Shown here in pieces: positions 1 through 64,000 of a DNA stretch of 64,000 nucleotides. The stretch is from NCBI GenBank assembly GCA_965200265.1, contig OZ241357.1, forward strand, positions 2,519,816 to 2,583,815. The letters run 5' to 3'. The notes under the pieces are model-generated. The model was not told the origin of the DNA and made no database searches. It saw only the letters and a list, made by a program, of their open reading frames with translations. Every line of letters starts with the position of its first letter. The first letter of the stretch is position 1. The stretch comes from Alphaproteobacteria bacterium. GTDB lineage: Bacteria; Pseudomonadota; Alphaproteobacteria; UBA2966. A program made the position numbers and the translations under genes.

Positions 1-150
1 ACGACAACGTCGTGGACGCCGATTTCGAAGAAGTCGACGACGACAAGAAGCGGGGCGGGGCGGCCTAGCGGCATCCCGTGGACCGTGCCGGGAACGCACC
101 CGCCCGAACCGGGTTCGGATGGCGAGCCGCCGCCCGTCGGAACCTGACGC

Positions 151-1287
151 ATGGCCAAGCCGGATTACTACGACCTGCTCGGCGCCCAGCGCGGCGCGAC
201 GCCGGACGACCTCAAGAAGGCCTATCGCAAGCTGGCGATGAAGTATCACCCGGACCAGAATCCGGGTGACGCCGATGCCGAGCGGAAGTTCAAGGAAATC
301 AACGAGGCCTACGACGTTCTGTCCGACGAGCGGAAACGCGCCGCCTACGACCAGTTCGGCCATACCGCCTTCGACCAGACCGGAGGGGGGCGGCCCGGCG
401 GCTTCGAGTTCTCCTTCGGCGGCGGGTCGTTCGCCGACGTCTTCGACGACCTGTTCGGCGAGTTCATGGGCGGTCAGCAGCGATCCCGGAGCGCCGGCAC
501 GCGCGGGGCCGACCTCCGTTACAACCTGGAGATCTCCCTCGACGACGCCTTCAGGGGCCGCAAGGCCGAAGTCAACGTGCCCTCCACCGTGTCCTGCGAC
601 GACTGCCGCGGCACCGGATCGCGCGATGCCGCGGAACCGACGTCCTGCGGCACCTGTCAGGGCGTCGGCAAGGTCCGCGCCCAGCAGGGTTTTTTCACCA
701 TCGAACGCACCTGTCCGGCCTGTCAGGGCGCGGGGTACGTCATCGAGAACCCCTGCCCGGCCTGCCGCGGCAGCGGCCGGACGGCCAGGACGAGGACCCT
801 CAACATCGACATCCCGCGAGGCGTCGAGGACGGGACACGGATCCGGCTTTCCGGCGAGGGCGAGGCGGGCGTGCGCGGCGCGACGCCGGGCGATCTCTAC
901 GTCTTCGTATCCGTCCGGCCGCACGGTCTGTTCCAGCGCGACGACATGAACCTTCATTGTCGGGTGCCGATCCCGATGACCACCGCCACCCTCGGCGGCG
1001 ACGTCGAGGTGCCGACCCTCGACGGCAAGCGCTCGCGGGTATCCATCCCCGCCGGTACGCAGACGGGCACACAGTTCCGACTCAGGGGCAAGGGTATGCC
1101 GGCCTTGCGCGGGCGCGGCGTGGGTGACCTCTATATCCAGGCCACCGTCGAGACGCCCCGCAACCTGACCTCGCGTCAGAAGGAACTGCTGCGTCAGTTC
1201 GAGAAAGGGGGCAGCGAGAAGACCAGTCCCGATTCGGAGAGCTTTCTGTCCAAGGTGAAGGACATGTGGGAGGACCTGACCGAATGA
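151..1287 (+). CDS. dnaJ: Molecular chaperone DnaJ
   Basis: N-terminal J domain (DYYDLLG...[13 protein letters not shown]), Gly/Phe-rich linker, four CxxCxGxG zinc-finger repeats, C-terminal substrate-binding domain; 378 aa. Confidence 0.95.
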
Positions 1288-2114
1288 TGACCGCCGGGGC
1301 GACGAACGAGATCAAGGTCGGGGTCGCCGGCTGCGCGGGACGCATGGGACAGGCGCTGCTGCGGCAGATCGCCGGACACGGGCGATGCGTCGTCGCCGGC
1401 GGCAGCGAGCGCGAGGACAGCGACGCCATCGGCCGCGATCTGGGCGAGCTCGCCGGCATCGGACCTCTGGGACTCGCCGTCGGGCGGGATCCTGGCCCCG
1501 TGTTCGAGGCGGCGGACGTGGTCCTCGATTTCTCGTCGCCGGCGGCGACCGCCCGTCATGCCGGGTTGGCGGCGGCGACCGGCGCCGCGCTGGTGGCCGG
1601 GACCACGGGACTGGACGGCGGACAGGAGAAGGCCATCGGCGACGCGGCCGTCAGGACGGCCGTCGTGCGCGCCGCGAACATGAGCGTCGGCGTCAACCTC
1701 CTGCTTGCCCTGACCCGGCGCGTCGCCGCCACGCTCGGACCCGACTTCGACGTCGAAGTCCTCGAGATGCACCACCGGCACAAGGTGGACGCGCCGTCGG
1801 GCACCGCGCTGGCGCTCGGCCGCGCGGCGGCATCGGGCCGTGGCGTCGACCACGACGACGTGGCCGACCGGGGACGCGACGGCGTTACCGGCGAGCGTCG
1901 GCGCGGCGCCATCGGGTATGCCGCGCTGCGCGGCGGCAACGTCGCGGGCGAACATGCCGTGATCTTCGCCGCCGATGACGAGCGCGTGGAGCTCGTTCAC
2001 AGGGCGACGGACCGGGCCATCTTCGCGCGCGGCGCCCTCGCCGCCGCGGTCTGGCTGCATGGCAGGCCGCCAGGATTGTATTCGATGGCCGACGTTCTGG
2101 GCCTGGAGACCTGA
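1284..2114 (+). CDS. dapB: 4-hydroxy-tetrahydrodipicolinate reductase
   Basis: NAD(P)-binding [14 protein letters not shown] motif and [15 protein letters not shown] catalytic motif; ATG overlaps the dnaJ stop (ATGATGA). Confidence 0.9.
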
Positions 2115-2132
2115 GAACGGCGGCCCTGACCG

Positions 2133-2654
2133 TCAATCCGCCACGATGTCGCCGATCGCGGCCGTGTACACGTCCGCCGCCTCGGCGCCGAAACATGCGA
2201 ACGTGACCCTGGCGAGGGAACTTCCCCGCGCGAGATGGTCCCTAGTTTCGGTGACGGCGATGCGGGTGGCCGGGTCCAGCGGGTAGCCGTACACGCCCGT
2301 GCCGACGGCGGGAAACGCGATCGACGCGAGCCTCTTGCCGTCGGCGATCTCCAGGCAGCGGCGATAGCAGCTTGCCAGCAGGTCCGCCTCGCCGTGTCCG
2401 CCGCCCCGCCACACCGGCCCGACGGCGTGGATCACGAACTTGGCCGGCAGGTCGTAGCCGTCGGTGACCTTGGCGTCTCCCGTCTCGCAACCGCCGAGAG
2501 CGCGGCAGGCCTCCAGAAGCCGGGGTCCCGCCGCCCTGTGGATCGCGCCATCCACACCGCCGCCGCCCGACAGCGTGCCGTTCGCCGCATTGACGATGGC
2601 ATCGACCGGCAGCGTGGTGATGTCGCCCCGAAATATCTCCAGCCGCTCGCGCAT
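2133..2654 (-). CDS. Macro-domain protein (O-acetyl-ADP-ribose deacetylase-like, YmdB family)
   Basis: RLEIFRGDITTLPVDAIVNAANGTLSGGGGVDGAIHRAAG and FPAVGTGVYGYP motifs typical of macro domains; start chosen at internal Met of the longer ORF. Confidence 0.8.
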   Translation of the reverse strand: MRERLEIFRGDITTLPVDAIVNAANGTLSGGGGVDGAIHRAAGPRLLEACRALGGCETGDAKVTDGYDLPAKFVIHAVGPVWRGGGHGEADLLASCYRRCLEIADGKRLASIAFPAVGTGVYGYPLDPATRIAVTETRDHLARGSSLARVTFACFGAEAADVYTAAIGDIVAD

Positions 2655-2893
2655 GGCGCCCTCCCGGCGCAGGGTTCCCGTGATCCCGGACCGAGGGTAG
2701 CGCCGCCATCGGGCGGCGTGAAGAAGGCGGGGCCGAGAGGCCATCGAAAAATCCACCGGGAGACCGTGCAGGATCGAGTGGATTCTGTTATAGTTCCGAA
2801 CCGGTCCATGATCGTCGATGACGATCCGCGGCGACGCGCGTCGGGACCGGGAAACAGTTCTCGATTCAATCGCCATCTGGACCTGCACACGAC

Positions 2894-4018
2894 ATGAAAC
2901 TGACCATCGAACGCGCCGCCTTGCTGACCGCGTTGACTCACACGCAGAGCGTCGTCGAGCGACGCAACACCATTCCCATCCTGTCCAACGTTCTGGTGGA
3001 CGCCGACGGCGGGCAACTGCGGCTGACGGCGACGGACCTCGATCTCGCGATCGTCGATCTCGCGGCGGCGGACATCGCGGTTCCAGGGTCGACGACGACG
3101 ACCGCTCACACCCTGTACGACATCGTCCGCAAGCTGCCGGAGGGCGCCCAGATAGAGCTGACGTTCGCCGAGGAGACGGACGGGCCGCGGGTATCGCTCA
3201 CGGCGGGACGGTCGTCCTTCCTGTTGCCGTGTCTGCCGAAAGAGGATTTTCCGGTCATGGCCGAAGGGGAACTCCCCCACGGCTTCACCGTGTCGGCGGA
3301 GCTTCTCGGCAACGTCATCGACAAGACACGCTTCGCCATCTCGACGGAAGAGACCAGATACTACCTCAACGGGATCTATCTGCACGCGGCCGAAGTGGAC
3401 GGCAGGCCGGTGCTGCGGGCCGTGGCTACCGACGGCCACAGGCTGGCCCAGGTCAATGCGCCGCTGCCCGACGGCGCGGACGGAATGCCCGGGGTCATCG
3501 TGCCGCGAAAGGCGGTCGCGGAGATCAGGAAACTCATCGACGAAGGCGGGCAGGACATCGAGATTTCCCTTTCCGAGTCGAAAATCCGCTTCTCCGTCGG
3601 CGAGTCCGTTCTGACCTCCAAGTTGATCGACGGCACCTTCCCCGACTACCAGCGGGTCATCCCCGAAGGGAACGACAAGGTCATGGAGGTCGACACCAAG
3701 GTGTTCGCCGAATCGATAGATCGCGTGTCCACGGTGTCCACCGAGAAGTCCCGGGCCGTGAAGATATCGCTGGAAGGAGGAAAGGCGACGATCGCCGCCC
3801 ACAGCCCCGACAACGCCAGCGCGTCCGAGGAGATCGCCGTCGAGTACGGTTCGGACAACCTGGAGATCGGATTCAATTCCCGATACCTGCTGGATATCGC
3901 CTCCCAGATCGACGGTGATACGGCGCGGTTCTTCCTCGCCGACGCGGTGTCCCCCACCCTGATCCGGGACGGCGGGAATACCGATGCCCTCTACGTCCTG
4001 ATGCCCATGAGGGTGTGA
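2894..4018 (+). CDS. dnaN: DNA polymerase III beta sliding clamp
   Basis: MKLTIERAALL...TIPILSNVLVDADGGQLRLTATDLDL..., 374 aa, three-domain clamp architecture. Confidence 0.95.
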   Translation: MKLTIERAALLTALTHTQSVVERRNTIPILSNVLVDADGGQLRLTATDLDLAIVDLAAADIAVPGSTTTTAHTLYDIVRKLPEGAQIELTFAEETDGPRVSLTAGRSSFLLPCLPKEDFPVMAEGELPHGFTVSAELLGNVIDKTRFAISTEETRYYLNGIYLHAAEVDGRPVLRAVATDGHRLAQVNAPLPDGADGMPGVIVPRKAVAEIRKLIDEGGQDIEISLSESKIRFSVGESVLTSKLIDGTFPDYQRVIPEGNDKVMEVDTKVFAESIDRVSTVSTEKSRAVKISLEGGKATIAAHSPDNASASEEIAVEYGSDNLEIGFNSRYLLDIASQIDGDTARFFLADAVSPTLIRDGGNTDALYVLMPMRV

Positions 4019-4139
4019 GGCGCGCTTGGCGGTGGGGATCGCTGTCGCGGCGCCCGACCGGCCGTTGCAGGGACCGGCGCTCCGCGACCCCGGTTTCGGG
4101 CGGACGGAGCGGCTCGCCGAAGAGTCGCCGGACGTCGCG

Positions 4140-5255
4140 GTGACGCGACTCGACCTGACGGACTATCGCAACATCCGCGATCTTCGGCTGGAAACCGAGG
4201 CGAAGGTGGTGGTTCTGACGGGGCCCAACGGGGCCGGCAAGACGAACGTCCTCGAGGCGCTGTCCTTCCTGTCTCCGGGGCGAGGACTGCGCCGCGCGCG
4301 ATTGGCCGACGTGCCGCGTCGCGGCGGCGCGGGAGTCTGGGCCGTGGCCGCGCGGGTCCGGCATCCGCGGGGGATGGTCGAGGTCGGAACCGGGGTGGTC
4401 CCGGACCAGCAGATCGGGGAACGCCGCCTCGTCAAGATCGACGGCCAGGCGGCGCGGGGAACGGCGGCCCTCGGCCGCGCGTTGACGATGAACTGGCTGA
4501 CGCCGCCGATGGACCGGTTGTTCGTCGACGGGCCAAGCCCCCGCCGACGGTTTCTCGACCGGCTCGTCTACGGGTTCGACGCCGACCACGCCGCGCGCGT
4601 ATCGGCCTACGACCGCACGCTGCGGGAACGTTCCCGGCTTCTGCGCGACGGCCGGAGGGACGCGGCCTGGCTCGGCGCGCTGGAGGAGACCCTGGCCGGT
4701 CACGGCATCGCCGTGGCGGCGGCGCGCCGGGAGACCATCTCCCGGTTGCGGAGCGGCATGAAGGCCGGCGTTTCGCCGTTCCCCGCCGCCGCGGTCGCCG
4801 CCGACGGGGACGTGGAGCGCTGGCTCGACGTCATGCCCGCGGTCGACGCCGAGGGCCGGTTCCGGGCCGCCCTCGAGGCGGCGCGGGATTGCGACGCGCG
4901 ATCCGGCGGCGCGGCCGTGGGTCCTCATCGCACCGACCTCGCCGTGCGTCACGCCGGAAAGGACCTGCCCGCCGGAAGCTGCTCGACCGGCGAGCAGAAG
5001 GCGCTTCTGGTGTCGATCGTGCTCGCCGACGCGCGGCTGCGGGAAGCCCGGCTGGGACGGGCGCCGCTTCTGCTATTCGACGAGGTCGCCGCTCATCTGG
5101 ACGCGACGCGACGGGAGGCGCTGTTCGAGTTGCTGATCGACCGATCCGCCCAGACCTGGATCACGGGAACGGACCGCTCGCTGTTCGACGGGCTGGGCCC
5201 GGCCGCGCGGAGATTCGGCGTCGACGACGGCCGGATTTCGGCGAGTCCCGAATAG
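4140..5255 (+). CDS. recF: DNA replication/repair protein RecF
   Basis: Walker A GPNGAGKTNVLEAL near the N-terminus, ABC-signature-like region and Walker B LLLFDEV; GTG start chosen to give canonical RecF length (371 aa); the ORF extends further 5'. Confidence 0.85.
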   Translation: MTRLDLTDYRNIRDLRLETEAKVVVLTGPNGAGKTNVLEALSFLSPGRGLRRARLADVPRRGGAGVWAVAARVRHPRGMVEVGTGVVPDQQIGERRLVKIDGQAARGTAALGRALTMNWLTPPMDRLFVDGPSPRRRFLDRLVYGFDADHAARVSAYDRTLRERSRLLRDGRRDAAWLGALEETLAGHGIAVAAARRETISRLRSGMKAGVSPFPAAAVAADGDVERWLDVMPAVDAEGRFRAALEAARDCDARSGGAAVGPHRTDLAVRHAGKDLPAGSCSTGEQKALLVSIVLADARLREARLGRAPLLLFDEVAAHLDATRREALFELLIDRSAQTWITGTDRSLFDGLGPAARRFGVDDGRISASPE

Positions 5256-7712
<2,457 letters not shown>

Positions 7713-7839
7713 GCGTCCGTCCCGAAATGGGTTGAGCGATTCCACAGGGTCGCGGTCCCGGAGTGCGGCCCCATGTCGCGTGCGTGGGGTGGGGGCGCGC
7801 CGGAGGGGGAGCGGCGAACCGAACGTCGGGGAAACGCCC

Positions 7840-8541
7840 TCAACCGTAACGGTGGAGGTCGGGGCCGGATCGGCGGAGCCAGGATCTGGCCTCGTCGACC
7901 CGGTCGACGAGGCTTTCGACGCGGCGCCAGAACGCCTTGCCGTGGTTCATCTCGAGCAGATGGGCGACCTCGTGGGCGACCACGTAGTTCATGACCCATT
8001 CGGGCGCCATGAAGAGGCGCCAGGAGAACGACAGCGCGCCCGCCGCCGAGCAGCTTCCCCATCGGGTCCGCGGGTCGCGGACGCCGACGCGGGCGACCTC
8101 GGCGCCGATGCGGTCGGCCGCCGCCACGGCCCGACGCGCGAGGGTGTCATGGGCGCGGTCGCGGAACCACTCGCCCACGCGGGCCGGCACGTCGTCCGGA
8201 TGACAGGCGACGAGCAATTCACCGGCTTCCCGCCGGACCCCGGCGCGGAAGAGATCGGTTTCGGCGGTTCGCCGGATGCGGCATGGCCGTCCGAGGACCG
8301 GGACGACCGCGCCATCGCGGAACGGGACCCGGGGCGGCAAGCGAGCCAGCCGGTCCCGGAGCCACGTCGCCTTCCCGGCGGCGAACGACAGGGCTTCCCG
8401 GCGGGAGACGCCCCGCGGGATGACGAGCTGCGCCCCCAGCCTCGGATCGACCTTCAACAGGATCCGGCGCGCCCGCGGACTCCGCCGGACGTCGAGATCG
8501 ACGACGACGCCGTCGACGTCGAGTCGGACGCGACGGCTCAT
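7840..8541 (-). CDS. YgjP/SprT-like zinc metallohydrolase (DUF45, M48-like)
   Basis: HEXXH motif HEVAHLLEMNH near the C-terminus, 233 aa. Confidence 0.75.
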   Translation of the reverse strand: MSRRVRLDVDGVVVDLDVRRSPRARRILLKVDPRLGAQLVIPRGVSRREALSFAAGKATWLRDRLARLPPRVPFRDGAVVPVLGRPCRIRRTAETDLFRAGVRREAGELLVACHPDDVPARVGEWFRDRAHDTLARRAVAAADRIGAEVARVGVRDPRTRWGSCSAAGALSFSWRLFMAPEWVMNYVVAHEVAHLLEMNHGKAFWRRVESLVDRVDEARSWLRRSGPDLHRYG

Positions 8542-9497
8542 GGTTCGGCGCGCGCGCTCCGGGGTCTCGATTCCGGACCCACTGCTTCGAGATCGAACCC
8601 CTCGGCGGCCAGGGACTCCCGGAGCTCGCGCCTTCGGGTGGGCTCCAGCGGCGTCAGCGGCGGGCGCATCGCTTGCCAGCCGGGTTCGCCCGTGATCGTC
8701 GCCATCGCTTCCTTGAGGGCGGCGACGAGAGGAAAGCGGTCGAGCACCCGCCGCACCGCCACGAGCCGCTCCTGCCGGGCGTCCGCGTCGTCGCCGGATC
8801 GCTCATGGGCGCGGAATACGCCGGACGCCATCGGACTGGTCACGTTGGCGGTTGCCGAGATGCAGCCGGGCCCGCCGGCCCGCAGGACCGGCAGCAGATA
8901 TCGCTCCGTTCCCGCGTAGACGCCGAAACCGGGGAAGGCCTCCAGCAGGGACGTCATGTTGCCGAGGTCGCCGGAACTGTCCTTGAGGCCGACGACGACG
9001 TCGGGATAGTCCCGGCGCAGGAGCTCGATGGCGCCCACGGTGATCGGCATGCCGGTCATCGCGGGAAAATGGTACAGGATCACGCGCAGGTCGCCGTCCG
9101 CCACGCGGTCGATGATCCGCGCGAAGGACTCGGCCAGCCCCCGGTCGGTGACGCCCTTGTAGTAGAACGGCGGCAGCATCAGCACCGACCCGATGCCCGC
9201 GGCGCGGACGGCGCGCGTGAGCTCCAGCGTGTCCGGCTCGGCGCACGTCCCGGTTCCCACCATCAACCGGTCCTTCGGCAAGCCGCTCTCCCCCACCGCG
9301 TCGATGATCGACAGGCGCTCGGCGACGCTGAACGAATTGGCCTCGCCCGTCGTCCCCAAGATGCCGAGGCCGTCGCACCCGCGGTCGAGCAACCATCGGA
9401 AATGCGCCAGCATGGCCGGCAGGTCGGGCGCGAGATCCGCCGTCATGGGCGTCAACGCGGCGGCGAGAACGCCGCGCGTGACTCCGGAACCGGTCAT
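8538..9497 (-). CDS. Dihydrodipicolinate synthase/N-acetylneuraminate lyase family protein
   Basis: DapA-family TIM-barrel motifs (GILGTTGEANSFSVAERL, VGTGTC, YHFPAMTG..GLKDSSGD with Schiff-base Lys); internal Met start chosen; stop overlaps the upstream gene start. Confidence 0.8.
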   Translation of the reverse strand: MTGSGVTRGVLAAALTPMTADLAPDLPAMLAHFRWLLDRGCDGLGILGTTGEANSFSVAERLSIIDAVGESGLPKDRLMVGTGTCAEPDTLELTRAVRAAGIGSVLMLPPFYYKGVTDRGLAESFARIIDRVADGDLRVILYHFPAMTGMPITVGAIELLRRDYPDVVVGLKDSSGDLGNMTSLLEAFPGFGVYAGTERYLLPVLRAGGPGCISATANVTSPMASGVFRAHERSGDDADARQERLVAVRRVLDRFPLVAALKEAMATITGEPGWQAMRPPLTPLEPTRRRELRESLAAEGFDLEAVGPESRPRSARAEP

Positions 9498-9553
9498 CGT
9501 CGTCGCGCCTCCCTGCTTGCCCGGACTCGCCGCGGCGCCGCCGCGCGCGCCCT

Positions 9554-10027
9554 CTACGCGGGCCAGTTCACGACCCGGGCGCCGAGATCGTGGGGTTCGT
9601 CTTCGGAGATCGCCCTGTCCCGAACCGAAACGCCGGCGAGATGAACCGTTTCCGGATCGCCCGAGACCAGCGGGTGCCACCAGTGGAGATCGCGTCCCTC
9701 CGAGATCAGCCGATACGCGCAGGTGGACGGCAGCCACGTGAGCGCGCCGACCGTCTCCGGCGACAGCACCAGGCAGTCGGGCACGTGTCTCGTCCGTTCG
9801 GCGTAGCGCCGGCAACGACAGGTCCGGAGGTCGAGCAGACGGCAGGCCACGTCCGTGTGTTCGATCTCTCCGGTGTCCACCCACTCGACCTTGTTGAGAC
9901 AGCATTTGCCACAACCGTCGCACAGCGACTCCCACTCCTCGCGGGACATCTCGCCGAGTGATTTCCGTCGCCAGAACGGGCGCTCCGCGTCCGCCCCCGC
10001 CGCCGGGTTTCGGGTTCCGGCCGTCAC
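9554..10027 (-). CDS. YcgN/UPF0260-family Cys-rich protein
   Basis: CDGCGKCCLNK...CRLLD..CRCRRY cysteine cluster characteristic of YcgN. Confidence 0.75.
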   Translation of the reverse strand: MTAGTRNPAAGADAERPFWRRKSLGEMSREEWESLCDGCGKCCLNKVEWVDTGEIEHTDVACRLLDLRTCRCRRYAERTRHVPDCLVLSPETVGALTWLPSTCAYRLISEGRDLHWWHPLVSGDPETVHLAGVSVRDRAISEDEPHDLGARVVNWPA

Positions 10028-10034
10028 GGTCCCG

Positions 10035-10658
10035 TCAACCGAGGAGTTCCGAGAGGCGCGCGGCCATCTCGTCCGGCGGCGTGCCGAACGTGAAATGGGC
10101 GACGTAGGCGCCGTCCGGCCCCATGACGTAGATCAGCGACGTATGGTCGACGAGATAGTCGTCGCCTTCCTCCGGACCATCGGTCTTCTTGAAATAGACC
10201 CGGTAGGCGCGCGTCGCGGCGCGGACCTCCTCCGGCGTTCCCGTGAGGGCCCGCAGGCTCGGATGGAAATGCCGGGCGTACTCCGCCATCGCCGCCACCG
10301 TGTCGCGCTCCGGGTCCACGGTGATGAACAGCGGCGTGACGCCGTCCGCCTTCGGCCCCAGCCGCTCCAACGCCTCGGTGATGGACTGCAGCTCCATGGG
10401 GCAGATGTCGGGGCAGAACGTATAGCCGAAGTAGACGAGCGCGTGACGCCCGAGGAAGTCCGCTTCGGTCACCGTATTCCCCTCGTGGTCCGTGAGCGTG
10501 AAGGCGCCGCCGATCAACGCCCGGCCCGTCGTCTTCGGGTTTCCGGGGAGGCCCGCGCCGCCGTTCCCCACCCAGTGCCAACCGGCCAGCGCCGCCAGGA
10601 CGACGGCGGCGCCGGCGCAAACGAGCACGAACGTTCGCTTGGCCGCGGAATCGGGCAA
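10035..10658 (-). CDS. SCO1/SenC-family copper chaperone (thioredoxin-like)
   Basis: N-terminal TM helix, FGYTFCPDICP CxxxC motif, conserved His (VDHTSLIYVMGPDG). Confidence 0.85.
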   Translation of the reverse strand: MPDSAAKRTFVLVCAGAAVVLAALAGWHWVGNGGAGLPGNPKTTGRALIGGAFTLTDHEGNTVTEADFLGRHALVYFGYTFCPDICPMELQSITEALERLGPKADGVTPLFITVDPERDTVAAMAEYARHFHPSLRALTGTPEEVRAATRAYRVYFKKTDGPEEGDDYLVDHTSLIYVMGPDGAYVAHFTFGTPPDEMAARLSELLG

Positions 10659-10758
10659 CGGCGCCTCCTCGTCCGGCTTCCGGTGAATACCGTCACCCTC
10701 GAATATACGCCCGATGGCCGGCCGTGTCCGCCCGCCTTTCGCCCGCCGCGGAGCGCCG

Positions 10759-11619
10759 TCACTCCCCGACTTGCAGAATCACGCCGCTGTTGCGGGCCAA
10801 TCCGAAGAAGGCCAGGAACGCCGCCATGCCGACCCCGAGGTAGGCGACGTTCAGCAGGACCGCGGTCATCATCAGGTCGGACCGGAAGGCGCCGTCGACG
10901 AGGATCGCCCGCATCCCCTCGAATACGTGACTGGCGGGCAGGAAGAACGCGACGGACTGAAGCCAGCCGGGCAGCACCGCGATGGGATAGTAGATTCCGC
11001 AGATCGGCGCGATGGCGAAGATCGCCGCCCAGGCCATGCTTTCGGCCCCGAGACCGACCCGCAGCACCAGACCCGAAACCGCGAACCCGATCGCCCAGCC
11101 CATGACGATCAGGTTGAAGAAGAACCCGATCAAGGGAATCCCGAGGGAGTACATGGAGAATCCGAAGAACGTCTGCGCCAGCAGCGACGCCGGAATCAGG
11201 CCGATCAGCGTGCGGATCAGGCTGACCGCCATGAGGCTGACCAGCATTTCGTAGGGTCGCAGGGGGCTGACGAACAGATGCCCGAGGTTGCGCGACCACA
11301 TTTCCTCGAAGAACGACATGGAAACGCCCAGCTGACCCCGGAACAGCACGTCCCAAAGCAGCACGCCGGAGATGAGGACGCCGAAGGCCTGCGCGATGAA
11401 ACTCGAATGTCCGATCAGGAACAGCGTGATGAACCCCCAGAGAACCATCTGCACCGTGGGCCAGTAGGCCATTTCGATGATTCGCGGCCAGGAGCCGCGG
11501 ACCAGAAAGGCGTGACGGAGGATCATGGCGCCGACGCGCCGGGAGGAGAACGGCGGATCGCGGCGGCGCGGCGGCGCGGGGTCCGCACCGCCACCGGCCG
11601 GGGCCGACGCGCCGCTCAT
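10759..11619 (-). CDS. ABC-2-type transporter permease (Wzm/KpsM-like)
   Basis: Six predicted TM segments, ABC-2 family pattern; ATG overlaps the stop of the upstream ATPase gene (ATGA at 11616-11619). Confidence 0.8.
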   Translation of the reverse strand: MSGASAPAGGGADPAPPRRRDPPFSSRRVGAMILRHAFLVRGSWPRIIEMAYWPTVQMVLWGFITLFLIGHSSFIAQAFGVLISGVLLWDVLFRGQLGVSMSFFEEMWSRNLGHLFVSPLRPYEMLVSLMAVSLIRTLIGLIPASLLAQTFFGFSMYSLGIPLIGFFFNLIVMGWAIGFAVSGLVLRVGLGAESMAWAAIFAIAPICGIYYPIAVLPGWLQSVAFFLPASHVFEGMRAILVDGAFRSDLMMTAVLLNVAYLGVGMAAFLAFFGLARNSGVILQVGE

Positions 11620-12377
11620 CGCGCCGCCCTCCGTTCGGCGCCGTCCCGGTCGCGTCCGCGGGCGATGTCCAGGAAGACTTCCTCGAGGTTGGCGCGGCCG
11701 TAGCGGTCGACGAGCTCCGCCGGCGCGCCGCGATCCACGATCCGCCCGGCGCGCATCACGATCGCGTCGTCGCACATGCGCTCCACCTCGCCCATGTTCT
11801 GAGAGGCCAGCAGGATCGTCGCGCCCCTCTCCGTCCGGTAATCCTGGAGATAGCCGCGCACCCAGTCCGCCGTGTCGGGGTCGAGTGACGCCGTGGGCTC
11901 GTCGAGCAGCAACAGTTCGGGCGCGTTGATCAAGGCCTTGGCCAGGGCCACGCGGGTCTTCTGTCCCGCGGAGAGGCCGGCGATCCGCCGATCCATGAAA
12001 TCGCCGAGATCGAAGGCGTCGGCGACCTCGCGCAAGCGTCGCCGGACATCGGAGAGGCCATAGAGCCGGGCATAGACCTGCAGGTTCTCGGCCGCGGTCA
12101 GGCGCTTCGGCAGGTCGACGTAGGGCGAGGAGAAATTCATTCGGGGCAGCACCCGATAGCGATGCCGCAGCATGTCCTCGCCGAACACGGCGACGGACCC
12201 CGCCGTGGGCAGCAAGAGGCCCAGAAGAATGGAGATCGTGGTCGTCTTGCCCGCGCCGTTGCCCCCGAGCAGCGCCGTCGCGCCGCCCGCCGGCACGCTG
12301 AAATTGACGTCGTCGACGGCGACGACGGAGCCGAAACGCTTCCCCAGATTCCCGACTTCGATGACCGGCTCGGACAT
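11616..12377 (-). CDS. ABC transporter ATP-binding protein (Wzt/KpsT-like, short form)
   Basis: Walker A GGNGAGKTT, signature LSAGQKTRVALAKAL, Walker B LLLLDEPTASLD; internal Met start (MSEPVIEVGNLGKRFG). Confidence 0.85.
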   Translation of the reverse strand: MSEPVIEVGNLGKRFGSVVAVDDVNFSVPAGGATALLGGNGAGKTTTISILLGLLLPTAGSVAVFGEDMLRHRYRVLPRMNFSSPYVDLPKRLTAAENLQVYARLYGLSDVRRRLREVADAFDLGDFMDRRIAGLSAGQKTRVALAKALINAPELLLLDEPTASLDPDTADWVRGYLQDYRTERGATILLASQNMGEVERMCDDAIVMRAGRIVDRGAPAELVDRYGRANLEEVFLDIARGRDRDGAERRAAR

Positions 12378-12531
12378 GCGGCCCACTATGGGGTCTGCGC
12401 GCCTCCGTCGCCAGTGGCGCAGGGGCGATTCCCGACCGGACCACGCGACGCTCGTGGACAATGGGACCGGCGACGTCGATCGACGGATCCCTGCCGGATA
12501 CACGTCTCGGCAACCGACTACGACGCCCGAA

Positions 12532-13461
12532 CTAACCGGCACCGCCGGTGCGCGAATGCAGCCTGTAAAACTCACCGCACCGCGCGATGAACTCGGCGTG
12601 CCGGCGCGGAATCGGCAACAGGCTGCGCAGGTAGAGGGCGAGCCAGCGCGCTCGACCGGGCGCGCGACGGCGGCGAGCGAGGCGCCAGACCCGGCTCGCC
12701 GCGCGCCGGCAGGCCAACTGCCTGAGCCGCCACGACAGGTCCCGATGTTCGGACACGAGCCAGCCGAGACCTTTGTTCATGTCCCGCATTATCCCATCCG
12801 TGTCCGTGCTCATCTGTCCAGGCACATGGCGCGGCGCGTATCCGACCGTCGCGTCGACGTGCACGAGCGGCCGTCCCGGCAACATCGCCAGCCGCAGCGC
12901 CAACGTCCAGTCCTGGGCGTGCTCCCATGACTCGTTGCAACCGCCGAGGGTCCGTACCGCGTGGGTCACCGCCATCATCGCCACGGGCCGCCACGAAGGT
13001 CCCCGTATGGTGAACCGAAGCGGGTCGGCGAGCTCCAGGACGGCGGCATCGGAAAGATCGGCACCGAGGTCCCGTGGCGGGGGGGGGGGGTCGTAGAATT
13101 CCCACTTCCCGTAAGCCAGCATTGCCTGGGGATGGGAGAGCAGCGCGTTCCGCAGGGCCTCCGTCGCGCCGTCGGCGAGCAGGTCGTCGGCGTCGCAGAG
13201 CTTGATGAAGGGGTGCCGCGCCTTCGCGATGGCGCGGTTGGTCGCGTGTGCGACACCACGATTCTCCTGTTCGATGATCGTGACGTCGGGCCAGCCCGCG
13301 GTGTGCGCCTTGAGGACGGCCAGCGAGTCGTCCGTCGAGCCGTCGTCGACGAAGACGTACTCGCGCTCGAAGGCGCCGCGCTGCGCGGCAATCCGGTCCA
13401 GAACGTCAGGCAGCCAGGGAGCCTTGTTGAATACGGGCACGACAAAGGACACGCCGGTCAT
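12532..13461 (-). CDS. Family 2 glycosyltransferase
   Basis: VSFVVPVFNKAPWLPDVLDRI...FVDDGSTDDS (GT-A DxD) motifs; contains a run of 12 C on the coding strand (13079-13090) encoding PPPPP. Confidence 0.8.
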   Translation of the reverse strand: MTGVSFVVPVFNKAPWLPDVLDRIAAQRGAFEREYVFVDDGSTDDSLAVLKAHTAGWPDVTIIEQENRGVAHATNRAIAKARHPFIKLCDADDLLADGATEALRNALLSHPQAMLAYGKWEFYDPPPPPRDLGADLSDAAVLELADPLRFTIRGPSWRPVAMMAVTHAVRTLGGCNESWEHAQDWTLALRLAMLPGRPLVHVDATVGYAPRHVPGQMSTDTDGIMRDMNKGLGWLVSEHRDLSWRLRQLACRRAASRVWRLARRRRAPGRARWLALYLRSLLPIPRRHAEFIARCGEFYRLHSRTGGAG

Positions 13462-13499
13462 CTCATCAACCCACGATCTTCATGGCGAGCAGATACGAG

Positions 13500-13811
13500 T
13501 CATCCCGCCGCATAGATGACCTCGGCGGAGTCGAGGATCTCCTTCCGGCGGATGTAGTTCGGACTCCGTTCCACCGACGAGCGCGTCAAAACATCCACAT
13601 GCCTGCCGAACAGCTCCGACAACTCGTCCGCCATGCCGATGAAACGGAAACCCGGCGTCCGGCCGGGCGCGAACTCGACGAGCAGGTCGATGTCGCCGTC
13701 CGGCCCGAAGTCCTCGCGCAGCACCGAACCGAAGATCGCGAGTTTCCTGATGCCGTTCGCCCAGCAGAACGCGGCGAGCCGGTCGGTGGGAATGGACACG
13801 GCCGGATTCAT
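13500..13811 (-). CDS. Nucleotidyltransferase-domain protein (MntA-type minimal NTase)
   Basis: GS...DxD motif FGSVLREDFGPDGDIDLLVEF typical of minimal nucleotidyltransferase antitoxins; no HEPN partner adjacent. Confidence 0.6.
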   Translation of the reverse strand: MNPAVSIPTDRLAAFCWANGIRKLAIFGSVLREDFGPDGDIDLLVEFAPGRTPGFRFIGMADELSELFGRHVDVLTRSSVERSPNYIRRKEILDSAEVIYAAG

Positions 13812-13976
13812 CTCACGCGCTCCCGAACGCCCGGTTCGCGTCGTTGTAGCCGATACCGGGAGGGTCCACAATCGAGGGGGACGATCGTCGTCCGGCGGGC
13901 CGTATCGGGGCGGGAGGCGATTTGCGCGGTCGCCCGGGTCCGCGGACACGGTTTCTCGCCCTCTCCCCGGGTGCTA

Positions 13977-14762
13977 ATGTCTCGCGGCGATGATGCGGTG
14001 CGTGACGATCTCCAGGACTGCATGACGGAACGCCCGGCCCGATCCCCGGCGCGCGTGCCGCCCGGCCGGCGTGTCTACGCGGTCGGAGACGTCCACGGGC
14101 GCGTCGACCTTCTCCGGCGCCTCAACGCCCGGATTCGCGCCGACGCCGACGCCGCCCGCGCCGATTCCCGCGTCGTCGTCTATCTCGGCGACTACGTGGA
14201 CCGCGGCGCGCACAGCCGCGACGTCCTCGACTGCCTGATCGAGGAGCCCATCCCCGGGTTCGAGACCGTCGGCCTCCTCGGCAACCACGAGGCGTTCCTG
14301 CAGGAGTTCCTGGATGATCCGGCGCGCGGCGACATCTGGGTCTACAACGGCGGTGACGCGACGCTGCGCGACTACGGCATCGACCCGGCGGAACCGGAGG
14401 TCCGCGCCGGTGGATGGAAGGGGTTGCGGGACCGGCTCCTCGAAGCCCTGCCCCGACGTCACCTCGACTTCCTGCGCGGCCTTCCCCTGACTCACGTCGA
14501 GGGCGACTACGTCTTCGTTCACGCCGGAATCCGGCCCGGCGTCCCCCTGGAGGAGCAGCAACGGCGCGACCTGCTGTGGATCCGGGAAGGCTTCCTCGAT
14601 TGCGAGGACGACCTCGGCGCGGTGGTCGTGCACGGACATACGCCCGTCAAGGAGATCCAGGTCCGCCCGAACCGCATCGGCATCGACACCGGCGCGTGGA
14701 TGTCGGATACCCTTACCTGCGTCGTCCTCCACGACGGCGAACGCGCGTTCATCCAGACCTGA
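13977..14762 (+). CDS. Ser/Thr protein phosphatase family metallophosphoesterase (PrpA/ApaH-like)
   Basis: GDVHG, GDYVDRG, GNHE, VHAG..HGHT metallophosphatase motifs; start uncertain (alternative Met at 14022). Confidence 0.75.
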   Translation: MSRGDDAVRDDLQDCMTERPARSPARVPPGRRVYAVGDVHGRVDLLRRLNARIRADADAARADSRVVVYLGDYVDRGAHSRDVLDCLIEEPIPGFETVGLLGNHEAFLQEFLDDPARGDIWVYNGGDATLRDYGIDPAEPEVRAGGWKGLRDRLLEALPRRHLDFLRGLPLTHVEGDYVFVHAGIRPGVPLEEQQRRDLLWIREGFLDCEDDLGAVVVHGHTPVKEIQVRPNRIGIDTGAWMSDTLTCVVLHDGERAFIQT

Positions 14763-14782
14763 GCGCCGGACCCGTCGCCAGC

Positions 14783-16273
14783 GTGCCCGACCCTTCCCGC
14801 CTTCTCGAAATTTCGCCGACGCTCGGCGAGGGCCGGGTTCTCGTCGTCGGCGACCTGATGCTGGACCGCTACGTCGCGGGCACGGTCGACCGCGTCTCGC
14901 CGGAAGCGCCGGTCCCCGTCATGCGCGTCGACCGCGAGACGGAAATGCCGGGCGGCGCCGGCAACGTGGCGCGCAACGTCGCGAGCCTGGGCGGGCGGGC
15001 GGCCCTGGTGGGGCTGATCGGCGACGACGCGGCCGGCGCGCGCCTGACGGCACTGCTGGCGGTCGAGGAGGGACTGACGCTCCATCCCGTGGTCTGCCCG
15101 GACGCGCCGACGACGGTGAAGACCCGGTATCTGGCGTCCGGCCAGCAACTCCTTCGCGCCGACGTCGAGGGCGCCGCCGCGCCGCCGCCGGACGTCCTGT
15201 CGCGCGTCGTGGATCAAGCCCTCGCCGAACTGCCGGGAGCGGATGTCGCGGTGCTGTCCGATTACGCCAAGGGCGCGCTGAGCGCCGGGGTCGTCGCGGA
15301 GATCGTCGCCGCGGCAGCGTCCGCCGGCGTGCCGGTGGTCGTCGATCCGAAGAGCCCGGACCTCGCGCGCTACCGGGGGGCGTTCCTGGTGAGCCCCAAC
15401 CGGGACGAGCTGTCCCGGGCCACCGGAACGGCGATCGAGGACGACCGGAGCGCGGCGGCCGCGGCGGGCAAGGCGGTGACGGAAGCCGGCGTCGGCGCCG
15501 TCCTGGTGACGCGCGGCGCCCAGGGCATGACGCTGGTCGTCGCCGGCGAGGAGCCACTGCACCTGCGCACCCGATCGCGGCAGGTCTTCGACGTCTCCGG
15601 TGCCGGCGACACGGCGGTCGCGACCGTCGCCGCGGCCCTCGCCGCCGGACATGGACTCGAGGAGGCCGCGGCCCTCGCCAACGTGTGCGCCGGGATCGTG
15701 GTCGGAAAGGTCGGAACGGCGACGGTGGACGCCGGCGAGCTCGCCGCCGCTCTCCGGGCCGACGCGCCGCCGGACCCGGAGGGGCCGGGAGGCAAGATCG
15801 TGTCGCGGCGCGCGGCGCGCGACCGAATCGCCGGGTGGCGCCGGCGCGACAGGCGCGTGGTGTTCACCAACGGCTGCTTCGACCTCATACATCCGGGACA
15901 CGTTTCCCTCCTCGAGCAGGCCCGCGCGGCCGGCGACGCCCTGATCGTGGGCCTGAACTCGGACGCCTCCGCGCGCCGTCTCAAGGGCGCCGGCCGGCCC
16001 GTCCAGACGGCGGCGGCCCGCGCCTCCGTCCTCGCGGGCCTCTCCGCCGTCGATCTGGTCGTCGAGTTCGGCGAGGACACGCCGCTGTCGCTGATCGAGG
16101 CCATCAGGCCGGACGTCCTCGTCAAGGGCGCCGACTACGCCGAGGAAGACGTCGTCGGCGGCGACCTCGTGAAGTCCTACGGCGGGCGCGTCGTGCTGGC
16201 CGGGCTCGCCGAGGGCCACAGCACCAGCGGCACCATCGGCCGGATCGAGCGGCGCGCCGGGGGCGGCGCGTGA
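14783..16273 (+). CDS. hldE: Bifunctional D-beta-D-heptose 7-phosphate kinase / D-beta-D-heptose 1-phosphate adenylyltransferase
   Basis: N-terminal ribokinase-like domain (VLVVGDLMLDRY...), C-terminal cytidylyltransferase domain (VVFTNGCFDLIHPGHVSLL); GTG start in frame just after the phosphatase stop. Confidence 0.85.
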   Translation: MPDPSRLLEISPTLGEGRVLVVGDLMLDRYVAGTVDRVSPEAPVPVMRVDRETEMPGGAGNVARNVASLGGRAALVGLIGDDAAGARLTALLAVEEGLTLHPVVCPDAPTTVKTRYLASGQQLLRADVEGAAAPPPDVLSRVVDQALAELPGADVAVLSDYAKGALSAGVVAEIVAAAASAGVPVVVDPKSPDLARYRGAFLVSPNRDELSRATGTAIEDDRSAAAAAGKAVTEAGVGAVLVTRGAQGMTLVVAGEEPLHLRTRSRQVFDVSGAGDTAVATVAAALAAGHGLEEAAALANVCAGIVVGKVGTATVDAGELAAALRADAPPDPEGPGGKIVSRRAARDRIAGWRRRDRRVVFTNGCFDLIHPGHVSLLEQARAAGDALIVGLNSDASARRLKGAGRPVQTAAARASVLAGLSAVDLVVEFGEDTPLSLIEAIRPDVLVKGADYAEEDVVGGDLVKSYGGRVVLAGLAEGHSTSGTIGRIERRAGGGA

Positions 16274-17256
16274 TCGTCGTCACCGGCGGGGCCGGCTTCA
16301 TCGGCTCGAACGTCGTCGCCGCGCTGGAGGCGCGGGGAGAGACCGGGATCGTGGTCTGCGACACCCTCGGCGCGGGGGACAAGTGGCGGAACGTCGCCAA
16401 GCGCGAGCTGGCGGGCGTCGTGGCGCCGGACTCCCTGTTCGAATTCCTGGAGGAGCGGCGCGGCGACGTCGATGCGATCTTCCACATGGGAGCCGTCTCG
16501 TCGACCACCGCGATGGACGCCGACCTCGTCGTCGCCAACAACTTCGGCTTTTCCCTCGGTCTCTGGGAATGGTGCGCGCGCGCCGGCGCACGCCTCGTCT
16601 ACGCCTCGTCGGCGGCGACCTACGGGGACGGCGCCGCCGGTTTCGACGACGACGGCTCGGTCGATGCCTTGCGCGGGCTGCGTCCGCTCAACCTCTACGG
16701 CTGGAGCAAGCACCTGTTCGACCGCCGCGTCGCCCGCCTGGCCGCCGAGGGAGGCCCGGCGCCGCCGCAATGGGTCGGACTCAAGTTCTTCAACGTGTTC
16801 GGCCCCAACGAGTACCACAAGGGACCCATGCGCAGCGTCGCCCATCAGATGTACGAACAGGTCGCCGCCGGAGACTCCGTCCGCCTGTTCCGCTCGCACC
16901 ATCCGGACTACGAGGACGGCGGCCAGATGCGCGACTTCATCCCGGTCGACGAGTGCGTCGAGGTGATGATGTGGCTCCACGACCGCCCCGGCGTTTCCGG
17001 CCTTTTCAATCTCGGCACGGGGACGGCGAGATCCTTCTCCGACCTGGCGCGGGCCGTGTGTGCCGCGATGGACGCGGAGCCCCGGATTGAGTTCGTCGAC
17101 ACGCCGGAGCGCCTCCGCGACAGGTATCAGTATTTCACCGAGGCCCGCATGGAGAAGCTCCGCGTCGCCGGGTGCGCGTACCGGTTCCGCGCGCTCGAGG
17201 ACGCGGTCGCGTCATACGTGCGGGACTACCTCGCCGGCAACGATCCGTACCGCTGA
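16270..17256 (+). CDS. hldD: ADP-L-glycero-D-manno-heptose 6-epimerase
   Basis: [14 protein letters not shown] Rossmann start, YxxxK region, 328 aa; GTG overlaps the hldE stop (GTGA). Confidence 0.85.
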
Positions 17257-17278
17257 GACCGGACAGGGGGACGTCTCG

Positions 17279-18061
17279 ATGGCATCACGGGAGAGGAACC
17301 GGGCGGCCCCGGACCGGCAGGCCGCCGACCGGCTGCGCGATCTCCTGCGCGCGGCGCGCCGGGTGGTCGTCTTCACCGGGGCGGGCATCAGCACCGAATC
17401 CGGGATACCCGACTTCCGCAGCCCCGGAGGGCTGTGGACCCGGAACAAGCCGATCGAGTTCGGGGACTTCCTCGCCTCGGAGGAGATGCGCCGCGAAAAC
17501 TGGCGGCGCAAGATCGAGGTCGACAGGACGATACGGCCGGCGGAGCCCAACCGCGGCCATCTCGCCGTGGCCGCGCTCGTCCGCCGCGGACTGGCGACCG
17601 CCGTCGTCACCCAGAACGTCGACGGCCTGCACCAGAAGTCCGGCGTGCCCGACGAACGGGTCATCGAGCTGCACGGCAACGGCACCTACGCCACGTGCCT
17701 GGACTGCGGCACGCGGTACGAGCTGGACGCCATCAAGGCGGCGTTCGAGATCGACGAGACGCTGCCGACGTGCATGTTCTGCGGCGGGATCGTCAAGCAG
17801 GCCACGATCTCGTTCGGGCAGGCGATGCCGGCGGACGCCATGGAGCGGGCGCAGGAGGCGACCTTGAACTGCGATCTCTTCCTCGCCGTCGGGTCCTCGC
17901 TCGTGGTCTATCCGGCCGCCGGTTTCCCCGTCATGGCCAGGGACAACGGATCGACCCTGGTCATTCTCAACCGCGAACCGACCGATCTCGACGCCTTCGC
18001 CGACCTCGTCATCAACGACGAGATCGGCCCGATCCTCTCGGCCGCGGTCGGCCTGAACTGA
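17279..18061 (+). CDS. NAD-dependent protein deacylase, Sir2 family (CobB-like)
   Basis: [21 protein letters not shown], Zn ribbon CxxC...CxxC (CLDCG...CMFCGG), 260 aa. Confidence 0.85.
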
Positions 18062-18125
18062 AGCGGTACGAGACCCGAACGCCGTCACCCGTCCATCCGG
18101 CCCGCACCTGCTCCGGGACAGGCCC

Positions 18126-19001
18126 TCACGGGTCGGGCGTCCAGCGGCAGCCGTCCGCGGTCCCGGTCACGAAGCCCGCCGTCGGGGCGGCGAAGTGCGC
18201 CGGGAACACCTTGACGCCGGTGTCCGCGTGGCGTTCCACGAACGCCTGCCGCGTCGCCGCCGACCTGGGCGGATCGATGCAGGCGGCGCTGTTGACGTGG
18301 GGCATCGCGCACTGGATGGGGTGGTGTATCAGGTCGCCCGTCAGCACCGCCTCGGCGCCGCGCGATTCGAGGCGCACCGAGCAATGGCCCGGCGTATGCC
18401 CCTCCGAGGGTTCGAGCCATATGGAGTCGTCCAGGGCGTAGTCGCTCGCCACCTTCACGGCGTTGCCGGCCTCGATCACCGGCAACACCGAGTCGCGGTA
18501 CCCTTGCCAGTGATTGCCGTCGTCCTCCGGGATGGCGGAGAACCATTCCAGGTCCTTTTCCGAGAACAGGTACTTGGCGTTGGGAAAGGTCGGCGTCCAT
18601 TCGCCGTTCTCGAGCCTGGTGTTCCAGCCCACGTGATCCCCGTGAAGATGCGTGCACATGACGTAGTCGACCTCTTCCGGAACGACCGCCGCCGCCGCCA
18701 GCTCCCGGAGGAAGCGGTCGTCGTCGCGCATGTTGAAGATGGGCCGGGCTTCCCGGCTCTTGTGATTGCCGATGCAGGTGTCGACCACGATGGTGTGGCG
18801 TTCGGTCCGAAGGACGAAGGCGTGGAAACTGAACCTGACCTGCCCGATGCCGTAGTCGAAAAAGTACGGGTCGAGCCAGTCGCGATGGGCGTCGAAGTCC
18901 TCCTGGGAGAGATCGGGGAACAGCCCCTGGTAGCGGAACTCGGTGCCCTCCAGTTCGACGACGCGCGAGATCTCGATATCGCCGACCGACTTCTTCTTCA
19001 T
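18126..19001 (-). CDS. MBL-fold metallohydrolase
   Basis: HxHxDH motif (THLHGDHVGW) plus downstream His/Asp ligands; 291 aa. Confidence 0.8.
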   Translation of the reverse strand: MKKKSVGDIEISRVVELEGTEFRYQGLFPDLSQEDFDAHRDWLDPYFFDYGIGQVRFSFHAFVLRTERHTIVVDTCIGNHKSREARPIFNMRDDDRFLRELAAAAVVPEEVDYVMCTHLHGDHVGWNTRLENGEWTPTFPNAKYLFSEKDLEWFSAIPEDDGNHWQGYRDSVLPVIEAGNAVKVASDYALDDSIWLEPSEGHTPGHCSVRLESRGAEAVLTGDLIHHPIQCAMPHVNSAACIDPPRSAATRQAFVERHADTGVKVFPAHFAAPTAGFVTGTADGCRWTPDP

Positions 19002-19342
19002 CGTCCACGCCTCCCTTTCGCCGGGTCCGGCGATCCGGCCGTGCGCCGATCCCGGAACCGGATTGTAGAGGCCGGATCGCGGACGCGCCAGACGGTGTCC
19101 TCGTTTCCCCGGCCGGCAAAGGCTCCGTTTCCCCGGGAGCGCCGGCGTCCCGCCGGCATGGCGGGTCGAAGGCCGTCCTGGCCGACGCCGGGATCAAGGA
19201 GGCGCGGAGGGCCGAGATGGCGCTCCGGGCCGTCCGTGCGGAGATCACGAAGGACGAAGACGCCGACGCGGAGCAGGACCCGGCCGGTGCTGGGACGACA
19301 CGAGGGACGGCTTCGAGGAGCCGCCCTTTCTCTTGGCGCGGG

Positions 19343-19651
19343 CTACGAAGGAAACAGATTGATGAGAGCTACAACGATGCCGCCGAAGGAGCCAAGGATG
19401 ATGCCGGCGATGATGCCGGTTTGAACCCACAAGGCGCGGTAGAGATCGGCCTTGGTGGCCATCTTGTCTTCGAGGCGGGCTATATCCACCTTGAGGCGGG
19501 CTATATCCGCCTTCGTGGCGATGACTTTGACGACATGATCGCGGGCGGCTTCGGCGTGCGCTTCGGCCTGGGCGTCGTCGACGCCGGCGTCCTTGAGGCG
19601 CCGCGCATAGGACAGCGTATCGAAGCCGGGGGCTGTATCCGTATAGGCCAT
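19343..19651 (-). CDS. Small tail-anchored coiled-coil protein (DUF1640-like), copy 1
   Basis: MAYTDTAPGFDTLSYARRLKDAGV...ATKADIARLKVDIARLEDKMATKADL... heptads followed by the C-terminal TM helix GIIAGIILGSFGGIVVALINLF; internal Met start chosen. Confidence 0.6.
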   Translation of the reverse strand: MAYTDTAPGFDTLSYARRLKDAGVDDAQAEAHAEAARDHVVKVIATKADIARLKVDIARLEDKMATKADLYRALWVQTGIIAGIILGSFGGIVVALINLFPS

Positions 19652-20082
19652 GCGGGAAACGCTACGCCGCGGCCGGGGGGGCGTCAATGGCCGGGGAGCC
19701 GTCCCCGTACGCCGTCCGGGCAGCATGAGAACGTCTGCCTGGCGCCCCGGACGCGCGGCAACCCGGAGCAGAACCCGGACTTTCGAGGGGCCGGGGCGTG
19801 CGATTCCGGAACCGGATCGGGGGCGCGCCAGACGGTGTCCTCGTTTCCCCGGCCGGCAAAGGCTTCGTTTCCCTGGGAGCGCCGGCGTCCCGCCGGCATG
19901 GCGGGTCGAAGGCCATCCTGGCCGACGCCGGGATCAAGGAGGCGCGGAGGGCCGAGATGGCGCTCCGGGCCGTCCGTGCGGAGATCACGAAGGACGAAGA
20001 CGCCGACGCGGAGCAGGACCCGGCCGGTGCCGGGACGACACGAGGGACGGCTTCGAGGAGCCGCCCTTTCTCTTGACGCGGG

Positions 20083-20370
20083 CTACGAAGGAAACAGATT
20101 GATGAGAGCTACAACGATGCCGCCGAAGGAGCCAAGGATAATGCCGGCGATGATGCCGGTTTGAACCCACAAGGCGCGGTAGAGATCGGCCTTGGTGGCC
20201 ATCTTGTCTTCGAGGCGGGCTATATCCGCCTTCGTGGCGACGACTTTGACGACATGATCGCGGGCGGCTTCGGCGTGCGCTTCGGCCTGGGCGTCGTCGA
20301 CGCCGACGTCCCTGAGGTGCCGCGCATAGGACAGCGTATCGAAGCCGGGGGCTGTGTCCGTATAGGCCAT
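20083..20370 (-). CDS. Small tail-anchored coiled-coil protein (DUF1640-like), copy 2
   Basis: Near-identical to copy 1 (R->H, K->R, A->V, I->V and loss of one IARLKVD heptad). Confidence 0.6.
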   Translation of the reverse strand: MAYTDTAPGFDTLSYARHLRDVGVDDAQAEAHAEAARDHVVKVVATKADIARLEDKMATKADLYRALWVQTGIIAGIILGSFGGIVVALINLFPS

Positions 20371-20691
20371 GCGGGAAACGCTACGCCGCGGCCGGGGGGG
20401 CGTCAATGGCCGGGGAGCCGTCCCCGTACGCCGTCCGGGCAGCACAAGAACGTCTGCCTGGCGCCCCGGACGCGCGGCAACCCGGAGCAGAACCCGGACT
20501 TTCGAGGGGCCGGGGCGTGCGATTCCGGAAACGGAAATCGTTTCAAATCAGAACGGGTCCCGGCCTCTCTCGCGTTCGGGTATCCGTCAACTGAACCGTC
20601 CCGCACGGCGAACACGTCCACGGCAATTATCCTCGACCTCGACGGGTGGGAGCGCCGACGCTCCCGGGGACGTGCGGCCCTCAGCGCGCGG

Positions 20692-21000
20692 TCACGTCCG
20701 CTGGAGTTCCGTGACCACGTTCAGGACGGTGATCACGCGGTCCTTCACCATGTCGGCCGTGTCCGAACGGAAGGCCTTCATGTGGGCGGAGTTCATGTGC
20801 GTCTCGATCGCGTCCTTGTCGACGTAGACCTCGTACATGACGTAACGGTTGGGGTCGTCGTCCACGGTGTTCACCTGGAACATCAGGCAGCCCTCCTCGT
20901 TGGCTTGGGAGTCGGCCGAGTGACGGCGGGCGCGGGCGTCGAACGCCTCCTTGCAGGCGGGGTCGATGTCGACCTGGGCGAGAACCGCGACTTGAGCCAT
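20692..21000 (-). CDS. Antibiotic-biosynthesis-monooxygenase (ABM/Dabb) domain protein
   Basis: About 100 aa ferredoxin-like fold signature (VAVLAQVDIDPACKEAFDA...MYEVYVDKDAIETHMNSAHMKAF). Confidence 0.7.
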   Translation of the reverse strand: MAQVAVLAQVDIDPACKEAFDARARRHSADSQANEEGCLMFQVNTVDDDPNRYVMYEVYVDKDAIETHMNSAHMKAFRSDTADMVKDRVITVLNVVTELQRT

Positions 21001-21255
21001 GGGGTTTCCTCTCCGTTGCCGGTTGCGGATAATGGACGACGATTAGCCGGTCGCGCGCCGCGCGTCCAGCGCCCGTCCCGGTTCACGGCCTTCCACACTG
21101 GAACAGCCGAACGAAGATGGTGTACACTCCGTCGGCATCGGGGAATTCCTCCGGGACGGGACAACTCCTTGGCGGCAAAGGAATTATCCCATAATTCGGA
21201 GCCTCGGTGCGTCGCCCCTCGCGGGAAATGCGGGTCTGGATACAGGGAGAGCCAC

Positions 21256-22035
21256 GTGGAGAAGAAAAAGAAGGTCCTGGTCATCGTTCCGTTCCCGATG
21301 ACGGAGGAACAGCTCGGGTTCCGGCAGCAGCAGCACGCCTCGCTCGATTTCGGCCCCGACATCGAGTTCGACTACCGGCCGGTCCGCGCGGCGGGCGGCA
21401 ACCTCGTGAGCCCCTACGACTGGTGCATCGGCGACCTCGTGGTTCTCGAGGCGGGCCTCTCCGCCCAGGAGGAGGGCTACGACGCGGTGTGCGTCGACAC
21501 CGTGAGCGATTCCGGCGTCGCCGCGCTGAGGACCGTTCTCGACATCCCCGTGATCGGTCCGGGGCGGGCGTCGTTCCTGCTCGCCATGCTGCTCGGCGAC
21601 AAGTTCGGCGTGCTGGCGATGTGGGAACGCTGGTCCGGGCTCTACAAGAAGACGCTGGAAGAGCTCGGCATCGGCCACAAGTTCGTGGGCGTGCACAGCA
21701 TCGACGCCACGGTCGACAACCGGAACCTGCTCAGCGGCAAGGAGGAGGAGACCTTCGGGCGGCTCGAGGAGGGCTGCCGGGCCTTGATCGACGACTACGG
21801 CGCCGACGTCATCTGCCTCGGGTCGACGTCGATGCATCAGGCCCACGTCCACCTTTCCGAGCGGATACCCGTGCCCATCGTCAATCCCGGTCCGGTGTCC
21901 TACAAGCTCGCCGAGGCCGTCCTCGGACTCGGCCTCACGCACAGCCGCCAGTACTACAAGCCGCCCATCGTGCGGGCCGACGAGACGCTCCGCGCCATGC
22001 TCGACGGCGCGGTCGAGGCGCGGAAGAACGGGTAG
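21256..22035 (+). CDS. Asp/Glu/hydantoin racemase family protein (paralog 1)
   Basis: Two-Cys racemase-superfamily layout (AVCVDTVSDSG ... VICLGSTSMHQ), PIVNPGPVSYKLAE; GTG start preceded by GGGAGA. Confidence 0.8.
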   Translation: MEKKKKVLVIVPFPMTEEQLGFRQQQHASLDFGPDIEFDYRPVRAAGGNLVSPYDWCIGDLVVLEAGLSAQEEGYDAVCVDTVSDSGVAALRTVLDIPVIGPGRASFLLAMLLGDKFGVLAMWERWSGLYKKTLEELGIGHKFVGVHSIDATVDNRNLLSGKEEETFGRLEEGCRALIDDYGADVICLGSTSMHQAHVHLSERIPVPIVNPGPVSYKLAEAVLGLGLTHSRQYYKPPIVRADETLRAMLDGAVEARKNG

Positions 22036-22077
22036 GCCGGCCCCGGCGGGACGGGCCGGCGGCAGAGGAGAGAAGCC

Positions 22078-22842
22078 ATGGCCAAGGCTCTGGTTCTGGT
22101 GCCCTTCGCGCTCGACGAGAGCGGCATCGCCAACCGGCGCGCCCAGCTCGACCACGTCCGCCTGGGCCCGGACATCGCGTTCGACTTCCGCGGCGTCACG
22201 GCCGGCCCGAAGAGCTACGTGAGCCCGCACGACTTCGTGCTGATGGACATGGCGATCTTCGAGGCCGGGATGCGGGCGCAGGACGAGGGCTACGACGCCG
22301 TCTGCATCGACACCATGAGCGATTCGGGCCTCGACGCGCTCCGGTCGGTGCTCGACATTCCGGTGATCGCGCCGGGGAAGGCGGCGATGCTGTTCTGCCT
22401 GACGCTCGGCGAGAAGTTCTCCATCCTCTGTCAATGGGACTACGCCGTCGCGCGGACCACCAAGATGATCCGCGCGCTGGGGCTCGAGGACTTCTGCGCC
22501 GCCGTCGTGAACTACGACGCGCCGCCGGACTACGCCGGCCTGCTCGACGGCAAGGAGGACACGGTCTTCCCCAGGATGAAGGCGGCGTGCGACGAGGCGA
22601 TGGCGGCGGGGGCGGACGTGATCTGCCTGGGATCGACGACCATGCACCAGGCGGCCGAGTACCTGGCCGCGAACCTGCCCGTCCCCGTCGTCAATCCGGG
22701 TCCGCTGACCTACAAGCTCGTCGAGTCCGTCCTCGATCTCGCGCTCACGCACAGCCGCAAGGCCTATCCCAGGCCCCTCGACCCGCGGCCCGGCATGATC
22801 CACGCCATGCTCGCGGCCGGGAAGGCGTCGCCGGACGGGTAG
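22078..22842 (+). CDS. Asp/Glu/hydantoin racemase family protein (paralog 2)
   Basis: Same motif set as paralog 1 (AVCIDTMSDSG ... VICLGSTTMHQ; PVVNPGPLTYKL). Confidence 0.8.
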   Translation: MAKALVLVPFALDESGIANRRAQLDHVRLGPDIAFDFRGVTAGPKSYVSPHDFVLMDMAIFEAGMRAQDEGYDAVCIDTMSDSGLDALRSVLDIPVIAPGKAAMLFCLTLGEKFSILCQWDYAVARTTKMIRALGLEDFCAAVVNYDAPPDYAGLLDGKEDTVFPRMKAACDEAMAAGADVICLGSTTMHQAAEYLAANLPVPVVNPGPLTYKLVESVLDLALTHSRKAYPRPLDPRPGMIHAMLAAGKASPDG

Positions 22843-22886
22843 TCCGGGTCTCCCGGGACGGTCTTGAGAACCATCGGAACGGCCGG

Positions 22887-25358
22887 ATGAAACGAACCGT
22901 CCGAGTTGCGGGGATCTTCGCGGCGGTGCTGGCGTGCTCCATCGCCGCCGGGTGCGGAGGAGGCGGCGGCGGGGCCGGCCCGCAGCAGGCGTCGCGTCAA
23001 CCGGCACCGGAACCGGAGACCACGGAGACCGAAGCGGAACGGGCCGCGCGGGAAGAGGCCGCCCGGCAGGCGGAGGCGGAGCGCGCGGCCCAGGAAGAAG
23101 AGATGCAGCGGCGGCAAATGGAGGAGGACCAGCGAAGGGCGCGCGAGGCGGCACTCCAGCAGGAGCTGGAACGCATAGACAGACTGGACCTGACCGTGAA
23201 CCTGTCGGCGGTCGGCGTCCGCGAGGCTCACAAGAACGTCGTCCGCGCGAGCGGCGGCCCCGTGCCCTTCGGCGCCGACATCACCATCGGCTTCATCGAC
23301 ACCGGCATCGAGCCGACGCACCCCGCGTTCGCCCCCGGCGCCCGGACCGTGACCGAGGAGCCACTGGAAACAGGAGCGGGCGATCCGGCCAGCAGTTTCA
23401 CGCCCCCCGAAAGATCCCCGCCCGGAGGGTCCTCCCACGGGACGGCGGTCGCCAGCGTCGCCGCCGGTGCGGCCCGCAACGTGATTATCGAGTCGCGTAC
23501 CGAGTCGCGGCAAGGCGTGGCCCCCGGCGCGAACGTCAGGATGTTCGCGATCACGCTGGGTTCGGGGGGGGGGGACTACCAGGAAGTGACCTTGGCCGGC
23601 CTGGAGCGCTTTTCACGGAGATTCGGAGGCTTTCTGAGCCACGCCCTCTCCCAAGACGTCGATGTCCTGAACATGAGCCTCAGCGTCTCCGGAATCATCG
23701 ATCATTATTCGGAGGCGGACCTGCAAGGCCGCATGACGGCGCTCGTCAGCGCGGCGGCGCAGGAGGCAAAAGCCGAGAACAAGACGATCCTCGTCTGGTC
23801 CGCCGGCAACCTGCACGGCGACCCTTGTATGAGCGGGCAGGCTTGCGATACCGGGACCAGAAAAGTCGATGCCCGGTCGGTGACCGTATCCGCCGGGCTC
23901 CCGCTGCGTTTTCCGGAGGAGTTGCGCGGCCACTGGATCGCCGTGGCGGCGGTGGACGACGCCGGCGTCATCGCCAGCTTCTCCAACCGCTGCGGGAGCG
24001 CCGCCGGATTCTGCATCGCAGCTCCCGGAGTGGGCGTCCCGACCGCCTATTACGGGTATCACGATCCCAGCGGCGGCGTCGTCATCGGCGAGGGCAGGGG
24101 CAGCGGAACGTCGTTCGCCGCGCCTACGGTGGCGGGCGGCCTCGCGCTCATGAAGCAGCTCTTCCGCGGCCAGCTGTCCAGCGAGGCGCTGGTCGCGCGG
24201 CTGTTCACGACCGCCAACAGGGACGGCCGCTACGCCGACCGGAGCGTCTACGGCCAGGGGCTGATGGACCTCGGCGCGGCGACGGCGCCGGTGGGCGCGA
24301 TGACGGTCGCCGGCGGCGCCTCGGTCGCGGGCGGCGGCGCCAACCTGCGGGAGACCGGCCTCGCGCTCGGGCCGGCGTTCGGCGACGGGCTCGCGGCGGC
24401 GCTGACGGGGCGGGAGATCGCCGCCTTCGATTCGCTGGGCGCGCCGTTCTGGTTCGACCTCGGCGGCCTCGTCGCCGTCACGGACCCCTCCCCCCCTCTC
24501 CTCCTGGCTCGCCGACTCCGCGCGCTGACGGCGCCGGCCGCGCGCCGCTCCGCTTCGGCGCCGGGCTGGACGGCGCTGACCTTCGATGCCGGCGGCGCCG
24601 GGACCGCCGGCGCCGGAGGCCCGCGGATGGGCCTTCTCGGGGCCGGAACGGACGCGCCGCCGGCCGGCCACCTCGCGCTCGCCGACGGCGCCCTCGCCGC
24701 CGCCTTCGATCCCGGCGCGGGGCTCGCCGCGACCGCCTTCACCAACCGCGGCGCGGGCAACCAGCCGCCGGTCTCGGGCGGCGCGCTGTCGTGGCGTGCG
24801 GCCGGCGCGCCGGCGGGGCTCACGGCCGGCTGGCTGACGGAGAGCGCGGAGCTGCTCGGGACCGGCGCGACCGGCGCCTTCGGCAGGCTGGCGGCCGACA
24901 CGACGTTCCTCGGAGTCGACGCGAACCTGGCCGTCGGCCCCTGGGCGGTCTCCGCCACCGGCGAGATCGGGGCGGCGGCGGCGCGCAACCGGCGCGGCGG
25001 CCTCGTCGCCGGCCTCTCGCCCCTGACGACGAGCGCCTTCGCGCTCGACGCGACGCGCCGCCTCGCGGACGGAAGCTCCGTGCGCCTGACGCTGGCGCAG
25101 CCGTTGCGGGTCGAGAACGGCCGCGCGACGTTCTCCGTTCCCGTCGGCCGCACGCGAGGCGGCGCCGTCCAGCGCCGGTCGGTCGTGGCCGGCCTCGAGC
25201 CGTCGGGCCGCCAGATCGACGTCACGGCGCAATGGCGGCGGCCGTTCGCGGCGGGCGGCGACGTCGCGCTCGGAGTCGCGTGGACGCACGCCCCCGGTCA
25301 CGCGGCCGGTGCGAAGCCGGACCTCGCCGTCATGGCGGGATGGCGACTCGCCTTCTGA
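22887..25358 (+). CDS. Lipoprotein subtilisin-like (S8) serine protease with autotransporter-type C-terminal domain
   Basis: Lipobox (AVLACSIAAGC); S8 catalytic motifs IGFIDTGIEPTHPAF (Asp), GHGTAVASVAAG (His), GTSFAAPTVAGG (Ser); Ala/Gly-rich C-terminal half ending ...MAGWRLAF (aromatic C-terminus typical of OM beta-barrels); 11-nt G run at 23564-23574. Confidence 0.8.
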   Translation: MKRTVRVAGIFAAVLACSIAAGCGGGGGGAGPQQASRQPAPEPETTETEAERAAREEAARQAEAERAAQEEEMQRRQMEEDQRRAREAALQQELERIDRLDLTVNLSAVGVREAHKNVVRASGGPVPFGADITIGFIDTGIEPTHPAFAPGARTVTEEPLETGAGDPASSFTPPERSPPGGSSHGTAVASVAAGAARNVIIESRTESRQGVAPGANVRMFAITLGSGGGDYQEVTLAGLERFSRRFGGFLSHALSQDVDVLNMSLSVSGIIDHYSEADLQGRMTALVSAAAQEAKAENKTILVWSAGNLHGDPCMSGQACDTGTRKVDARSVTVSAGLPLRFPEELRGHWIAVAAVDDAGVIASFSNRCGSAAGFCIAAPGVGVPTAYYGYHDPSGGVVIGEGRGSGTSFAAPTVAGGLALMKQLFRGQLSSEALVARLFTTANRDGRYADRSVYGQGLMDLGAATAPVGAMTVAGGASVAGGGANLRETGLALGPAFGDGLAAALTGREIAAFDSLGAPFWFDLGGLVAVTDPSPPLLLARRLRALTAPAARRSASAPGWTALTFDAGGAGTAGAGGPRMGLLGAGTDAPPAGHLALADGALAAAFDPGAGLAATAFTNRGAGNQPPVSGGALSWRAAGAPAGLTAGWLTESAELLGTGATGAFGRLAADTTFLGVDANLAVGPWAVSATGEIGAAAARNRRGGLVAGLSPLTTSAFALDATRRLADGSSVRLTLAQPLRVENGRATFSVPVGRTRGGAVQRRSVVAGLEPSGRQIDVTAQWRRPFAAGGDVALGVAWTHAPGHAAGAKPDLAVMAGWRLAF

Positions 25359-25633
25359 CCGGCTCGGGCGAGAGCCAGGGCAATCGCACTTGAAAACCGG
25401 GGACGCCGTTTGCGAGCCGATTCCCCGCCAAATCGGGCAAGATGAGCGAGGCTTTGGCGTTTTCACCCTTATGTTCGCACTTTGTCTTGCTCCGAATGTC
25501 ACAAGATTCCCACGGAATTTCCAAGTGCGATTGCCCTGGGCGAGAGCGCGTTGACCGGCGCGGCGCGAGAACGTATCTTGCGAGATGGGAACCGCCCGTT
25601 CCGCCGTCGATGCTTCCCGAAGAGGGAGTTGCA

Positions 25634-26182
25634 ATGAAGCACCTGGAGATCAACTGGACCGCCGTCGCCACCGTTCTTACGGGCCTCAGCGTCGTCGTCG
25701 CCCTCGGCGCTCTTCAGTTTTTGCTGACGGAGAGCACGAACGCCCGGATCGACACCCTGCGTTCGGACGTGAACGGGGAAATCCGCACCTTGCGTTCGGA
25801 CGTGAACGGGGGAATCGGTGCCCTGCGTTCGGAGGTGGGCGAGGGAATCCGCACCCTGCGTTCGGAGGTGAGCGGGGAAATCGTCGCCCTGCGTTCGGAG
25901 GTGAGCGAGGAAATCCGCGTCCTGCGTTCGGACGTGAGCGAGGAAATCCGCACCTTGCGTTCGGAGGTGAACGGGGAAATCGGCGCGCTTCGGGAGGAAG
26001 TGACCGGCGAGATCAATTCGCTGCGGTCGAACCTGCGGGAGGAGTCCGCGTCCAATCGAGAGAGGATCAAGGAGTTCGCTCGGGCGACGGCGGCTCTCAT
26101 CATGAAGGTGAACTCCATCGAGGAGAAAATCCTGCCGGAGAGCCGCGCGGACGATGACGCACCGCCGCCCGACGGGGAGTGA
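25634..26182 (+). CDS. N-terminally membrane-anchored protein made of 11-residue tandem repeats (LRSEVxGEIxx)
   Basis: RBS AGGGAG 7 nt upstream; TM helix WTAVATVLTGLSVVVALGALQFLL then about 8 copies of RTLRSDVNGEI-like 11-mers, acidic C-terminus. Confidence 0.7.
   Translation: MKHLEINWTAVATVLTGLSVVVALGALQFLLTESTNARIDTLRSDVNGEIRTLRSDVNGGIGALRSEVGEGIRTLRSEVSGEIVALRSEVSEEIRVLRSDVSEEIRTLRSEVNGEIGALREEVTGEINSLRSNLREESASNRERIKEFARATAALIMKVNSIEEKILPESRADDDAPPPDGE
25752..26040 (+). repeat. 33-bp in-frame tandem repeat array (about 8.5 units) inside the repeat-protein gene
   Basis: Consensus unit ctgcgttcggasgtgarcggggaaatccgcacc repeated head-to-tail with point differences. Confidence 0.9.
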
Positions 26183-26264
26183 GGCGCGGCCGGCCCGGAG
26201 CGACGGGCGACGGTAGGGCCGGAGACCCCCGTCAGCGTCCTGCCCGGAAGGCCGGGACGAGCCC

Positions 26265-27200
26265 CTACCGGGCGCGCTCCCGCTCCGGCGGCGCGTACCG
26301 TTCCTCGAGCGCGGCCACCTCGTTCATCCCCATGAGGCTCAGCATCTCGTCGAAGGCGGGCAGGTCCGCCTCCATGCCGGCCCAGGTTCCCTCCTCCCTG
26401 AGACGGTCGAGGCAGCCCAGCGCCGCACGGATGGCCGACAGCAGGAGCAGGCCGGGATAGATCGCGAGCTTGAACCCGAGCGTCCCCAACTCCCCGGCGG
26501 GCAACAGCGGCGTCTTGCGGCTGGACGCCAGGTTGGCGACCTGGGGGACGCCGAAGGCGCGCCCGATCCTCGCCATCTGCCGCCTGTCCGTCGGCGCCTC
26601 GACGAACAGCATGTCGGCGCCGGCCTCCTCGTACAGGGCGGCGCGGGCGAGCGCCGCGTCGAACCCTTCCACGGCAATGGCGTCGGTGCGGGCGATGACG
26701 ACGAAATCGGGGTCCGTCCTCGCGTCCACCGCCGCCTTGACCTTGGCCACCATCTCCTCCGCCGGAACGAGCTGCTTGCCGGCGAAGTGGCCGCAGCGCT
26801 TCGGGATGACCTGGTCCTCGATGTGGACGGCGGCGACTCCGGCCCGTTCGTAGCTGCGGATCGCGCGGCGGACGTTCAACGGCCCGCCGTAGCCGTTGTC
26901 GCCATCGGCGACGACGGGCAGCCCCGAGGCATCCACGATGCGCGCCGCGTTGTCGACCATCTCCGTCATGGTCAGCAGGCCGACGTCGGGCATCCCGAGA
27001 CGCACGGCCGTCGTCCCGGCGCCGGTCATGTAGACGGCCGGGAACCCCTTGTGGGCGACGAGCCGGGCATGGAAGGGATCCGGCGCCCCCGGCGCCATGA
27101 CGACGTCCGGGCCGGCCAGCAACCGGCGAAAGGCGGCGGCGTTCGTCACGGTCCCGACCTCCCGGAAAGGCGTTCCGGCGACATGGAGCGACTTTACCAC
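26265..27200 (-). CDS. Isocitrate lyase/PEP mutase family protein (carboxyvinyl-carboxyphosphonate phosphorylmutase / 2-methylisocitrate-lyase-like)
   Basis: ICL/PEPM superfamily motifs (GAPDPFHARL, VADGDNGYG, AAVHIEDQVIPKRCGH, FVIARTDA). Confidence 0.8.
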   Translation of the reverse strand: MVKSLHVAGTPFREVGTVTNAAAFRRLLAGPDVVMAPGAPDPFHARLVAHKGFPAVYMTGAGTTAVRLGMPDVGLLTMTEMVDNAARIVDASGLPVVADGDNGYGGPLNVRRAIRSYERAGVAAVHIEDQVIPKRCGHFAGKQLVPAEEMVAKVKAAVDARTDPDFVVIARTDAIAVEGFDAALARAALYEEAGADMLFVEAPTDRRQMARIGRAFGVPQVANLASSRKTPLLPAGELGTLGFKLAIYPGLLLLSAIRAALGCLDRLREEGTWAGMEADLPAFDEMLSLMGMNEVAALEERYAPPERERAR

Positions 27201-27259
27201 CCCCGCTCCGCCCGGTAACGTTGCGTTGCCGCGCGGCGCGAAGGGGGAAGGGACGGCTC

Positions 27260-27949
27260 ATGGAACTCTCGGACAAGACCGCCCGCCGGATGTGGGAGGA
27301 GCTCAAGGCCAATCCGAAGCCGCGTTTCGGTTTCGGCAGGCGGCCGATGGTCGTGAACGTCGACGTCCAGAAGTCGTTCACGCTGGAGGATGAATACACG
27401 TCCGCCTATTCGACGCACCCCAGGCAGATCGACTACATCAACGAGATCTCCGGCATCGCCCGGTCGAAGAACCTGCCCGTCGTGTGGACCTACGTCGCCT
27501 ACATGGAGAACGCCGACGACTGCGGCGTCTGGGGAACCCGGAACGACCACGAGGACGCCCTCCAGAACGTCAAGGTCGGCTCGCGCAAGGCGGAGCTCGA
27601 CGACCGCTGCGACGTCGACCGCGGCAACGATGTCGTCATCAACAAGCGGGGCGCCTCGGCGTTCTTCCAGACGCACCTGCCCTCGCTCTGCGTGTGGTAC
27701 CGGACCGACACCGTCATCGTGACGGGCGGGTCGACCTCCGGCTGCGTGCGCGCGACGGTGGTGGACAGCCTTCAGAGCGGCTACCGCACCGTCGTCCCCG
27801 AGGAGTGCACCTCGGACCGGCACGAGAGTCCGCACTTCGCCAACCTCTACGACATGGCCGCGAAGTACGCCGACGTGATACCGGCCCGGGAGGTGATCGA
27901 CCATCTCAACGAATACGTCCCGGCGAACGACCCGGGAGGACGGTCATGA
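27260..27949 (+). CDS. Isochorismatase-family cysteine hydrolase (paralog 1)
   Basis: MVVNVDVQKSF..., catalytic-Cys region VIVTGGSTSGCVRATVVD; stop overlaps next gene start (ATGA). Confidence 0.8.
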   Translation: MELSDKTARRMWEELKANPKPRFGFGRRPMVVNVDVQKSFTLEDEYTSAYSTHPRQIDYINEISGIARSKNLPVVWTYVAYMENADDCGVWGTRNDHEDALQNVKVGSRKAELDDRCDVDRGNDVVINKRGASAFFQTHLPSLCVWYRTDTVIVTGGSTSGCVRATVVDSLQSGYRTVVPEECTSDRHESPHFANLYDMAAKYADVIPAREVIDHLNEYVPANDPGGRS

Positions 27950-28866
27950 CGGTCAGCGACCCCGGCATCTACGCGTACTCGCCGTACAACGACCGGCCCC
28001 GGATCACGTGGCCGGACGGCGCCCGCGTCGCCTTCTGGGTGGCGCCCAACATCGAGTTCTACGAGGCCCGTCCGCCCGCCAACCCGGTTCGCCAAGACAT
28101 GTCGAGGCCGGCGCCCGACGTCGTCTTCTACGCGCACCGCGACTACGGCAACCGGGTCGGCGTCTGGCGCATGATGGAGGCGATGGACCGTTACGGCGTG
28201 CGCGGCAGCGTGTCCCTCAACGTGGCCGTCTGCGACCATCATCCCGAGATCATCGAGGCGTGCGTCGAGCGCGGCTGGGAGCTGTTCTCCCACGGCGTCT
28301 ACAACACCCGCTACCAGTACGGCATGAGCGAGGCGCAGCACCGCGCGCTCATCGAGGACGCGATCGAGACCATCGACAGGGCGTCCGGCCAGAAGCTGGC
28401 CGGCTGGCTGTCGCCGGCGCTGAGCAACACGGAACGGACGCTCGACCTGCTGGCGGAGTACGGGGTGCTGTACACCTGCGATCTCTTCCACGACGACCAG
28501 CCGCAACCCGTCAAGGTCAGGCAGGGCCGGCTGATCAGCATCCCCTACTCGCTGGAGATGAACGACATCGTGGTCTACCACCAGATCAACTCGAGCCCGC
28601 CGCGCCAGTACACCGAGGTGATCAAGCGGCAGTTCGACCAGCTCTACGAGGAAGGGGCGGAGAACGGCACCGTCATGTGCATCCCGCTGCATCCGTTCCT
28701 CGTCGGCCAGCCGCACCGGGTCGGTCCGTTCGCCGAGGCGCTCGAATACATCACCGGCCACGACGGCGTCTGGGTGACGACGGGACGCGAGATCGCCGAG
28801 TACTACCTCGAACACCACTACGACGACGTCGTCGCGGCCCAGTCCGCCGCCACCGCCGGGGAGTGA
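27946..28866 (+). CDS. Polysaccharide deacetylase (NodB-homology/PuuE-like) family protein (paralog 1)
   Basis: VAFWVAPNIEFYE...HRDYGNRVGVWR...SHGVYN motifs of CE4/PuuE-like fold; 306 aa. Confidence 0.8.
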   Translation: MTVSDPGIYAYSPYNDRPRITWPDGARVAFWVAPNIEFYEARPPANPVRQDMSRPAPDVVFYAHRDYGNRVGVWRMMEAMDRYGVRGSVSLNVAVCDHHPEIIEACVERGWELFSHGVYNTRYQYGMSEAQHRALIEDAIETIDRASGQKLAGWLSPALSNTERTLDLLAEYGVLYTCDLFHDDQPQPVKVRQGRLISIPYSLEMNDIVVYHQINSSPPRQYTEVIKRQFDQLYEEGAENGTVMCIPLHPFLVGQPHRVGPFAEALEYITGHDGVWVTTGREIAEYYLEHHYDDVVAAQSAATAGE

Positions 28867-28870
28867 CGCC

Positions 28871-29794
28871 ATGAGCCTGCCCGACGATTACCTCGAGTAC
28901 CCGATCCGCGGCTACGGGATGGACCACGACCGCTACGGCTGGGAGATCCTGTTCCGCAGGACGCCCGTCGAATGGCCGGGCGGCGCGCGCGTGGCGTTGT
29001 GGATCACGCCGCTGCTGCAATGGTTCCCGATGGACATGGAGACCGGGCCGGTGGCGCCGCCCGGCGGATTCAACCGGCCCTATCCCGACTACCGGAACTA
29101 CTCCCACCGCGACTACGGCCTGCGCGTCGGCGTCTTCCGCTTCTTCAGGCTCTTCGACGCGCTCGGGATCAAGGCGTCGGCGGCGCTGAACTCCGCCGTC
29201 GGCGAGCGCTACCCGGTCGTCGTCGACGAGATCAACCGGCGCGGCTGGGAGGTCATCGCCCACGGCGTGCACATGGGCCACGTGAGCCACGGGGGCATGG
29301 ACGAGAAACTGGAGGCCGGGCGCGTCGAAAGCTGCATCCGGTCGCTGCGCGAGACCACGGGCCAGCCGGTCCGGGGCTGGCTGTCCATCGGCAAGTCCGA
29401 ATCGGACAACACCCCCGACCTTCTGGCCGCGAACGGGATCGAGTATCAGTGCGACTGGTGCAACGACGACATGCCGTACCGCTTCGCGACCGGGAACGGC
29501 GATCTCTTCGCCATGCCCCACACGGTCGAGCTCGACGACCGGGAGGTGCTGCTGCGCTTCCATCACCGCGAGGCGGAGTTCGTGCAGCAGATCAAGGACC
29601 AGTTCGACGTGCTCCACGCCGAGGCCGAGCGGTACGGCGGGCGGATCCTGTCGATCGCCCTGCATCCGTGGGTCATGGGACACCCCTACCGGATCCGTTA
29701 TCTCCGGGAGGCCCTGGAATACGTCCTCGGACACGACGGCGTCTGGCCCGCGACGGGGGCGGAGATCCTCGACGCCTGCAAGGCGCAGGCGTAG
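28871..29794 (+). CDS. Polysaccharide deacetylase (NodB-homology/PuuE-like) family protein (paralog 2)
   Basis: VALWITPLLQWF...HRDYGLRVGVFR...AHGVHMGHV; 307 aa, paralogous to the preceding gene. Confidence 0.8.
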   Translation: MSLPDDYLEYPIRGYGMDHDRYGWEILFRRTPVEWPGGARVALWITPLLQWFPMDMETGPVAPPGGFNRPYPDYRNYSHRDYGLRVGVFRFFRLFDALGIKASAALNSAVGERYPVVVDEINRRGWEVIAHGVHMGHVSHGGMDEKLEAGRVESCIRSLRETTGQPVRGWLSIGKSESDNTPDLLAANGIEYQCDWCNDDMPYRFATGNGDLFAMPHTVELDDREVLLRFHHREAEFVQQIKDQFDVLHAEAERYGGRILSIALHPWVMGHPYRIRYLREALEYVLGHDGVWPATGAEILDACKAQA

Positions 29795-29844
29795 GCGGCG
29801 GTCCACGCTACGAACGAGGCCGGAGCGGCGGAAAGGGCGAACCC

Positions 29845-30522
29845 ATGGAACTCTCGAACAAGACGGCCCGGCAGATGTACGAGGACCTGAAGTCGGCGCC
29901 GCCCAGGCGCAGGTTCGGCTTCGGCCGCAAGCCCATCATCGTCAATGTCGACGTGCAGAGCGCCTTCACGCTCGAGGAGGAGTACGACTCCGCCTATTCC
30001 ACCGATCCCGGACAGATGGCGTACATCAACCAGATCTGCGGAATCGCGCGGTCGAAGGGACTGCCGGTCGCGTGGTGCTACGTCGCCTACATGGAGAACG
30101 GACACGATTGCGGCGTGCGCGGCACCCGCAGCGACGGCCCGACCGCCCTCCAGAACATAAAGATCGGATCGAGGATGGCCGACCTCGACCCCCGGCTGAC
30201 CGTCGACGAGGGCCGCGACGTGATCTACCGAAAGGTCGGCGCGTCGGCCTTCTTCCAGACGCATCTGCCGTCGCTCTGCGTCTGGTACGGCGTCGACACG
30301 GTGATCGTCACCGGCGGCTCGACCTCGGGGTGCATCCGCTCGACGGTGCTCGACAGCGTGCAGCACGGCTACCGCACCATCGTGCCCGAGGAGTGCGTCG
30401 CCGACGTGCACGAAAGCCCGCACTTCCAGAACCTCTACGACATGGCCAGGAAGTACGCCGACGTCGTCCCGGTCGCCGAGGTCGTCGACTACCTCGACGG
30501 CTACGTCCCGGCGAACGGGTAG
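29845..30522 (+). CDS. Isochorismatase-family cysteine hydrolase (paralog 2)
   Basis: MELSNKTARQMYEDL... near-collinear with paralog 1 (IIVNVDVQSAF, VIVTGGSTSGCIRSTVLD). Confidence 0.8.
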   Translation: MELSNKTARQMYEDLKSAPPRRRFGFGRKPIIVNVDVQSAFTLEEEYDSAYSTDPGQMAYINQICGIARSKGLPVAWCYVAYMENGHDCGVRGTRSDGPTALQNIKIGSRMADLDPRLTVDEGRDVIYRKVGASAFFQTHLPSLCVWYGVDTVIVTGGSTSGCIRSTVLDSVQHGYRTIVPEECVADVHESPHFQNLYDMARKYADVVPVAEVVDYLDGYVPANG

Positions 30523-30551
30523 CCGGGCGCGCGGCGGCCCGGCGGCCGGCG

Positions 30552-31499
30552 TTACAGGAAGAGCACGTCCTTCGCGTACATCTCCATCTTCTCGAGCGCT
30601 TCGCTCAGCGTCGGGCTCAGGAAGTTGAAGTTCAGCAGGCCGACGCCCAACTCGCGAAAGTGCTCGACGTCGCCGGCGATCTCCTCCGGCGCGCCCATGA
30701 ACAGCCGCCGTCCGCCGCCGTCGGCGACCGTCCCCGCGACACCGGCCCAGTTGGCCCAGAACGCCAGCGTGATGGTCGCCGGGTCGCGCCCTTTCTCCGC
30801 GGCCATCGCGTGGAGCCGGTCGACGTTGGCCTTGTACCGCTCGCGCGTGTCCATCCGGTTCCCGGGGTTGGCGCCGAGGGGATACCAGCCGTCGCCGAGC
30901 TCGACGACCCGGCGCAGCGCGGGGTCGCTCTCGCCGCCGACGAATATCGGAGGGTGGGGCTTCTGGACCGGCCTGGGCGCGAAGACGACGTCCGAGAAGC
31001 TCACGTAATCGCCCCGCATGGAGGGACTCTCCCGCGTCCACAGCTCCTTGAAGGCGCGGACGTATTCGTTCGTGACCCGGCCACGCTCGGCGTGCGGCGG
31101 CGCGCCGAGAGCCTCGAACTCCTCCTTCATCCAGCCCGCGCCGACGCCGATCGAGAGGCGGCCGCCGGACAGCACGTCGATGGTCGAGAGCATCTTCGCC
31201 GTCAGCACGGCCGGGCGATGGGGGACGACGAGCACGGAGGTCATGAGCCGCGGCTTCGTCGTGACCGCGGCCGCCCAGGTCACGACCGTGAGCTGGTCGA
31301 GACAGTCGCCGGCCCCGCCGCCGGGCATCTCGCCGGTCTCCGAGTACGGATACTCGAAGGCGTAGGCGCGCGGGATGACGAGGTGGTCGGGGACGGTCAG
31401 ATAGTCGTATCCGAGCCGTTCGCCGCACTCGGCCATCGCCCGGACGCCTTCCGGGTTGGCAAGCGGGCCGCGCGTCGGCAAACCGAATCCGAACTGCAT
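30552..31499 (-). CDS. LLM-class (luciferase-like) flavin-dependent oxidoreductase, paralog 1
   Basis: MQFGFGLPTRGPL...DHLVIPR...GGRLSIGVGAGWMKEEFEALGAP...; TIM-barrel LLM family. Confidence 0.8.
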   Translation of the reverse strand: MQFGFGLPTRGPLANPEGVRAMAECGERLGYDYLTVPDHLVIPRAYAFEYPYSETGEMPGGGAGDCLDQLTVVTWAAAVTTKPRLMTSVLVVPHRPAVLTAKMLSTIDVLSGGRLSIGVGAGWMKEEFEALGAPPHAERGRVTNEYVRAFKELWTRESPSMRGDYVSFSDVVFAPRPVQKPHPPIFVGGESDPALRRVVELGDGWYPLGANPGNRMDTRERYKANVDRLHAMAAEKGRDPATITLAFWANWAGVAGTVADGGGRRLFMGAPEEIAGDVEHFRELGVGLLNFNFLSPTLSEALEKMEMYAKDVLFL

Positions 31500-31679
31500 C
31501 GCAATCCTCCTTCAAGCGGTCCGGCGCCACTCTGCCACCGGGTCCGGGAGCGGGGCAAATCGGGGCGGGCGCCGCGTTGATGCGGCTTCCGCAATCGGGT
31601 ATCAAGCCGGGTCACGGCGTGGATGTCGGAAGGCATCGCGTTTCCTCTCGACCGAACCCGACGCGGCGGGGCGGCGGCC

Positions 31680-32954
31680 ATGAAGCTGAAATGCGTGGAG
31701 ATCGAGAACTACCGGGCCATCGAGAAGCTCGACCTGCCGCTCGACCCCGACTTGACGGTGTTCCACGGCGCCAACGGGCACGGCAAGACCAGCGTGCTCA
31801 GCGCCATCGCCGTGGGCCTCGGCAGCATTCCCACGTTGTTGCCGGAAGTCTCCGGTATCGGCTTCCGCAAGACCGACCGGCGCGGGCAGCAGCCCTTGCG
31901 GGTGGCGCTGCACACGCTGGACGGGATCGAATGGGAGCGGCGCATGGCCGGGCAGCGGAAATTGACCCGTCGTCGTCCGTTGCAGGAGGCGCTGGACGCT
32001 ATCGTCGCCGCGGACAGCGAGGGAGCCGCGCCACGCGACCTTCCCATCGTCGCTTTCTACGACACGGATCGCGCGGTGTTCGACGCGTCGCATCGGCGCC
32101 GGAGCTTCAAGACGGAGTTTCCGCGTTACGCGGCGCTGGAGGAGGCGCTCACCCCCCGAACCAACTTCAGTGAGTTCTTCAAGTGGTTCTACGCCTTGGA
32201 GAACGAGGAGGTCCGGGAACAAAAGGAACGGGGGGGGGACTGGGAGTTGAAGGAACTGAAAGCCGTCCGCAAGGCGATCGAACGCATGGTCCCCGGAGTC
32301 TCCGACCCGCAGATCAAATTCCGGCCCGTGCGGTTCGCCGTGTCCGTGAAGTCGGAAGCGGGCAAGACGGAAAAACTCGCGCTCGACCAGCTGAGCGGCG
32401 GCTACCGCATCATGCTGGCGCTCGCCGCCGATCTCGCCCGGCGCATGGCGCAAGGGAACCCGCATCTCGACGACCCGCTCCAGTCGGAAGCGATCGTGCT
32501 GATCGACGAAGTCGACCTGCATCTGCATCCTCACTGGCAACATCGGGTGCTGACCGATTTGACGACGGCCTTCCCGAACACGCAGTTCATCGTCTCCACC
32601 CACAGCCCGCCGGTGCTGACGACAGTTCGTCCAAAGCACATCGTCCGGCTTTACCACGACGACGGGCGCATCGTCGCCGGACAACCGAACGCGCCGACCT
32701 ACGGCGCCGAGGCGGGAAGCGTGCTCGAAGCGATCATGGGCGTGCAGGAACGGCCGGCTGCCGAACACAACGAATTCGTGAAGAAGCTCGAGGAATACAG
32801 GCGTCTCGTCGATGACGGCCGCGGGCGGTCCGAAGAAGCCGTGTCGCTCAGGGGTGAGCTCGAAAGCCTCTCCCCCAGGGATCCGGCACTTGATGCGGCG
32901 GACATGGAAATGGATCGGCAGGAAATTTTCACGCGGTTGGGGAAGGGGTCTTGA
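31680..32954 (+). CDS. ptuA: AAA_21/OLD-type ATPase, Septu PtuA-like
   Basis: Walker A GANGHGKTS, ABC-signature-like LSGGYR, Walker B/D-loop IVLIDEVDLHLHPHWQ; 424 aa; contains a 9-nt G run (32230-32238). Confidence 0.7.
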   Translation: MKLKCVEIENYRAIEKLDLPLDPDLTVFHGANGHGKTSVLSAIAVGLGSIPTLLPEVSGIGFRKTDRRGQQPLRVALHTLDGIEWERRMAGQRKLTRRRPLQEALDAIVAADSEGAAPRDLPIVAFYDTDRAVFDASHRRRSFKTEFPRYAALEEALTPRTNFSEFFKWFYALENEEVREQKERGGDWELKELKAVRKAIERMVPGVSDPQIKFRPVRFAVSVKSEAGKTEKLALDQLSGGYRIMLALAADLARRMAQGNPHLDDPLQSEAIVLIDEVDLHLHPHWQHRVLTDLTTAFPNTQFIVSTHSPPVLTTVRPKHIVRLYHDDGRIVAGQPNAPTYGAEAGSVLEAIMGVQERPAAEHNEFVKKLEEYRRLVDDGRGRSEEAVSLRGELESLSPRDPALDAADMEMDRQEIFTRLGKGS

Positions 32955-33694
32955 AACGGATACGGTCACTCCAAGGCCCCGTACCCGGCCTTGCCGACTA
33001 CAGGAAACAAGCCAGCGCGCAGGCGAATTGGAAGGGATATCGCAAGCACCGCGCAGGCAAGAAGCGGTATCAGAGCCTCATCGAAAGCCTTGTCGGCCTT
33101 CAGCACGGACTCTGCGGTTACTGCGAGATCGATCTTGTCGAGGGCGACCGTCAGGTCGAGCACGTCATCTCGAGAAACAAGGCGCCGGACCGCGATCTCG
33201 ATGCCGAGAACATGATCGCTTGTTGCAGAGGCGGCGCATCGGACGACTCCGACGTTCGAGGCGACCGGGAGCGGTTTTCGCCGCCGGATGCGAGTTGTGG
33301 CCACGCGATGGGCAATACCGACGACCCGGAATTCGTCGATCCGAGGACGGTGCCCGACCTGCCGTCGTTGACGCGTGTCCGTCCGGACGGCCAGATCGAG
33401 GCCGATACGGGTGCCTGCGCGGACGCCGGATGGTCCGCCGACAGCGTGGAGAAGACCATCCGGATCCTGGGTTTGAACGTCCAACGACTACAAACGACTC
33501 GGAGGGATTATTGGGACAATCTCTCGAGCAAGATGCCCGCCTATCACGGCAACCCGAATGCAATGGAAGAGTGGGCGCGTAGTCGGCTTTTGCCGAAGAA
33601 CGGCACCCTGCCGAAGTTCTTTACCGTCAGCCGTTCGTATTTCGGGCTGTTGGGCGAGGAGATTCTGGCGGAAGAACCCCGCGAATGGATTTGA
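32951..33694 (+). CDS. ptuB: HNH endonuclease, Septu PtuB-like (retron-type CxYCE HNH)
   Basis: LCGYCEIDL...RQVEHVISRNKAP HNH core; TTG start overlapping the ptuA stop (TTGA), so the start is uncertain. Confidence 0.65.
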   Translation: MKRIRSLQGPVPGLADYRKQASAQANWKGYRKHRAGKKRYQSLIESLVGLQHGLCGYCEIDLVEGDRQVEHVISRNKAPDRDLDAENMIACCRGGASDDSDVRGDRERFSPPDASCGHAMGNTDDPEFVDPRTVPDLPSLTRVRPDGQIEADTGACADAGWSADSVEKTIRILGLNVQRLQTTRRDYWDNLSSKMPAYHGNPNAMEEWARSRLLPKNGTLPKFFTVSRSYFGLLGEEILAEEPREWI

Positions 33695-33769
33695 ACCGAC
33701 GTCCGACGGCACCCTGAGAGTGCAGGCAGGCGGCGGTCTCCGCTCGGCGGGCCGTGGTAGCCTCCGCGG

Positions 33770-34192
33770 ATGTTCGAGGAGCGGCAGCGGGCGTTTCTGA
33801 ACGGCCGGCGCGTCGGGCGGCTGGCGACGGCGGACGCGGCCGGGCGGCCCCACGTGGTGCCGGCGTGCTTTGCGCTCGGCGCGCGCGGCGTCTACATTAC
33901 GATCGACGAGAAGCCGAAAAGGAGGGCGGGGCAGCCCCTGAAGCGTATCCGCAACATCCTCGAAAACCCTTCGGTGGCGCTGGTCGTCGATCGCTACGAC
34001 GAGGACTGGAGCCGCCTCGGCTGGGTGATGGTGAGGGGTTCGGCGGAAATTCTGGAGAACGGCGACGAGCACGACCGGGCGCAGGCGCTGCTGCGGGACC
34101 GCTACCCCCAGTATCGGCGAATGGCCCTGGAGGACCTTCCCGTCATCGCCATCCGCGCCGAGCGCGTGACGAGCTGGGGGAATCTCGACTGA
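33770..34192 (+). CDS. PPOX-class (pyridoxamine 5'-phosphate oxidase-like) FMN/F420-binding split-barrel protein
   Basis: LNGRRVGRLATADAAGRPHVVPACFAL...VALVVDRYDEDWSRLGWVMVRGSAEIL pattern of the TIGR03618-like PPOX class. Confidence 0.7.
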   Translation: MFEERQRAFLNGRRVGRLATADAAGRPHVVPACFALGARGVYITIDEKPKRRAGQPLKRIRNILENPSVALVVDRYDEDWSRLGWVMVRGSAEILENGDEHDRAQALLRDRYPQYRRMALEDLPVIAIRAERVTSWGNLD

Positions 34193-34230
34193 CCACGCCG
34201 GAACCCGCGGAGAACGGCAGGCATGATAGG

Positions 34231-35355
34231 ATGGACATGACGGAAGAACTGAAAATGTGGACGGTCGGGAACGGTGGCGAGGCCGCTCCGGTGAAGCAAG
34301 TGAGGCACATCGAAACCGAAAACCTGCTAGAAAAGACGCTCGTCAAGAACCCGGACATGCTGATACCGGGGTTGAAACTCGTGGGGCGACAGACGCCGAC
34401 CGACGGAGGCTGGCTCGACCTGCTGGGCGTGGACCGGGATGGCCGGCTCGTCGTATTCGAATTGAAACGCGGCAAGCTCACGCGGGAGGCGGTCACCCAG
34501 ATCATCGACTACGCCTCGGACCTCAATGCCATGAACGACAAACAACTGGCGGAGCACATCACCCAACGGTCGGGCCGCGACGGCATAGAGAAGATCGAGA
34601 ATTTCGACGACTGGTACGAAGACTGGCGCGCCCAACATATCGAGGAACCCGACGAGGCGCCTCAGTTACGGCCCGTGAAGATGATGCTTGTCGGTCTCGG
34701 CGCCGATGCCCGAGCTACCCGGATGGTGGACTTCCTGGCGCGGGGCGTGGACATATCGCTTCTGACGTTCCACGGCTACGAACATGAAGGCAAAACCTTT
34801 CTCGCCAGGCAAGTACAGGCGGAGCCGGACCTGACCGAAGAGTTCCGCGGCGGGAAGGAGAGCCGCGAAGAGCGCCGTCGAAAGCGCCGTCGCGCCGTTG
34901 AGGAATTGGCCGAAAATCATGGTGTAAGCGATATATTCAACGAGGCGGTCAGAAGATTCTTGGACTTGGATAGTCGTTATACGCCGCACACTCGTAGGGA
35001 CGGGTATGCTTTCTACGCGGCGCGGTCGTTGACGCTCTCCGGACACGATACAAAATTCAACAGCCCACTGTCGTTGAGGATTACCCGGAACGGAGAGATG
35101 CGCGTGACCTTCTTCCCGGTCTCGGTACATCTCTGCAAGCAGAAATTCCGGGAGGCGACACAATCCAATCCATCCCTGTTCAAATGCGAGCCTCCACCCA
35201 ATGCCCCTCGCACGAACGACGTCCCGGAGCAGTGGTACTGCGTCCTGGATCGGTCGGGATGGGATGAGCACAAGGAAAGACTGTTCGAGCTCGCCAAGGA
35301 CGTCTCCACGGCATGGAACAAGACCGAGCAAGAGGCCGGATCACGGGCGGCGTAA
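34231..35355 (+). CDS. NucS/DUF91-like PD-(D/E)xK nuclease-domain protein with uncharacterised C-terminal region
   Basis: GGWLDLLGVDRDGRLVVFELKRGKLTREAVTQIIDYASDL matches the D...(E)LK core of NucS/EndoMS-type nucleases; remaining about 250 aa unassigned. Confidence 0.65.
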   Translation: MDMTEELKMWTVGNGGEAAPVKQVRHIETENLLEKTLVKNPDMLIPGLKLVGRQTPTDGGWLDLLGVDRDGRLVVFELKRGKLTREAVTQIIDYASDLNAMNDKQLAEHITQRSGRDGIEKIENFDDWYEDWRAQHIEEPDEAPQLRPVKMMLVGLGADARATRMVDFLARGVDISLLTFHGYEHEGKTFLARQVQAEPDLTEEFRGGKESREERRRKRRRAVEELAENHGVSDIFNEAVRRFLDLDSRYTPHTRRDGYAFYAARSLTLSGHDTKFNSPLSLRITRNGEMRVTFFPVSVHLCKQKFREATQSNPSLFKCEPPPNAPRTNDVPEQWYCVLDRSGWDEHKERLFELAKDVSTAWNKTEQEAGSRAA

Positions 35356-35457
35356 TCCGCCGATACGGACTGATCTCGCCGAGCCGCGGCAGCGCCCGCC
35401 GAATCGCCCCCGTCGCCGCGCCGGTTCGGGGCGCGGGCGGCATGGCCGGCAGCGGCG

Positions 35458-36030
35458 TTACGGCTTTCCGGTTTCCGGCGCCGGGCGCCGCAGGGCCATC
35501 AGGATGCCGGCGAGATGGCCGATCACAGGGACCTCGCCGTTGGCCGCGGCCCGCGCCAGCTCGTCGCGGGTCATGAGCACGGTCTCGATCTCTTCAAGGT
35601 TCGTCGCCGGGTCGGGTTCCCGCTTCCAGACGCCGCCCGACGCCAGGAAGAAGTGCTCCTCGCCGCAGCGCTGGTTGTTGTTGCGGCAGAAGGCGCCGAG
35701 AGGCCGCCAGTCCCGGCACTCGTACCCCGTCTCCTCGAGCAGCTCCCGCCGGGCGGCGGCGAGCGGCTCTTCGCCCGGATCGACGATCCCGCCGGGAAGG
35801 GTGAGCGAGATCCGCTCCGGTCCATGCTTGTACTGCCGCTGACAGATGAACCGGCCGTCCTCCGCCGTCGCGGCCACCCACGCCTGATCGGGGAGATCGA
35901 CCCGGTAGTAGGGCTCGTATCGCCGGCCGCCGGGAAGCTCGACCGCGTGGGCGGACACCGAGAGCCGCCGGGGGACGACGAATATCTCCCGCGATCCCAG
36001 CAACTTCCACGGTCGGAGATCGCGGGTCAC
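35458..36030 (-). CDS. NUDIX hydrolase (ADP-ribose pyrophosphatase-like)
   Basis: Nudix box GGIVDPGEEPLAAARRELLEETG; GTG start overlaps the stop of LLM paralog 2 (GTGA). Confidence 0.7.
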   Translation of the reverse strand: MTRDLRPWKLLGSREIFVVPRRLSVSAHAVELPGGRRYEPYYRVDLPDQAWVAATAEDGRFICQRQYKHGPERISLTLPGGIVDPGEEPLAAARRELLEETGYECRDWRPLGAFCRNNNQRCGEEHFFLASGGVWKREPDPATNLEEIETVLMTRDELARAAANGEVPVIGHLAGILMALRRPAPETGKP

Positions 36031-37016
36031 GGGCCGGTCCCGGAACCGATGAACTCCGCCGCGTATGCCTCCATCCCTTCGAGCGTCTCCCCGATGGTTT
36101 CCCGCTCGAAGTTGACGATGACGGAGTCGACGCCGATCTCCTCCATGGCCGCCATGTCGTCCTTCATGTGCCGGGCGCTGCCGCTCAGGAGGCGCCGGTC
36201 TCCACCGGGAAACGGGGCGTCGACTTCCGCCGGCCGCAGCGGCTCGCCCGGTTCCGTCCCCCACCACAGCGTGAACCACGTGACCCGGAGCGAGGCGGGA
36301 TCCCGGCCGGCGTCCTCCGCCAGCCCGTGGAGCCTGTCCACATACGTCCGCAACCGCTCCAGCGTGTCGAGGGGGACCCTGGCGTTGTGGGCCATGGGGA
36401 TCCAGCCGTCACCCAGCGTCGCGGCGCGGCGCATGGCCGGGGGGCTCTCGCCGCCCACCAGGATGGGCGGGCGCGGTTTCCGAACCGGCTTCGGCTCGAA
36501 GATGATGTCGGCGAAATCGACGTAATCGCCGTGGAACTCCGGGTCGTCGTTCGTCCACAGCTCCTTGAACGCCTCGATGTATTCGTTGGCGACCCTGCCG
36601 CGCTCGGCATGGGGCGGCGCGCCCAGGGCCTCGAACTCCTCCTTCATCCATCCCGCCCCGCACCCCACGGAAAGACGGCCGCCGGAAAGGTAGTCAAGGC
36701 TCGCCAGCGCCTTGGCCGTCGGGACCGGCGAACGGTGCGGCAGCACCAGCACGGACGTGAGCAGGCCGACGGACCGCGTCCGGGCGGCGACGAACGCCAG
36801 CGCCGTCAGCTGATCGACGAAATCCCCGAAACGTCCGGGCAGCCAGTCGCCGTCCCTGGTATAGGGATAGTCCGAGACCCGGCTTCGCGGCACCACCAGA
36901 TGGTCCGTCATGGACAGGAAATCGAAGCCGAGCGCCTCGCCCTTCCGGGCCAGGGCCGACATGTTCTCCGGCGCGCTCAGCGGTCCCCGCGTGGGGACGT
37001 AGAACCCGATCTCCAT
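36027..37016 (-). CDS. LLM-class flavin-dependent oxidoreductase, paralog 2
   Basis: MEIGFYVPTRGPL...GGRLSVGCGAGWMKEEFEALGAPPHAERG; paralogous to 30552-31499. Confidence 0.8.
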   Translation of the reverse strand: MEIGFYVPTRGPLSAPENMSALARKGEALGFDFLSMTDHLVVPRSRVSDYPYTRDGDWLPGRFGDFVDQLTALAFVAARTRSVGLLTSVLVLPHRSPVPTAKALASLDYLSGGRLSVGCGAGWMKEEFEALGAPPHAERGRVANEYIEAFKELWTNDDPEFHGDYVDFADIIFEPKPVRKPRPPILVGGESPPAMRRAATLGDGWIPMAHNARVPLDTLERLRTYVDRLHGLAEDAGRDPASLRVTWFTLWWGTEPGEPLRPAEVDAPFPGGDRRLLSGSARHMKDDMAAMEEIGVDSVIVNFERETIGETLEGMEAYAAEFIGSGTGP

Positions 37017-37040
37017 GAAGGCTTCCCCGTCGTGGCGCCG

Positions 37041-38057
37041 TCACGCGCCGCGACCCGCTCGACCGTCCGCCGCCGGGGCCGAGAGCGGGCCGACGTCGCG
37101 GGCGAACGCCTCCATCCCGTCCATGGTCTCGGAAAGGCCGGGACGCTCGAAGTTCAGCACGAGCGCCTTCACGCCGAGCCCTTCCAGCGCCGCGACGTCG
37201 GCCGCCATCTGCTCCGCCGAGCCCGTCATCAGACGACGGTTGCCATCGGTCGCCGGACCGTCCGTTCCCAGCGGCGGCAAGGGATCGCCGGGTTCCGATC
37301 CCCACCGCATGATGAAGAAGGCGCGGTCGACGTCGTCGATGCTCCGCCCCGTCTCCCCGGCGAGACGCGCCAGACCGTCCAGGGCCGCCTCGTACCTGTC
37401 ACGGGTGTCGAGAGGGTAGTTCGGGTTGTGCGCGATGGGAAGCCAGCCATCGCCGAGCCGGACGACGCGGCGCAGGGCGGGCCTGCTCTCGCCCCCGATC
37501 CAGACCGGCGGGCCCGGCCGCTGCACGGGACGCGGGAGGAATGCGATGTCGGCGAAGTCCGCGTAATCGCCGTGGAATTCCGGGTCCTCGGCGCTCCACA
37601 GCTCCCTGAAGACGCGGATGTACTCGTCGGTGACCTTGCCGCGCTCCCCGTGGGGAGGCGCGCCGATCGCCTCGAACTCCTCCTTGCACCAGCCGGCGCC
37701 GACGCCGACGGTGAGACGACCGCGGGACAGGACGTCGATCGTCGACAGCATCTTCGCCGCGAGCACCGGCGGCCGATGCGGCGCGACCATGACCGAAGTC
37801 AGGAGGCGGGCCGAACCGGTCCGCCCGGCGAGATAGGCGAGAACCGTCAACTGGTCGCAGAAATCCCCGAATCGCCCCGCGGGCCAGTCGCCCTCGTCGG
37901 TATAGGGGTATCTGGAGTCCACGCCGCGCGGCACGACGACGTGATCGGTCACCGCGATGTAGCCGTACCCCAGCTCCTCGCCCCTGGCAGCCAGCGCCGT
38001 CATGTGCTCGGGCGTGCCGAGGGGGCCTCGTGTCGGAAGGTAGAAGCCGAATTCCAT
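37041..38057 (-). CDS. LLM-class flavin-dependent oxidoreductase, paralog 3
   Basis: MEFGFYLPTRGPL...RGRLTVGVGAGWCKEEFEAIGAPPHGERG; internal Met start chosen. Confidence 0.8.
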   Translation of the reverse strand: MEFGFYLPTRGPLGTPEHMTALAARGEELGYGYIAVTDHVVVPRGVDSRYPYTDEGDWPAGRFGDFCDQLTVLAYLAGRTGSARLLTSVMVAPHRPPVLAAKMLSTIDVLSRGRLTVGVGAGWCKEEFEAIGAPPHGERGKVTDEYIRVFRELWSAEDPEFHGDYADFADIAFLPRPVQRPGPPVWIGGESRPALRRVVRLGDGWLPIAHNPNYPLDTRDRYEAALDGLARLAGETGRSIDDVDRAFFIMRWGSEPGDPLPPLGTDGPATDGNRRLMTGSAEQMAADVAALEGLGVKALVLNFERPGLSETMDGMEAFARDVGPLSAPAADGRAGRGA

Positions 38058-38197
38058 GTCGTCGTCCCTCGAACCGCAGGCATTCCGGATCGTTCGCACC
38101 CGCATTTATAGCGGATGGCTCCGCGCGTGTGACCAGCCGGTCGGCAAAGGACGGCGAAGCGGTTCCGGCCGAACGGGAACCGCTCTAGATTGGGCGC

Positions 38198-39325
38198 ATG
38201 AAGCTCCTCGCTCTTCGCGGCGACGCCATCGGACCCGAAATCGTCGGCGCGGCGATCGAGGTCCTGAAGGCGGCCGATGGCGCGTTCGGCCTCGGCCTCG
38301 AAGTCGAGGAAGCCCCGGTCGGCCTCGACGCCCTGGAGCGGCTGGGCACGACGCTGCCCGACGAGACCTTCGCCCGCGTTCTGGCCAGCGACGGCGTCGT
38401 CCTGGGGCCACAGCACAACATGATCTATCCCCCGCCCGGCGAGGGCGGAACGAACGTTTCGGCGACGATCCGCAAGAGTCTCGACCTGTTCGCCAACATC
38501 CGCCCGAGTCGCGGCCGTCCCGGCGTCCCGGCGCCGTCTCCCGGCATCGACGTGGTCGTCGTGCGGGAGAACACCGAGGGCTTCTACGCGGACCGCTCGA
38601 TGGCCCGGGGCTCGGGAGAGTTCATGCCCACGGAGGACGTGGCGCTGGCGGTCCGCAAGATCACCCGCGAGGGTTCCCGCCGGATCGCCGAGGAGGCCTG
38701 CCGCGTCGCGGCCTCCCGCGGCGGCAGGCTCGCGGTCGTGCACAAGGCGAACGTCCTGGGCCTGACCGACGGGCTGTTCCGGGATACGGCGTTCTCCGTC
38801 GCCGAACGACACGGCGGGCTGGAGGTCGAGGAGCATCTCGTCGACGCCGCGGCGGCCCGTCTGGTCCGCGAATCCGAGGCGTTCGACGTGATCGTGACGA
38901 CCAACATGTTCGGGGACATCCTCTCCGATCTGGCCGCCGAACTGTCGGGCGGGCTGGGGCTGGGGCCGTCGATCAACGCCGGCCGCGATCACGCCGTTGC
39001 CCAGGCGGCCCACGGCGCGGCGCCGGACATCGCCGGGCGGGACGCCGCCAACCCGACGGCCATGATCCTCTCGGTCGCCATGCTGCTGGACTGGTTGGGG
39101 CTGAAGCACGACCGGGACGGTCCGCGGCGGGCGGCGGCGGCCATGGAACGCGCGGTCGACGCGCAACTCGCCGACCCGAAAGGCCGGACCGCCGATCTGG
39201 GCGGCTCGTTGGGGACCGCGGCCTTCGGTGCCGCCGTGGCGACGCGGATCCCGGCCGAAGCGGCGCGGAATCTCCCGCTCAGCGCCGGACGACCGGCGCC
39301 GGGTTCCCTTCGATCATCACGTTGA
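38198..39325 (+). CDS. Isocitrate/isopropylmalate dehydrogenase family (tartrate/3-isopropylmalate dehydrogenase-like)
   Basis: GDAIGPEI, NIRP, VVRENTEGFYA, NMFGDILSD, AAHGAAPDIAG motifs of the beta-decarboxylating dehydrogenase family. Confidence 0.75.
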   Translation: MKLLALRGDAIGPEIVGAAIEVLKAADGAFGLGLEVEEAPVGLDALERLGTTLPDETFARVLASDGVVLGPQHNMIYPPPGEGGTNVSATIRKSLDLFANIRPSRGRPGVPAPSPGIDVVVVRENTEGFYADRSMARGSGEFMPTEDVALAVRKITREGSRRIAEEACRVAASRGGRLAVVHKANVLGLTDGLFRDTAFSVAERHGGLEVEEHLVDAAAARLVRESEAFDVIVTTNMFGDILSDLAAELSGGLGLGPSINAGRDHAVAQAAHGAAPDIAGRDAANPTAMILSVAMLLDWLGLKHDRDGPRRAAAAMERAVDAQLADPKGRTADLGGSLGTAAFGAAVATRIPAEAARNLPLSAGRPAPGSLRSSR

Positions 39326-40912
39326 CGCAAGCGGGCCCGCCGCTGGCGCGGGCGCGGGCCAACGCCGCCGACAGCTCTTCCGGTCGGGTCACGAACTCCC
39401 CGTGCGCGCCGAGCGCTTCCGCGACGAGGTCGTACCGCGTCGGCAGCAGCTCGCAGCCGTGCGCCCGGTTCTCGCCGTAGTCGCGGATCTGGATTTGATG
39501 CTCGGCGTTCCAGCGCGCGTCGTTGCCGACGACGACGATCAGCGGAGATCGTGGCGGACCGCAGTGTCGAGCTCGGCAAGGTGGTACCCGAAAGCGCCGT
39601 CCCCCGAGATGGCGACGACCGGCGCCTCCCTCTCGACCGCGCAGGCCGCGAGACCGAAGGGGATGGCGGAGCCGATCGAACCGGCGACGCCGTTGATGAC
39701 ACGCCGTTCCGAATCGAGCACGCCCTGCGCCCACTGACCGATCTCGCCGCCATCGCAAACGAGCACGGCATCGGGACGTTCCGCCAGAAACTCCCGAACG
39801 CCGCGACAGAGATCGAGCGCGTGAAGCGCCCCGTCGCCGGCGGCGGTCGTGGTTTCCCATTCGGGCGGACGATAGCCCACGGCGGCGCGCACCTCGGCGA
39901 GCCATGCGCCGTCGCCGCGCGCCGAACCGGGCGCCGAGAGCGCCGCGGCCGACGCCAGGGGGGACGCCACACCGCTCAGCATCAGGCGGTCGCCCTTGTC
40001 CCGCGCCACGCGGCGGATCGTCTCGACGTCGGGGGCGAGCACGATGAACCCGCAGGCCGGATCGACGGCGGGCGCCTCCCCGAACCGGAGGGTGAAATCG
40101 AGGGGCTTCCCGAGCAACACCAGGAGATCGGTCCGCCGGAACGCCTCCGCGACCGCACCGAGCGCCGGGTCGTCGAGTCCGCGGGGGCTCTCCATGCCGA
40201 TCACGGGAACGTTCAGGGCATCCTCCAGCTTCCGCGCCGCGGCCCGGCCCGGCGCGGAGCAAAGCGTCGGACCGCCGACGATCAGGGGGCGCTTCGCCGC
40301 GGCGATGGCGGAGCGCGCGGCGGACGCCGTCGCCTTGCTCAACGGAGAGACCACGGGATCGAAGGCGGACGCCTCCGGCCACAGAGCCGGATCGTCCGCG
40401 AGCTCCGCCTCCAGGAGATCGGACGGCAGGCCGAGGTGGACGGGGCCTGGGCGTCCCGACGCGGCGATACGGGCGGCGCGCGCGAGATCGTGACCAAGGT
40501 CCGCCGCGCGCTCGGCCGTCCATGACTCCTTGGCCACGGTCGCGGCCATCGCCGCCTGCGGCAACTCCTGGAATCCGCCCCGGCCGATCTCGTGGGTGCG
40601 AGCGTGTCCCGACAGCAAGAGCACGGGGGTCTCCGAGGCCAGGGGCGTACAGAGCGCCGCGACCGCGTTGGTGTGACCCGGACCGCCCGTGACGAGGGCG
40701 ACCCCGACATTGTCGGTCAGGCGGGCCCAGGCGCTTGCCATGAACACCGCCGCCGCCTCCTGGCGGACGTGCAACAGCTCCAGCATCGTGTCGACCGCGG
40801 CATCGTAGATCGACATGATATGGTTCCCCGACAGCGAGAAGATGGTGCGCATCCCTGCCGTGTCGAGTGTCCGGGCCACGACGTCGGCTCCACGCAGGGT
40901 CTTCGTCATCAT
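39279..40912 (-). pseudogene. Thiamine-pyrophosphate-dependent enzyme (acetolactate synthase/benzoylformate decarboxylase-like) with apparent -1 frameshift
   Basis: N-terminal Pyr and central domains in one frame (ORF 39539-40984) ending VRHDLR*; canonical TPP-binding C-terminus (PLIVVVGNDARWNAEHQIQ...) continues in another frame (39279-~39560); a single extra C near 39542-39547 would restore DLPLIVVVGND. Confidence 0.6.
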
Positions 40913-41052
40913 GATCGCTCCATCGGTCGCGCGGACGCGGCTCGGGCGCGCCAAACCGAGCCCGTCCTCCATCCTTATACCCATCCCCGGCCGGTTCGTG
41001 CCATCCTTCGGCCGGTGACGGATCGCTCGGCAACAGGGGGGAGAATACCGAT

Positions 41053-41817
41053 ATGGCGAAACTGAAAGGCCAGGTGGCCCTCGTCAGCGGGGCCTCGCGC
41101 GGCATCGGCAAGGCCATCGCGCTCGAACTGGCGGGAGAGGGCGCGTCGCTCTATCTGGCGGCGGACGGGACGGAAGCCGAGTTGCGGGCGGCCTGCTCCG
41201 AGTGCAGCGAACGGCACGACGCCGTCGACGCGCGCTACGGGATCATGGAGCTCTCCGAGGCGGACGCCGGCGAGCGCATGGTAGCGGCCTGCCTCGAGAC
41301 GTTCGGGCGCCTCGACGTGCTCGTCAACAACGCCGGCGTGCGCCGACGCGGACGTTTCGGCGAGTTCACCCGGGACGACTACGAGTTCGTCCAGGCGGTC
41401 AACGTCCGGACACCCTTCTTCGCCAGCCAGGCGGCGCTGCCGGCCATGCGCGAACAGGGCGGCGGGCGCATCATCAACATCACCAGCCAGATGGGATCGG
41501 TGGCCTTCGACGACCTCGCCCTCTACGGCATGAGCAAGGCGGCGCTCATCTACATGACGCGCGCGATCTCCTTCGACTGGGCCCGCGACGGCATCCGGGC
41601 GAATTGCGTCAGCCCGGGACCCATCGCCACCCAATACAACATCGACCGCCTCGCCAACGACCGGGCCATGTGGGACAAGCTCGAACGCGGCACGACGGTC
41701 GGCCGTCTCGGCGAACCCCACGAGATAGCCGAGGCGGTCTGTTTCCTGGCGACGTGCGAGACCGACTTCATCCAAGGGCACGACCTTGTCGTCGACGGCG
41801 GCTGGACCAGCCATTGA
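41053..41817 (+). CDS. SDR-family oxidoreductase
   Basis: GASRGIGKAIA Rossmann motif, NNAG, S...YxxxK (YGMSKAAL). Confidence 0.8.
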   Translation: MAKLKGQVALVSGASRGIGKAIALELAGEGASLYLAADGTEAELRAACSECSERHDAVDARYGIMELSEADAGERMVAACLETFGRLDVLVNNAGVRRRGRFGEFTRDDYEFVQAVNVRTPFFASQAALPAMREQGGGRIINITSQMGSVAFDDLALYGMSKAALIYMTRAISFDWARDGIRANCVSPGPIATQYNIDRLANDRAMWDKLERGTTVGRLGEPHEIAEAVCFLATCETDFIQGHDLVVDGGWTSH

Positions 41818-41891
41818 TGACCGGAAACGTTTCCGCTCGCCGCCGATTCGTGCACCCGGACCGTTCGCCGGCGCCGCCGGAAGAGGCATGA

Positions 41892-44569
<2,678 letters not shown>

Positions 44570-44573
<4 letters not shown>

Positions 44574-45355
44574 CGGCCCTTCCAGACCGGTTTGCGCTTC
44601 TCCGCGAAGGCGCGCGCGCCCTCCTGCAGGTCCTCGCTCCCGTAGAGCGTGTTGACGGCGGGGATCCCCTTGCCGTGCATCAGGTCGAACGCTTCCTGCA
44701 CCTTGAGGTCCTCGGTCATGCGGATGGTTTCCTTGATCGCCGCGAACACCAGCGGTGGCCCGTCCGCCAGGAGATCGGCCAGCTCCCGGGCCCTGTCCAA
44801 CAGCCGGGCGGTCGGCAGAACCTCGTTCACGAGACCCCAGCGCGCCGCTTCCCCGGCCTCCATCCAGCGTCCCGTCAGCAGCAGATCCATGCAGACATGG
44901 AACGGGATGCGCCGGTGCAGCTTGATGCTGGCGGCGTCGGCGAGCACGCCCACGTTGATCTCCGGCAAGGCGAAGCGCGCGTGCTCCGCCGCCAGGACGA
45001 GATCGCAGGAGATGGCGAGTTCGAGACCCCCGCCGACCGCCATCCCGTTCACCGCCGCGATCACCGGCTTGTTGAGATCGGGGAGCTCCTGCAAGCCCCC
45101 GAATCCGCCCACGCCGTAGTCGGTGTCGGGCGGCTCGCCTTCCGCGGCGCCCTTCAGGTCCCAGCCCGCCGAAAAGAATCTCTCGCCGGTCGCGGTGACG
45201 ACGGCCACCCGCAAGTCGGGATCGTCCCGGAACTCCGCGAACAGGTCGCCCATGCGGCGGCTGGTGGCGCCGTCGATGGCGTTCGCCTTCGGGCGATCGA
45301 GGGTGACCTCCAGCACGCGGCCGCGCCGCGTGACATGGAGGGAATCGTCGGTCAT
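44570..45355 (-). CDS. Enoyl-CoA hydratase/isomerase (crotonase) family protein, CaiD-like
   Basis: Crotonase fold motifs (VVTATGERFFSAGWDLK, AAVNGMAVGGGLELAISCDLVLAAE). Confidence 0.85.
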
Positions 45356-47469
45356 GTCGGTTCTCCTTCAACGAGTCGCATCAGGGCATCCACCGCCACC
45401 GCGCCGCCGCCTCGCGGTCGCACGATGACCGGGTTCACGTCGAGTTCGACCAGACTGTCGGCGTGATCGAGGGCGAACCGCTGTATGGCGAGCACCATCT
45501 CGACCAGCGCGTCGCGATCGCCGGAACTCCGCCCGCGGAAGCCGTCGATCAGCGCGCTTACCTTCAGCCCCTTCACGGCGGAGGCGATCTCGTCTCGCGT
45601 GGAGGGCGGTATCAGCAGGACGCGGTCCCCGACCAGCTCGGTCAACTCGCCGCCCGACCCGAGCAACAAAACGAGACCGACTTGCGGATCACGACGCGCG
45701 CCGACGATCACTTCGGCGACCGTGTCCCCGATCATCTCCTCGATGAGCACCGCGCCGCCGACGGGCAGCAATTCGCCGGCCGCGGCGACCACATCGGGAG
45801 TGCTCCCGAGACCGAGACGCACCGCGTTCGCGTCCGACTTGTGGACAAGGCCCGGATCCACGGCCTTGACCACGGCGGGACGGCCGATGCGCTCGGCCGC
45901 GCCCATGGCCTCCGGGAGGCGACGCACGACTTCGCCCCTGGGGACGCGGATGCCGGCGTCAGCCAGCCGCTTCTTCGCCTCCCACTCGTTCAGAACCGTG
46001 TCGGAACCCGCGCGAAGGGCGCGCGATCCATACGGCGGCGAAGGAGGCGTCGCCCACGTCTCGCCGATGTCGGCGGCCAGTTCGATCGCCGCGAGGCCTT
46101 CCTCGACGCCGGAAAAGGGAACCATGCCGCGAACCATGATCTCGTCGGCGAGCGACTCCGTGAGCGATTCCGGAAGAGTCGCCAGTACGCCGCCCAAGGC
46201 GCCGGTCCGATCGCAGGCCCGCTCGAACGCGTCCAGGGCGATCCGCCAGTCACGGTCGTCGCAGCGGTCGTCGCGCGGCAGATCGATCGCCAGGAGACAG
46301 ATATCGAAGCCGCAGCCGAGCATCGCCGAGAACGTCGCGGCCAGACGCTCCCCATCGCCCCAGATGAACGTGTGGTAGTCGAGCGGGTTCGAGACGGTCA
46401 CGAGATCGCCCAGCGTCGCCCGGACCCTCGCGCTCTCGGCCGTCGTCAACGTCCGGGCGGCGAGATTGCGGCGCTCGAGGGCATCGGCGATCAGCGCCGC
46501 CTCGCCTCCCGAACAGCTCATGGACGCCACGTCGCGTCCCGGCAGCGGCCCCGACGCGTGCAACAGCCGCAGGGTATCGAGGAACACCGGCAGGGAGGGG
46601 GCGCGCACGATCCCGACCCGCTTCAGAAACGCGGTCGCCACGGCGTCCGACCCGGCCAGGGAGGCCGTGTGCGAGAGCGTGAGCCCGGCGCCTCCGGCGC
46701 TGCTCCCGAGCTTGAGCGCCACGACCGGGATACGCTTCTCGCGCGCCTTCTCCGCCGCCCGGGCCAGATCCGCCGCGTCGTCCAGGGATTCCAGGAGAAG
46801 CCCGACCGCGGTGACGCGCCCATCCTCGATCAGGGCCTCCATCACCGCCGGGGCGCCGAGCTGGGCCCGGTTTCCGAGCGTGATCACGGCGGCGATGGGC
46901 AGGCCGCGGCGGTTCATCGTCAGCGTGATGGCGATGTTGCTGCTCTGGGAGAGGATGGCGACCCCGCGTTCGACCCGCTTTCCACCGTGCTGATCGGGCC
47001 ACAGCGGCACGCCGTCCAGGTAGTTGATCAGCCCGTAACAGTTCGGCCCGACGATCGGCATGTCGCCGGCGGCGCCGAGCAACGCGGCCTGAAGGTCCAT
47101 GCCCTCCTCGCCCGACTCGCCGAAGCCGGAGGCGTAACACACGGCGCCGCCGGCGCCCCTCGCGGCCAATGACCGGACGACGGAGACGGTCAGATCCCGG
47201 CGGACGCCGACGAAGGCGGCATCCGGCGCTTCCGGCAGGTCGTCGACGCTCCCGAAACAGGGCAGCCCCTCGACCTCGGCGCGCGCGGGATGGACCGGGT
47301 AGATGGCGCCCTGGAACTCCATACGTCGGCACTGCTCGACGACCCGCGCCGCTTCGCGGCCGCCGACGACGCAGATCGAACGGGGCTTCAGGAGACGGGC
47401 GAGGTTCCATGTCCTCCCCCCGTCCCGCCGGGAGGAGGCCGGATGAAACGTGCGCGACTCCCGGATCAA
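45352..47469 (-). CDS. Acyl-CoA synthetase (NDP-forming), CoA-binding + ATP-grasp domains
   Basis: LLKPRSICVVGG CoA-binding Rossmann, succinyl-CoA-synthetase-like alpha and beta domains fused; start (TTG at 47469) is low confidence; stop overlaps crotonase start. Confidence 0.7.
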   Translation of the reverse strand: MIRESRTFHPASSRRDGGRTWNLARLLKPRSICVVGGREAARVVEQCRRMEFQGAIYPVHPARAEVEGLPCFGSVDDLPEAPDAAFVGVRRDLTVSVVRSLAARGAGGAVCYASGFGESGEEGMDLQAALLGAAGDMPIVGPNCYGLINYLDGVPLWPDQHGGKRVERGVAILSQSSNIAITLTMNRRGLPIAAVITLGNRAQLGAPAVMEALIEDGRVTAVGLLLESLDDAADLARAAEKAREKRIPVVALKLGSSAGGAGLTLSHTASLAGSDAVATAFLKRVGIVRAPSLPVFLDTLRLLHASGPLPGRDVASMSCSGGEAALIADALERRNLAARTLTTAESARVRATLGDLVTVSNPLDYHTFIWGDGERLAATFSAMLGCGFDICLLAIDLPRDDRCDDRDWRIALDAFERACDRTGALGGVLATLPESLTESLADEIMVRGMVPFSGVEEGLAAIELAADIGETWATPPSPPYGSRALRAGSDTVLNEWEAKKRLADAGIRVPRGEVVRRLPEAMGAAERIGRPAVVKAVDPGLVHKSDANAVRLGLGSTPDVVAAAGELLPVGGAVLIEEMIGDTVAEVIVGARRDPQVGLVLLLGSGGELTELVGDRVLLIPPSTRDEIASAVKGLKVSALIDGFRGRSSGDRDALVEMVLAIQRFALDHADSLVELDVNPVIVRPRGGGAVAVDALMRLVEGEPT

Positions 47470-47474
47470 CTGGC

Positions 47475-48635
47475 CTACACGCCCAACGGCCGCAGCAGAT
47501 CGCGGGCGATGATGTGCCGCTGGATCTCGCTGGTGCCGTCCCAGATTCGCTCGACGCGGGCGTCTCGCCAAAACCGCTCGATCGGCAGGTCGTCCATGAG
47601 ACCCATACCTCCGAAAATCTGCACCGCCGCGTCGGTGACACGGGCCAGCATCTCCGACGCATAGAGCTTGGCCTGGGCGATCTGACGGTTGGCGTCGAGC
47701 CCCTGGTCGAGCCGCCAAGCCGCGGCCAGAGTGAGCCAGTCCGCCGCGTCGATCTCGGTCACCATGTCGGCGAGCTTGAAGGAAACGCCCTGGAACCTGC
47801 CGATCGGTCGACCGAACTGCCGGCGACGAGCGGCCCAGTCGACACAGAGATCGAAGCAGCGTCGCGCCCGGCCCACGCACATGGCGGCAACCGTCAGGCG
47901 CGTGGCATAGAGCCAGGTATTGGCCATGTCGAACCCGCCGCCTTCCTCGCCGAGAACCTGGTCGGCGGAGACGCGGCACTCGTCGAAAGCGAGGATGCCG
48001 TTGTGATAACCGCGGTGCGAAACGGCGCGATAGCCCGGGCGGATCTCGAAGCCGGGCGTGTCCCGGTCGATCAGGAAGCACGTGATGCGCTTCTTCGGTC
48101 CGGCGGGCGTCTCCTCCTCCCCCGTGGCGACGAAGACGATGACGAAGTCGGCGATGTCGGCGTGACTGATGAAGTGTTTGGTGCCCGTGATGACGTAGCC
48201 GTCGCCCTCGCGGCGGGCGAAGGTCTTCATGCCGCGCACGTCGGAGCCGGCGTCGGGTTCGGACATCGCGAGGGCGTCGATCTTCTCGCCGCGCACGCTG
48301 GGCAACAGGTAGCGCGCGCGCTGATCCTCGTCACCGGCGCAGAGAATGTTCGAGGGCCGGCCCCAGAACACGGAAAGCGCCATCGAGGCCCGGCCCAACT
48401 CGCGCTCGAGAAGGGTGAAGGTCAGATGATCCAGGCCGCCGCCGCCGAACTCCGGTGGGATGTTGGGGGCATAGAAACCGAGGGCGCGGACCTTGTCCTG
48501 GATCTCCCGGCCGAGTTCCCGCGGCACCAGGGCCGTCCGCTCGACTTCGTCCTCGAGGGGATAGAGCTCGCGCTCGACGAAGCTCCGCACGGTATCGACC
48601 ACCATCCGCTGTTCCTGGCTCAACCCGAACTCCAT
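47475..48635 (-). CDS. Acyl-CoA dehydrogenase
   Basis: ACAD N-terminal, middle and C-terminal domain signatures (GGGGLDHLTF, ALAMSEPDAGSD, RIWDGTSEIQRHIIAR). Confidence 0.85.
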   Translation of the reverse strand: MEFGLSQEQRMVVDTVRSFVERELYPLEDEVERTALVPRELGREIQDKVRALGFYAPNIPPEFGGGGLDHLTFTLLERELGRASMALSVFWGRPSNILCAGDEDQRARYLLPSVRGEKIDALAMSEPDAGSDVRGMKTFARREGDGYVITGTKHFISHADIADFVIVFVATGEEETPAGPKKRITCFLIDRDTPGFEIRPGYRAVSHRGYHNGILAFDECRVSADQVLGEEGGGFDMANTWLYATRLTVAAMCVGRARRCFDLCVDWAARRRQFGRPIGRFQGVSFKLADMVTEIDAADWLTLAAAWRLDQGLDANRQIAQAKLYASEMLARVTDAAVQIFGGMGLMDDLPIERFWRDARVERIWDGTSEIQRHIIARDLLRPLGV

Positions 48636-48651
48636 GGCCGCCTCGTTCGTT

Positions 48652-50178
48652 TCACCCGGAGCCGGCCTTGGGGGCCGACCCCGTCGGCATGGCGATGGCG
48701 CGGCCGGCCGCTTCGGGCACGCCGAGACCGGCTTGCGCGTCTTCGATCTCGCGGAGACGCGCCAGCACTTCGGGCGCCGCCGGGGCGGCGCGACCGGCCC
48801 GCGCATCGACGTGAAGGAGCATGTGTTCCGCCGTGGCGAGCTCCGTATCCGTCTCCTCGTGACTCATGCGATGGAAGAGATGGAGCCGTTTCTCGTCGCA
48901 ACCCAGCACCCGGGTCGAGACGGCGAGGGGTTCCTCCCCCGCGACCTCGCGCAGATGCCGGACGTGCGTTTCCACCGTGTAATAGCTGTGGCCCGCCGCC
49001 AGATAGCCGCCGTCCACACCGACGAACCGCAACAAGGCGTCCGTCGCGTCGCCGAACACCTGAAGATAACGGCTTTCCGTCATGTGGTTGTTGAAGTCCG
49101 TCCACTCGGGCGCGACCCGGACCGCGTGGAGCCGCAAGGGCCGGGACAGATCGTGCTCCCCCGTCCGCGACGCGCGATGGGCGCGCGAGAACAATTGGGC
49201 CTCGTAGTCGCGCAACACGGCGCCGGCGCCGTGGTCGTGGGTACGCAGCCCCTGCATCACGGATACCAGACAGTCGTCCCGCAGACGTTCGAGATCCCGG
49301 ACGGTGCGCCCTCCCGCCTGGGCGTCGGACTGCGCGACGATCCGCTCGATCAGATCGTTGGTGAGCGCGGGACCCTCGACACGCGCCCACGGCAGGTCGA
49401 GCGCCCCGCCGAACTGCTCGAGGAAGTGGCGCATTCCGCCGTCGCCTCCGGCGAGACGATAGGCCAGGAAGGTTCCCATGACGCTCCACCGCAGTCCCGG
49501 ACCGTAGACGATGGCCTGGTCGATCTGGTCGGCCGTGGCGACGCCGTCGTCGATCAGGTGCAGAGCCTCGCGCCAGAGGGCTTCGAGCAGCCGGTCGGCG
49601 ATGAAGGCGTCGATCTCGGTGTCCAGCAGCAGGGGATGCATACCGACCGAGCGATAGACCGCGGCGGCGCGCGCCTTGGCGTTCTCCGCGGTAGCCTTGC
49701 CGCCGACCACTTCGACCAGTGGCAGCAGGTAGACCGGATTGAATGGATGTCCGACGCAGATGCGGTCGGGCGCCACGCAGTCGGCCTGCAGTTCGCTCGG
49801 CAGCAGGCCCGAGGTCGAGGAAGCGATGACGATGCCCGGATCCGTGGCTCGGCTCGCCTCGGCGAGCAGGGCGCGTTTAGTCTCCACGCGCTCGGGCGCG
49901 CTCTCCTGAACGAAATCGGCGCCATCGACGGCTTCGGCGATCTCGCCGACGACGGCGATACGTCCCGGCGGCGCCGGCGGCGCCAAAGTCAGCCTGGCGT
50001 AAGCGCGTCGCGCGTTCTCCAGCGTCTCCTCGATACGGGTGGCGGCGCGCGGGTCGGGATCGGAGGCGGAGACGTCGATGCCGTTCACGGCAAACCGCGC
50101 CGCCCAGCCCGCTCCGATGACGCCGGCGCCGATCAGGGCGACACGCTTGATCTCGATCACGGCGGCCACGGCTTCCGA
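48652..50178 (-). CDS. lcdH: L-carnitine dehydrogenase (3-hydroxyacyl-CoA-dehydrogenase fold) with C-terminal hotdog/thioesterase-like extension
   Basis: RVALIGAGVIGAGWAARF NAD-binding start, 3HCDH domains, extra about 170 aa C-terminal domain as in proteobacterial CDH; GTG start ambiguous (50178 or 50169). Confidence 0.7.
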   Translation of the reverse strand, partial: SEAVAAVIEIKRVALIGAGVIGAGWAARFAVNGIDVSASDPDPRAATRIEETLENARRAYARLTLAPPAPPGRIAVVGEIAEAVDGADFVQESAPERVETKRALLAEASRATDPGIVIASSTSGLLPSELQADCVAPDRICVGHPFNPVYLLPLVEVVGGKATAENAKARAAAVYRSVGMHPLLLDTEIDAFIADRLLEALWREALHLIDDGVATADQIDQAIVYGPGLRWSVMGTFLAYRLAGGDGGMRHFLEQFGGALDLPWARVEGPALTNDLIERIVAQSDAQAGGRTVRDLERLRDDCLVSVMQGLRTHDHGAGAVLRDYEAQLFSRAHRASRTGEHDLSRPLRLHAVRVAPEWTDFNNHMTESRYLQVFGDATDALLRFVGVDGGYLAAGHSYYTVETHVRHLREVAGEEPLAVSTRVLGCDEKRLHLFHRMSHEETDTELATAEHMLLHVDARAGRAAPAAPEVLARLREIEDAQAGLGVPEAAGRAIAMPTGSAPKAGSG

Positions 50179-50186
50179 GGTCCGCG

Positions 50187-51080
50187 TCAGCCGTATCGGT
50201 TCAGCGAGAGTTTTTCCCGGACCTCGCCGGGTCCGAGGATACGCACGTTCATGGCCTCCAGGATGGTAACGGCCCGCTCGACGAGCTGGGCGTTGGAAGC
50301 GAAGACGCCGCGTTCCAGGTAGATGTTGTCCTCGAGCCCGACGCGCACGTTGCCTCCGGCGAGAACCGCCATGGCGACGAAGGGCAGCTGCATACGGCCG
50401 ATAGAGAAGGTCGACCAGTGCGTGCCCGGCGGAAGCTGGTTGACCATGGCCAACAAGGTGCCGGGATCGTCCGGCGCGCCGTAGGGAATCCCGCAGCACA
50501 ACTGGATCATCGCCGGCGTGTCGATCAGACCTTCGTCGATCATCGTCTTGACGAAGACCAGATGACCCGTGTCGAAGATCTCGAGCTCGGGACGCACGCC
50601 CAGTTCGCGCACGCGCCTCGCCCCCGCCCGCAGCATCGAGGGCGTGTTCGTCATCACGTAGTCGCCCTCGGCGAAGTTCATGGTGCCGCAGTCGAGGGTG
50701 CAGATTTCGGGCAGCAATTCCTCGACATGGGCCAGCCGCTCCAATGGCCCGGCCAGATCGGTCAATTCCTCATCGAGAGGCAACGGATGTTCCCCCTTGC
50801 CGAACACGAGGTCGCCGCCCATGCCGGCCGTGAGATTGAGCACGACATCCGTATCGGACGCGCGGACACGCTCGATCACCTCGCGATAGAGCGCGGGGTC
50901 CCGGGCGCCACGGCCCGTTTCGGGGTCCCGAACGTGAATGTGTGCGATGGCCGCGCCGGCTTCCGCGGACTCGATCGCCGCGGCGGCGATTTCCTCGGGG
51001 GTGACCGGAATCGCCGGATGCTTGCCCGTGGTGTCACCCGCACCCGTGACGGCGCAGGTGATGAACGCCTCCCAGTTCAT
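50187..51080 (-). CDS. BKACE-family (DUF849) beta-keto acid cleavage enzyme, 3-dehydrocarnitine cleavage enzyme-like
   Basis: [11 protein letters not shown]...HIHVRD TIM-barrel BKACE motifs; internal Met start. Confidence 0.8.
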
Positions 51081-51305
51081 CTCGGAGACCTCCCCGGACA
51101 GGAGCATGGACGCCCGTAGCGTACCGGATTCGAGGCTCGGAAGACATTCGGAATCGACGAATTACCGGCTATTTCCGACGCCTGGAGCGGCGGCGGCGCC
51201 CCGGAGCGCGACGACCGGCCTTCGCGCGGTTCTTGTTGGCGAGGCGCCGGGTCTGGTATGCGACGATACGGTCGTCGTCGTGGATTCACCCGAGAGAAGC
51301 GGACC

Positions 51306-52769
51306 ATGAAGCGTTTCCCGGAGCAGAAGCTCTACATCGACGGCGCGTATGCCGCCGCGACGAGCGGCCGGACCTTCGAGAACGTGAATCCCGCGACCGG
51401 CGAGGCGCTCTGCGCCGTCCATGTCGCGGACGCCGGCGATGTCGACCGGGCGGTCGCCGTCGCCGCGCGTGGGTTCGAGAGGTGGTCGCGGATGGCGGGC
51501 GCGGAGCGGGGTCGCGTCCTGATGGAGGCGGCGCGCCTCTTGCGGGCCCGCAACGACGAGCTCGCCGAGATCGAGGTGCTGGATACCGGCAAGCCGATCT
51601 CCGAGGCCAGGGCCGTCGACGTCGCCTCGGGTGCGGACTGCATCGAGTATTACGCGGGGCTGGCGCCGTCGCTCCACGGCGAGCACTTCGACTTCGGCTC
51701 GGCCTTCGCCTACACACGGCGCGAGCCCCTCGGCGTCTGCGCCGGAATCGGCGCGTGGAACTACCCCCTTCAGATCGCCTGCTGGAAATCGGGGCCGGCC
51801 TTGGCCTGCGGCAACGCGATGGTGTTCAAGCCCTCGGAAGAGACGCCGCTGACGGCCGCGCGGCTCGCCGAGATCTACACCGAGGCGGGCCTGCCGCACG
51901 GCGTCTTCAACGTCGTGCAGGGCGGGACGGAGACGGGCCGGGCGCTCACGCGCCATCCGGACATCGCCAAGGTGTCGCTCACCGGCGGCGTCGATACCGG
52001 CAAGGCCGTGATGGCCGACGCGGCGGCGACGGTGAAGCACGTCACGCTCGAGCTGGGCGGCAAGTCACCGCTGATCGTCTTCGCCGATGCCGATCTCGAC
52101 GACGCGGTCTCGGCGGCCCTGATGGCCAACTTCTACACGCAGGGCGAGATCTGCTCCAACGGCACGCGGGTGTTCGTCGAGAGGCCGATCCACGAAGCGT
52201 TCGTCGAGCGGTTGCTGCCGCGCGTGGAGGCGATGAAGGTGGGGGATCCGCTCGACCCCGAAACGACCGTCGGCTCGCTGATCAGCCGCGAGCATCTCGA
52301 CAAGGTGATGAACTACATCGAGACGGGGAAGCGCGAGGGCGCCGAACTCGTCATCGGCGGCGAACGGGCGGTCGATGGAACTCTGGAATCGGGGAACTTC
52401 GTGACGCCGACCGTCTTCGACCACTGCGAGGACGACATGACCATCATGAAGGACGAAATCTTCGGTCCGGTCATGGGCGTGCTCACGTTCGATGGCGAGG
52501 ACGAGGTGGTGGCGCGCGCCAACGCGACCGATTTCGGGCTCGCCGCCGGCGTGTTCACGCGGGATCTCGCCCGCGGGCATCGCGTCGTCGCCCGTCTCCA
52601 GGCGGGGACCTGCTGGATCAACAACTACAACGTCACCCCCATCGAGATGCCCTTCGGCGGCTACAAGCATTCCGGCCTCGGACGCGAGAACAGCCTCGCG
52701 GCCATCGAGCACTACACCCAGAGGAAGAGCGTCTACGTGGAGCTGGGCGGCGTCGAAGCCCCGTTCTGA
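51306..52769 (+). CDS. betB: Betaine-aldehyde dehydrogenase (NAD-dependent aldehyde dehydrogenase)
   Basis: ALDH motifs (ELGGKSP, catalytic Cys in [21 protein letters not shown]); N-terminus [15 protein letters not shown] typical of BetB. Confidence 0.85.
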
Positions 52770-52837
52770 ATTTCGTGGGCCGGGCACGGTTTGGACCCCA
52801 CCCGGACCGTCACCGGCCGAACCCGAGGAGACGATGC

Positions 52838-53683
52838 ATGAGCGGAAACGGCGATCGCTTTCTGGAGGGGCGCGCGGCGATGGTCACGGGCGGCGCCTCG
52901 GGAATGGGCCGGGCCATGGCGCTCGCCTTCGCGGGAGCCGGCGCCGACGTCGCCATCGGCTCGCTGCTGTCGGATCGCTCCGGGACCGTGGCCGAGGGGG
53001 AGATCGCCCATCTCCCGGGACGAGGCGAGCTCGACGCCGCGGCCAAGGAGATCGAGTCCTGCGGCGCGCGGGCGCTGGCGATGGGACTCGACGTGACGTC
53101 GATGGAGTCCGTCGAGGCGTTCTTCGACGCGACCGTCGAGGCCTTCGGCAAGGTCGACGTCCTGGCCAACGCCGCCGGCATCACGGCCGAGCAGACCATC
53201 GTCGGCCACGCCGACGCCCTGTGGGAGAAGGTGCTCGACGTCAACCTCAACGGCGCCTACCGCGCCATCAAGCTCTCCCTGCCCGGAATGATCGAGCGGG
53301 GGTGGGGCCGCATCGTCAACATCGCCTCGACGGCGGCCTCCGTCGGCGCGCCCACGTCGGGGGCCTACTGCGCCTCCAAGGCCGGTGTCGTGGGCCTGAG
53401 CCGCTGCGTCGCCCTCGAAGGCGCGGCCCACGGCGTGACCTGCAACACCATCAGCCCCACCTGGGTCGAGACCGGCTTCGGCAAGGACTGGATGAGCGAC
53501 ATCGCCGAAACCCAGGAGGACCGCCCGGGTGAGGCGTACATCGCCGACGTCAAGGCCACCAACCCGCAGGGGCGCCTCGTCCAGCCCTCGGAGGTCGGTG
53601 CGCTCGCGCTCTATCTCTGCCGCGAGGAAGCCGCCGGCGTCACCATGCAGGACCTGACGATCTCGGCCGGGTCTCTGTGGTGA
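52838..53683 (+). CDS. SDR-family oxidoreductase (3-oxoacyl-ACP-reductase-like)
   Basis: TGGASGMGRAMA, NAAG, S..YxxxK (YCASKAGV); RBS GAGGAG upstream. Confidence 0.8.
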   Translation: MSGNGDRFLEGRAAMVTGGASGMGRAMALAFAGAGADVAIGSLLSDRSGTVAEGEIAHLPGRGELDAAAKEIESCGARALAMGLDVTSMESVEAFFDATVEAFGKVDVLANAAGITAEQTIVGHADALWEKVLDVNLNGAYRAIKLSLPGMIERGWGRIVNIASTAASVGAPTSGAYCASKAGVVGLSRCVALEGAAHGVTCNTISPTWVETGFGKDWMSDIAETQEDRPGEAYIADVKATNPQGRLVQPSEVGALALYLCREEAAGVTMQDLTISAGSLW

Positions 53684-54002
53684 CCCTTCGGGTCATCTTC
53701 GGCGCCAAGGAGGATTTCTTCATCAAGGCTGTCATGGCCTACACCAAATTTGGCCTTGAATAGCAAAGCCAATTCGTGTCTACTTGTGACGCATTCGGAT
53801 TCACATGAGGGTCGAGAACACGCATAGGGGGTAATTCGTGCTTCCGGTTGCCCAAGGCTACACACCTAACCGTGGTTTCCTTGCCGATTTCCCTGATGTA
53901 GGCTTTTTCTCGATGTCCCCACGTTCGATGAGAAGAAACGAGCCGTTGATCCCTCTCTTGCTCAACGCTACACTACACTGACCCGTACCGAAGGAACCAC
54001 CC

Positions 54003-54431
54003 ATGAACCCGAGAAAAATCTTTATCGCATGCGTCACCACAGCCATATTGACCGGCTGTGCATCACTAGATAAACTAAATTTGTCACTCGGTCCATTTCC
54101 GACTGATTACAAAACAACCATCAAGAAAGAGGTCTTGCGTGGCTTCTTTGATCCTTATTCGATTCGAGATGCTTCGATATCTGCGCCTATACGGTCCCGC
54201 ATAGTCGAACCTAAAGGGTGGCTTGTTTGCCTTGAGGTAAACGCCAAGAACAGGATGGGTGGTTACACTGGACTATCCCGCACCGCCTACTATATCCGGC
54301 TTGGCGGGCAGGTAATCGGAATCGAGGACGGTGATTCCGGAAACTGGACTTGCTCCGGTCAAACAATCAGTGGGATGAGGACGTTGACTTATTCGTTGTG
54401 GCCAGAGCTTGAACAGCTTCAACATCAATAG
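54003..54431 (+). CDS. Lipoprotein, function unknown (low-GC islet)
   Basis: Signal peptide + lipobox (ILTGCAS); lies in a distinctly AT-richer segment. Confidence 0.55.
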   Translation: MNPRKIFIACVTTAILTGCASLDKLNLSLGPFPTDYKTTIKKEVLRGFFDPYSIRDASISAPIRSRIVEPKGWLVCLEVNAKNRMGGYTGLSRTAYYIRLGGQVIGIEDGDSGNWTCSGQTISGMRTLTYSLWPELEQLQHQ

Positions 54432-54457
54432 CATCCACTCCCGGTCCCTTCTACCGC

Positions 54458-54730
54458 TCATACGTGGAATTTGTAACGAATTGTCAGAGATGCTCCTCTT
54501 TTCCCTTTCGGTTGGTGAATGATGTCATCTCTATCCTCTTTGTACTCCTGCCACATGACATTCGCACATGAGGGCATGTTCGCAGCGCGCTCTCCACGTT
54601 TGGGTGGGTAACCACCAAGTTTCCGGTAAAGCTCACCAGCATTTATCTCAGCATGTGGGCGACCCTGCTGTTGGGCGCGTTTGATCTGTGCTCGAAGTTC
54701 TTCTCGAAACTCGTCTGTGGTTGGCGGCAT
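54458..54730 (-). CDS. Hypothetical small basic protein (low-GC islet)
   Basis: 90 aa, Lys/Arg-rich, non-repetitive composition (...EINAGELYRKLGGYPPKRGERAANMPSCANVMWQEY...); no family assigned. Confidence 0.4.
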   Translation of the reverse strand: MPPTTDEFREELRAQIKRAQQQGRPHAEINAGELYRKLGGYPPKRGERAANMPSCANVMWQEYKEDRDDIIHQPKGKRGASLTIRYKFHV

Positions 54731-55043
54731 CAGGAATTCACCTTACAAGACCTGGGGATACGATGTCGGCAGTTGGTTTCAGTGCGGCTTCCGTACCGAT
54801 CCGGTGTTCAGGCCCCTCGTTCGACTCTTGGTCCAGTAACCTTGAAGCACCTTGTGCCGAATGCTCCCTGTCATGGTTGCAGAGTGGCGGGCCGCGGCGC
54901 ATTTGTCAAACACTGCCTTACAGATGCCGGGAACATCGCCGCGCGCCGGACCTCCGGTCTCGCGAGGACCCCGCCGCTGATGACCAGCCCGGTGTCTTCC
55001 GCGGCCGAACACCCCTATCGTATGAAATCAGCTCTTCCTTCTG

Positions 55044-55442
55044 TTGTCAGATGCTGATAACCTTGTGGCGGTAACCACACCCGACCGCGATCCCGGGCTG
55101 GACACCCTGCTGGACCTTCACGGCCAGACCCTGTTCGTGGATGAGGTCGGACATTGGGTGAAGTTTGTCGTGCTGCGAACCGATGTGACTCCGGAACGTC
55201 CGCACGGACTCAGCTATTCGCTGACACTGCACGCACCGGACGGCACCAGGTTGGTCGGGTTCGACAACGCGCACCCGGTGAGGGAGCGGCGAGGTCCGGG
55301 AATGCGGAAACGCATGAAGAGCGACCACAAGCACCGGATTCGGACAGTCCGGCCCTATGATTACGAAGACGCCGCCACGCTTCTTGAGGATTTCTGGACC
55401 GAGGTAGATCGGATTCTGAAGGAAGGAGAGTCGATTCCATGA
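55044..55442 (+). CDS. TumE-like toxin-family protein (DUF6516-like)
   Basis: FDNAHP...H.H pattern (GFDNAHPVRERRGPGMRKRMKSDHKHRIR) and 4-nt overlap with a downstream HTH gene, as in TumE/TumA-type pairs. Confidence 0.55.
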   Translation: MSDADNLVAVTTPDRDPGLDTLLDLHGQTLFVDEVGHWVKFVVLRTDVTPERPHGLSYSLTLHAPDGTRLVGFDNAHPVRERRGPGMRKRMKSDHKHRIRTVRPYDYEDAATLLEDFWTEVDRILKEGESIP

Positions 55443-55819
55443 GGACGTTGAAGATCGGTATTGCCGACTATGATCGGATGAAGGCGCGCACCATGGAGAT
55501 CGCGCACGGCGAACGCAAGCCGGCCAAGGGCGAGCCGATGGTATGGTTCACGTCGGTCGAGAGCTTCGCGAAGGTGCTCTCCCGGCGCAATCAGGAACTT
55601 CTGGCGTTGATCGCCCGCGAGAAGCCGCGGTCGCTCACCGAGCTGGCGGAACTCGCGGGGCGGAACAAGTCGAACCTGTCGCGCACCCTGAAGACGATGT
55701 CGCGGTATGGCCTCGTGGAATTGACGGAAGGACGACGTGGCATGTTGGTCCCGCGGGTCCGGTACGACCGGGTGAGGCTGGACGTTTCGTTGACGCCGCT
55801 CCCGCACCAAGTCGCGTGA
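55439..55819 (+). CDS. HTH DNA-binding protein (HVO_A0114/MarR-like), putative antitoxin partner
   Basis: Winged-helix segment ELLALIAREKPRSLTELAELAGRNKSNLSRTLKTMSRYGLVEL; ATGA overlap with the preceding gene. Confidence 0.55.
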   Translation: MRTLKIGIADYDRMKARTMEIAHGERKPAKGEPMVWFTSVESFAKVLSRRNQELLALIAREKPRSLTELAELAGRNKSNLSRTLKTMSRYGLVELTEGRRGMLVPRVRYDRVRLDVSLTPLPHQVA

Positions 55820-55891
55820 AGCGGCCGGAATCGACGGGCGCGGACGGTCCGGAGAGACCGCCATGCCCCGGCGACCCGTATGTGAACGCCC

Positions 55892-56755
55892 CTACCGCTC
55901 GCTCTCCAGCGAAGCGATGCGCAACAGGCCCTCCCGGGCGAGCGCGACCGTGTCCGGGTCGGCGGGATCCGAGGAATGCATCATGTAGGCCGGCCGCTTG
56001 AAGGTCGGGGCGCCGGTCACGCGGTATAGCCGCCTCTCCGCCAGATAGGGCCGCACGACCCGCAGGGGGAAGTACCCCGCCCCGCCGTTGTCGAGGATGT
56101 ATTGCAACCCGATGGCGCCGAGACCGACGGAGACCGCCGAAACCTCGATCTCGGGGAACGCCTTGACGAGTTCCGCGCGGTAGTCGGCGCCCCAGTCCAC
56201 GTAGATGTAGTCATCCATCCAACCGGAACGGATCTTGCGCTTGCGGGTCGACACCATCACGAGCCGCTCCTCCAGGAGGGTCTCGACGACGAACCCCGAC
56301 ATCGTGCGCGGATAATAGAGGACGACGAGGTCGAGCAGACCGTCGGACAGCTGCCGCATCAGGCTGGGCGAATAATCCGTCTCCACGTGAAGCGCGACGT
56401 CCGGCGCCTGGGCCCGCATCCACGGCAGCCATCGCGCCACCAGCCGTTCCCACAGGCTCACCTGGGTGCCGAGGCCGAACAGAGCCCGGTAACCCTCGGG
56501 CAGAGCGACCTGTTGCCGGCCCCGCTCCCAGCCCTGGACCACGGACGCGGCGTATCGTTCGAAGCGCCGGCCGGCGCCGGTCAACTCGACCCCTGACCGG
56601 CCGCGCCGGAACAGCTGGCGATCGAGTCGGTCCTCCAGCCCCCTGATCCGCGCGCTGACCGTCGACTGGCTGACGTTCAGATTGTCGGCAGCCTGGTTGA
56701 AGTTTCCCGTCGCGGCGATTTCGAGAAAGGTCCGCAACTGCTCGATGTTCGCCAT
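55892..56755 (-). CDS. LysR-family transcriptional regulator
   Basis: N-terminal HTH IEQLRTFLEIAATGNFNQAADNLNVSQSTVSARIRGLE, C-terminal substrate-binding domain; divergent from the GBBH-like gene. Confidence 0.85.
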   Translation of the reverse strand: MANIEQLRTFLEIAATGNFNQAADNLNVSQSTVSARIRGLEDRLDRQLFRRGRSGVELTGAGRRFERYAASVVQGWERGRQQVALPEGYRALFGLGTQVSLWERLVARWLPWMRAQAPDVALHVETDYSPSLMRQLSDGLLDLVVLYYPRTMSGFVVETLLEERLVMVSTRKRKIRSGWMDDYIYVDWGADYRAELVKAFPEIEVSAVSVGLGAIGLQYILDNGGAGYFPLRVVRPYLAERRLYRVTGAPTFKRPAYMMHSSDPADPDTVALAREGLLRIASLESER

Positions 56756-56903
56756 GGCGCCGGATCCGATGACGGATCGAAAGTTTCGATTGGTTCAATT
56801 TATTAAATTCGCTTTTCAAATCAACCGGAAAGTCGAACATTCCGCGCCGGGACAGGTCGAAAGCCGACGAAGACTTGATACGGATGCAACGCGAGGTCGT
56901 GAC

Positions 56904-58169
56904 ATGCGGTCGCCGGTAGTATTGGCCGAGCGAATACTTGGCGGAGCGGTGCGTATCCCCCGCGGCGGTCCCGCTCGGGCGCACTCCGTTCCGCCGCCGG
57001 CCGCGCCCGCCGGCCTTTCCCCTGGACCGTCCGCGAAGGAGGTCGGATCGGTCCGCGTCGTCGGTCGATCCCTCGAAGTGACCTGGAACGACGGGCGGTC
57101 CTACGCCTTCCCCCTGATCTGGTTGCGGGACAACTGCGGTTGTCCGCGCTGCCTGCACCCGGATACGCGAGAGCGGACGTTCGATCTCCTGACCGTTCCG
57201 GAGACGCCGCGTGTGGCCAGCGCCGGACTCACAGGCCGGGGCGCGGTAATGGTGTTGTGGGGCGACGACGGCCACACCAGCAAGTACGAGCAGGACTGGT
57301 TGCGCCGGTACGCCTTCGAACCGTCCGGCGACGAGCCCGCTCGGCCCGACGTCGTGCTCTGGGACGCCAGCCTGTCCGGCCGCGTGCCCCGGTTCGACTA
57401 CGGCGACGTCATGGAAAGCGGGCAAGGCCTCGAGGCCTGGCTCTCCGCACTGCTGGAACACGGCATCGCGGTCATCGCCGACACGCCGCGTCGCGACCGG
57501 GAGGTCGTCCGGGTGGCCGAGCGAGTCGCCTACGCGCGACGCTCCAACTTCGGAGAACATTTCGAGGTCCGGGCCGAACCCAACCCGGTCAACAACGCCT
57601 ACACGGCGCTCAAGCTCCCCAACCACACGGATCTCTGCAATTGGGAGCGTTCTCCGGGTTACCAATTCCTCCATTGTCTGGAGAACACCGCGACCGGCGG
57701 AGACTCCACCCTGGTCGACGGATTCCGCGTCGCCGAGGCACTGCGTCACGCGGATGCCGAGGCCTTTCGCGTGCTGTCGACCACGCCGGTGCTGTTCCGT
57801 TTCCACGACACCGAATGCGACCTGCGGTTCCACGCCCCGATCATCGGACTGGACGACTCCGGGCGCTTCGAACGGATCCGCTTCAACTTCGGGCTCTTCG
57901 GCGTTCAGGTTCTGCCGCCCGACGAGACCATGGCGCTCTACGCGGCCTACCGCAAATTCGCCCGGCTCGTTCGCGACGACCGCTACCAGATCCGCTTCAG
58001 GCTCCGGCCGGGGGATCTGCTCACCTTCGACAACTGGCGGGTGCTGCACGGACGTCTGGCGTACCAGCCGTCGACCGGCAAACGGCACCTGCAGGGATGC
58101 TACGTGGACCGGGACGAGGTGTTGAGCCGCCTGCGCATGTCCGCCTCGGCCGTCACCAACGCCGCCTGA
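56904..58169 (+). CDS. Gamma-butyrobetaine-hydroxylase-like Fe(II)/2-oxoglutarate dioxygenase (TauD/TfdA fold with N-terminal DUF971 zinc domain)
   Basis: DUF971 zinc motif WLRDNCGCPRCLHP; HxD...H facial triad (HTDLCN ... RVLHGR); start is low confidence. Confidence 0.75.
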   Translation: MRSPVVLAERILGGAVRIPRGGPARAHSVPPPAAPAGLSPGPSAKEVGSVRVVGRSLEVTWNDGRSYAFPLIWLRDNCGCPRCLHPDTRERTFDLLTVPETPRVASAGLTGRGAVMVLWGDDGHTSKYEQDWLRRYAFEPSGDEPARPDVVLWDASLSGRVPRFDYGDVMESGQGLEAWLSALLEHGIAVIADTPRRDREVVRVAERVAYARRSNFGEHFEVRAEPNPVNNAYTALKLPNHTDLCNWERSPGYQFLHCLENTATGGDSTLVDGFRVAEALRHADAEAFRVLSTTPVLFRFHDTECDLRFHAPIIGLDDSGRFERIRFNFGLFGVQVLPPDETMALYAAYRKFARLVRDDRYQIRFRLRPGDLLTFDNWRVLHGRLAYQPSTGKRHLQGCYVDRDEVLSRLRMSASAVTNAA

Positions 58170-59849
58170 CTACCGGTCCGCGGACCCCATGACCTTTTCG
58201 CCACGCGCCTGGCGCTGTTCGCGCTCGGCCAGCGTTCGGTCGAGCCAGCCGATCTCCATTTCCGGGACGGAGGACAGCAGCAGGTCCGTATATTCGTGAT
58301 GCGGTGGGGTCAGCATGTCGTTCCTGGCGCCCTGTTCGACGATACGCCCCTGCAACATGACCACGACCTCGTCCGAGATCGCCCGCACCGTGGCGAGGTC
58401 GTGGGTGATGAACATGTAGGACAGGTGAAGTTCGTCCTGGAGGCGCTGGAGGAGCTTGAGGATCTCCTCGGCCACCAACTGGTCCAGCGCCGAGGTCACC
58501 TCGTCGCAGATGATCAGGTCGGGCTGGGCGGCGAGCGCGCGGGCGATGCAGACGCGCTGCTTCTGGCCGCCGGACAGTTCGGTCGGATAGCGGTCGATGA
58601 AGTCGTCCGGGTCGAGTTCGATCATCTCCAGCAACTCGCGCACCCGGTCCTCGCGCGCCCCCCCCGTCAGCCCGAGATAGAACGCGAGCGGCCGCCCGAT
58701 GATGTCGCGCAGGCGCTGGCGCGGGTTCAGGGCCGTATCGGGCATCTGATAGATCATCTGGAGACGGCGCAGCATCTCGCGGTTTCGCCCCGACAGCGCC
58801 GGCGTCAGCGCCTCGCCGTCGAAGAGGATCCGGCCTTCCTCCGGCGGCAGCAGGCCGGTGATGACGCGCGCCAACGTGCTCTTGCCGCTGCCCGATTCAC
58901 CCACGACGGCGACCGTGCGCTGGCGACCGATCTCGAGATCGATGTCCTCCAGCACCCGAGCCGACCGGCCGTAGCGCGCGGAGACACCCTCGATGCGCAG
59001 CAGCGGCTCCTCCGGCGGCGGGCCCGCGTCGGGCTTGCGGTAGGTGCGCACCGCGAGGAGCTCCCGGGTGTACTTCTCCCTGGGGCCGTTGATGATCTGG
59101 TCGGCCGTTCCTTCCTCCACGAGGTCGCCGTGGCGCAGCACCATGATGCGATCCGCCATCTGCGCCACGACCGCGAGATCATGGGTGATGTAGATAGCGG
59201 CGGTATCGAACTGCCTCACCACGTCCTTGACCGCGGCCAGAACCTCGATCTGGGTCGTCACGTCGAGGGCCGTGGTCGGCTCGTCGAAGACGATGAGGTC
59301 GGGCCGGCACGACATGGCCATGGCGGTCATGGCGCGCTGGAGTTGACCGCCCGAGACCTGATGAGGATAGCGGTAGCCGATCTGCTCGGGATACGGAAGC
59401 TGAAGCCGGCGATAGAGATCCTTGGCGTCGGCCTCGGCCTCGGCGCGGGATCTCACGCCGTGATGGACCGGCGCCTCGGCGAACTGATCGATCAGCCGGT
59501 GCGCCGGGTTGAAGGCCGCCGCCGCGCTCTGCGCGACGTAGGCGATCCGCACGCCCCGCAGGCCGCGCTTCCGCTCCTCCGGCGCACCGCGCAGCTCCAT
59601 CCCGTCGAACACGATGTCGCCGCCCGACAGGCGGCAACCGGGACGTGCGTATCCCATCGCCGCGAGGCCGATGGTCGACTTGCCGGCGCCCGATTCGCCG
59701 ATCAATCCGAGCACTTCCCCCCGGTGAAGCACGACGTCCACGCCGCGGACGATCTCGCTCCATTGCTCGCCCGCCTGTCCCTCGATGCGGAGCCCCGTCA
59801 TCTTCAACAGGGGTTCGCGGGCGTCGGCGGTGGAGTCGCCGCTACTCAT
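58170..59849 (-). CDS. ABC transporter ATP-binding protein, fused tandem ATPase (DppD/DppF-like)
   Basis: Two Walker A (GESGAGKST, GESGSGKST), two signatures (LSGGQLQRA, LSGGQKQRV), two Walker B. Confidence 0.85.
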   Translation of the reverse strand: MSSGDSTADAREPLLKMTGLRIEGQAGEQWSEIVRGVDVVLHRGEVLGLIGESGAGKSTIGLAAMGYARPGCRLSGGDIVFDGMELRGAPEERKRGLRGVRIAYVAQSAAAAFNPAHRLIDQFAEAPVHHGVRSRAEAEADAKDLYRRLQLPYPEQIGYRYPHQVSGGQLQRAMTAMAMSCRPDLIVFDEPTTALDVTTQIEVLAAVKDVVRQFDTAAIYITHDLAVVAQMADRIMVLRHGDLVEEGTADQIINGPREKYTRELLAVRTYRKPDAGPPPEEPLLRIEGVSARYGRSARVLEDIDLEIGRQRTVAVVGESGSGKSTLARVITGLLPPEEGRILFDGEALTPALSGRNREMLRRLQMIYQMPDTALNPRQRLRDIIGRPLAFYLGLTGGAREDRVRELLEMIELDPDDFIDRYPTELSGGQKQRVCIARALAAQPDLIICDEVTSALDQLVAEEILKLLQRLQDELHLSYMFITHDLATVRAISDEVVVMLQGRIVEQGARNDMLTPPHHEYTDLLLSSVPEMEIGWLDRTLAEREQRQARGEKVMGSADR

Positions 59850-60672
59850 CCTTCAACCCGGCCGTTTGATGGAGGAACCAGTCGACGATGAAGTTCACGC
59901 CGACCGTCAGCAAGGCGATGGAGGCCGCCGGCAGGATCGGCGTGAAGTCGCCGAACGTGATCAGGGTCGCGTTGTCGCGCACCATGCTGCCCCAATCCGC
60001 CGTCGGCGGCTGGATGCCCAGGCCGAGGAAGCTCAAGGCGCTCAACAGCAGGAACACGAAGCAGAAGCGCAGGCCGAACTCGGCGACCAGGGGCGGCAGG
60101 GCGTTGGGCAGCACCTCGCGGCGCATGATCCACCACAGGCCCTCGCCCCGCAGGCGTGCGACCTCGACGTAGTCCATGACGACGATGTTCATCGCGACCG
60201 CGCGCGCGAGCCGGAACACGCGCGTGGAGTCGAGCACGGCGATGACGACGACCAGCACCGGGATGGCGGTGCCGACGATGGTCAGGATGAGCAGCGCGAA
60301 GATGAGCTGGGGAATCGCCATCAGGATGTCGACGATGCGGCCGATCATCTGATCGGTCCAGCCGCCGAGAGTCGCGGCCAGGAATCCGGCGACGCAGCCG
60401 ATGAGGAAGGCCAGAACCGTCGTGGCCAAGGCGATGCCGATGGTGTTCCGGGCTCCGTAGATGAGGCGCGTCAGCATGTCGCGGCCGAGATTGTCCGTGC
60501 CGAGCAGGAATTCCGGGCTCCAGGGCTCGTACTCCGTGGCGACGATCTCGGACTCGCCGTAGGGCGTCAGCACCGGCGCGAAGATCGCCACGAACACGTA
60601 GAAGAGGACCACGAACATCCCGAAACGGGCGCTCCAGGGCGAATTTCCGAGAAGGCGGAGGGCGTCCCGCAC
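59842..60672 (-). CDS. ABC transporter permease (DppC/OppC-like)
   Basis: BPD-transport inner-membrane domain with EAA-like loop; stop/start overlap with the ATPase gene. Confidence 0.85.
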   Translation of the reverse strand: MRDALRLLGNSPWSARFGMFVVLFYVFVAIFAPVLTPYGESEIVATEYEPWSPEFLLGTDNLGRDMLTRLIYGARNTIGIALATTVLAFLIGCVAGFLAATLGGWTDQMIGRIVDILMAIPQLIFALLILTIVGTAIPVLVVVIAVLDSTRVFRLARAVAMNIVVMDYVEVARLRGEGLWWIMRREVLPNALPPLVAEFGLRFCFVFLLLSALSFLGLGIQPPTADWGSMVRDNATLITFGDFTPILPAASIALLTVGVNFIVDWFLHQTAGLKDE

Positions 60673-60685
60673 GGCGTCGGCGCTC

Positions 60686-61642
60686 CTATCTCGGATGCAG
60701 CAGCCGCGGGTTGGTCAGGATCGACAACACGTCGGCGGTCAGGTTCAGGAGGATGTAGGCGGTGGCGAAGAGCAATCCCGTGGCCTGCACCACCGGGATG
60801 TCGCGCGTGCGCACCGCGTCGATGAGGAGCTGTCCCAGTCCCGGATAGACGAACACCACCTCGACGATGACCACGCCCACCACGAGGTAGGCGAGATTGA
60901 TCACCACGACGTTGATGATCGGCGCCAAGGCGTTCGGCAGGGCGTGCCTCACGATGACGCGGGCGCGCGGCAGGCCCTTGAGGTTGGCCATCTCGATATA
61001 GGGGCTGGCCATTAGGTTGATGATCGCCGCGCGCGTCATGCGCATCATGTGTGCGACGACCACCAGGGTCAGGGTCAGCGCCGGCAGGATGGAGCGGTAG
61101 ACCCGTTCCCAGAATCCGAGCTCCTCGCCGATGTTGGAGATGCTGGGAAACCAGCCGAGCTGCACGGCCAGGACCAGGATCAGGATGTAGGCGACGAAGA
61201 ACTCGGGGAAGGAGATCGATGACAGCGTGACGATGTTGACCGTGCGATCGTACAGCGTGTTGCGGTAGAGTGCCGCCAGTATCCCCAGCCCGAGCGCCAG
61301 CGGAACCGAGACCGCCGCCGAGATGAAGGCGAGGAACAAGGTGTTCCCCAGCCGCACGCCCATGAGTTCGGTGATCGCCCGCTTGTTGGCCAGGGAATGA
61401 CCCAGGTCTCCCTGAAGGATGCCGGCGAGCCAGGCGACGTAACGCTCGTGCGGCGGCAGGTCGAGCTTGAGTTCCCTTCGGAACGCCGCGACCGTCTCCT
61501 CGGTCGCCGCCTGGCCAAGGATCGCCTGGGTCAGGTCCCCCGGCAGCAGCTCGACGCCGAGAAAGATGATCAGCGAGACGACGAAGAGGGTGAGGAGGCC
61601 CAGCGCCAGGCGCTGGGCCACCATCGTCAGGATTTGGGTCAC
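60686..61642 (-). CDS. ABC transporter permease (DppB/OppB-like)
   Basis: 318 aa, six TM, conserved EAA loop region (MRMTRAAIINLMASPYIEMA). Confidence 0.85.
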   Translation of the reverse strand: MTQILTMVAQRLALGLLTLFVVSLIIFLGVELLPGDLTQAILGQAATEETVAAFRRELKLDLPPHERYVAWLAGILQGDLGHSLANKRAITELMGVRLGNTLFLAFISAAVSVPLALGLGILAALYRNTLYDRTVNIVTLSSISFPEFFVAYILILVLAVQLGWFPSISNIGEELGFWERVYRSILPALTLTLVVVAHMMRMTRAAIINLMASPYIEMANLKGLPRARVIVRHALPNALAPIINVVVINLAYLVVGVVIVEVVFVYPGLGQLLIDAVRTRDIPVVQATGLLFATAYILLNLTADVLSILTNPRLLHPR

Positions 61643-61693
61643 GCCGCTACGTAACCGCCGGTCCGGCGCGACCCGCGCCGGGCGGGAACGCCC

Positions 61694-63277
61694 CTAGGCG
61701 AACCACCACCGCTCCGTGCACTTGAAGCCGTCCATCGACCAGTTCGCCGCCATCTGGCCGTGGCCGATCTTGTCCGAAAGGCCCATGACGTAGTTGGCGA
61801 ACATGGGGATGAGCACGCCGCCGTCGTCCCTGACGATCGCCTGCATCTCCTCGTACATGCCGCGGCGCTTCTTCTCGTCCAGCTCCGCCCTGGCGGCGAG
61901 CAGCAGTTCGTTGAACCTGTCGTGCTGCCAGAAACTGTCGTTCCAGTTCGCGTCCGCCGCGTAGGCGGTCGAGAACATCCAGTCCTCGGTCGGCCGTCCG
62001 CCCCAGTACACCGCGCAGTAGGGCTTCTTCATCCAGACGTTGGCCCAGTAGCCGTCGTCGGGTTCGCGGACCACGTTGATGCCGATGCCGGCCTTGGCCG
62101 CGTGTTCCTTGTAGAGAACGGCGGCGTCGACCGCGCCGGCGAAGGCCGCGTCGGCCGCGCTCAGGTCGACCGAGAGACCCTCCATGCCCGCCTTCTTGAG
62201 GTGGTGCCTGGCCTTGTCCGGATCGTAGGCGCGTTGCGGCAGGTTGCCCGCGTGATAGCGGTTGGACTGGCCGATCGGATGGTCGTTGCCGAGCACGCCG
62301 TGACCGCGGAGGATCGTCTTGAGGATCGCTTCGCGGTCGATGGCGTATTTCAGCGCCAGCCGCACGTCGTTGTTGTCGAAGGGCGGGGTGTCGGCCCGCA
62401 TCGTGAACGTGTAGTGCTGGGTGCCGCTGGTCTCGGCGATCTTGACGCCCTCGCGGCGTTTCAGCAGGTGCGCGGTCTTGAGGTCGACCCGGTCCATGGC
62501 GTCGATCTCGCCCGTCGTCAGCGCGTTGGTGCGCGCCGCCACGTCGGCGATGGTGATGATCTCCACCTCGTCGAAATGCCCGAACCCCGACTTGAAGTAG
62601 TTGGGGTTGCGCTCGAACGTGGTGCGCACGCCGGGTTCGTAACCCTGGAGCGCGTAGGCCCCGGTGCCGATGCCGGACTTCCAGTCCACGGTGTCGCCGT
62701 TCGCCGGCATGATGGCCAGGTGGTAGTCGCTCACGAGGAAGGGGAAGTCGGCATTGCCCTCCCTCAGCGTGATGGTCACCGCGTTCTTGCCGTCGGCCTT
62801 CATGTCCACGATGGCGTCAAGCAACGACTTGGCGGCCGATTTCGAATCCTCGCCGCGGTGATGGTTGATCGACGCCACGACGTCGTTGGAGTCGAGGGTC
62901 TTGCCGTTGTGGAATTCGACGCCCTGGCGCAGGTTGAATTTCCACGTCCTGGCATCCTCCGAAACGTCGAACCCCTCCGCGAGCTCGGGAATCAGGTCGC
63001 CGTTCTGGCCGACCTCCATCAGGTTGCTGCGGGCGGCGCTGCCCACGACCTGCATGTAGAGGTTCTCGAACGTGGCGGGATCGAGCGAGTCCGTGGTCGA
63101 TCCATGTCCGAGTCCGCAACGGAAGCGGCCTCCCTTCTTCGGCATCGCGAAGGCCCGGTCGGCGAGTGTCGTCGCCAGAGCCGTCGTGGCGCCGAGCGCC
63201 AGCGCGCGTTCCATGAACCCGCGACGGGTGATGCCTTTTCGAGAGGCGAGTGCCTTCAGTTCCTGTTCAACGTTCAT
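61694..63277 (-). CDS. ABC transporter substrate-binding protein, family 5 (DppA/OppA-like), Tat signal
   Basis: Twin-arginine signal RRGFMERALALGATTALA, SBP_bac_5 fold length; strong RBS GGGGAGAA before ATG at 63277. Confidence 0.85.
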   Translation of the reverse strand: MNVEQELKALASRKGITRRGFMERALALGATTALATTLADRAFAMPKKGGRFRCGLGHGSTTDSLDPATFENLYMQVVGSAARSNLMEVGQNGDLIPELAEGFDVSEDARTWKFNLRQGVEFHNGKTLDSNDVVASINHHRGEDSKSAAKSLLDAIVDMKADGKNAVTITLREGNADFPFLVSDYHLAIMPANGDTVDWKSGIGTGAYALQGYEPGVRTTFERNPNYFKSGFGHFDEVEIITIADVAARTNALTTGEIDAMDRVDLKTAHLLKRREGVKIAETSGTQHYTFTMRADTPPFDNNDVRLALKYAIDREAILKTILRGHGVLGNDHPIGQSNRYHAGNLPQRAYDPDKARHHLKKAGMEGLSVDLSAADAAFAGAVDAAVLYKEHAAKAGIGINVVREPDDGYWANVWMKKPYCAVYWGGRPTEDWMFSTAYAADANWNDSFWQHDRFNELLLAARAELDEKKRRGMYEEMQAIVRDDGGVLIPMFANYVMGLSDKIGHGQMAANWSMDGFKCTERWWFA

Positions 63278-63591
63278 TGTCGTTCTCCCCGTGCTTCGCG
63301 CGCGCGTGGCGCGACCGGAACCATGCCCGGCCACGCGGCTCGCCGGCGATCCGTTACGCGGGCGATCCCTTCGGACCGACGCGCGCCCGACCGGAAGGTC
63401 CCGCGGGACCATGGCGGTGACGCCATGGCCGCTCCGTCCGGTCCTCCCGGAATCCGTCCGGCGAGACTCGATTGAAACTCACCGATCACCGCGCATTCCA
63501 CGGTCATAGTAGAAGGCGCTCCGAACACTGACAAGGCCGTGACCTGGTTCAGTACATATGAGACACCGGACGGGCCGTCGGGAGCGGCGCG

Positions 63592-63936
63592 TCAGGCCGC
63601 CGTCCGCAGCCCCTCCCCGCGCCGGGCGGCCTCCCATCCCAGGAGAGCGCGCTTGCGAACGTGGCCCCAGCGGTAGCCGGTCGCCAAGCCCGACTTGTGA
63701 ATCACGCGGTGGCAGGGCACGAGATAGGAAATCGAATTTCGGCCGACGGCCGATCCCACCGCGCGCGACGCGGTCGGTTTCCCGAGATGGGCTCCCAACG
63801 CCTCGTAGGTGGTCACGCGGCCCGGCGGTATCCGCATCAACGCCTCCCAGACCCGAATCTGGAAGTTGGTGCCCTTGAGGACGAGACGGAAGGGGCGGCC
63901 CTCGCCGGCGCCGGCGCCGAAGATCTCCGCCGCCAC
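63592..63936 (-). CDS. ogt: Methylated-DNA--protein-cysteine methyltransferase (Ogt/Ada C-terminal domain); N-terminus may extend towards the window edge
   Basis: Active-site PCHRV motif and HTH (TYEALGAHLGKPTASRAVGSA). Confidence 0.7.
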   Translation of the reverse strand: MAAEIFGAGAGEGRPFRLVLKGTNFQIRVWEALMRIPPGRVTTYEALGAHLGKPTASRAVGSAVGRNSISYLVPCHRVIHKSGLATGYRWGHVRKRALLGWEAARRGEGLRTAA

Positions 63937-64000
63937 CGGAGCGGTCGCTCGCGGCTCGCGCCGGAGCGTGGCCAGGGACCATTGGGCGCCGAGGTTCCGG

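Follow-up and report, generated by a model that had tools for sequence, protein, structure and literature searches.

A NucS-type nuclease with an unannotated C-terminal domain, encoded beside a Septu system, is most likely a stand-alone restriction-type enzyme

What is the role of a nuclease gene that lies a short distance downstream of the Septu genes ptuA and ptuB, and does its product work with them or by itself? This question is raised by the gene at positions 34231-35355 (+) of the window, i.e. the whole 64-kb stretch of DNA analysed here. As suggested by our analysis of its sequence, predicted structure, relatives and surroundings, the encoded protein is most likely a stand-alone, restriction-type nuclease, probably modification-dependent. 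It appears to be a sibling of certain single-gene anti-phage nucleases, recently validated as a family, that cleave chemically modified phage DNA, but it is equipped with a different, unannotated and putatively DNA-binding domain.

The open reading frame at 34231-35355 (374 aa, coordinates including the stop codon) is a genuine gene. It was scored clearly positive by a gene caller self-trained on codon usage, which also reproduced the ENA gene calls; its translation contains the motifs quoted in an earlier note on this DNA, with GGWLDLLGVDRDGRLVVFELKRGKLTREAVTQIIDYASDL corresponding to residues 59-98 of the product, and protein P0001 is identical to that product. The ENA call for the same frame begins two codons downstream, at ATG 34237, and this second methionine is the start in most homologues. 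Judged from the sequences, ATG 34237 is probably the true start, which gives a protein of 372 aa. A search at E<=1e-3 recovered 2,127 homologues among the 90% clusters, and at 50% identity there were 2,209 representatives; the family exceeds 2,000 proteins, all of them unnamed and almost all from uncultured bacteria.

Sequence and fold comparisons identify residues 1-196 (34231-34818, +) as a NucS-type PD-(D/E)xK nuclease module with an intact predicted active site. NucS_C was the only Pfam family above threshold in the whole protein (E=6e-9, above the gathering score), and the module was recognized as well by PADLOC. Searching PDB chains with phmmer recovered NucS (2vld, E=6e-8) and EndoMS (5gke, E=1.5e-5), and Foldseek with the AlphaFold2 (AF2) model matched 5gkj and 2vld (E=2e-5). 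The predicted catalytic core consists of D63 (34417-34419), E77 (34459-34461) and K79 (34465-34467, all +), which fall on positions 160, 174 and 176 of Pyrococcus abyssi NucS (2vld) in the phmmer alignment. These three residues are invariant in alignment A1 (35 sequences) and at least 90% conserved in A2 (120 sequences) and A4 (147 sequences), and Q90 and Y94 are also conserved across the three alignments. In the AF2 model the module proceeds from a small beta-hairpin and a helix to the core strands with D63, E77 and K79, followed by the helix with Q90 and Y94, a helical insert and the last strands (LVGLGAD ... LLTFHGY ... LAR). The helical insert (residues ~101-145, 34531-34665, +; AF2 helices 103-113 and 125-136) contains W128 and Y129, both conserved in A1, and the Pfam and PDB alignments to NucS end before it, near residue 100-104.

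The module is followed by a charged, disordered linker (residues ~197-211, 34819-34863, +), which is the most variable stretch of A1; pLDDT falls below 50 at residues 197-208, and the two-domain model has a pTM of 0.53. Beyond the linker lies a C-terminal alpha/beta domain (residues ~212-374, 34864-35352, +), modelled separately by AF2 with a pLDDT of 95.2 and a pTM of 0.89. Its elements run in the order alpha-alpha-beta4-alpha-alpha-beta2-alpha, with six strands, and a Pfam search with this domain gave zero matches even at E<=10. The top Foldseek match was the C-terminal domain of the T4 protein MotA in its structure with double-stranded DNA (5jlt; E=3e-3, probability 0.99, target TM-score 0.50, 128 aligned columns). 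The match is a modest one (E about 3e-3, TM-scores 0.36-0.50, sequence identity 15-18%). In BFVD the domain matched phage G proteins and a 108-aa top entry, the latter with statistics nearly identical to those of the MotA match. Thus, the predicted fold bears a modest resemblance to the "double wing" of the MotA C-terminal domain. MotA itself is a transcription activator, its domain is not part of a nuclease, and the likeness is one of fold alone. Weaker Foldseek matches (probability 0.4-0.55) were to YbjN (6vu7), ExsC (3kxy) and SycH (4gf3), representing YbjN and type III secretion chaperone folds. Folds of these two kinds bind proteins.

The best-conserved loop of the C-terminal domain is E320-P-P-P-N-A-P-R-T328 (35188-35214, +; consensus ExPPNAPxT), which sits between strands 318-320 and 334-339 in the model. 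Conservation reaches 90% or more at E320, P322, A325 and T328 in A1 and at E320, P322 and T328 in A2, making this loop a candidate contact or recognition loop. The earlier note had placed a NucS-like catalytic core near residues 60-110, and the significant Pfam, phmmer and Foldseek matches bear this out. Its description of the remainder as an uncharacterised region of about 250 aa stands as far as the lack of a sequence family is concerned, although roughly 100 of these residues (to residue ~196) turned out to belong to the nuclease fold. The inspection of the C-terminal part by AlphaFold and Foldseek that it had proposed yielded the confident, MotA-like fold described above.

Among characterized proteins, the closest parallel is offered by MdgA (modification defence gene A), a single-gene NucS-type nuclease with a DUF4268 domain that was found by functional metagenomics (bioRxiv 10.1101/2025.02.28.640651). 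Tests of MdgA used T4 and Mu. In E. coli it is both necessary and sufficient for defence against T4 and gives no defence against T4-GT7, whose DNA is unmodified; the purified enzyme is potent in degrading T4 DNA and far less so with T4-GT7 DNA, and its E77A mutant is inactive (bioRxiv 10.1101/2025.02.28.640651). Compared by description, the two proteins are alike in being single-gene systems whose N-terminal part is a NucS-type nuclease and whose C-terminal domain measures ~140-160 aa. In both, the catalytic glutamate bears the number E77, within VIV-E-N-K in MdgA (as read from the mutagenesis primer) and VVF-E77-L-K79 here, and this shared numbering would agree with a similar layout. By Pfam, HMM and hhalign comparison, the two proteins differ in their C-terminal domains: that of MdgA is DUF4268, and the identification of the present domain as DUF4268 was rejected (hhalign probability 0.75%, HMM E=0.07, no Pfam match at E<=10). 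Therefore, the analogy with MdgA rests on the nuclease half and the architecture. The DUF4268 set used for hhalign comprised five closely related sequences only, so distant homology to the C-terminal domain may remain. A sequence search of the PDB returned no DUF4268 structure, and the DUF4268 domain on its own, used as query in a word-index search, gave no matches. By eye, the order of secondary-structure elements looks similar in the C-terminal domain and DUF4268.

A second relative is PDC-S11, a phage defence candidate from a guilt-by-embedding set whose members were found inside BREX, DISARM, type I RM or Hma systems (Payne et al., bioRxiv 10.1101/2024.01.29.577857). PADLOC matches at E<=1 were confined to PDC-S11, PDC-S18 and PDC-S02, and Shedu (SduA)/DUF4263 was absent from both the Pfam and the PADLOC matches at this threshold. 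The PDC-S11 model PDLC04916 matched residues 3-214 (E=6e-32) and PDLC04915 matched with E=7e-18; the PDLC04916 alignment ends at about profile position 201 of 358, i.e. it covers the nuclease half only. Almost the whole length of another PDC-S11 model, PDLC04913, is matched by P0204, a protein with NucS_C and DUF4268; PDC-S11 therefore corresponds to NucS plus DUF4268. The present protein differs from PDC-S11 in that the DUF4268 half is unmatched and its family is mostly solitary. In common with both MdgA and PDC-S11, it has no conserved partner (the commonest neighbour is found at no more than 18 of 79 loci) and no cognate methyltransferase beside the gene. Given that the module matches PDC-S11 and that MdgA, a NucS plus DUF4268 protein, defends against T4, the defence candidacy put forward in the earlier note is reasonable.

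The same modular principle is seen in END nucleases. END-Mag combines a NucS-like PD-DExK nuclease with an inactive EndoIII domain and restricts phages with modified G (PMC12191111). Like these enzymes, the present protein is the product of one gene, has no methyltransferase and joins a NucS-like nuclease to a putative DNA-reading domain, i.e. it is a modular effector with an exchangeable sensor. The END sensor has a helix-hairpin-helix glycosylase fold, whereas the present C-terminal domain is predicted to be an alpha/beta double wing, and no helix-hairpin-helix or EndoIII match occurred in Pfam or Foldseek. GmrSD type IV enzymes carry DUF4268 and PF01035 as accessory domains (PMC4619093), the same two that are fused to the nuclease module in relatives of the present protein; the GmrSD nuclease is DUF262/DUF1524, in contrast to the NucS-like one here, and the present protein carries neither accessory domain. 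With NucS/EndoMS itself (2vld, 5gke) it shares the PD-(D/E)xK catalytic domain, the D...ExK residues and the following Q/Y helix, and it departs from them in the extra helical insert, the unrelated C-terminal domain and the patchy distribution. A true NucS orthologue was rejected by the NCBIfam scores (NF003270, 56.5 bits against a cut-off of 216; NF002876, 25.7 against 252); only profile positions 123-203 of the NucS equivalog align, leaving the N-terminal half of NucS unmatched.

Comparison of homologues revealed that the same nuclease module (50-80% identity) is fused in relatives to DUF4268, to PF01035 (MGMT-like) or to PF02195 (ParB_N), with DUF4268 found in only one of 147 representatives. 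In the PF01035 fusions P-W-(H/W/Y)-R-V replaces P-C-H-R-V in 25 of 25 cases examined, so that the catalytic cysteine is gone, and the MGMT-like domain is preceded by a diverged copy of the present C-terminal domain, which follows the nuclease. Sequence divergence is roughly twice as rapid in the C-terminal domain as in the nuclease module: over 79 homologues, the two average 28% and 55% identity with the query, respectively. Divergent paralogues are present in several genomes, and in one pair, encoded by a single genome, the nuclease modules share 91% identity and the C-terminal domains 63%. Against a syntenic relative (locus L003) the nuclease gene is 65% identical, its flanking genes 90-95%. 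Its base composition is atypical as well (GC 0.59 and GC3 0.74, against 0.69-0.70 and 0.88-0.92 in the flanking genes). The fast C-terminal domain, a gene that evolves faster than its flanks, the atypical GC and the wide range of hosts can be read as signs of an arms race.

The family is rare, patchy and horizontally transferred in its distribution. A pattern-seeded scan of 185,579 species genomes confirmed 287 loci, scattered across unrelated phyla, and the hosts belong to at least seven bacterial phyla or classes. By tblastn, no match was obtained in the plasmid collection or the phage collection, and one locus was detected among IMG/VR viral contigs. The majority of homologues have housekeeping or toxin-antitoxin genes around them, and toxin-antitoxin genes (RelE/HTH, PIN, VapBC-like) and IS fragments are frequent surroundings. 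The association with defence islands is weak, as only a handful of the 149 distinct neighbour families within two genes matched PADLOC defence models (E<=1e-8). The co-occurrence with defence islands that the earlier note had proposed to look for is thus weak. Of the two observations it had named as speaking against a defence role, the first is largely what is seen, with homologues mostly in housekeeping or toxin-antitoxin contexts; the second, loss of the catalytic D/E/K residues, is contradicted by their conservation.

How far do these surroundings favour other explanations? Upstream on the same strand, as the earlier note had recognized and PADLOC and NCBIfam confirm, lie ptuA (31623-32954) and ptuB (32951-33694), an adjacent, separate Septu system at 31623-33694 (PADLOC, PtuA E=5.5e-114 and PtuB E=1.3e-50; NCBIfam models for both also match), followed by a PPOX-class F420-dependent oxidoreductase gene (TIGR03668, 33770-34192, +; NCBIfam E=3e-50, above the cut-off). 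The nuclease gene starts 537 bp downstream of ptuB, and its same-strand arrangement with ptuAB is repeated in L003, as would suit an accessory or third component of Septu. However, when the PtuA and PtuB of the window were compared by blastp with the genes of the 79 homologue loci, ptuAB adjoined the nuclease gene only at L003, where a close relative has the same gene order, and was missing from the other 78; a second close relative keeps the PPOX-gene-NUDIX order without ptuAB. The PPOX gene, which separates the two, is host-like (GC3 0.887), and the nuclease gene (0.74) and ptuAB (0.73-0.83) form two low-GC3 segments on either side of it. The family, moreover, matches a single-gene PADLOC candidate. 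The functional tie to Septu implied by the earlier note is therefore not upheld: on co-occurrence (1 of 79 loci) and composition a Septu accessory was rejected, and we consider it extremely improbable. The remaining neighbours in the window are NUDIX and luciferase-like oxidoreductase genes; no DNA methyltransferase gene lies beside the nuclease gene, and no tRNA was found in the 64 kb. Solitary occurrence in many unrelated contexts, toxin-antitoxin genes and IS remnants nearby and foreign composition would also fit a mobile nuclease gene of a selfish kind (homing-like or addictive), spreading by insertion into conserved operons without defensive benefit to the host. We hold this to be very unlikely: no repeats, integrase or transposase consistently travel with the gene across the homologue loci, it is nearly absent from the plasmid, phage and viral-contig collections (0, 0 and 1 locus), and three related genomes carry it at the same site with diversified sequences, which fits selection on function.

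A role in housekeeping or DNA repair, as an endonuclease for damaged or mismatched DNA and a divergent functional relative of NucS/EndoMS, would agree with the NucS-like core, with the origin of the MGMT-like domains of relatives from repair proteins, and with the many homologues in metabolic operons. One example of the latter, in Dehalococcoidia within the pyrimidine biosynthesis operon, lies beside inserted toxin-antitoxin genes, so that its placement looks like invasion rather than operon membership. Since the N-terminal half of NucS and the equivalog score are missed by so much, the family is so rare and patchy, divergent paralogues occur, and the gene is atypical for its host in composition and diverges much faster than its neighbours, such a repair role seems decidedly unlikely. 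Unlikely, too, is an infection-triggered toxic nuclease of the abortive infection or toxin type, in which the C-terminal domain would sense a phage protein or DNA structure and release a non-specific nuclease. The weak matches to the protein-binding folds 6vu7, 3kxy and 4gf3 and the frequent location of homologues among toxin-antitoxin genes and IS fragments point in that direction, and a fast-evolving domain suits any sensor. Against it, the top structural match is a domain bound to double-stranded DNA (probability 0.99-1.0), sibling fusions carry readers of DNA or bases (DUF4268, cysteine-less MGMT-like, ParB_N), and the characterized NucS-type defence nucleases cut modified DNA directly.

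Our preferred reading, whose chances we rate as about even, is hence a self-contained single-gene endonuclease directed against foreign DNA and belonging to the same modular superfamily as MdgA and PDC-S11. In such an enzyme the C-terminal domain would bind DNA and select the DNA to be cleaved. If MdgA and the NucS-like END nuclease are a guide, the target would most likely be DNA with a base modification absent from the host, and we propose that the host chromosome would thereby be spared without a partner methyltransferase. The nuclease would presumably act as a dimer, as NucS does, would make double-strand breaks and would act alone, independently of the neighbouring Septu genes. More tentatively, and with rather less confidence than in the enzyme as a whole, the C-terminal domain may be an unrecognized class of DNA reader with a MotA-like double wing, specific for an unknown DNA modification or feature of phages of uncultured bacteria; of this class, DUF4268 would be a distant member with the same fold. 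Because the MGMT-like fusions keep the domain and add a reader, it may itself be a general DNA clamp or dimerisation unit and not the element that sets specificity.

Single-gene nucleases that read DNA modifications are coming to light as a common and transferable means of defence against phages, and as tools with which modified DNA can be detected. The present family keeps the validated NucS-type cutting module and exchanges the reader for a domain without sequence annotation, and existing PADLOC models span only its nuclease half. If a DNA modification is what the C-terminal domain recognizes, this would imply unknown phage DNA chemistry in communities of uncultured bacteria, and a new reader fold; otherwise the family still illustrates, as a clean natural case, how one nuclease module is recombined with different sensors. 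Should DUF4268 prove to share this fold class, MdgA and PDC-S11 would join the present family, more than 2,000 proteins strong, in one large, modular type IV-like restriction superfamily.

The extreme C-terminus can also be compared with that of NucS, in which a conserved C-terminal tail binds the sliding clamp. The present protein ends in ...EQEAGSRAA, and the tail past W362 differs among the homologues of A1 in both length and sequence.

The window has a G+C content of about 69%, so that long spurious ORFs are frequent in it and a bare ORF is weak proof of the nuclease gene. As judged by its codon usage, an identical recorded protein and its homologues, the ORF at 34231-35355 (+) is a genuine gene. 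Its translation gives the 374-aa protein described in the earlier note, and it scored clearly positive with a self-trained codon-usage gene caller that reproduces the public gene calls of the region. The protein P0001 (372 aa), recorded on a metagenome scaffold with the same neighbours, is identical to it and starts at the second Met (position 34237). Homology searches revealed 2,127 homologues at E<=1e-3 (90% clusters) and 2,209 representatives at 50% identity, mostly 345-380 aa long, none of which in either set carries an informative name.

An AlphaFold2 model of the whole protein, built from a 120-sequence alignment, showed two confidently predicted domains (mean pLDDT 85), the pTM being only 0.53 because the linker (residues 197-208) is disordered. 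The NucS-type nuclease proposed earlier was recovered in the N-terminal module (residues 1-196) by Pfam NucS_C (residues 30-100, E=6e-9), by phmmer, which matched P. abyssi NucS and T. kodakarensis EndoMS chains, and by Foldseek, which returned the same NucS/EndoMS structures (E=2e-5). In the phmmer alignment D63, E77 and K79 correspond to residues 160, 174 and 176 of 2vld, which we take to be the active-site residues of NucS. These catalytic residues, whose loss would have spoken against the assignment, are kept; together with Q90 and Y94 they show no variation across 35 sequences, and their conservation is still at least 90% in two more distant sets of 120 and 147 sequences. Sequence matches to NucS end near residue 100, and according to the model and the conservation pattern the nuclease fold is completed by a helical insert (~101-145) and by the conserved strands LVGLGAD, LLTFHGY and LAR (to ~196). 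Hence, of the 250 aa previously described as uncharacterised, about 100 belong to the nuclease and the remainder is indeed a separate C-terminal domain without a Pfam match.

This C-terminal domain (residues 212-374), modelled alone, reached a pLDDT of 95.2 and a pTM of 0.89, with the element order two helices, four strands, two helices, two strands and a long helix. Pfam gave no match to it even at E<=10, and a Pfam domain of known position lies in this region in only 1 of 147 representative homologues. The combination of AlphaFold and Foldseek, which the earlier note had named as a check, revealed as its top PDB match the MotA C-terminal domain of phage T4 on dsDNA (5jlt; E=3e-3, prob 0.99, TM 0.50 on the MotA length). 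In a viral structure library the best match was a 108-aa entry, unnamed there, whose statistics were almost the same; several phage G proteins and a DUF5655 protein ranked after it. The loop E320-PPNAPxT-328 is the most conserved part of the domain, and F261, R291, F294, C302, C337, W344 and W362 are conserved as well. No relation of this domain to DUF4268 was detectable by hhalign (probability 0.75%, against five closely related DUF4268 sequences) or HMM (E=0.07); by eye, its element order resembles the one that we would guess for DUF4268.

The nuclease protein matched the PADLOC phage defence candidate PDC-S11 (PDLC04916, E=6e-32), the match being confined to profile positions 1-201 of 358. 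Since P0204, a relative with Pfam NucS_C and DUF4268, matches the PDC-S11 models across both halves, the architecture of PDC-S11 is, as judged from these profiles, NucS + DUF4268, of which the nuclease protein matches the N-terminal half. PDC systems are candidates that were recognised as genes lying inside BREX, DISARM, type I RM or Hma loci (bioRxiv 10.1101/2024.01.29.577857). The NucS + DUF4268 architecture has since been validated as MdgA, which is necessary and sufficient against T4, also counters Mu, provides no defence against T4-GT7, shows potent degradation of T4 DNA and much weaker degradation of T4-GT7 DNA when purified, and is dead as an E77A mutant (bioRxiv 10.1101/2025.02.28.640651). 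The MdgA mutagenesis primer encodes VIV-E-N-K, and the catalytic glutamate of MdgA bears the number 77 as in the nuclease protein, which is consistent with the same N-terminal layout in both. END-Mag, a NucS-like PD-DExK nuclease with an inactive EndoIII domain that restricts modified-G phages (PMC12191111), represents a second precedent for phage restriction by a NucS-like nuclease fused to another domain.

A search from P0204 recovered the nuclease module in relatives at 50-80% identity over ~200 residues, where it is combined with DUF4268, PF01035, an N-terminal ParB_N (PF02195) or unannotated C-terminal regions. PF01035 is the DNA-binding domain of O6-methylguanine methyltransferase. In 25 of the 25 PF01035 fusions examined, P-C-H-R-V of the methyltransferases is replaced by P-W-(H/W/Y)-R-V, presumably the motif typical of alkyltransferase-like proteins, which bind alkylated guanine by base flipping and do not repair it. 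With this signature, the MGMT-like domain would be an inactivated repair domain serving as a reader, and its lack of the cysteine parallels the inactive EndoIII sensor of the END nucleases. These fusions retain a diverged copy of the C-terminal domain between nuclease and MGMT-like domain, with collinear HMM matches at both of its ends. The PF01035 subgroup is large (P0300-P0367, 430-456 aa), its MGMT-like domain being C-terminal. ParB_N precedes the nuclease module in P0215, P0284, P0286, P0287, P0290 and P0291; in P0215, the only ParB_N fusion inspected, no C-terminal domain follows the module. DUF4268 and PF01035, both found fused to relatives of the module, have also been reported as accessory domains of GmrSD type IV enzymes (PMC4619093).

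We give about even chances to a stand-alone restriction-type endonuclease with modified foreign DNA as its most likely substrate. The fold assignments, conservation and modularity are shown by the analysis; we infer that the NucS-like module would cut DNA and dimerise, while the C-terminal domain, of putative double-wing fold, would bind DNA and select the substrate in a modification-dependent manner. MdgA, END-Mag and the sibling reader domains indicate non-canonical bases and no methyltransferase partner accompanies the nuclease gene, hence modified foreign DNA would be the likeliest target. Identity to the query, averaged over 79 homologues, amounts to 55% in the nuclease module and 28% in the C-terminal domain, as expected when a conserved effector is coupled to a specificity domain that is under pressure to diversify. 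An infection-triggered toxic nuclease that senses a protein is unlikely; YbjN and type III secretion chaperones are among the weaker structural matches of the C-terminal domain (prob 0.4-0.55), and its top match is a domain on dsDNA. A role as Septu accessory was suggested by the arrangement upstream of the gene, where profile matches bore out the same-strand neighbours reported earlier, a complete pair of ptuA (31623-32954, E=5.5e-114) and ptuB (32951-33694, E=1.3e-50) and a PPOX-class oxidoreductase gene (TIGR03668, E=3e-50), all on the + strand. The functional tie did not hold up, and we consider it highly improbable: among 79 other loci, PtuA/PtuB stand beside a homologue only in L003, an Alphaproteobacteria genome with the entire synteny of the window, and were not found at the locus of a second close relative (L004/L083), which keeps PPOX-gene-NUDIX. 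The GC3 of ptuA (0.83), ptuB (0.73), the PPOX gene (0.887), the nuclease gene (0.74) and the flanking genes (0.88-0.92) identifies ptuAB and the nuclease gene as two separate foreign segments, not one operon by origin, and the site is more aptly seen as a small hotspot that took up two independent defence-type genes. PtuA, PtuB and the nuclease (31623-35355) evolve much faster than their surroundings, with identities between the window and L003 of 75%, 67% and 65%, respectively, against 86% for PPOX and 90-95% for the flanking proteins.

The genomic context bears on the remaining alternatives. A pattern-seeded scan with one genome per species yielded 287 loci. The 80 that were retrieved all belong to metagenome-assembled genomes, and the uncultured lineages represented include Dehalococcoidia and other Chloroflexota, Vicinamibacterales, Binatia, Alphaproteobacteria, Latescibacterota, Nitrospirales and Gemmatimonadota. 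The bin names of several resemble, we presume, those of marine-sponge symbiont studies. Genes were called in these loci and neighbours clustered; the most widespread neighbour family occurred at no more than 18 of 79 loci. Of the 149 distinct families formed by neighbours up to two genes away, very few matched PADLOC (E<=1e-8), with one protein each for HEC-05, true PDC-S11, PtuB, PDC-S05, Mad3, SoFic, PDC-M55C and PDC-S07, and Pfam identified mostly metabolic families. As regards co-occurrence with defence islands, which the earlier note had named as a check, the family is therefore not a typical resident of them. A repair enzyme could be imagined among such metabolic neighbours and is a rather doubtful reading. 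In one Dehalococcoidia group the homologue lies inside a pyrimidine operon, pyrR-pyrB-NUDIX-pyrC-[gene]-carA-carB (genes within ~6 kb of position 10001, products identified by reading sequences), that also holds small inserted genes resembling VapBC, DUF2283 and Phd-type toxin-antitoxin pairs; selfish or defence genes seem to have entered this core operon and left it unbroken. Other homologues are placed amid a lactonase gene, membrane-protein paralogues, an aminotransferase gene and a GNAT gene (a Chloroflexota group), CoA-transferase paralogues, or RelE/HTH and PIN pairs with IS fragments. A selfish mobile nuclease might occupy such sites and is improbable; the family is almost absent from plasmid, phage and viral-contig collections, and neither the 80 retrieved loci nor the plasmid and phage collections gave a record from a cultured organism, plasmid or phage.

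Returning to the restriction-type endonuclease, a single-gene NucS-type nuclease with an exchangeable reader is already known and partly validated, and new here is the replacement of the reader by a Pfam-orphan domain of predicted MotA-like fold, in a large family without names that comes almost entirely from uncultured lineages. Tentatively, this domain, perhaps with DUF4268, could constitute a new class of DNA-modification reader. The family merits cloning and introduces no new principle.

Several further observations concern individual loci. The pyrimidine-operon group comprises L039, L042, L043, L045, L050, L055, L056, L062, L064, L081 and L082. Two paralogues of one Vicinamibacterales genome (L061 and L080, CBDBMZ010000003.1) share 91% identity in their nuclease modules but only 63% in their C-terminal domains, which suggests that the gene was duplicated recently and that the C-terminal domain then diverged fast or was exchanged. 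In L038 the gene of a true DUF4268 protein (~8697-9755, +; Pfam E=1.7e-24), most likely the source of the PADLOC PDC-S11 match (E=1e-92), immediately precedes the homologue in the same orientation, placing two different nuclease-plus-reader genes in tandem. In L072 (Latescibacterota) the fifth gene downstream of the homologue codes for another NucS-module protein (357 aa), which is very divergent, with a weak NucS_C match (E=1e-3) and a different, likewise unannotated C-terminal region. Identical homologues with their neighbours, inverted, at both ends of the 78-kb contig CBDHFM010000020.1 (L073/L074) reflect a large inverted repeat or else an artefact of the assembly.

In the window, a convergent NUDIX gene (35458-36030, -) downstream of the nuclease gene weakly matched the PADLOC candidate PDC-S07 (E=7e-5); it also adjoins the nuclease gene in both of the closest relatives, where its identity is 92-94%, and shared locus ancestry accounts for this better than a functional link would. 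The island is set among local paralogues: three luciferase-like oxidoreductase paralogues, located on both sides of the nuclease gene, flank the Septu-nuclease segment (within 30552-38105), and at 27260-30522 two isochorismatase-family genes bracket two ~306-aa genes, one of them Polysacc_deac_1. The lowest GC of the window (0.53 at 54-55 kb) falls within 53700-55820, a stretch with a 142-aa ORF (54003-54431, +), a 90-aa ORF (54458-54730, -) and overlapping 125-aa and 126-aa genes (55065-55819, +), the second HTH-like in appearance; a further small insert of foreign origin, or a pair of toxin-antitoxin type, may be present here.

Follow-up and report, generated by a model that had tools for sequence, protein, structure and literature searches.

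The low-GC region between an SDR-family oxidoreductase gene and a LysR-family regulator gene, in a 64-kb stretch of alphaproteobacterial DNA (hereafter the window), was most probably built by two successive events: the entry of a two-gene cassette and, later, the arrival of a segment that holds a lipoprotein gene and orf90, a small ORF. The cassette, which encodes a TumE homologue followed by an HVO_A0114-type winged-helix (HTH) protein, is most likely a toxin-first type II toxin-antitoxin (TA) module. The original prediction, made from the sequence of the window, had been that the whole region was a horizontally inserted, TA-stabilised fragment. Comparison with related loci (numbered L001 and so on) supported a foreign origin and a patchy distribution in the lineage, but not one single fragment.

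Composition and gene content of the low-GC region

The mean GC content of the window is 0.683, with a standard deviation of 0.046 (300-bp windows). Its minimum over the whole 64 kb, 0.473 at 53951, falls inside 53684-55830, and GC stays below 0.58 continuously across 53601-54900. The predicted sharp drop after the SDR gene is thus borne out by sliding GC (0.47 as compared to 0.68 for the window). It is followed, as described, by about 319 bp of non-coding sequence (53684-54002; predicted, about 320 bp) without a credible ORF, by a lipoprotein gene and a 90-aa ORF on the opposite strand, both confirmed and both below the GC of the window (GC3 of 0.51 and 0.45), and finally by a two-gene cassette whose ORFs (55044-55442 and 55439-55819) share an ATGA and thus overlap by the expected 4 nt. 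The idea that the islet forms a single low-GC unit held only in part, as the low GC is real but the composition is not uniform: 53684-54760 has 50% GC and 54761-55830 has 62%, a gap of approximately 12 points. The GC3 values of tumE (0.68) and the HTH gene (0.85) compare with 0.85-0.94 for the flanking genes. Across all four genes of the region, dN/dS ranges from 0.07 to 0.44, and the genes are under purifying selection.

We found no flanking direct or inverted repeats and no terminal repeats around 53684-55830; direct repeats had not been visible by eye either. Searches for tRNA genes and Rfam families around the region gave no match, scans for promoter and terminator consensus sequences around the islet gave nothing above chance, and no integrase, transposase, or recombinase ORF is present within 53684-55830. 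A megablast search of 10 kb against plasmids revealed no close replicon, only similarity to ABC-transporter genes. NCBIfam and PADLOC contained no models for TumE, the lipoprotein, orf90, or an ORF of L011 (ORF218).

The genes on either side belong to what may be a carnitine locus, a name that is plausible but not proven. While betB scores above its equivalog cutoff (806 bits versus 593), the dioxygenase remains below the cutoffs for gamma-butyrobetaine dioxygenase (371 versus 415) and TmpA (348 versus 400), and the BKACE-like gene also scores under its cutoff. The LysR protein has 90-93% amino acid identity in L010-L012. In the few relatives compared, the gap between the SDR and LysR genes takes five distinct forms.

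Table 1. Positions of the features in and around the low-GC region (coordinates of the window; a dot marks features without strand).
Feature	Position	Strand	Details
SDR-family oxidoreductase gene (left flank)	52838-53683	+	Pfam adh_short/adh_short_C2; GC3 0.94, host composition
Strain-specific replacement segment, 1,331 bp	53685-55015	.	~50-60% GC; blastn breakpoints versus L001/L002/L003
Left part of replacement segment, non-coding	53685-53957	.	No credible ORF
Mobile core, convergent lipoprotein-orf90 pair	53958-54745	.	Nucleotide identity 81% to L016, 76% to L017/L018
Predicted lipoprotein, 142 aa	54003-54431	+	Lipobox LTGC, Cys19
orf90, small basic protein	54458-54730	-	pI 9.6; domain ~85 aa
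Right part of replacement segment, non-coding	54746-55015	.	~60% GC; orf90 promoter presumably inside
-35 position	55035-55040	+	TTCCTT, degenerate; TTGca/TTGac in the family (55 unique loci aligned)
Candidate operator GTTGTCA-GATGC-TGATAAC	55043-55061	+	Right arm doubles as extended -10
tumE (DUF6516), putative toxin, 125 aa	55065-55442	+	GTG 55065; ORF open from TTG 55044
Shine-Dalgarno-like AAGGAG	55423-55428	+	10 nt before the HTH start codon; read from sequence
HVO_A0114-type winged-helix protein, 126 aa, putative TumA antitoxin/autorepressor	55439-55819	+	PF25212
Right edge of older cassette insertion	55820-55881	.	blastn of window and L001 versus L012
LysR-family regulator gene (right flank)	55892-56755	-	Pfam HTH_1, LysR_substrate; host composition; convergent with SDR

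Probable sequence of events in the SDR/LysR gap

Three relatives with approximately 97% nucleotide identity to the window (L001-L003) carry the order SDR, 163-bp spacer, tumE, HTH gene, LysR, and have neither the lipoprotein gene nor orf90. The window remains 97% identical to L001 and L002 up to 53684, with the SDR stop codon ending one base before the breakpoint. Beyond it, 1,331 bp stand in place of the 163-bp spacer of L001, L002, and L003, and the two sequences share no similarity. The junction seen in the window was found in only one other sequence, the metagenome contig L015 (98% identity). Among all fetched sequence, the left non-coding part of the segment was matched exclusively by L015; in the right part, only the first 60 nt were matched, again by L015, whose sequence ends there. 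Because about 106 bp of the L001 spacer are common to L011, the 163-bp spacer represents the ancestral state.

A more distant relative, L012, retains the same catabolic genes but has an empty site: its SDR and LysR genes lie about 78-100 bp apart, without the cassette. Synteny thus showed that the islet is not universally conserved in the lineage. It also agreed with the prediction that the region parts betB and the SDR gene from the LysR, GBBH-like, and ABC-transporter genes, which are adjacent in this outgroup. Homology to L012 resumes at about 55861-55882, while homology to the cassettes of L004-L009 stops at 55820. Because the relatives with about 97% identity have the cassette alone, and L012 an empty site, the cassette came first and the lipoprotein-orf90 module later.

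Acquisition of all of 53684-55830 as one fragment, in which the lipoprotein and orf90 would be cargo stabilised by the TA pair, could account for four contiguous genes, all under host GC, lying between genes of host composition. However, in the closest relatives, L001-L003, the TA pair occupies exactly this site and the cargo is missing, and the ancestral spacer is common to L001 and L011. The cargo is in turn found elsewhere without TumE, and the two halves of the region differ by about 12 GC points and in GC3. Moreover, the dS of tumE and the HTH gene versus L001 (0.10) equals that of the flanks (0.07-0.09), showing that the pair has diverged in step with its surroundings, and the truly low-GC, strain-specific piece is the replacement segment only. 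We therefore regard a single acquisition as extremely improbable.

The cassette might also be ancestral to the whole clade, the empty site of L012 and the rearrangement of L010 being secondary losses. L012 is the only clean outgroup for the empty site, as L010 is uninformative, which leaves some room for this explanation. Nevertheless, the spacer of L012 contains no remnant of the cassette, the GC3 of tumE is well under that of the host genes, and the cassette is mobile between bacterial classes, being found in toxin-antitoxin-rich islands and plasmids of Alpha-, Beta-, and Gammaproteobacteria. An ancestral cassette is thus rather improbable, and we favor its entry into the gap as the older of the two events.

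The cassette encodes a TumE homologue and a winged-helix partner

The product of the first cassette gene matches the TumE profile PF20126 with 34.1 bits (gathering score 23.4, E 2.9e-8, profile positions 7-80 of 81), in agreement with the family proposed in the original prediction. The TumE pattern FDNAH...DH.HR, on which that proposal was based, shows conservation of at least 95% in 54 distinct homologues, as do PHG46-48, YSLTLH51-56, the whole of RLVGFDNAH62-70, D87, H88, H90, R91, and DFW109-111. Precomputed PF20126 matches exist for almost every one of the top 120 homologues. The length of 132 aa first assigned to TumE corresponds to an existing ORF, but the start is more likely GTG 55065 than TTG 55044, because the 2,445 homologues are mostly 122-125 aa long. 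An exact-protein look-up of the 132-aa form found no match because its start codon was wrong for the collection.

The AlphaFold2 model of TumE, which is only moderately confident (pLDDT 71, pTM 0.65), has helices at residues 10-18 and 103-120, four to five called strands, and a loop at 72-89 with pLDDT below 50. It gave no significant fold match in the PDB (all E >0.4), and profile searches of PDB sequences were also negative, so that no relative in fold or sequence points to a chemistry. In the study of the TumE-TumA superfamily (DUF6516/PF20126) by Durairaj et al. (Nature 2023, PMC10584680), the fold is described as alpha+beta, with two helices on a seven-stranded antiparallel sheet, and no PDB match is reported either. 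The same study showed toxicity, neutralisation by the partner, and translation inhibition for other TumE members. Its six validated pairs belong to the gammaproteobacterial subcluster 1a and have small antitoxins, mostly encoded upstream, with TumA constructs of 289-388 bp including flanks (PMC10584680). A nuclease activity of TumE is a proposal, as yet unproven.

No small antitoxin gene lies upstream of tumE in the window, and the conserved partner is the downstream winged-helix protein. Its predicted resemblance to HVO_A0114 partners was confirmed by a match to PF25212 at 77.1 bits (gathering score 27.6, residues 32-112). Overlapping matches to HTH_20, IclR, and MarR_2 were also above their cutoffs, and the protein matches phrog_11214 (5e-26) and has, at its N terminus, a conserved extension of 45 residues. 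No papers on HVO_A0114 came up in a literature search. Of 85 loci, 81 have the HTH gene directly after tumE, and three of the remaining four are contig ends; the reading frames overlap by 4 nt in 59 loci and by 1 nt in 19. In this respect, the locus conforms to type II TA systems, in which two small genes on one strand form a conserved pair with overlapping or abutting frames.

Loss of the genes is asymmetric. In L011, tumE has been replaced and the HTH gene kept; on pSymA of S. meliloti, tumE is frameshifted, and both the HTH gene and the operator are intact. The only locus without the HTH gene, L051, carries D87G in the DH.HR motif of its TumE. In these small samples, the toxin was lost while the antitoxin was kept, and not the reverse.

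We also considered a CopG gene located upstream of tumE in L004-L009 as the real antitoxin. We rejected this candidate: homology of the conserved cassette begins 43 nt upstream of tumE and does not include the CopG gene, which the window, L001, and L008 lack.

A candidate operator covers the predicted tumE promoter

When 55 unique loci were aligned on a palindrome upstream of tumE, it proved to be the most conserved non-coding stretch. Its family consensus, GTTATCA-N5-TGATAAC, lies over the predicted -10; the left arm in the window has one mismatch. The palindrome occupies the same position in 65 of 83 loci (33 perfect), with a spacer that is free to vary, and a symmetric variant, CCTATCA/TGATAGG, is also present. 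In the 64 kb of the window, it has a single match, with 0 expected from 100 shuffles. The family loci have a -35-like TTG just upstream of the palindrome and the start codon at +27/+28. Because the start codon normally follows the palindrome by 8-9 nt, the tumE mRNA is probably leaderless. K77G and R89S in the HTH protein accompany the CCTATCA/TGATAGG variant (four sequences, one clade), which is suggestive of covariation between protein and operator. This arrangement, as read from the aligned loci, suggests that the tumE-HTH operon is autorepressed and probably leaderless.

The window departs from the family pattern at several positions. The canonical ATG position (55071-55073, +28) reads GTA, and ATA in L001, while neither GTG 55065 nor TTG 55044 is preceded by a Shine-Dalgarno sequence. 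With changes in the -35, in a single base of the operator, and at the canonical ATG, the lineage of the window may make less toxin, and the toxin of the window itself may be poorly expressed. These departures, together with the related loci that lost the toxin outright and kept the HTH gene, would fit a decaying or domesticated remnant, in which TumE remains below toxic amounts and the HTH protein is an orphan regulator, with no addiction or defence role. The tumE ORF is, however, intact and retains every residue that is at least 95% conserved, its dN/dS (0.18 versus L001 and 0.19 versus L004) is not above that of the flanking genes, and the in-frame GTG at +22 also occurs in several loci that keep the ATG. 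We consider a remnant unlikely and continue to read the cassette as a TA module.

Its location inside a catabolic locus, beside a LysR gene, and the resemblance of the HTH protein to MarR/IclR/ArsR-type regulators could instead point to control of the neighboring catabolic genes by a transcription factor and an accessory enzyme or sensor. Several observations speak against this. The same cassette (82% nucleotide identity) occurs in unrelated settings, namely, TA islands beside AdoHcyase and conjugative or IncR plasmids, and it is absent from L012 despite the same catabolic genes. In addition, the operator stands before tumE itself, and the palindrome was not found upstream of the catabolic genes. 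Such a regulatory pair is very improbable, and a TA module remains our preferred interpretation.

The lipoprotein-orf90 module

Identity of the replacement segment to L016, L017, and L018 covers exactly the convergent lipoprotein-orf90 core. Elsewhere, this module adjoins resolvase, integrase, IS, and reverse-transcriptase genes, with TumE absent, and has a GC content 8-12 points under that of its host contigs. The N terminus of the lipoprotein, MNPRKIFIACVTTAILTGC, contains LTGC at residues 16-19, which conforms to the lipobox [LVI][ASTVI][GAS]C. The protein matches phrog_2320 (3e-17), had no match in Pfam or NCBIfam, and has homologues in 104 clusters, with dN/dS of 0.24-0.38. It resembles phage and plasmid lipoproteins of the phrog_2320 type in its short signal peptide and lipobox, its approximately 120 mature residues, and its presence in mobile DNA and a few phages. 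Superinfection-exclusion lipoproteins include Llp of T5 and Cor of phi80. The window lipoprotein has no detectable homology to characterised exclusion lipoproteins, and any likeness to Llp or Cor is a guess by analogy.

The homologues of orf90 form 14 close clusters and 1,060 representative clusters at the profile level, with dN/dS of 0.07-0.19. Sequence and profile searches of Pfam, NCBIfam, and the PDB gave no match, and a fold search of the PDB found nothing significant, the best hit being an Smr domain (E 0.2, TM about 0.5). Members of the wider family, in which grouping at 50% identity gives more than 1,000 clusters, share a near-invariant H-H-C-C set, and fusions link the domain to Swt1-type HEPN, kinases, ion channels, and repeat proteins. 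The orf90 domain is small, previously undescribed, and widespread, and has no Pfam model. Conflict systems of microbes could use it as a sensor or adaptor of a new type; for the module as a whole, a surface, exclusion, or conflict-system role is our guess.

Discussion

We propose that the region is a mosaic in the convergent SDR/LysR gap of what appears to be a quaternary-amine catabolic locus of an uncultured alphaproteobacterium. In the older event, a cassette of approximately 0.8 kb, consisting of promoter/operator, tumE, and the HVO_A0114-type gene, would have entered the gap before the lineage separated from relatives with 93-97% identity, and its descent would have been vertical from then on. 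TumE would act as the growth-inhibiting effector, possibly by blocking translation, as in the tested relatives, and the winged-helix protein would neutralise it. A dimer of the HTH protein would bind GTTATCA-N5-TGATAAC, thereby covering both the spacer of the promoter and its extended -10 and repressing its own operon. Translation of the HTH gene, which has its own putative Shine-Dalgarno sequence, would be coupled to that of tumE via the ATGA. In the recent, strain-level event, the 163-bp spacer in front of the cassette would have given way to 1,331 bp of lower-GC DNA, which delivered the mobile convergent lipoprotein-orf90 module.

The cassette shares with the TumE-TumA superfamily a Pfam TumE match above threshold, a toxin of small size, a bicistronic arrangement with a predicted DNA-binding partner, and a patchy, mobile distribution; the moderately confident model of its TumE may also fit an alpha+beta fold. 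Unlike in the validated subcluster 1a, the toxin gene precedes that of its partner, an HVO_A0114-type winged-helix protein of 126 aa. The candidate operator and the leaderless geometry found here are absent from the published description of the superfamily (PMC10584680).

Gene order offers a second comparison. HigBA, MqsRA, and HicAB are toxin-first type II systems with HTH antitoxins. In these as in the window, the toxin precedes the antitoxin, the reading frames overlap, the DNA-binding domain resides on the antitoxin, and autorepression via a promoter palindrome is expected. The window pair differs from them in having no sequence relationship, in a toxin fold without a PDB relative, and in an antitoxin that is a winged helix with a 45-residue N-terminal extension rather than an Xre-type HTH. 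As for genomic islands and integrative elements, the region resembles them in its foreign composition, its patchy presence among close relatives, and its cargo of unassigned role. Unlike these elements, it has no integrase, tRNA target, or direct or terminal inverted repeats, and in the recent event 1,331 bp took the place of 163 bp, in contrast to a clean insertion.

We put forward tentatively, as a joint proposition that is less likely than not, that the HVO_A0114-type protein is the TumA of a large TumE subfamily and represses a leaderless tumE-tumA operon, and that lipoprotein-orf90 is an unrecognised mobile module. If true, the TumE superfamily would gain, with the operator over the extended -10, its first defined cis-regulatory architecture, and lineages such as that of the window would have attenuated the toxin by losing its start codon and -35.

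For the host genome, the region is accessory DNA of little weight, in a neutral convergent gap that leaves the catabolic genes uninterrupted. It illustrates that several independent events can be stacked in what looks, by composition, like one islet, and that near-identical relatives resolve them to the base. The five states of the SDR/LysR gap make it a natural system for studying the turnover of variable spots. Through orf90, the region brings to light a widespread small domain that was previously unannotated. Last, the locus yields testable predictions for a large branch of the TumE superfamily, concerning the partner, the operator, leaderless expression, and loss of the toxin before the antitoxin.

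Composition and gene content of the islet

The region between the SDR and lysR genes is a low-GC islet, as originally predicted. The window averages 68.3% GC (SD of 4.6 points in 300-bp windows); it drops to an overall minimum of 47.3% at 53951 and stays below 58% over 53601-54900. However, the islet is not uniform, since 53684-54760 has a GC content of 50% and 54761-55830 one of 62%. The same division was found in GC3, with values of 0.51 for the lipoprotein gene, 0.45 for orf90, 0.68 for the tumE ORF, and 0.85 for the HTH gene, as compared to 0.85-0.94 in neighboring genes. Thus, the islet is real but consists of two compositional classes. All four ORFs proposed for it were confirmed, including the ATGA overlap of the last two. 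Searches of the islet for tRNA genes and Rfam families found neither, and the search for flanking repeats gave nothing convincing. A second low-GC patch of the window (minimum 0.53) falls within an ORF that encodes a NucS_C endonuclease-like domain (36.3 bits versus 24), which is probably another accessory gene.

Coordinates of features in the window
Feature	Position	Strand	Description
Second low-GC patch	34751-35300		
NucS_C-like ORF	~34230-35355	+	
SDR gene	52838-53683	+	
Recent segment	53685-55015		1,331 bp
Core of recent segment	53958-54745		
Lipoprotein gene	54003-54431	+	142-aa ORF, lipobox LTGC, Cys19
orf90	54458-54730	-	90-aa basic ORF, pI 9.6
Unit shared with L004-L009	55028-55820		
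Degenerate tumE promoter/start region	55035-55073		
Palindrome	55043-55061		
tumE	55044-55442	+	132-aa ORF
HTH gene	55439-55819	+	126-aa ORF; ATGA overlap with tumE ORF
lysR	55892-56755	-	
GBBH-like/TauD dioxygenase gene	56904-58169	+	

Two nested events at the SDR-LysR gap

The islet had been viewed as a single fragment stabilized by its toxin-antitoxin (TA) pair. We found that the closest TumE (95% identity) sits on the contigs of the closest relatives (L001-L003), which carry the gene order Aldedh-SDR-TumE-HTH-LysR-GBBH-like-ABC; SDR and TumE are only ~215 bp apart there, and the lipoprotein and orf90 genes are absent. Because tumE-HTH occupies the same site in these relatives without the other two genes, the single-fragment interpretation is wrong, while the foreign origin of the islet DNA and the family assignments stand. 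In blastn comparisons, identity of ~97% extended up to 53684, one base beyond the SDR stop codon, and resumed at 55016. Between the breakpoints, the window carries 1,331 bp and the relatives 163 bp, with zero similarity between the two stretches. The SDR/low-GC junction of the window is also present (98%) in L015, a contig of 1,151 bp obtained in a sister run; thus, both alleles occur among near-identical strains.

As outgroups, we used three complete MAG chromosomes (L010, L011, and L012). Because L011 shares ~106 bp of the L001 spacer, the 163-bp state is ancestral and the 1,331 bp of the window derived. The dS between the window and L001 was 0.10 for tumE and HTH, 0.067 for SDR, and 0.090 for lysR. 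This match between the cassette and its flanks indicates vertical inheritance since the two lineages split. The synteny comparison also provided a relative lacking the islet, L012 (flanks of ~86% nucleotide identity), in which no cassette is present and the SDR and LysR stop codons are ~100 bp apart. L011 (~93%) retains the HTH gene (91% amino acid identity), with tumE replaced by a 669-bp segment of 59% GC that carries an unrelated 218-aa ORF; homology returns 7 nt ahead of the HTH ATG. This ORF (L011 7740-8396, OZ251449.1) is separated by 36 nt from the retained HTH gene downstream of it and had no match in Pfam, NCBIfam, or PADLOC; by eye only, its AAHGDEDG and LGTCA motifs resemble a His/Cys catalytic pair. 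L010 is rearranged, and a DUF4096 IS4/IS5 transposase fragment adjoins LysR. The fragment (L010 8836-9126, OY282368.1), N-terminal and located at the lysR 3' end, scores 29.9 bits, below the gathering score; on the upstream side, an acyl-CoA synthetase gene takes the place of betB-SDR, which makes this the fifth state of the junction. The convergent gap is therefore found in five states within a handful of relatives. The islet is best explained by two successive, nested events, with the tumE-HTH cassette arriving first and the 1,331-bp segment later.

Family assignment of TumE and its partner

Both family assignments of the original prediction proved right, with scores above the Pfam gathering scores. 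The tumE product matches TumE (PF20126; 34.1 bits versus 23.4), and the HTH protein matches HVO_A0114 (PF25212; 77.1 bits versus 27.6) with supporting winged-helix matches, and it also aligned with phrog_11214 along its entire length (5e-26). Among 5.8 billion proteins searched, 2,445 were TumE relatives. The best 120 of these share 75-95% identity and are 122-125 aa long, which points to the GTG at 55065 as the probable tumE start. Conservation of at least 95% among 54 distinct sequences was found for the motifs PHG, YSLTLH, RLVGFDNAH, DH.HR, and DFW, and the window TumE keeps all of them. In 81 of 85 loci, the gene immediately after tumE is an HVO_A0114 gene, which overlaps tumE by 4 nt in 59 and by 1 nt in 19; a contig end accounts for three of the other four loci.

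The definition of TumE comes from Durairaj et al. (PMC10584680), who showed that six gammaproteobacterial subcluster-1a toxins stopped E. coli growth and were neutralized by small partners, mostly encoded upstream. One toxin lowered 35S-methionine incorporation, and RNase activity was termed "yet unproven" (PMC10584680). A literature search found no mention of HVO_A0114. Judged from its sequence, the cassette is a new putative member of the known TumE-TumA kind. In contrast to the six validated pairs, it is toxin-first, and its partner is a winged-helix protein of 126 aa. The TumE model (pLDDT 71) consists of an N-terminal helix, a 4-5-stranded sheet, and a long C-terminal helix, with a poorly modeled basic loop (72-89) running into DH.HR. 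Neither a fold relative nor a sequence relative was found in the PDB, which is consistent with the 2023 report and points to no chemistry.

A predicted operator upstream of tumE

Immediately 5' of the tumE-HTH pair, we identified an inverted repeat, GTTATCA-N5-TGATAAC, which is present with at most three mismatches in 65 of the 83 testable loci (33 copies perfect). The 5-nt spacer is unconstrained, and in one subgroup both arms differ symmetrically (CCTATCA-N5-TGATAGG). In 360 kb of locus sequence, there were only seven further matches; the window contains exactly one match, with one mismatch, as compared to zero in 100 shuffles. When 55 unique loci were aligned on the palindrome, its arms were the most conserved noncoding positions, a -35-like element (TTGca/TTGac) ended 3-4 nt 5' of it, and its right arm had the form of an extended -10 (TG-a-TAACnT). 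In most loci, the first codon of tumE is at +27/+28, 8-9 nt past the palindrome, leaving no room for a Shine-Dalgarno sequence. The simplest reading of these patterns is that the winged-helix protein would act as a dimeric autorepressor, occluding its own promoter at the predicted operator, and that the mRNA would be leaderless or nearly so.

In the window and in L001 (~1980-2020), both the promoter and the start of tumE are degenerate: the -35 position reads TTCCTT, the left arm carries one mismatch, and the canonical ATG of the family at +28 is GTA in the window and ATA in L001. The only starts left are GTG at +22 and TTG at +1 (55044), neither with a Shine-Dalgarno sequence. Toxin output in the window lineage may therefore be reduced. 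Despite the altered start region, the tumE ORF is intact (dN/dS of 0.18), and a separate AAGGAG precedes the ATG of the HTH gene by 10 nt.

Spread of the cassette and decay of the toxin

The unit common to the unrelated genomes L004-L009 (82% nucleotide identity) lies there within TA-dense islands adjoining AdoHcyase. The TA genes of these islands (e.g., L004 7600-12600) include CopG/BrnA-like, FitA-RHH/PIN, HigB/HTH, SocA_Panacea, RES, and MqsA-like genes, and IS elements and a P4-type integrase are found nearby. Plasmids, among them those of Enterobacter, Klebsiella, Brevundimonas, Sinorhizobium, and Cupriavidus, carry relatives of 42-70% amino acid identity. In an Enterobacter plasmid of the IncR group, translation of the pair is coupled to that of a serine recombinase gene. 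On this plasmid (Enterobacter hormaechei pCAV1668-85, NZ_CP011583.1; L105 3678-6383), genes for a 105-aa hypothetical protein, DUF6516, HTH, and serine recombinase show successive 4-nt overlaps, and the palindrome within three mismatches is absent at this four-gene run. Two IMG/VR contigs classed as viral (L103, UViG_3300017651_000117; L104, UViG_3300010883_022069) encode TumE relatives of 67 and 54% identity, and the palindrome lies upstream of each.

The toxin was lost with the partner kept in two cases, L011 and Sinorhizobium meliloti 1021 pSymA. In the latter, a frameshift and in-frame stops disrupt tumE, but the HTH ORF is intact and the palindrome perfect. The pSymA locus (L106 2470-3220; NC_003037.1 ~1221128-1221878) represents a TumE/HVO_A0114 cassette that had gone unannotated in a model organism, with the palindrome GTTATCAGTGTCTGATAAC. 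Split tumE matches are also found on S. medicae plasmids. A single locus, L051 (385-864), has tumE without the HTH gene. Here, Gly replaces Asp87, the conserved Asp of DH.HR, the C terminus of TumE is rewritten, and a convergent 149-aa ORF occupies the HTH position. Although the numbers are small, this asymmetry fits what would be predicted for a TA pair.

The recent segment

The core of the recent segment contains the convergent lipoprotein-orf90 pair and is 81% identical to L016 and 76% to L017 and L018; within the sequences compared, the outer 273 and 270 bp occur elsewhere only in L015. The pair recurs near resolvase, integrase, DDE and IS21/Mu transposase, reverse transcriptase, and other TA genes, and there, too, the GC content of the module is lower than that of its host contig by 8-12 points. 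The dN/dS of 0.07-0.38 indicates purifying selection on both genes, and neither matched Pfam, NCBIfam, or PADLOC models. The lipoprotein (~100 homolog clusters) resembles phrog_2320 (3e-17); its distant relatives, labeled "hypothetical," are found in a few phages of Klebsiella and Rhizobium and on plasmids.

For orf90, we found only 14 close clusters, and 1,060 clusters at 50% identity by profile search. Its domain of ~85 aa (relatives P0239-P0388) has neither a Pfam model nor an NCBIfam counterpart; it stands alone or is fused to Swt1-type HEPN, an ion channel, DUF499, a Ser/Thr kinase with TPR repeats, a PQQ propeller, Sel1, or HEAT repeats. The orf90 model (pLDDT 79) gave no significant PDB match, the top one being an Smr domain (E of 0.2). 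In the wider family, H35, H50, C55, and C56 are near-invariant, three of which are lost in the window protein (Y35, N50, and A56). A role of the module in exclusion or microbial conflict would be a guess. Everything in the islet outside the cassette is ordinary strain-level accessory DNA.

Metabolic context and significance

The betB of the window scores above its equivalog cutoff, and a BKACE-like gene lies upstream. The dioxygenase reached 371 versus a cutoff of 415 for gamma-butyrobetaine dioxygenase, its nearest family, with 2-trimethylaminoethylphosphonate dioxygenase TmpA a close second (348 versus 400). Assignment of the locus to quaternary-amine catabolism is safe, while the original carnitine label is plausible. 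The points of note are the predicted operator and leaderless transcript, the toxin-first decay series, and the undescribed orf90 domain.
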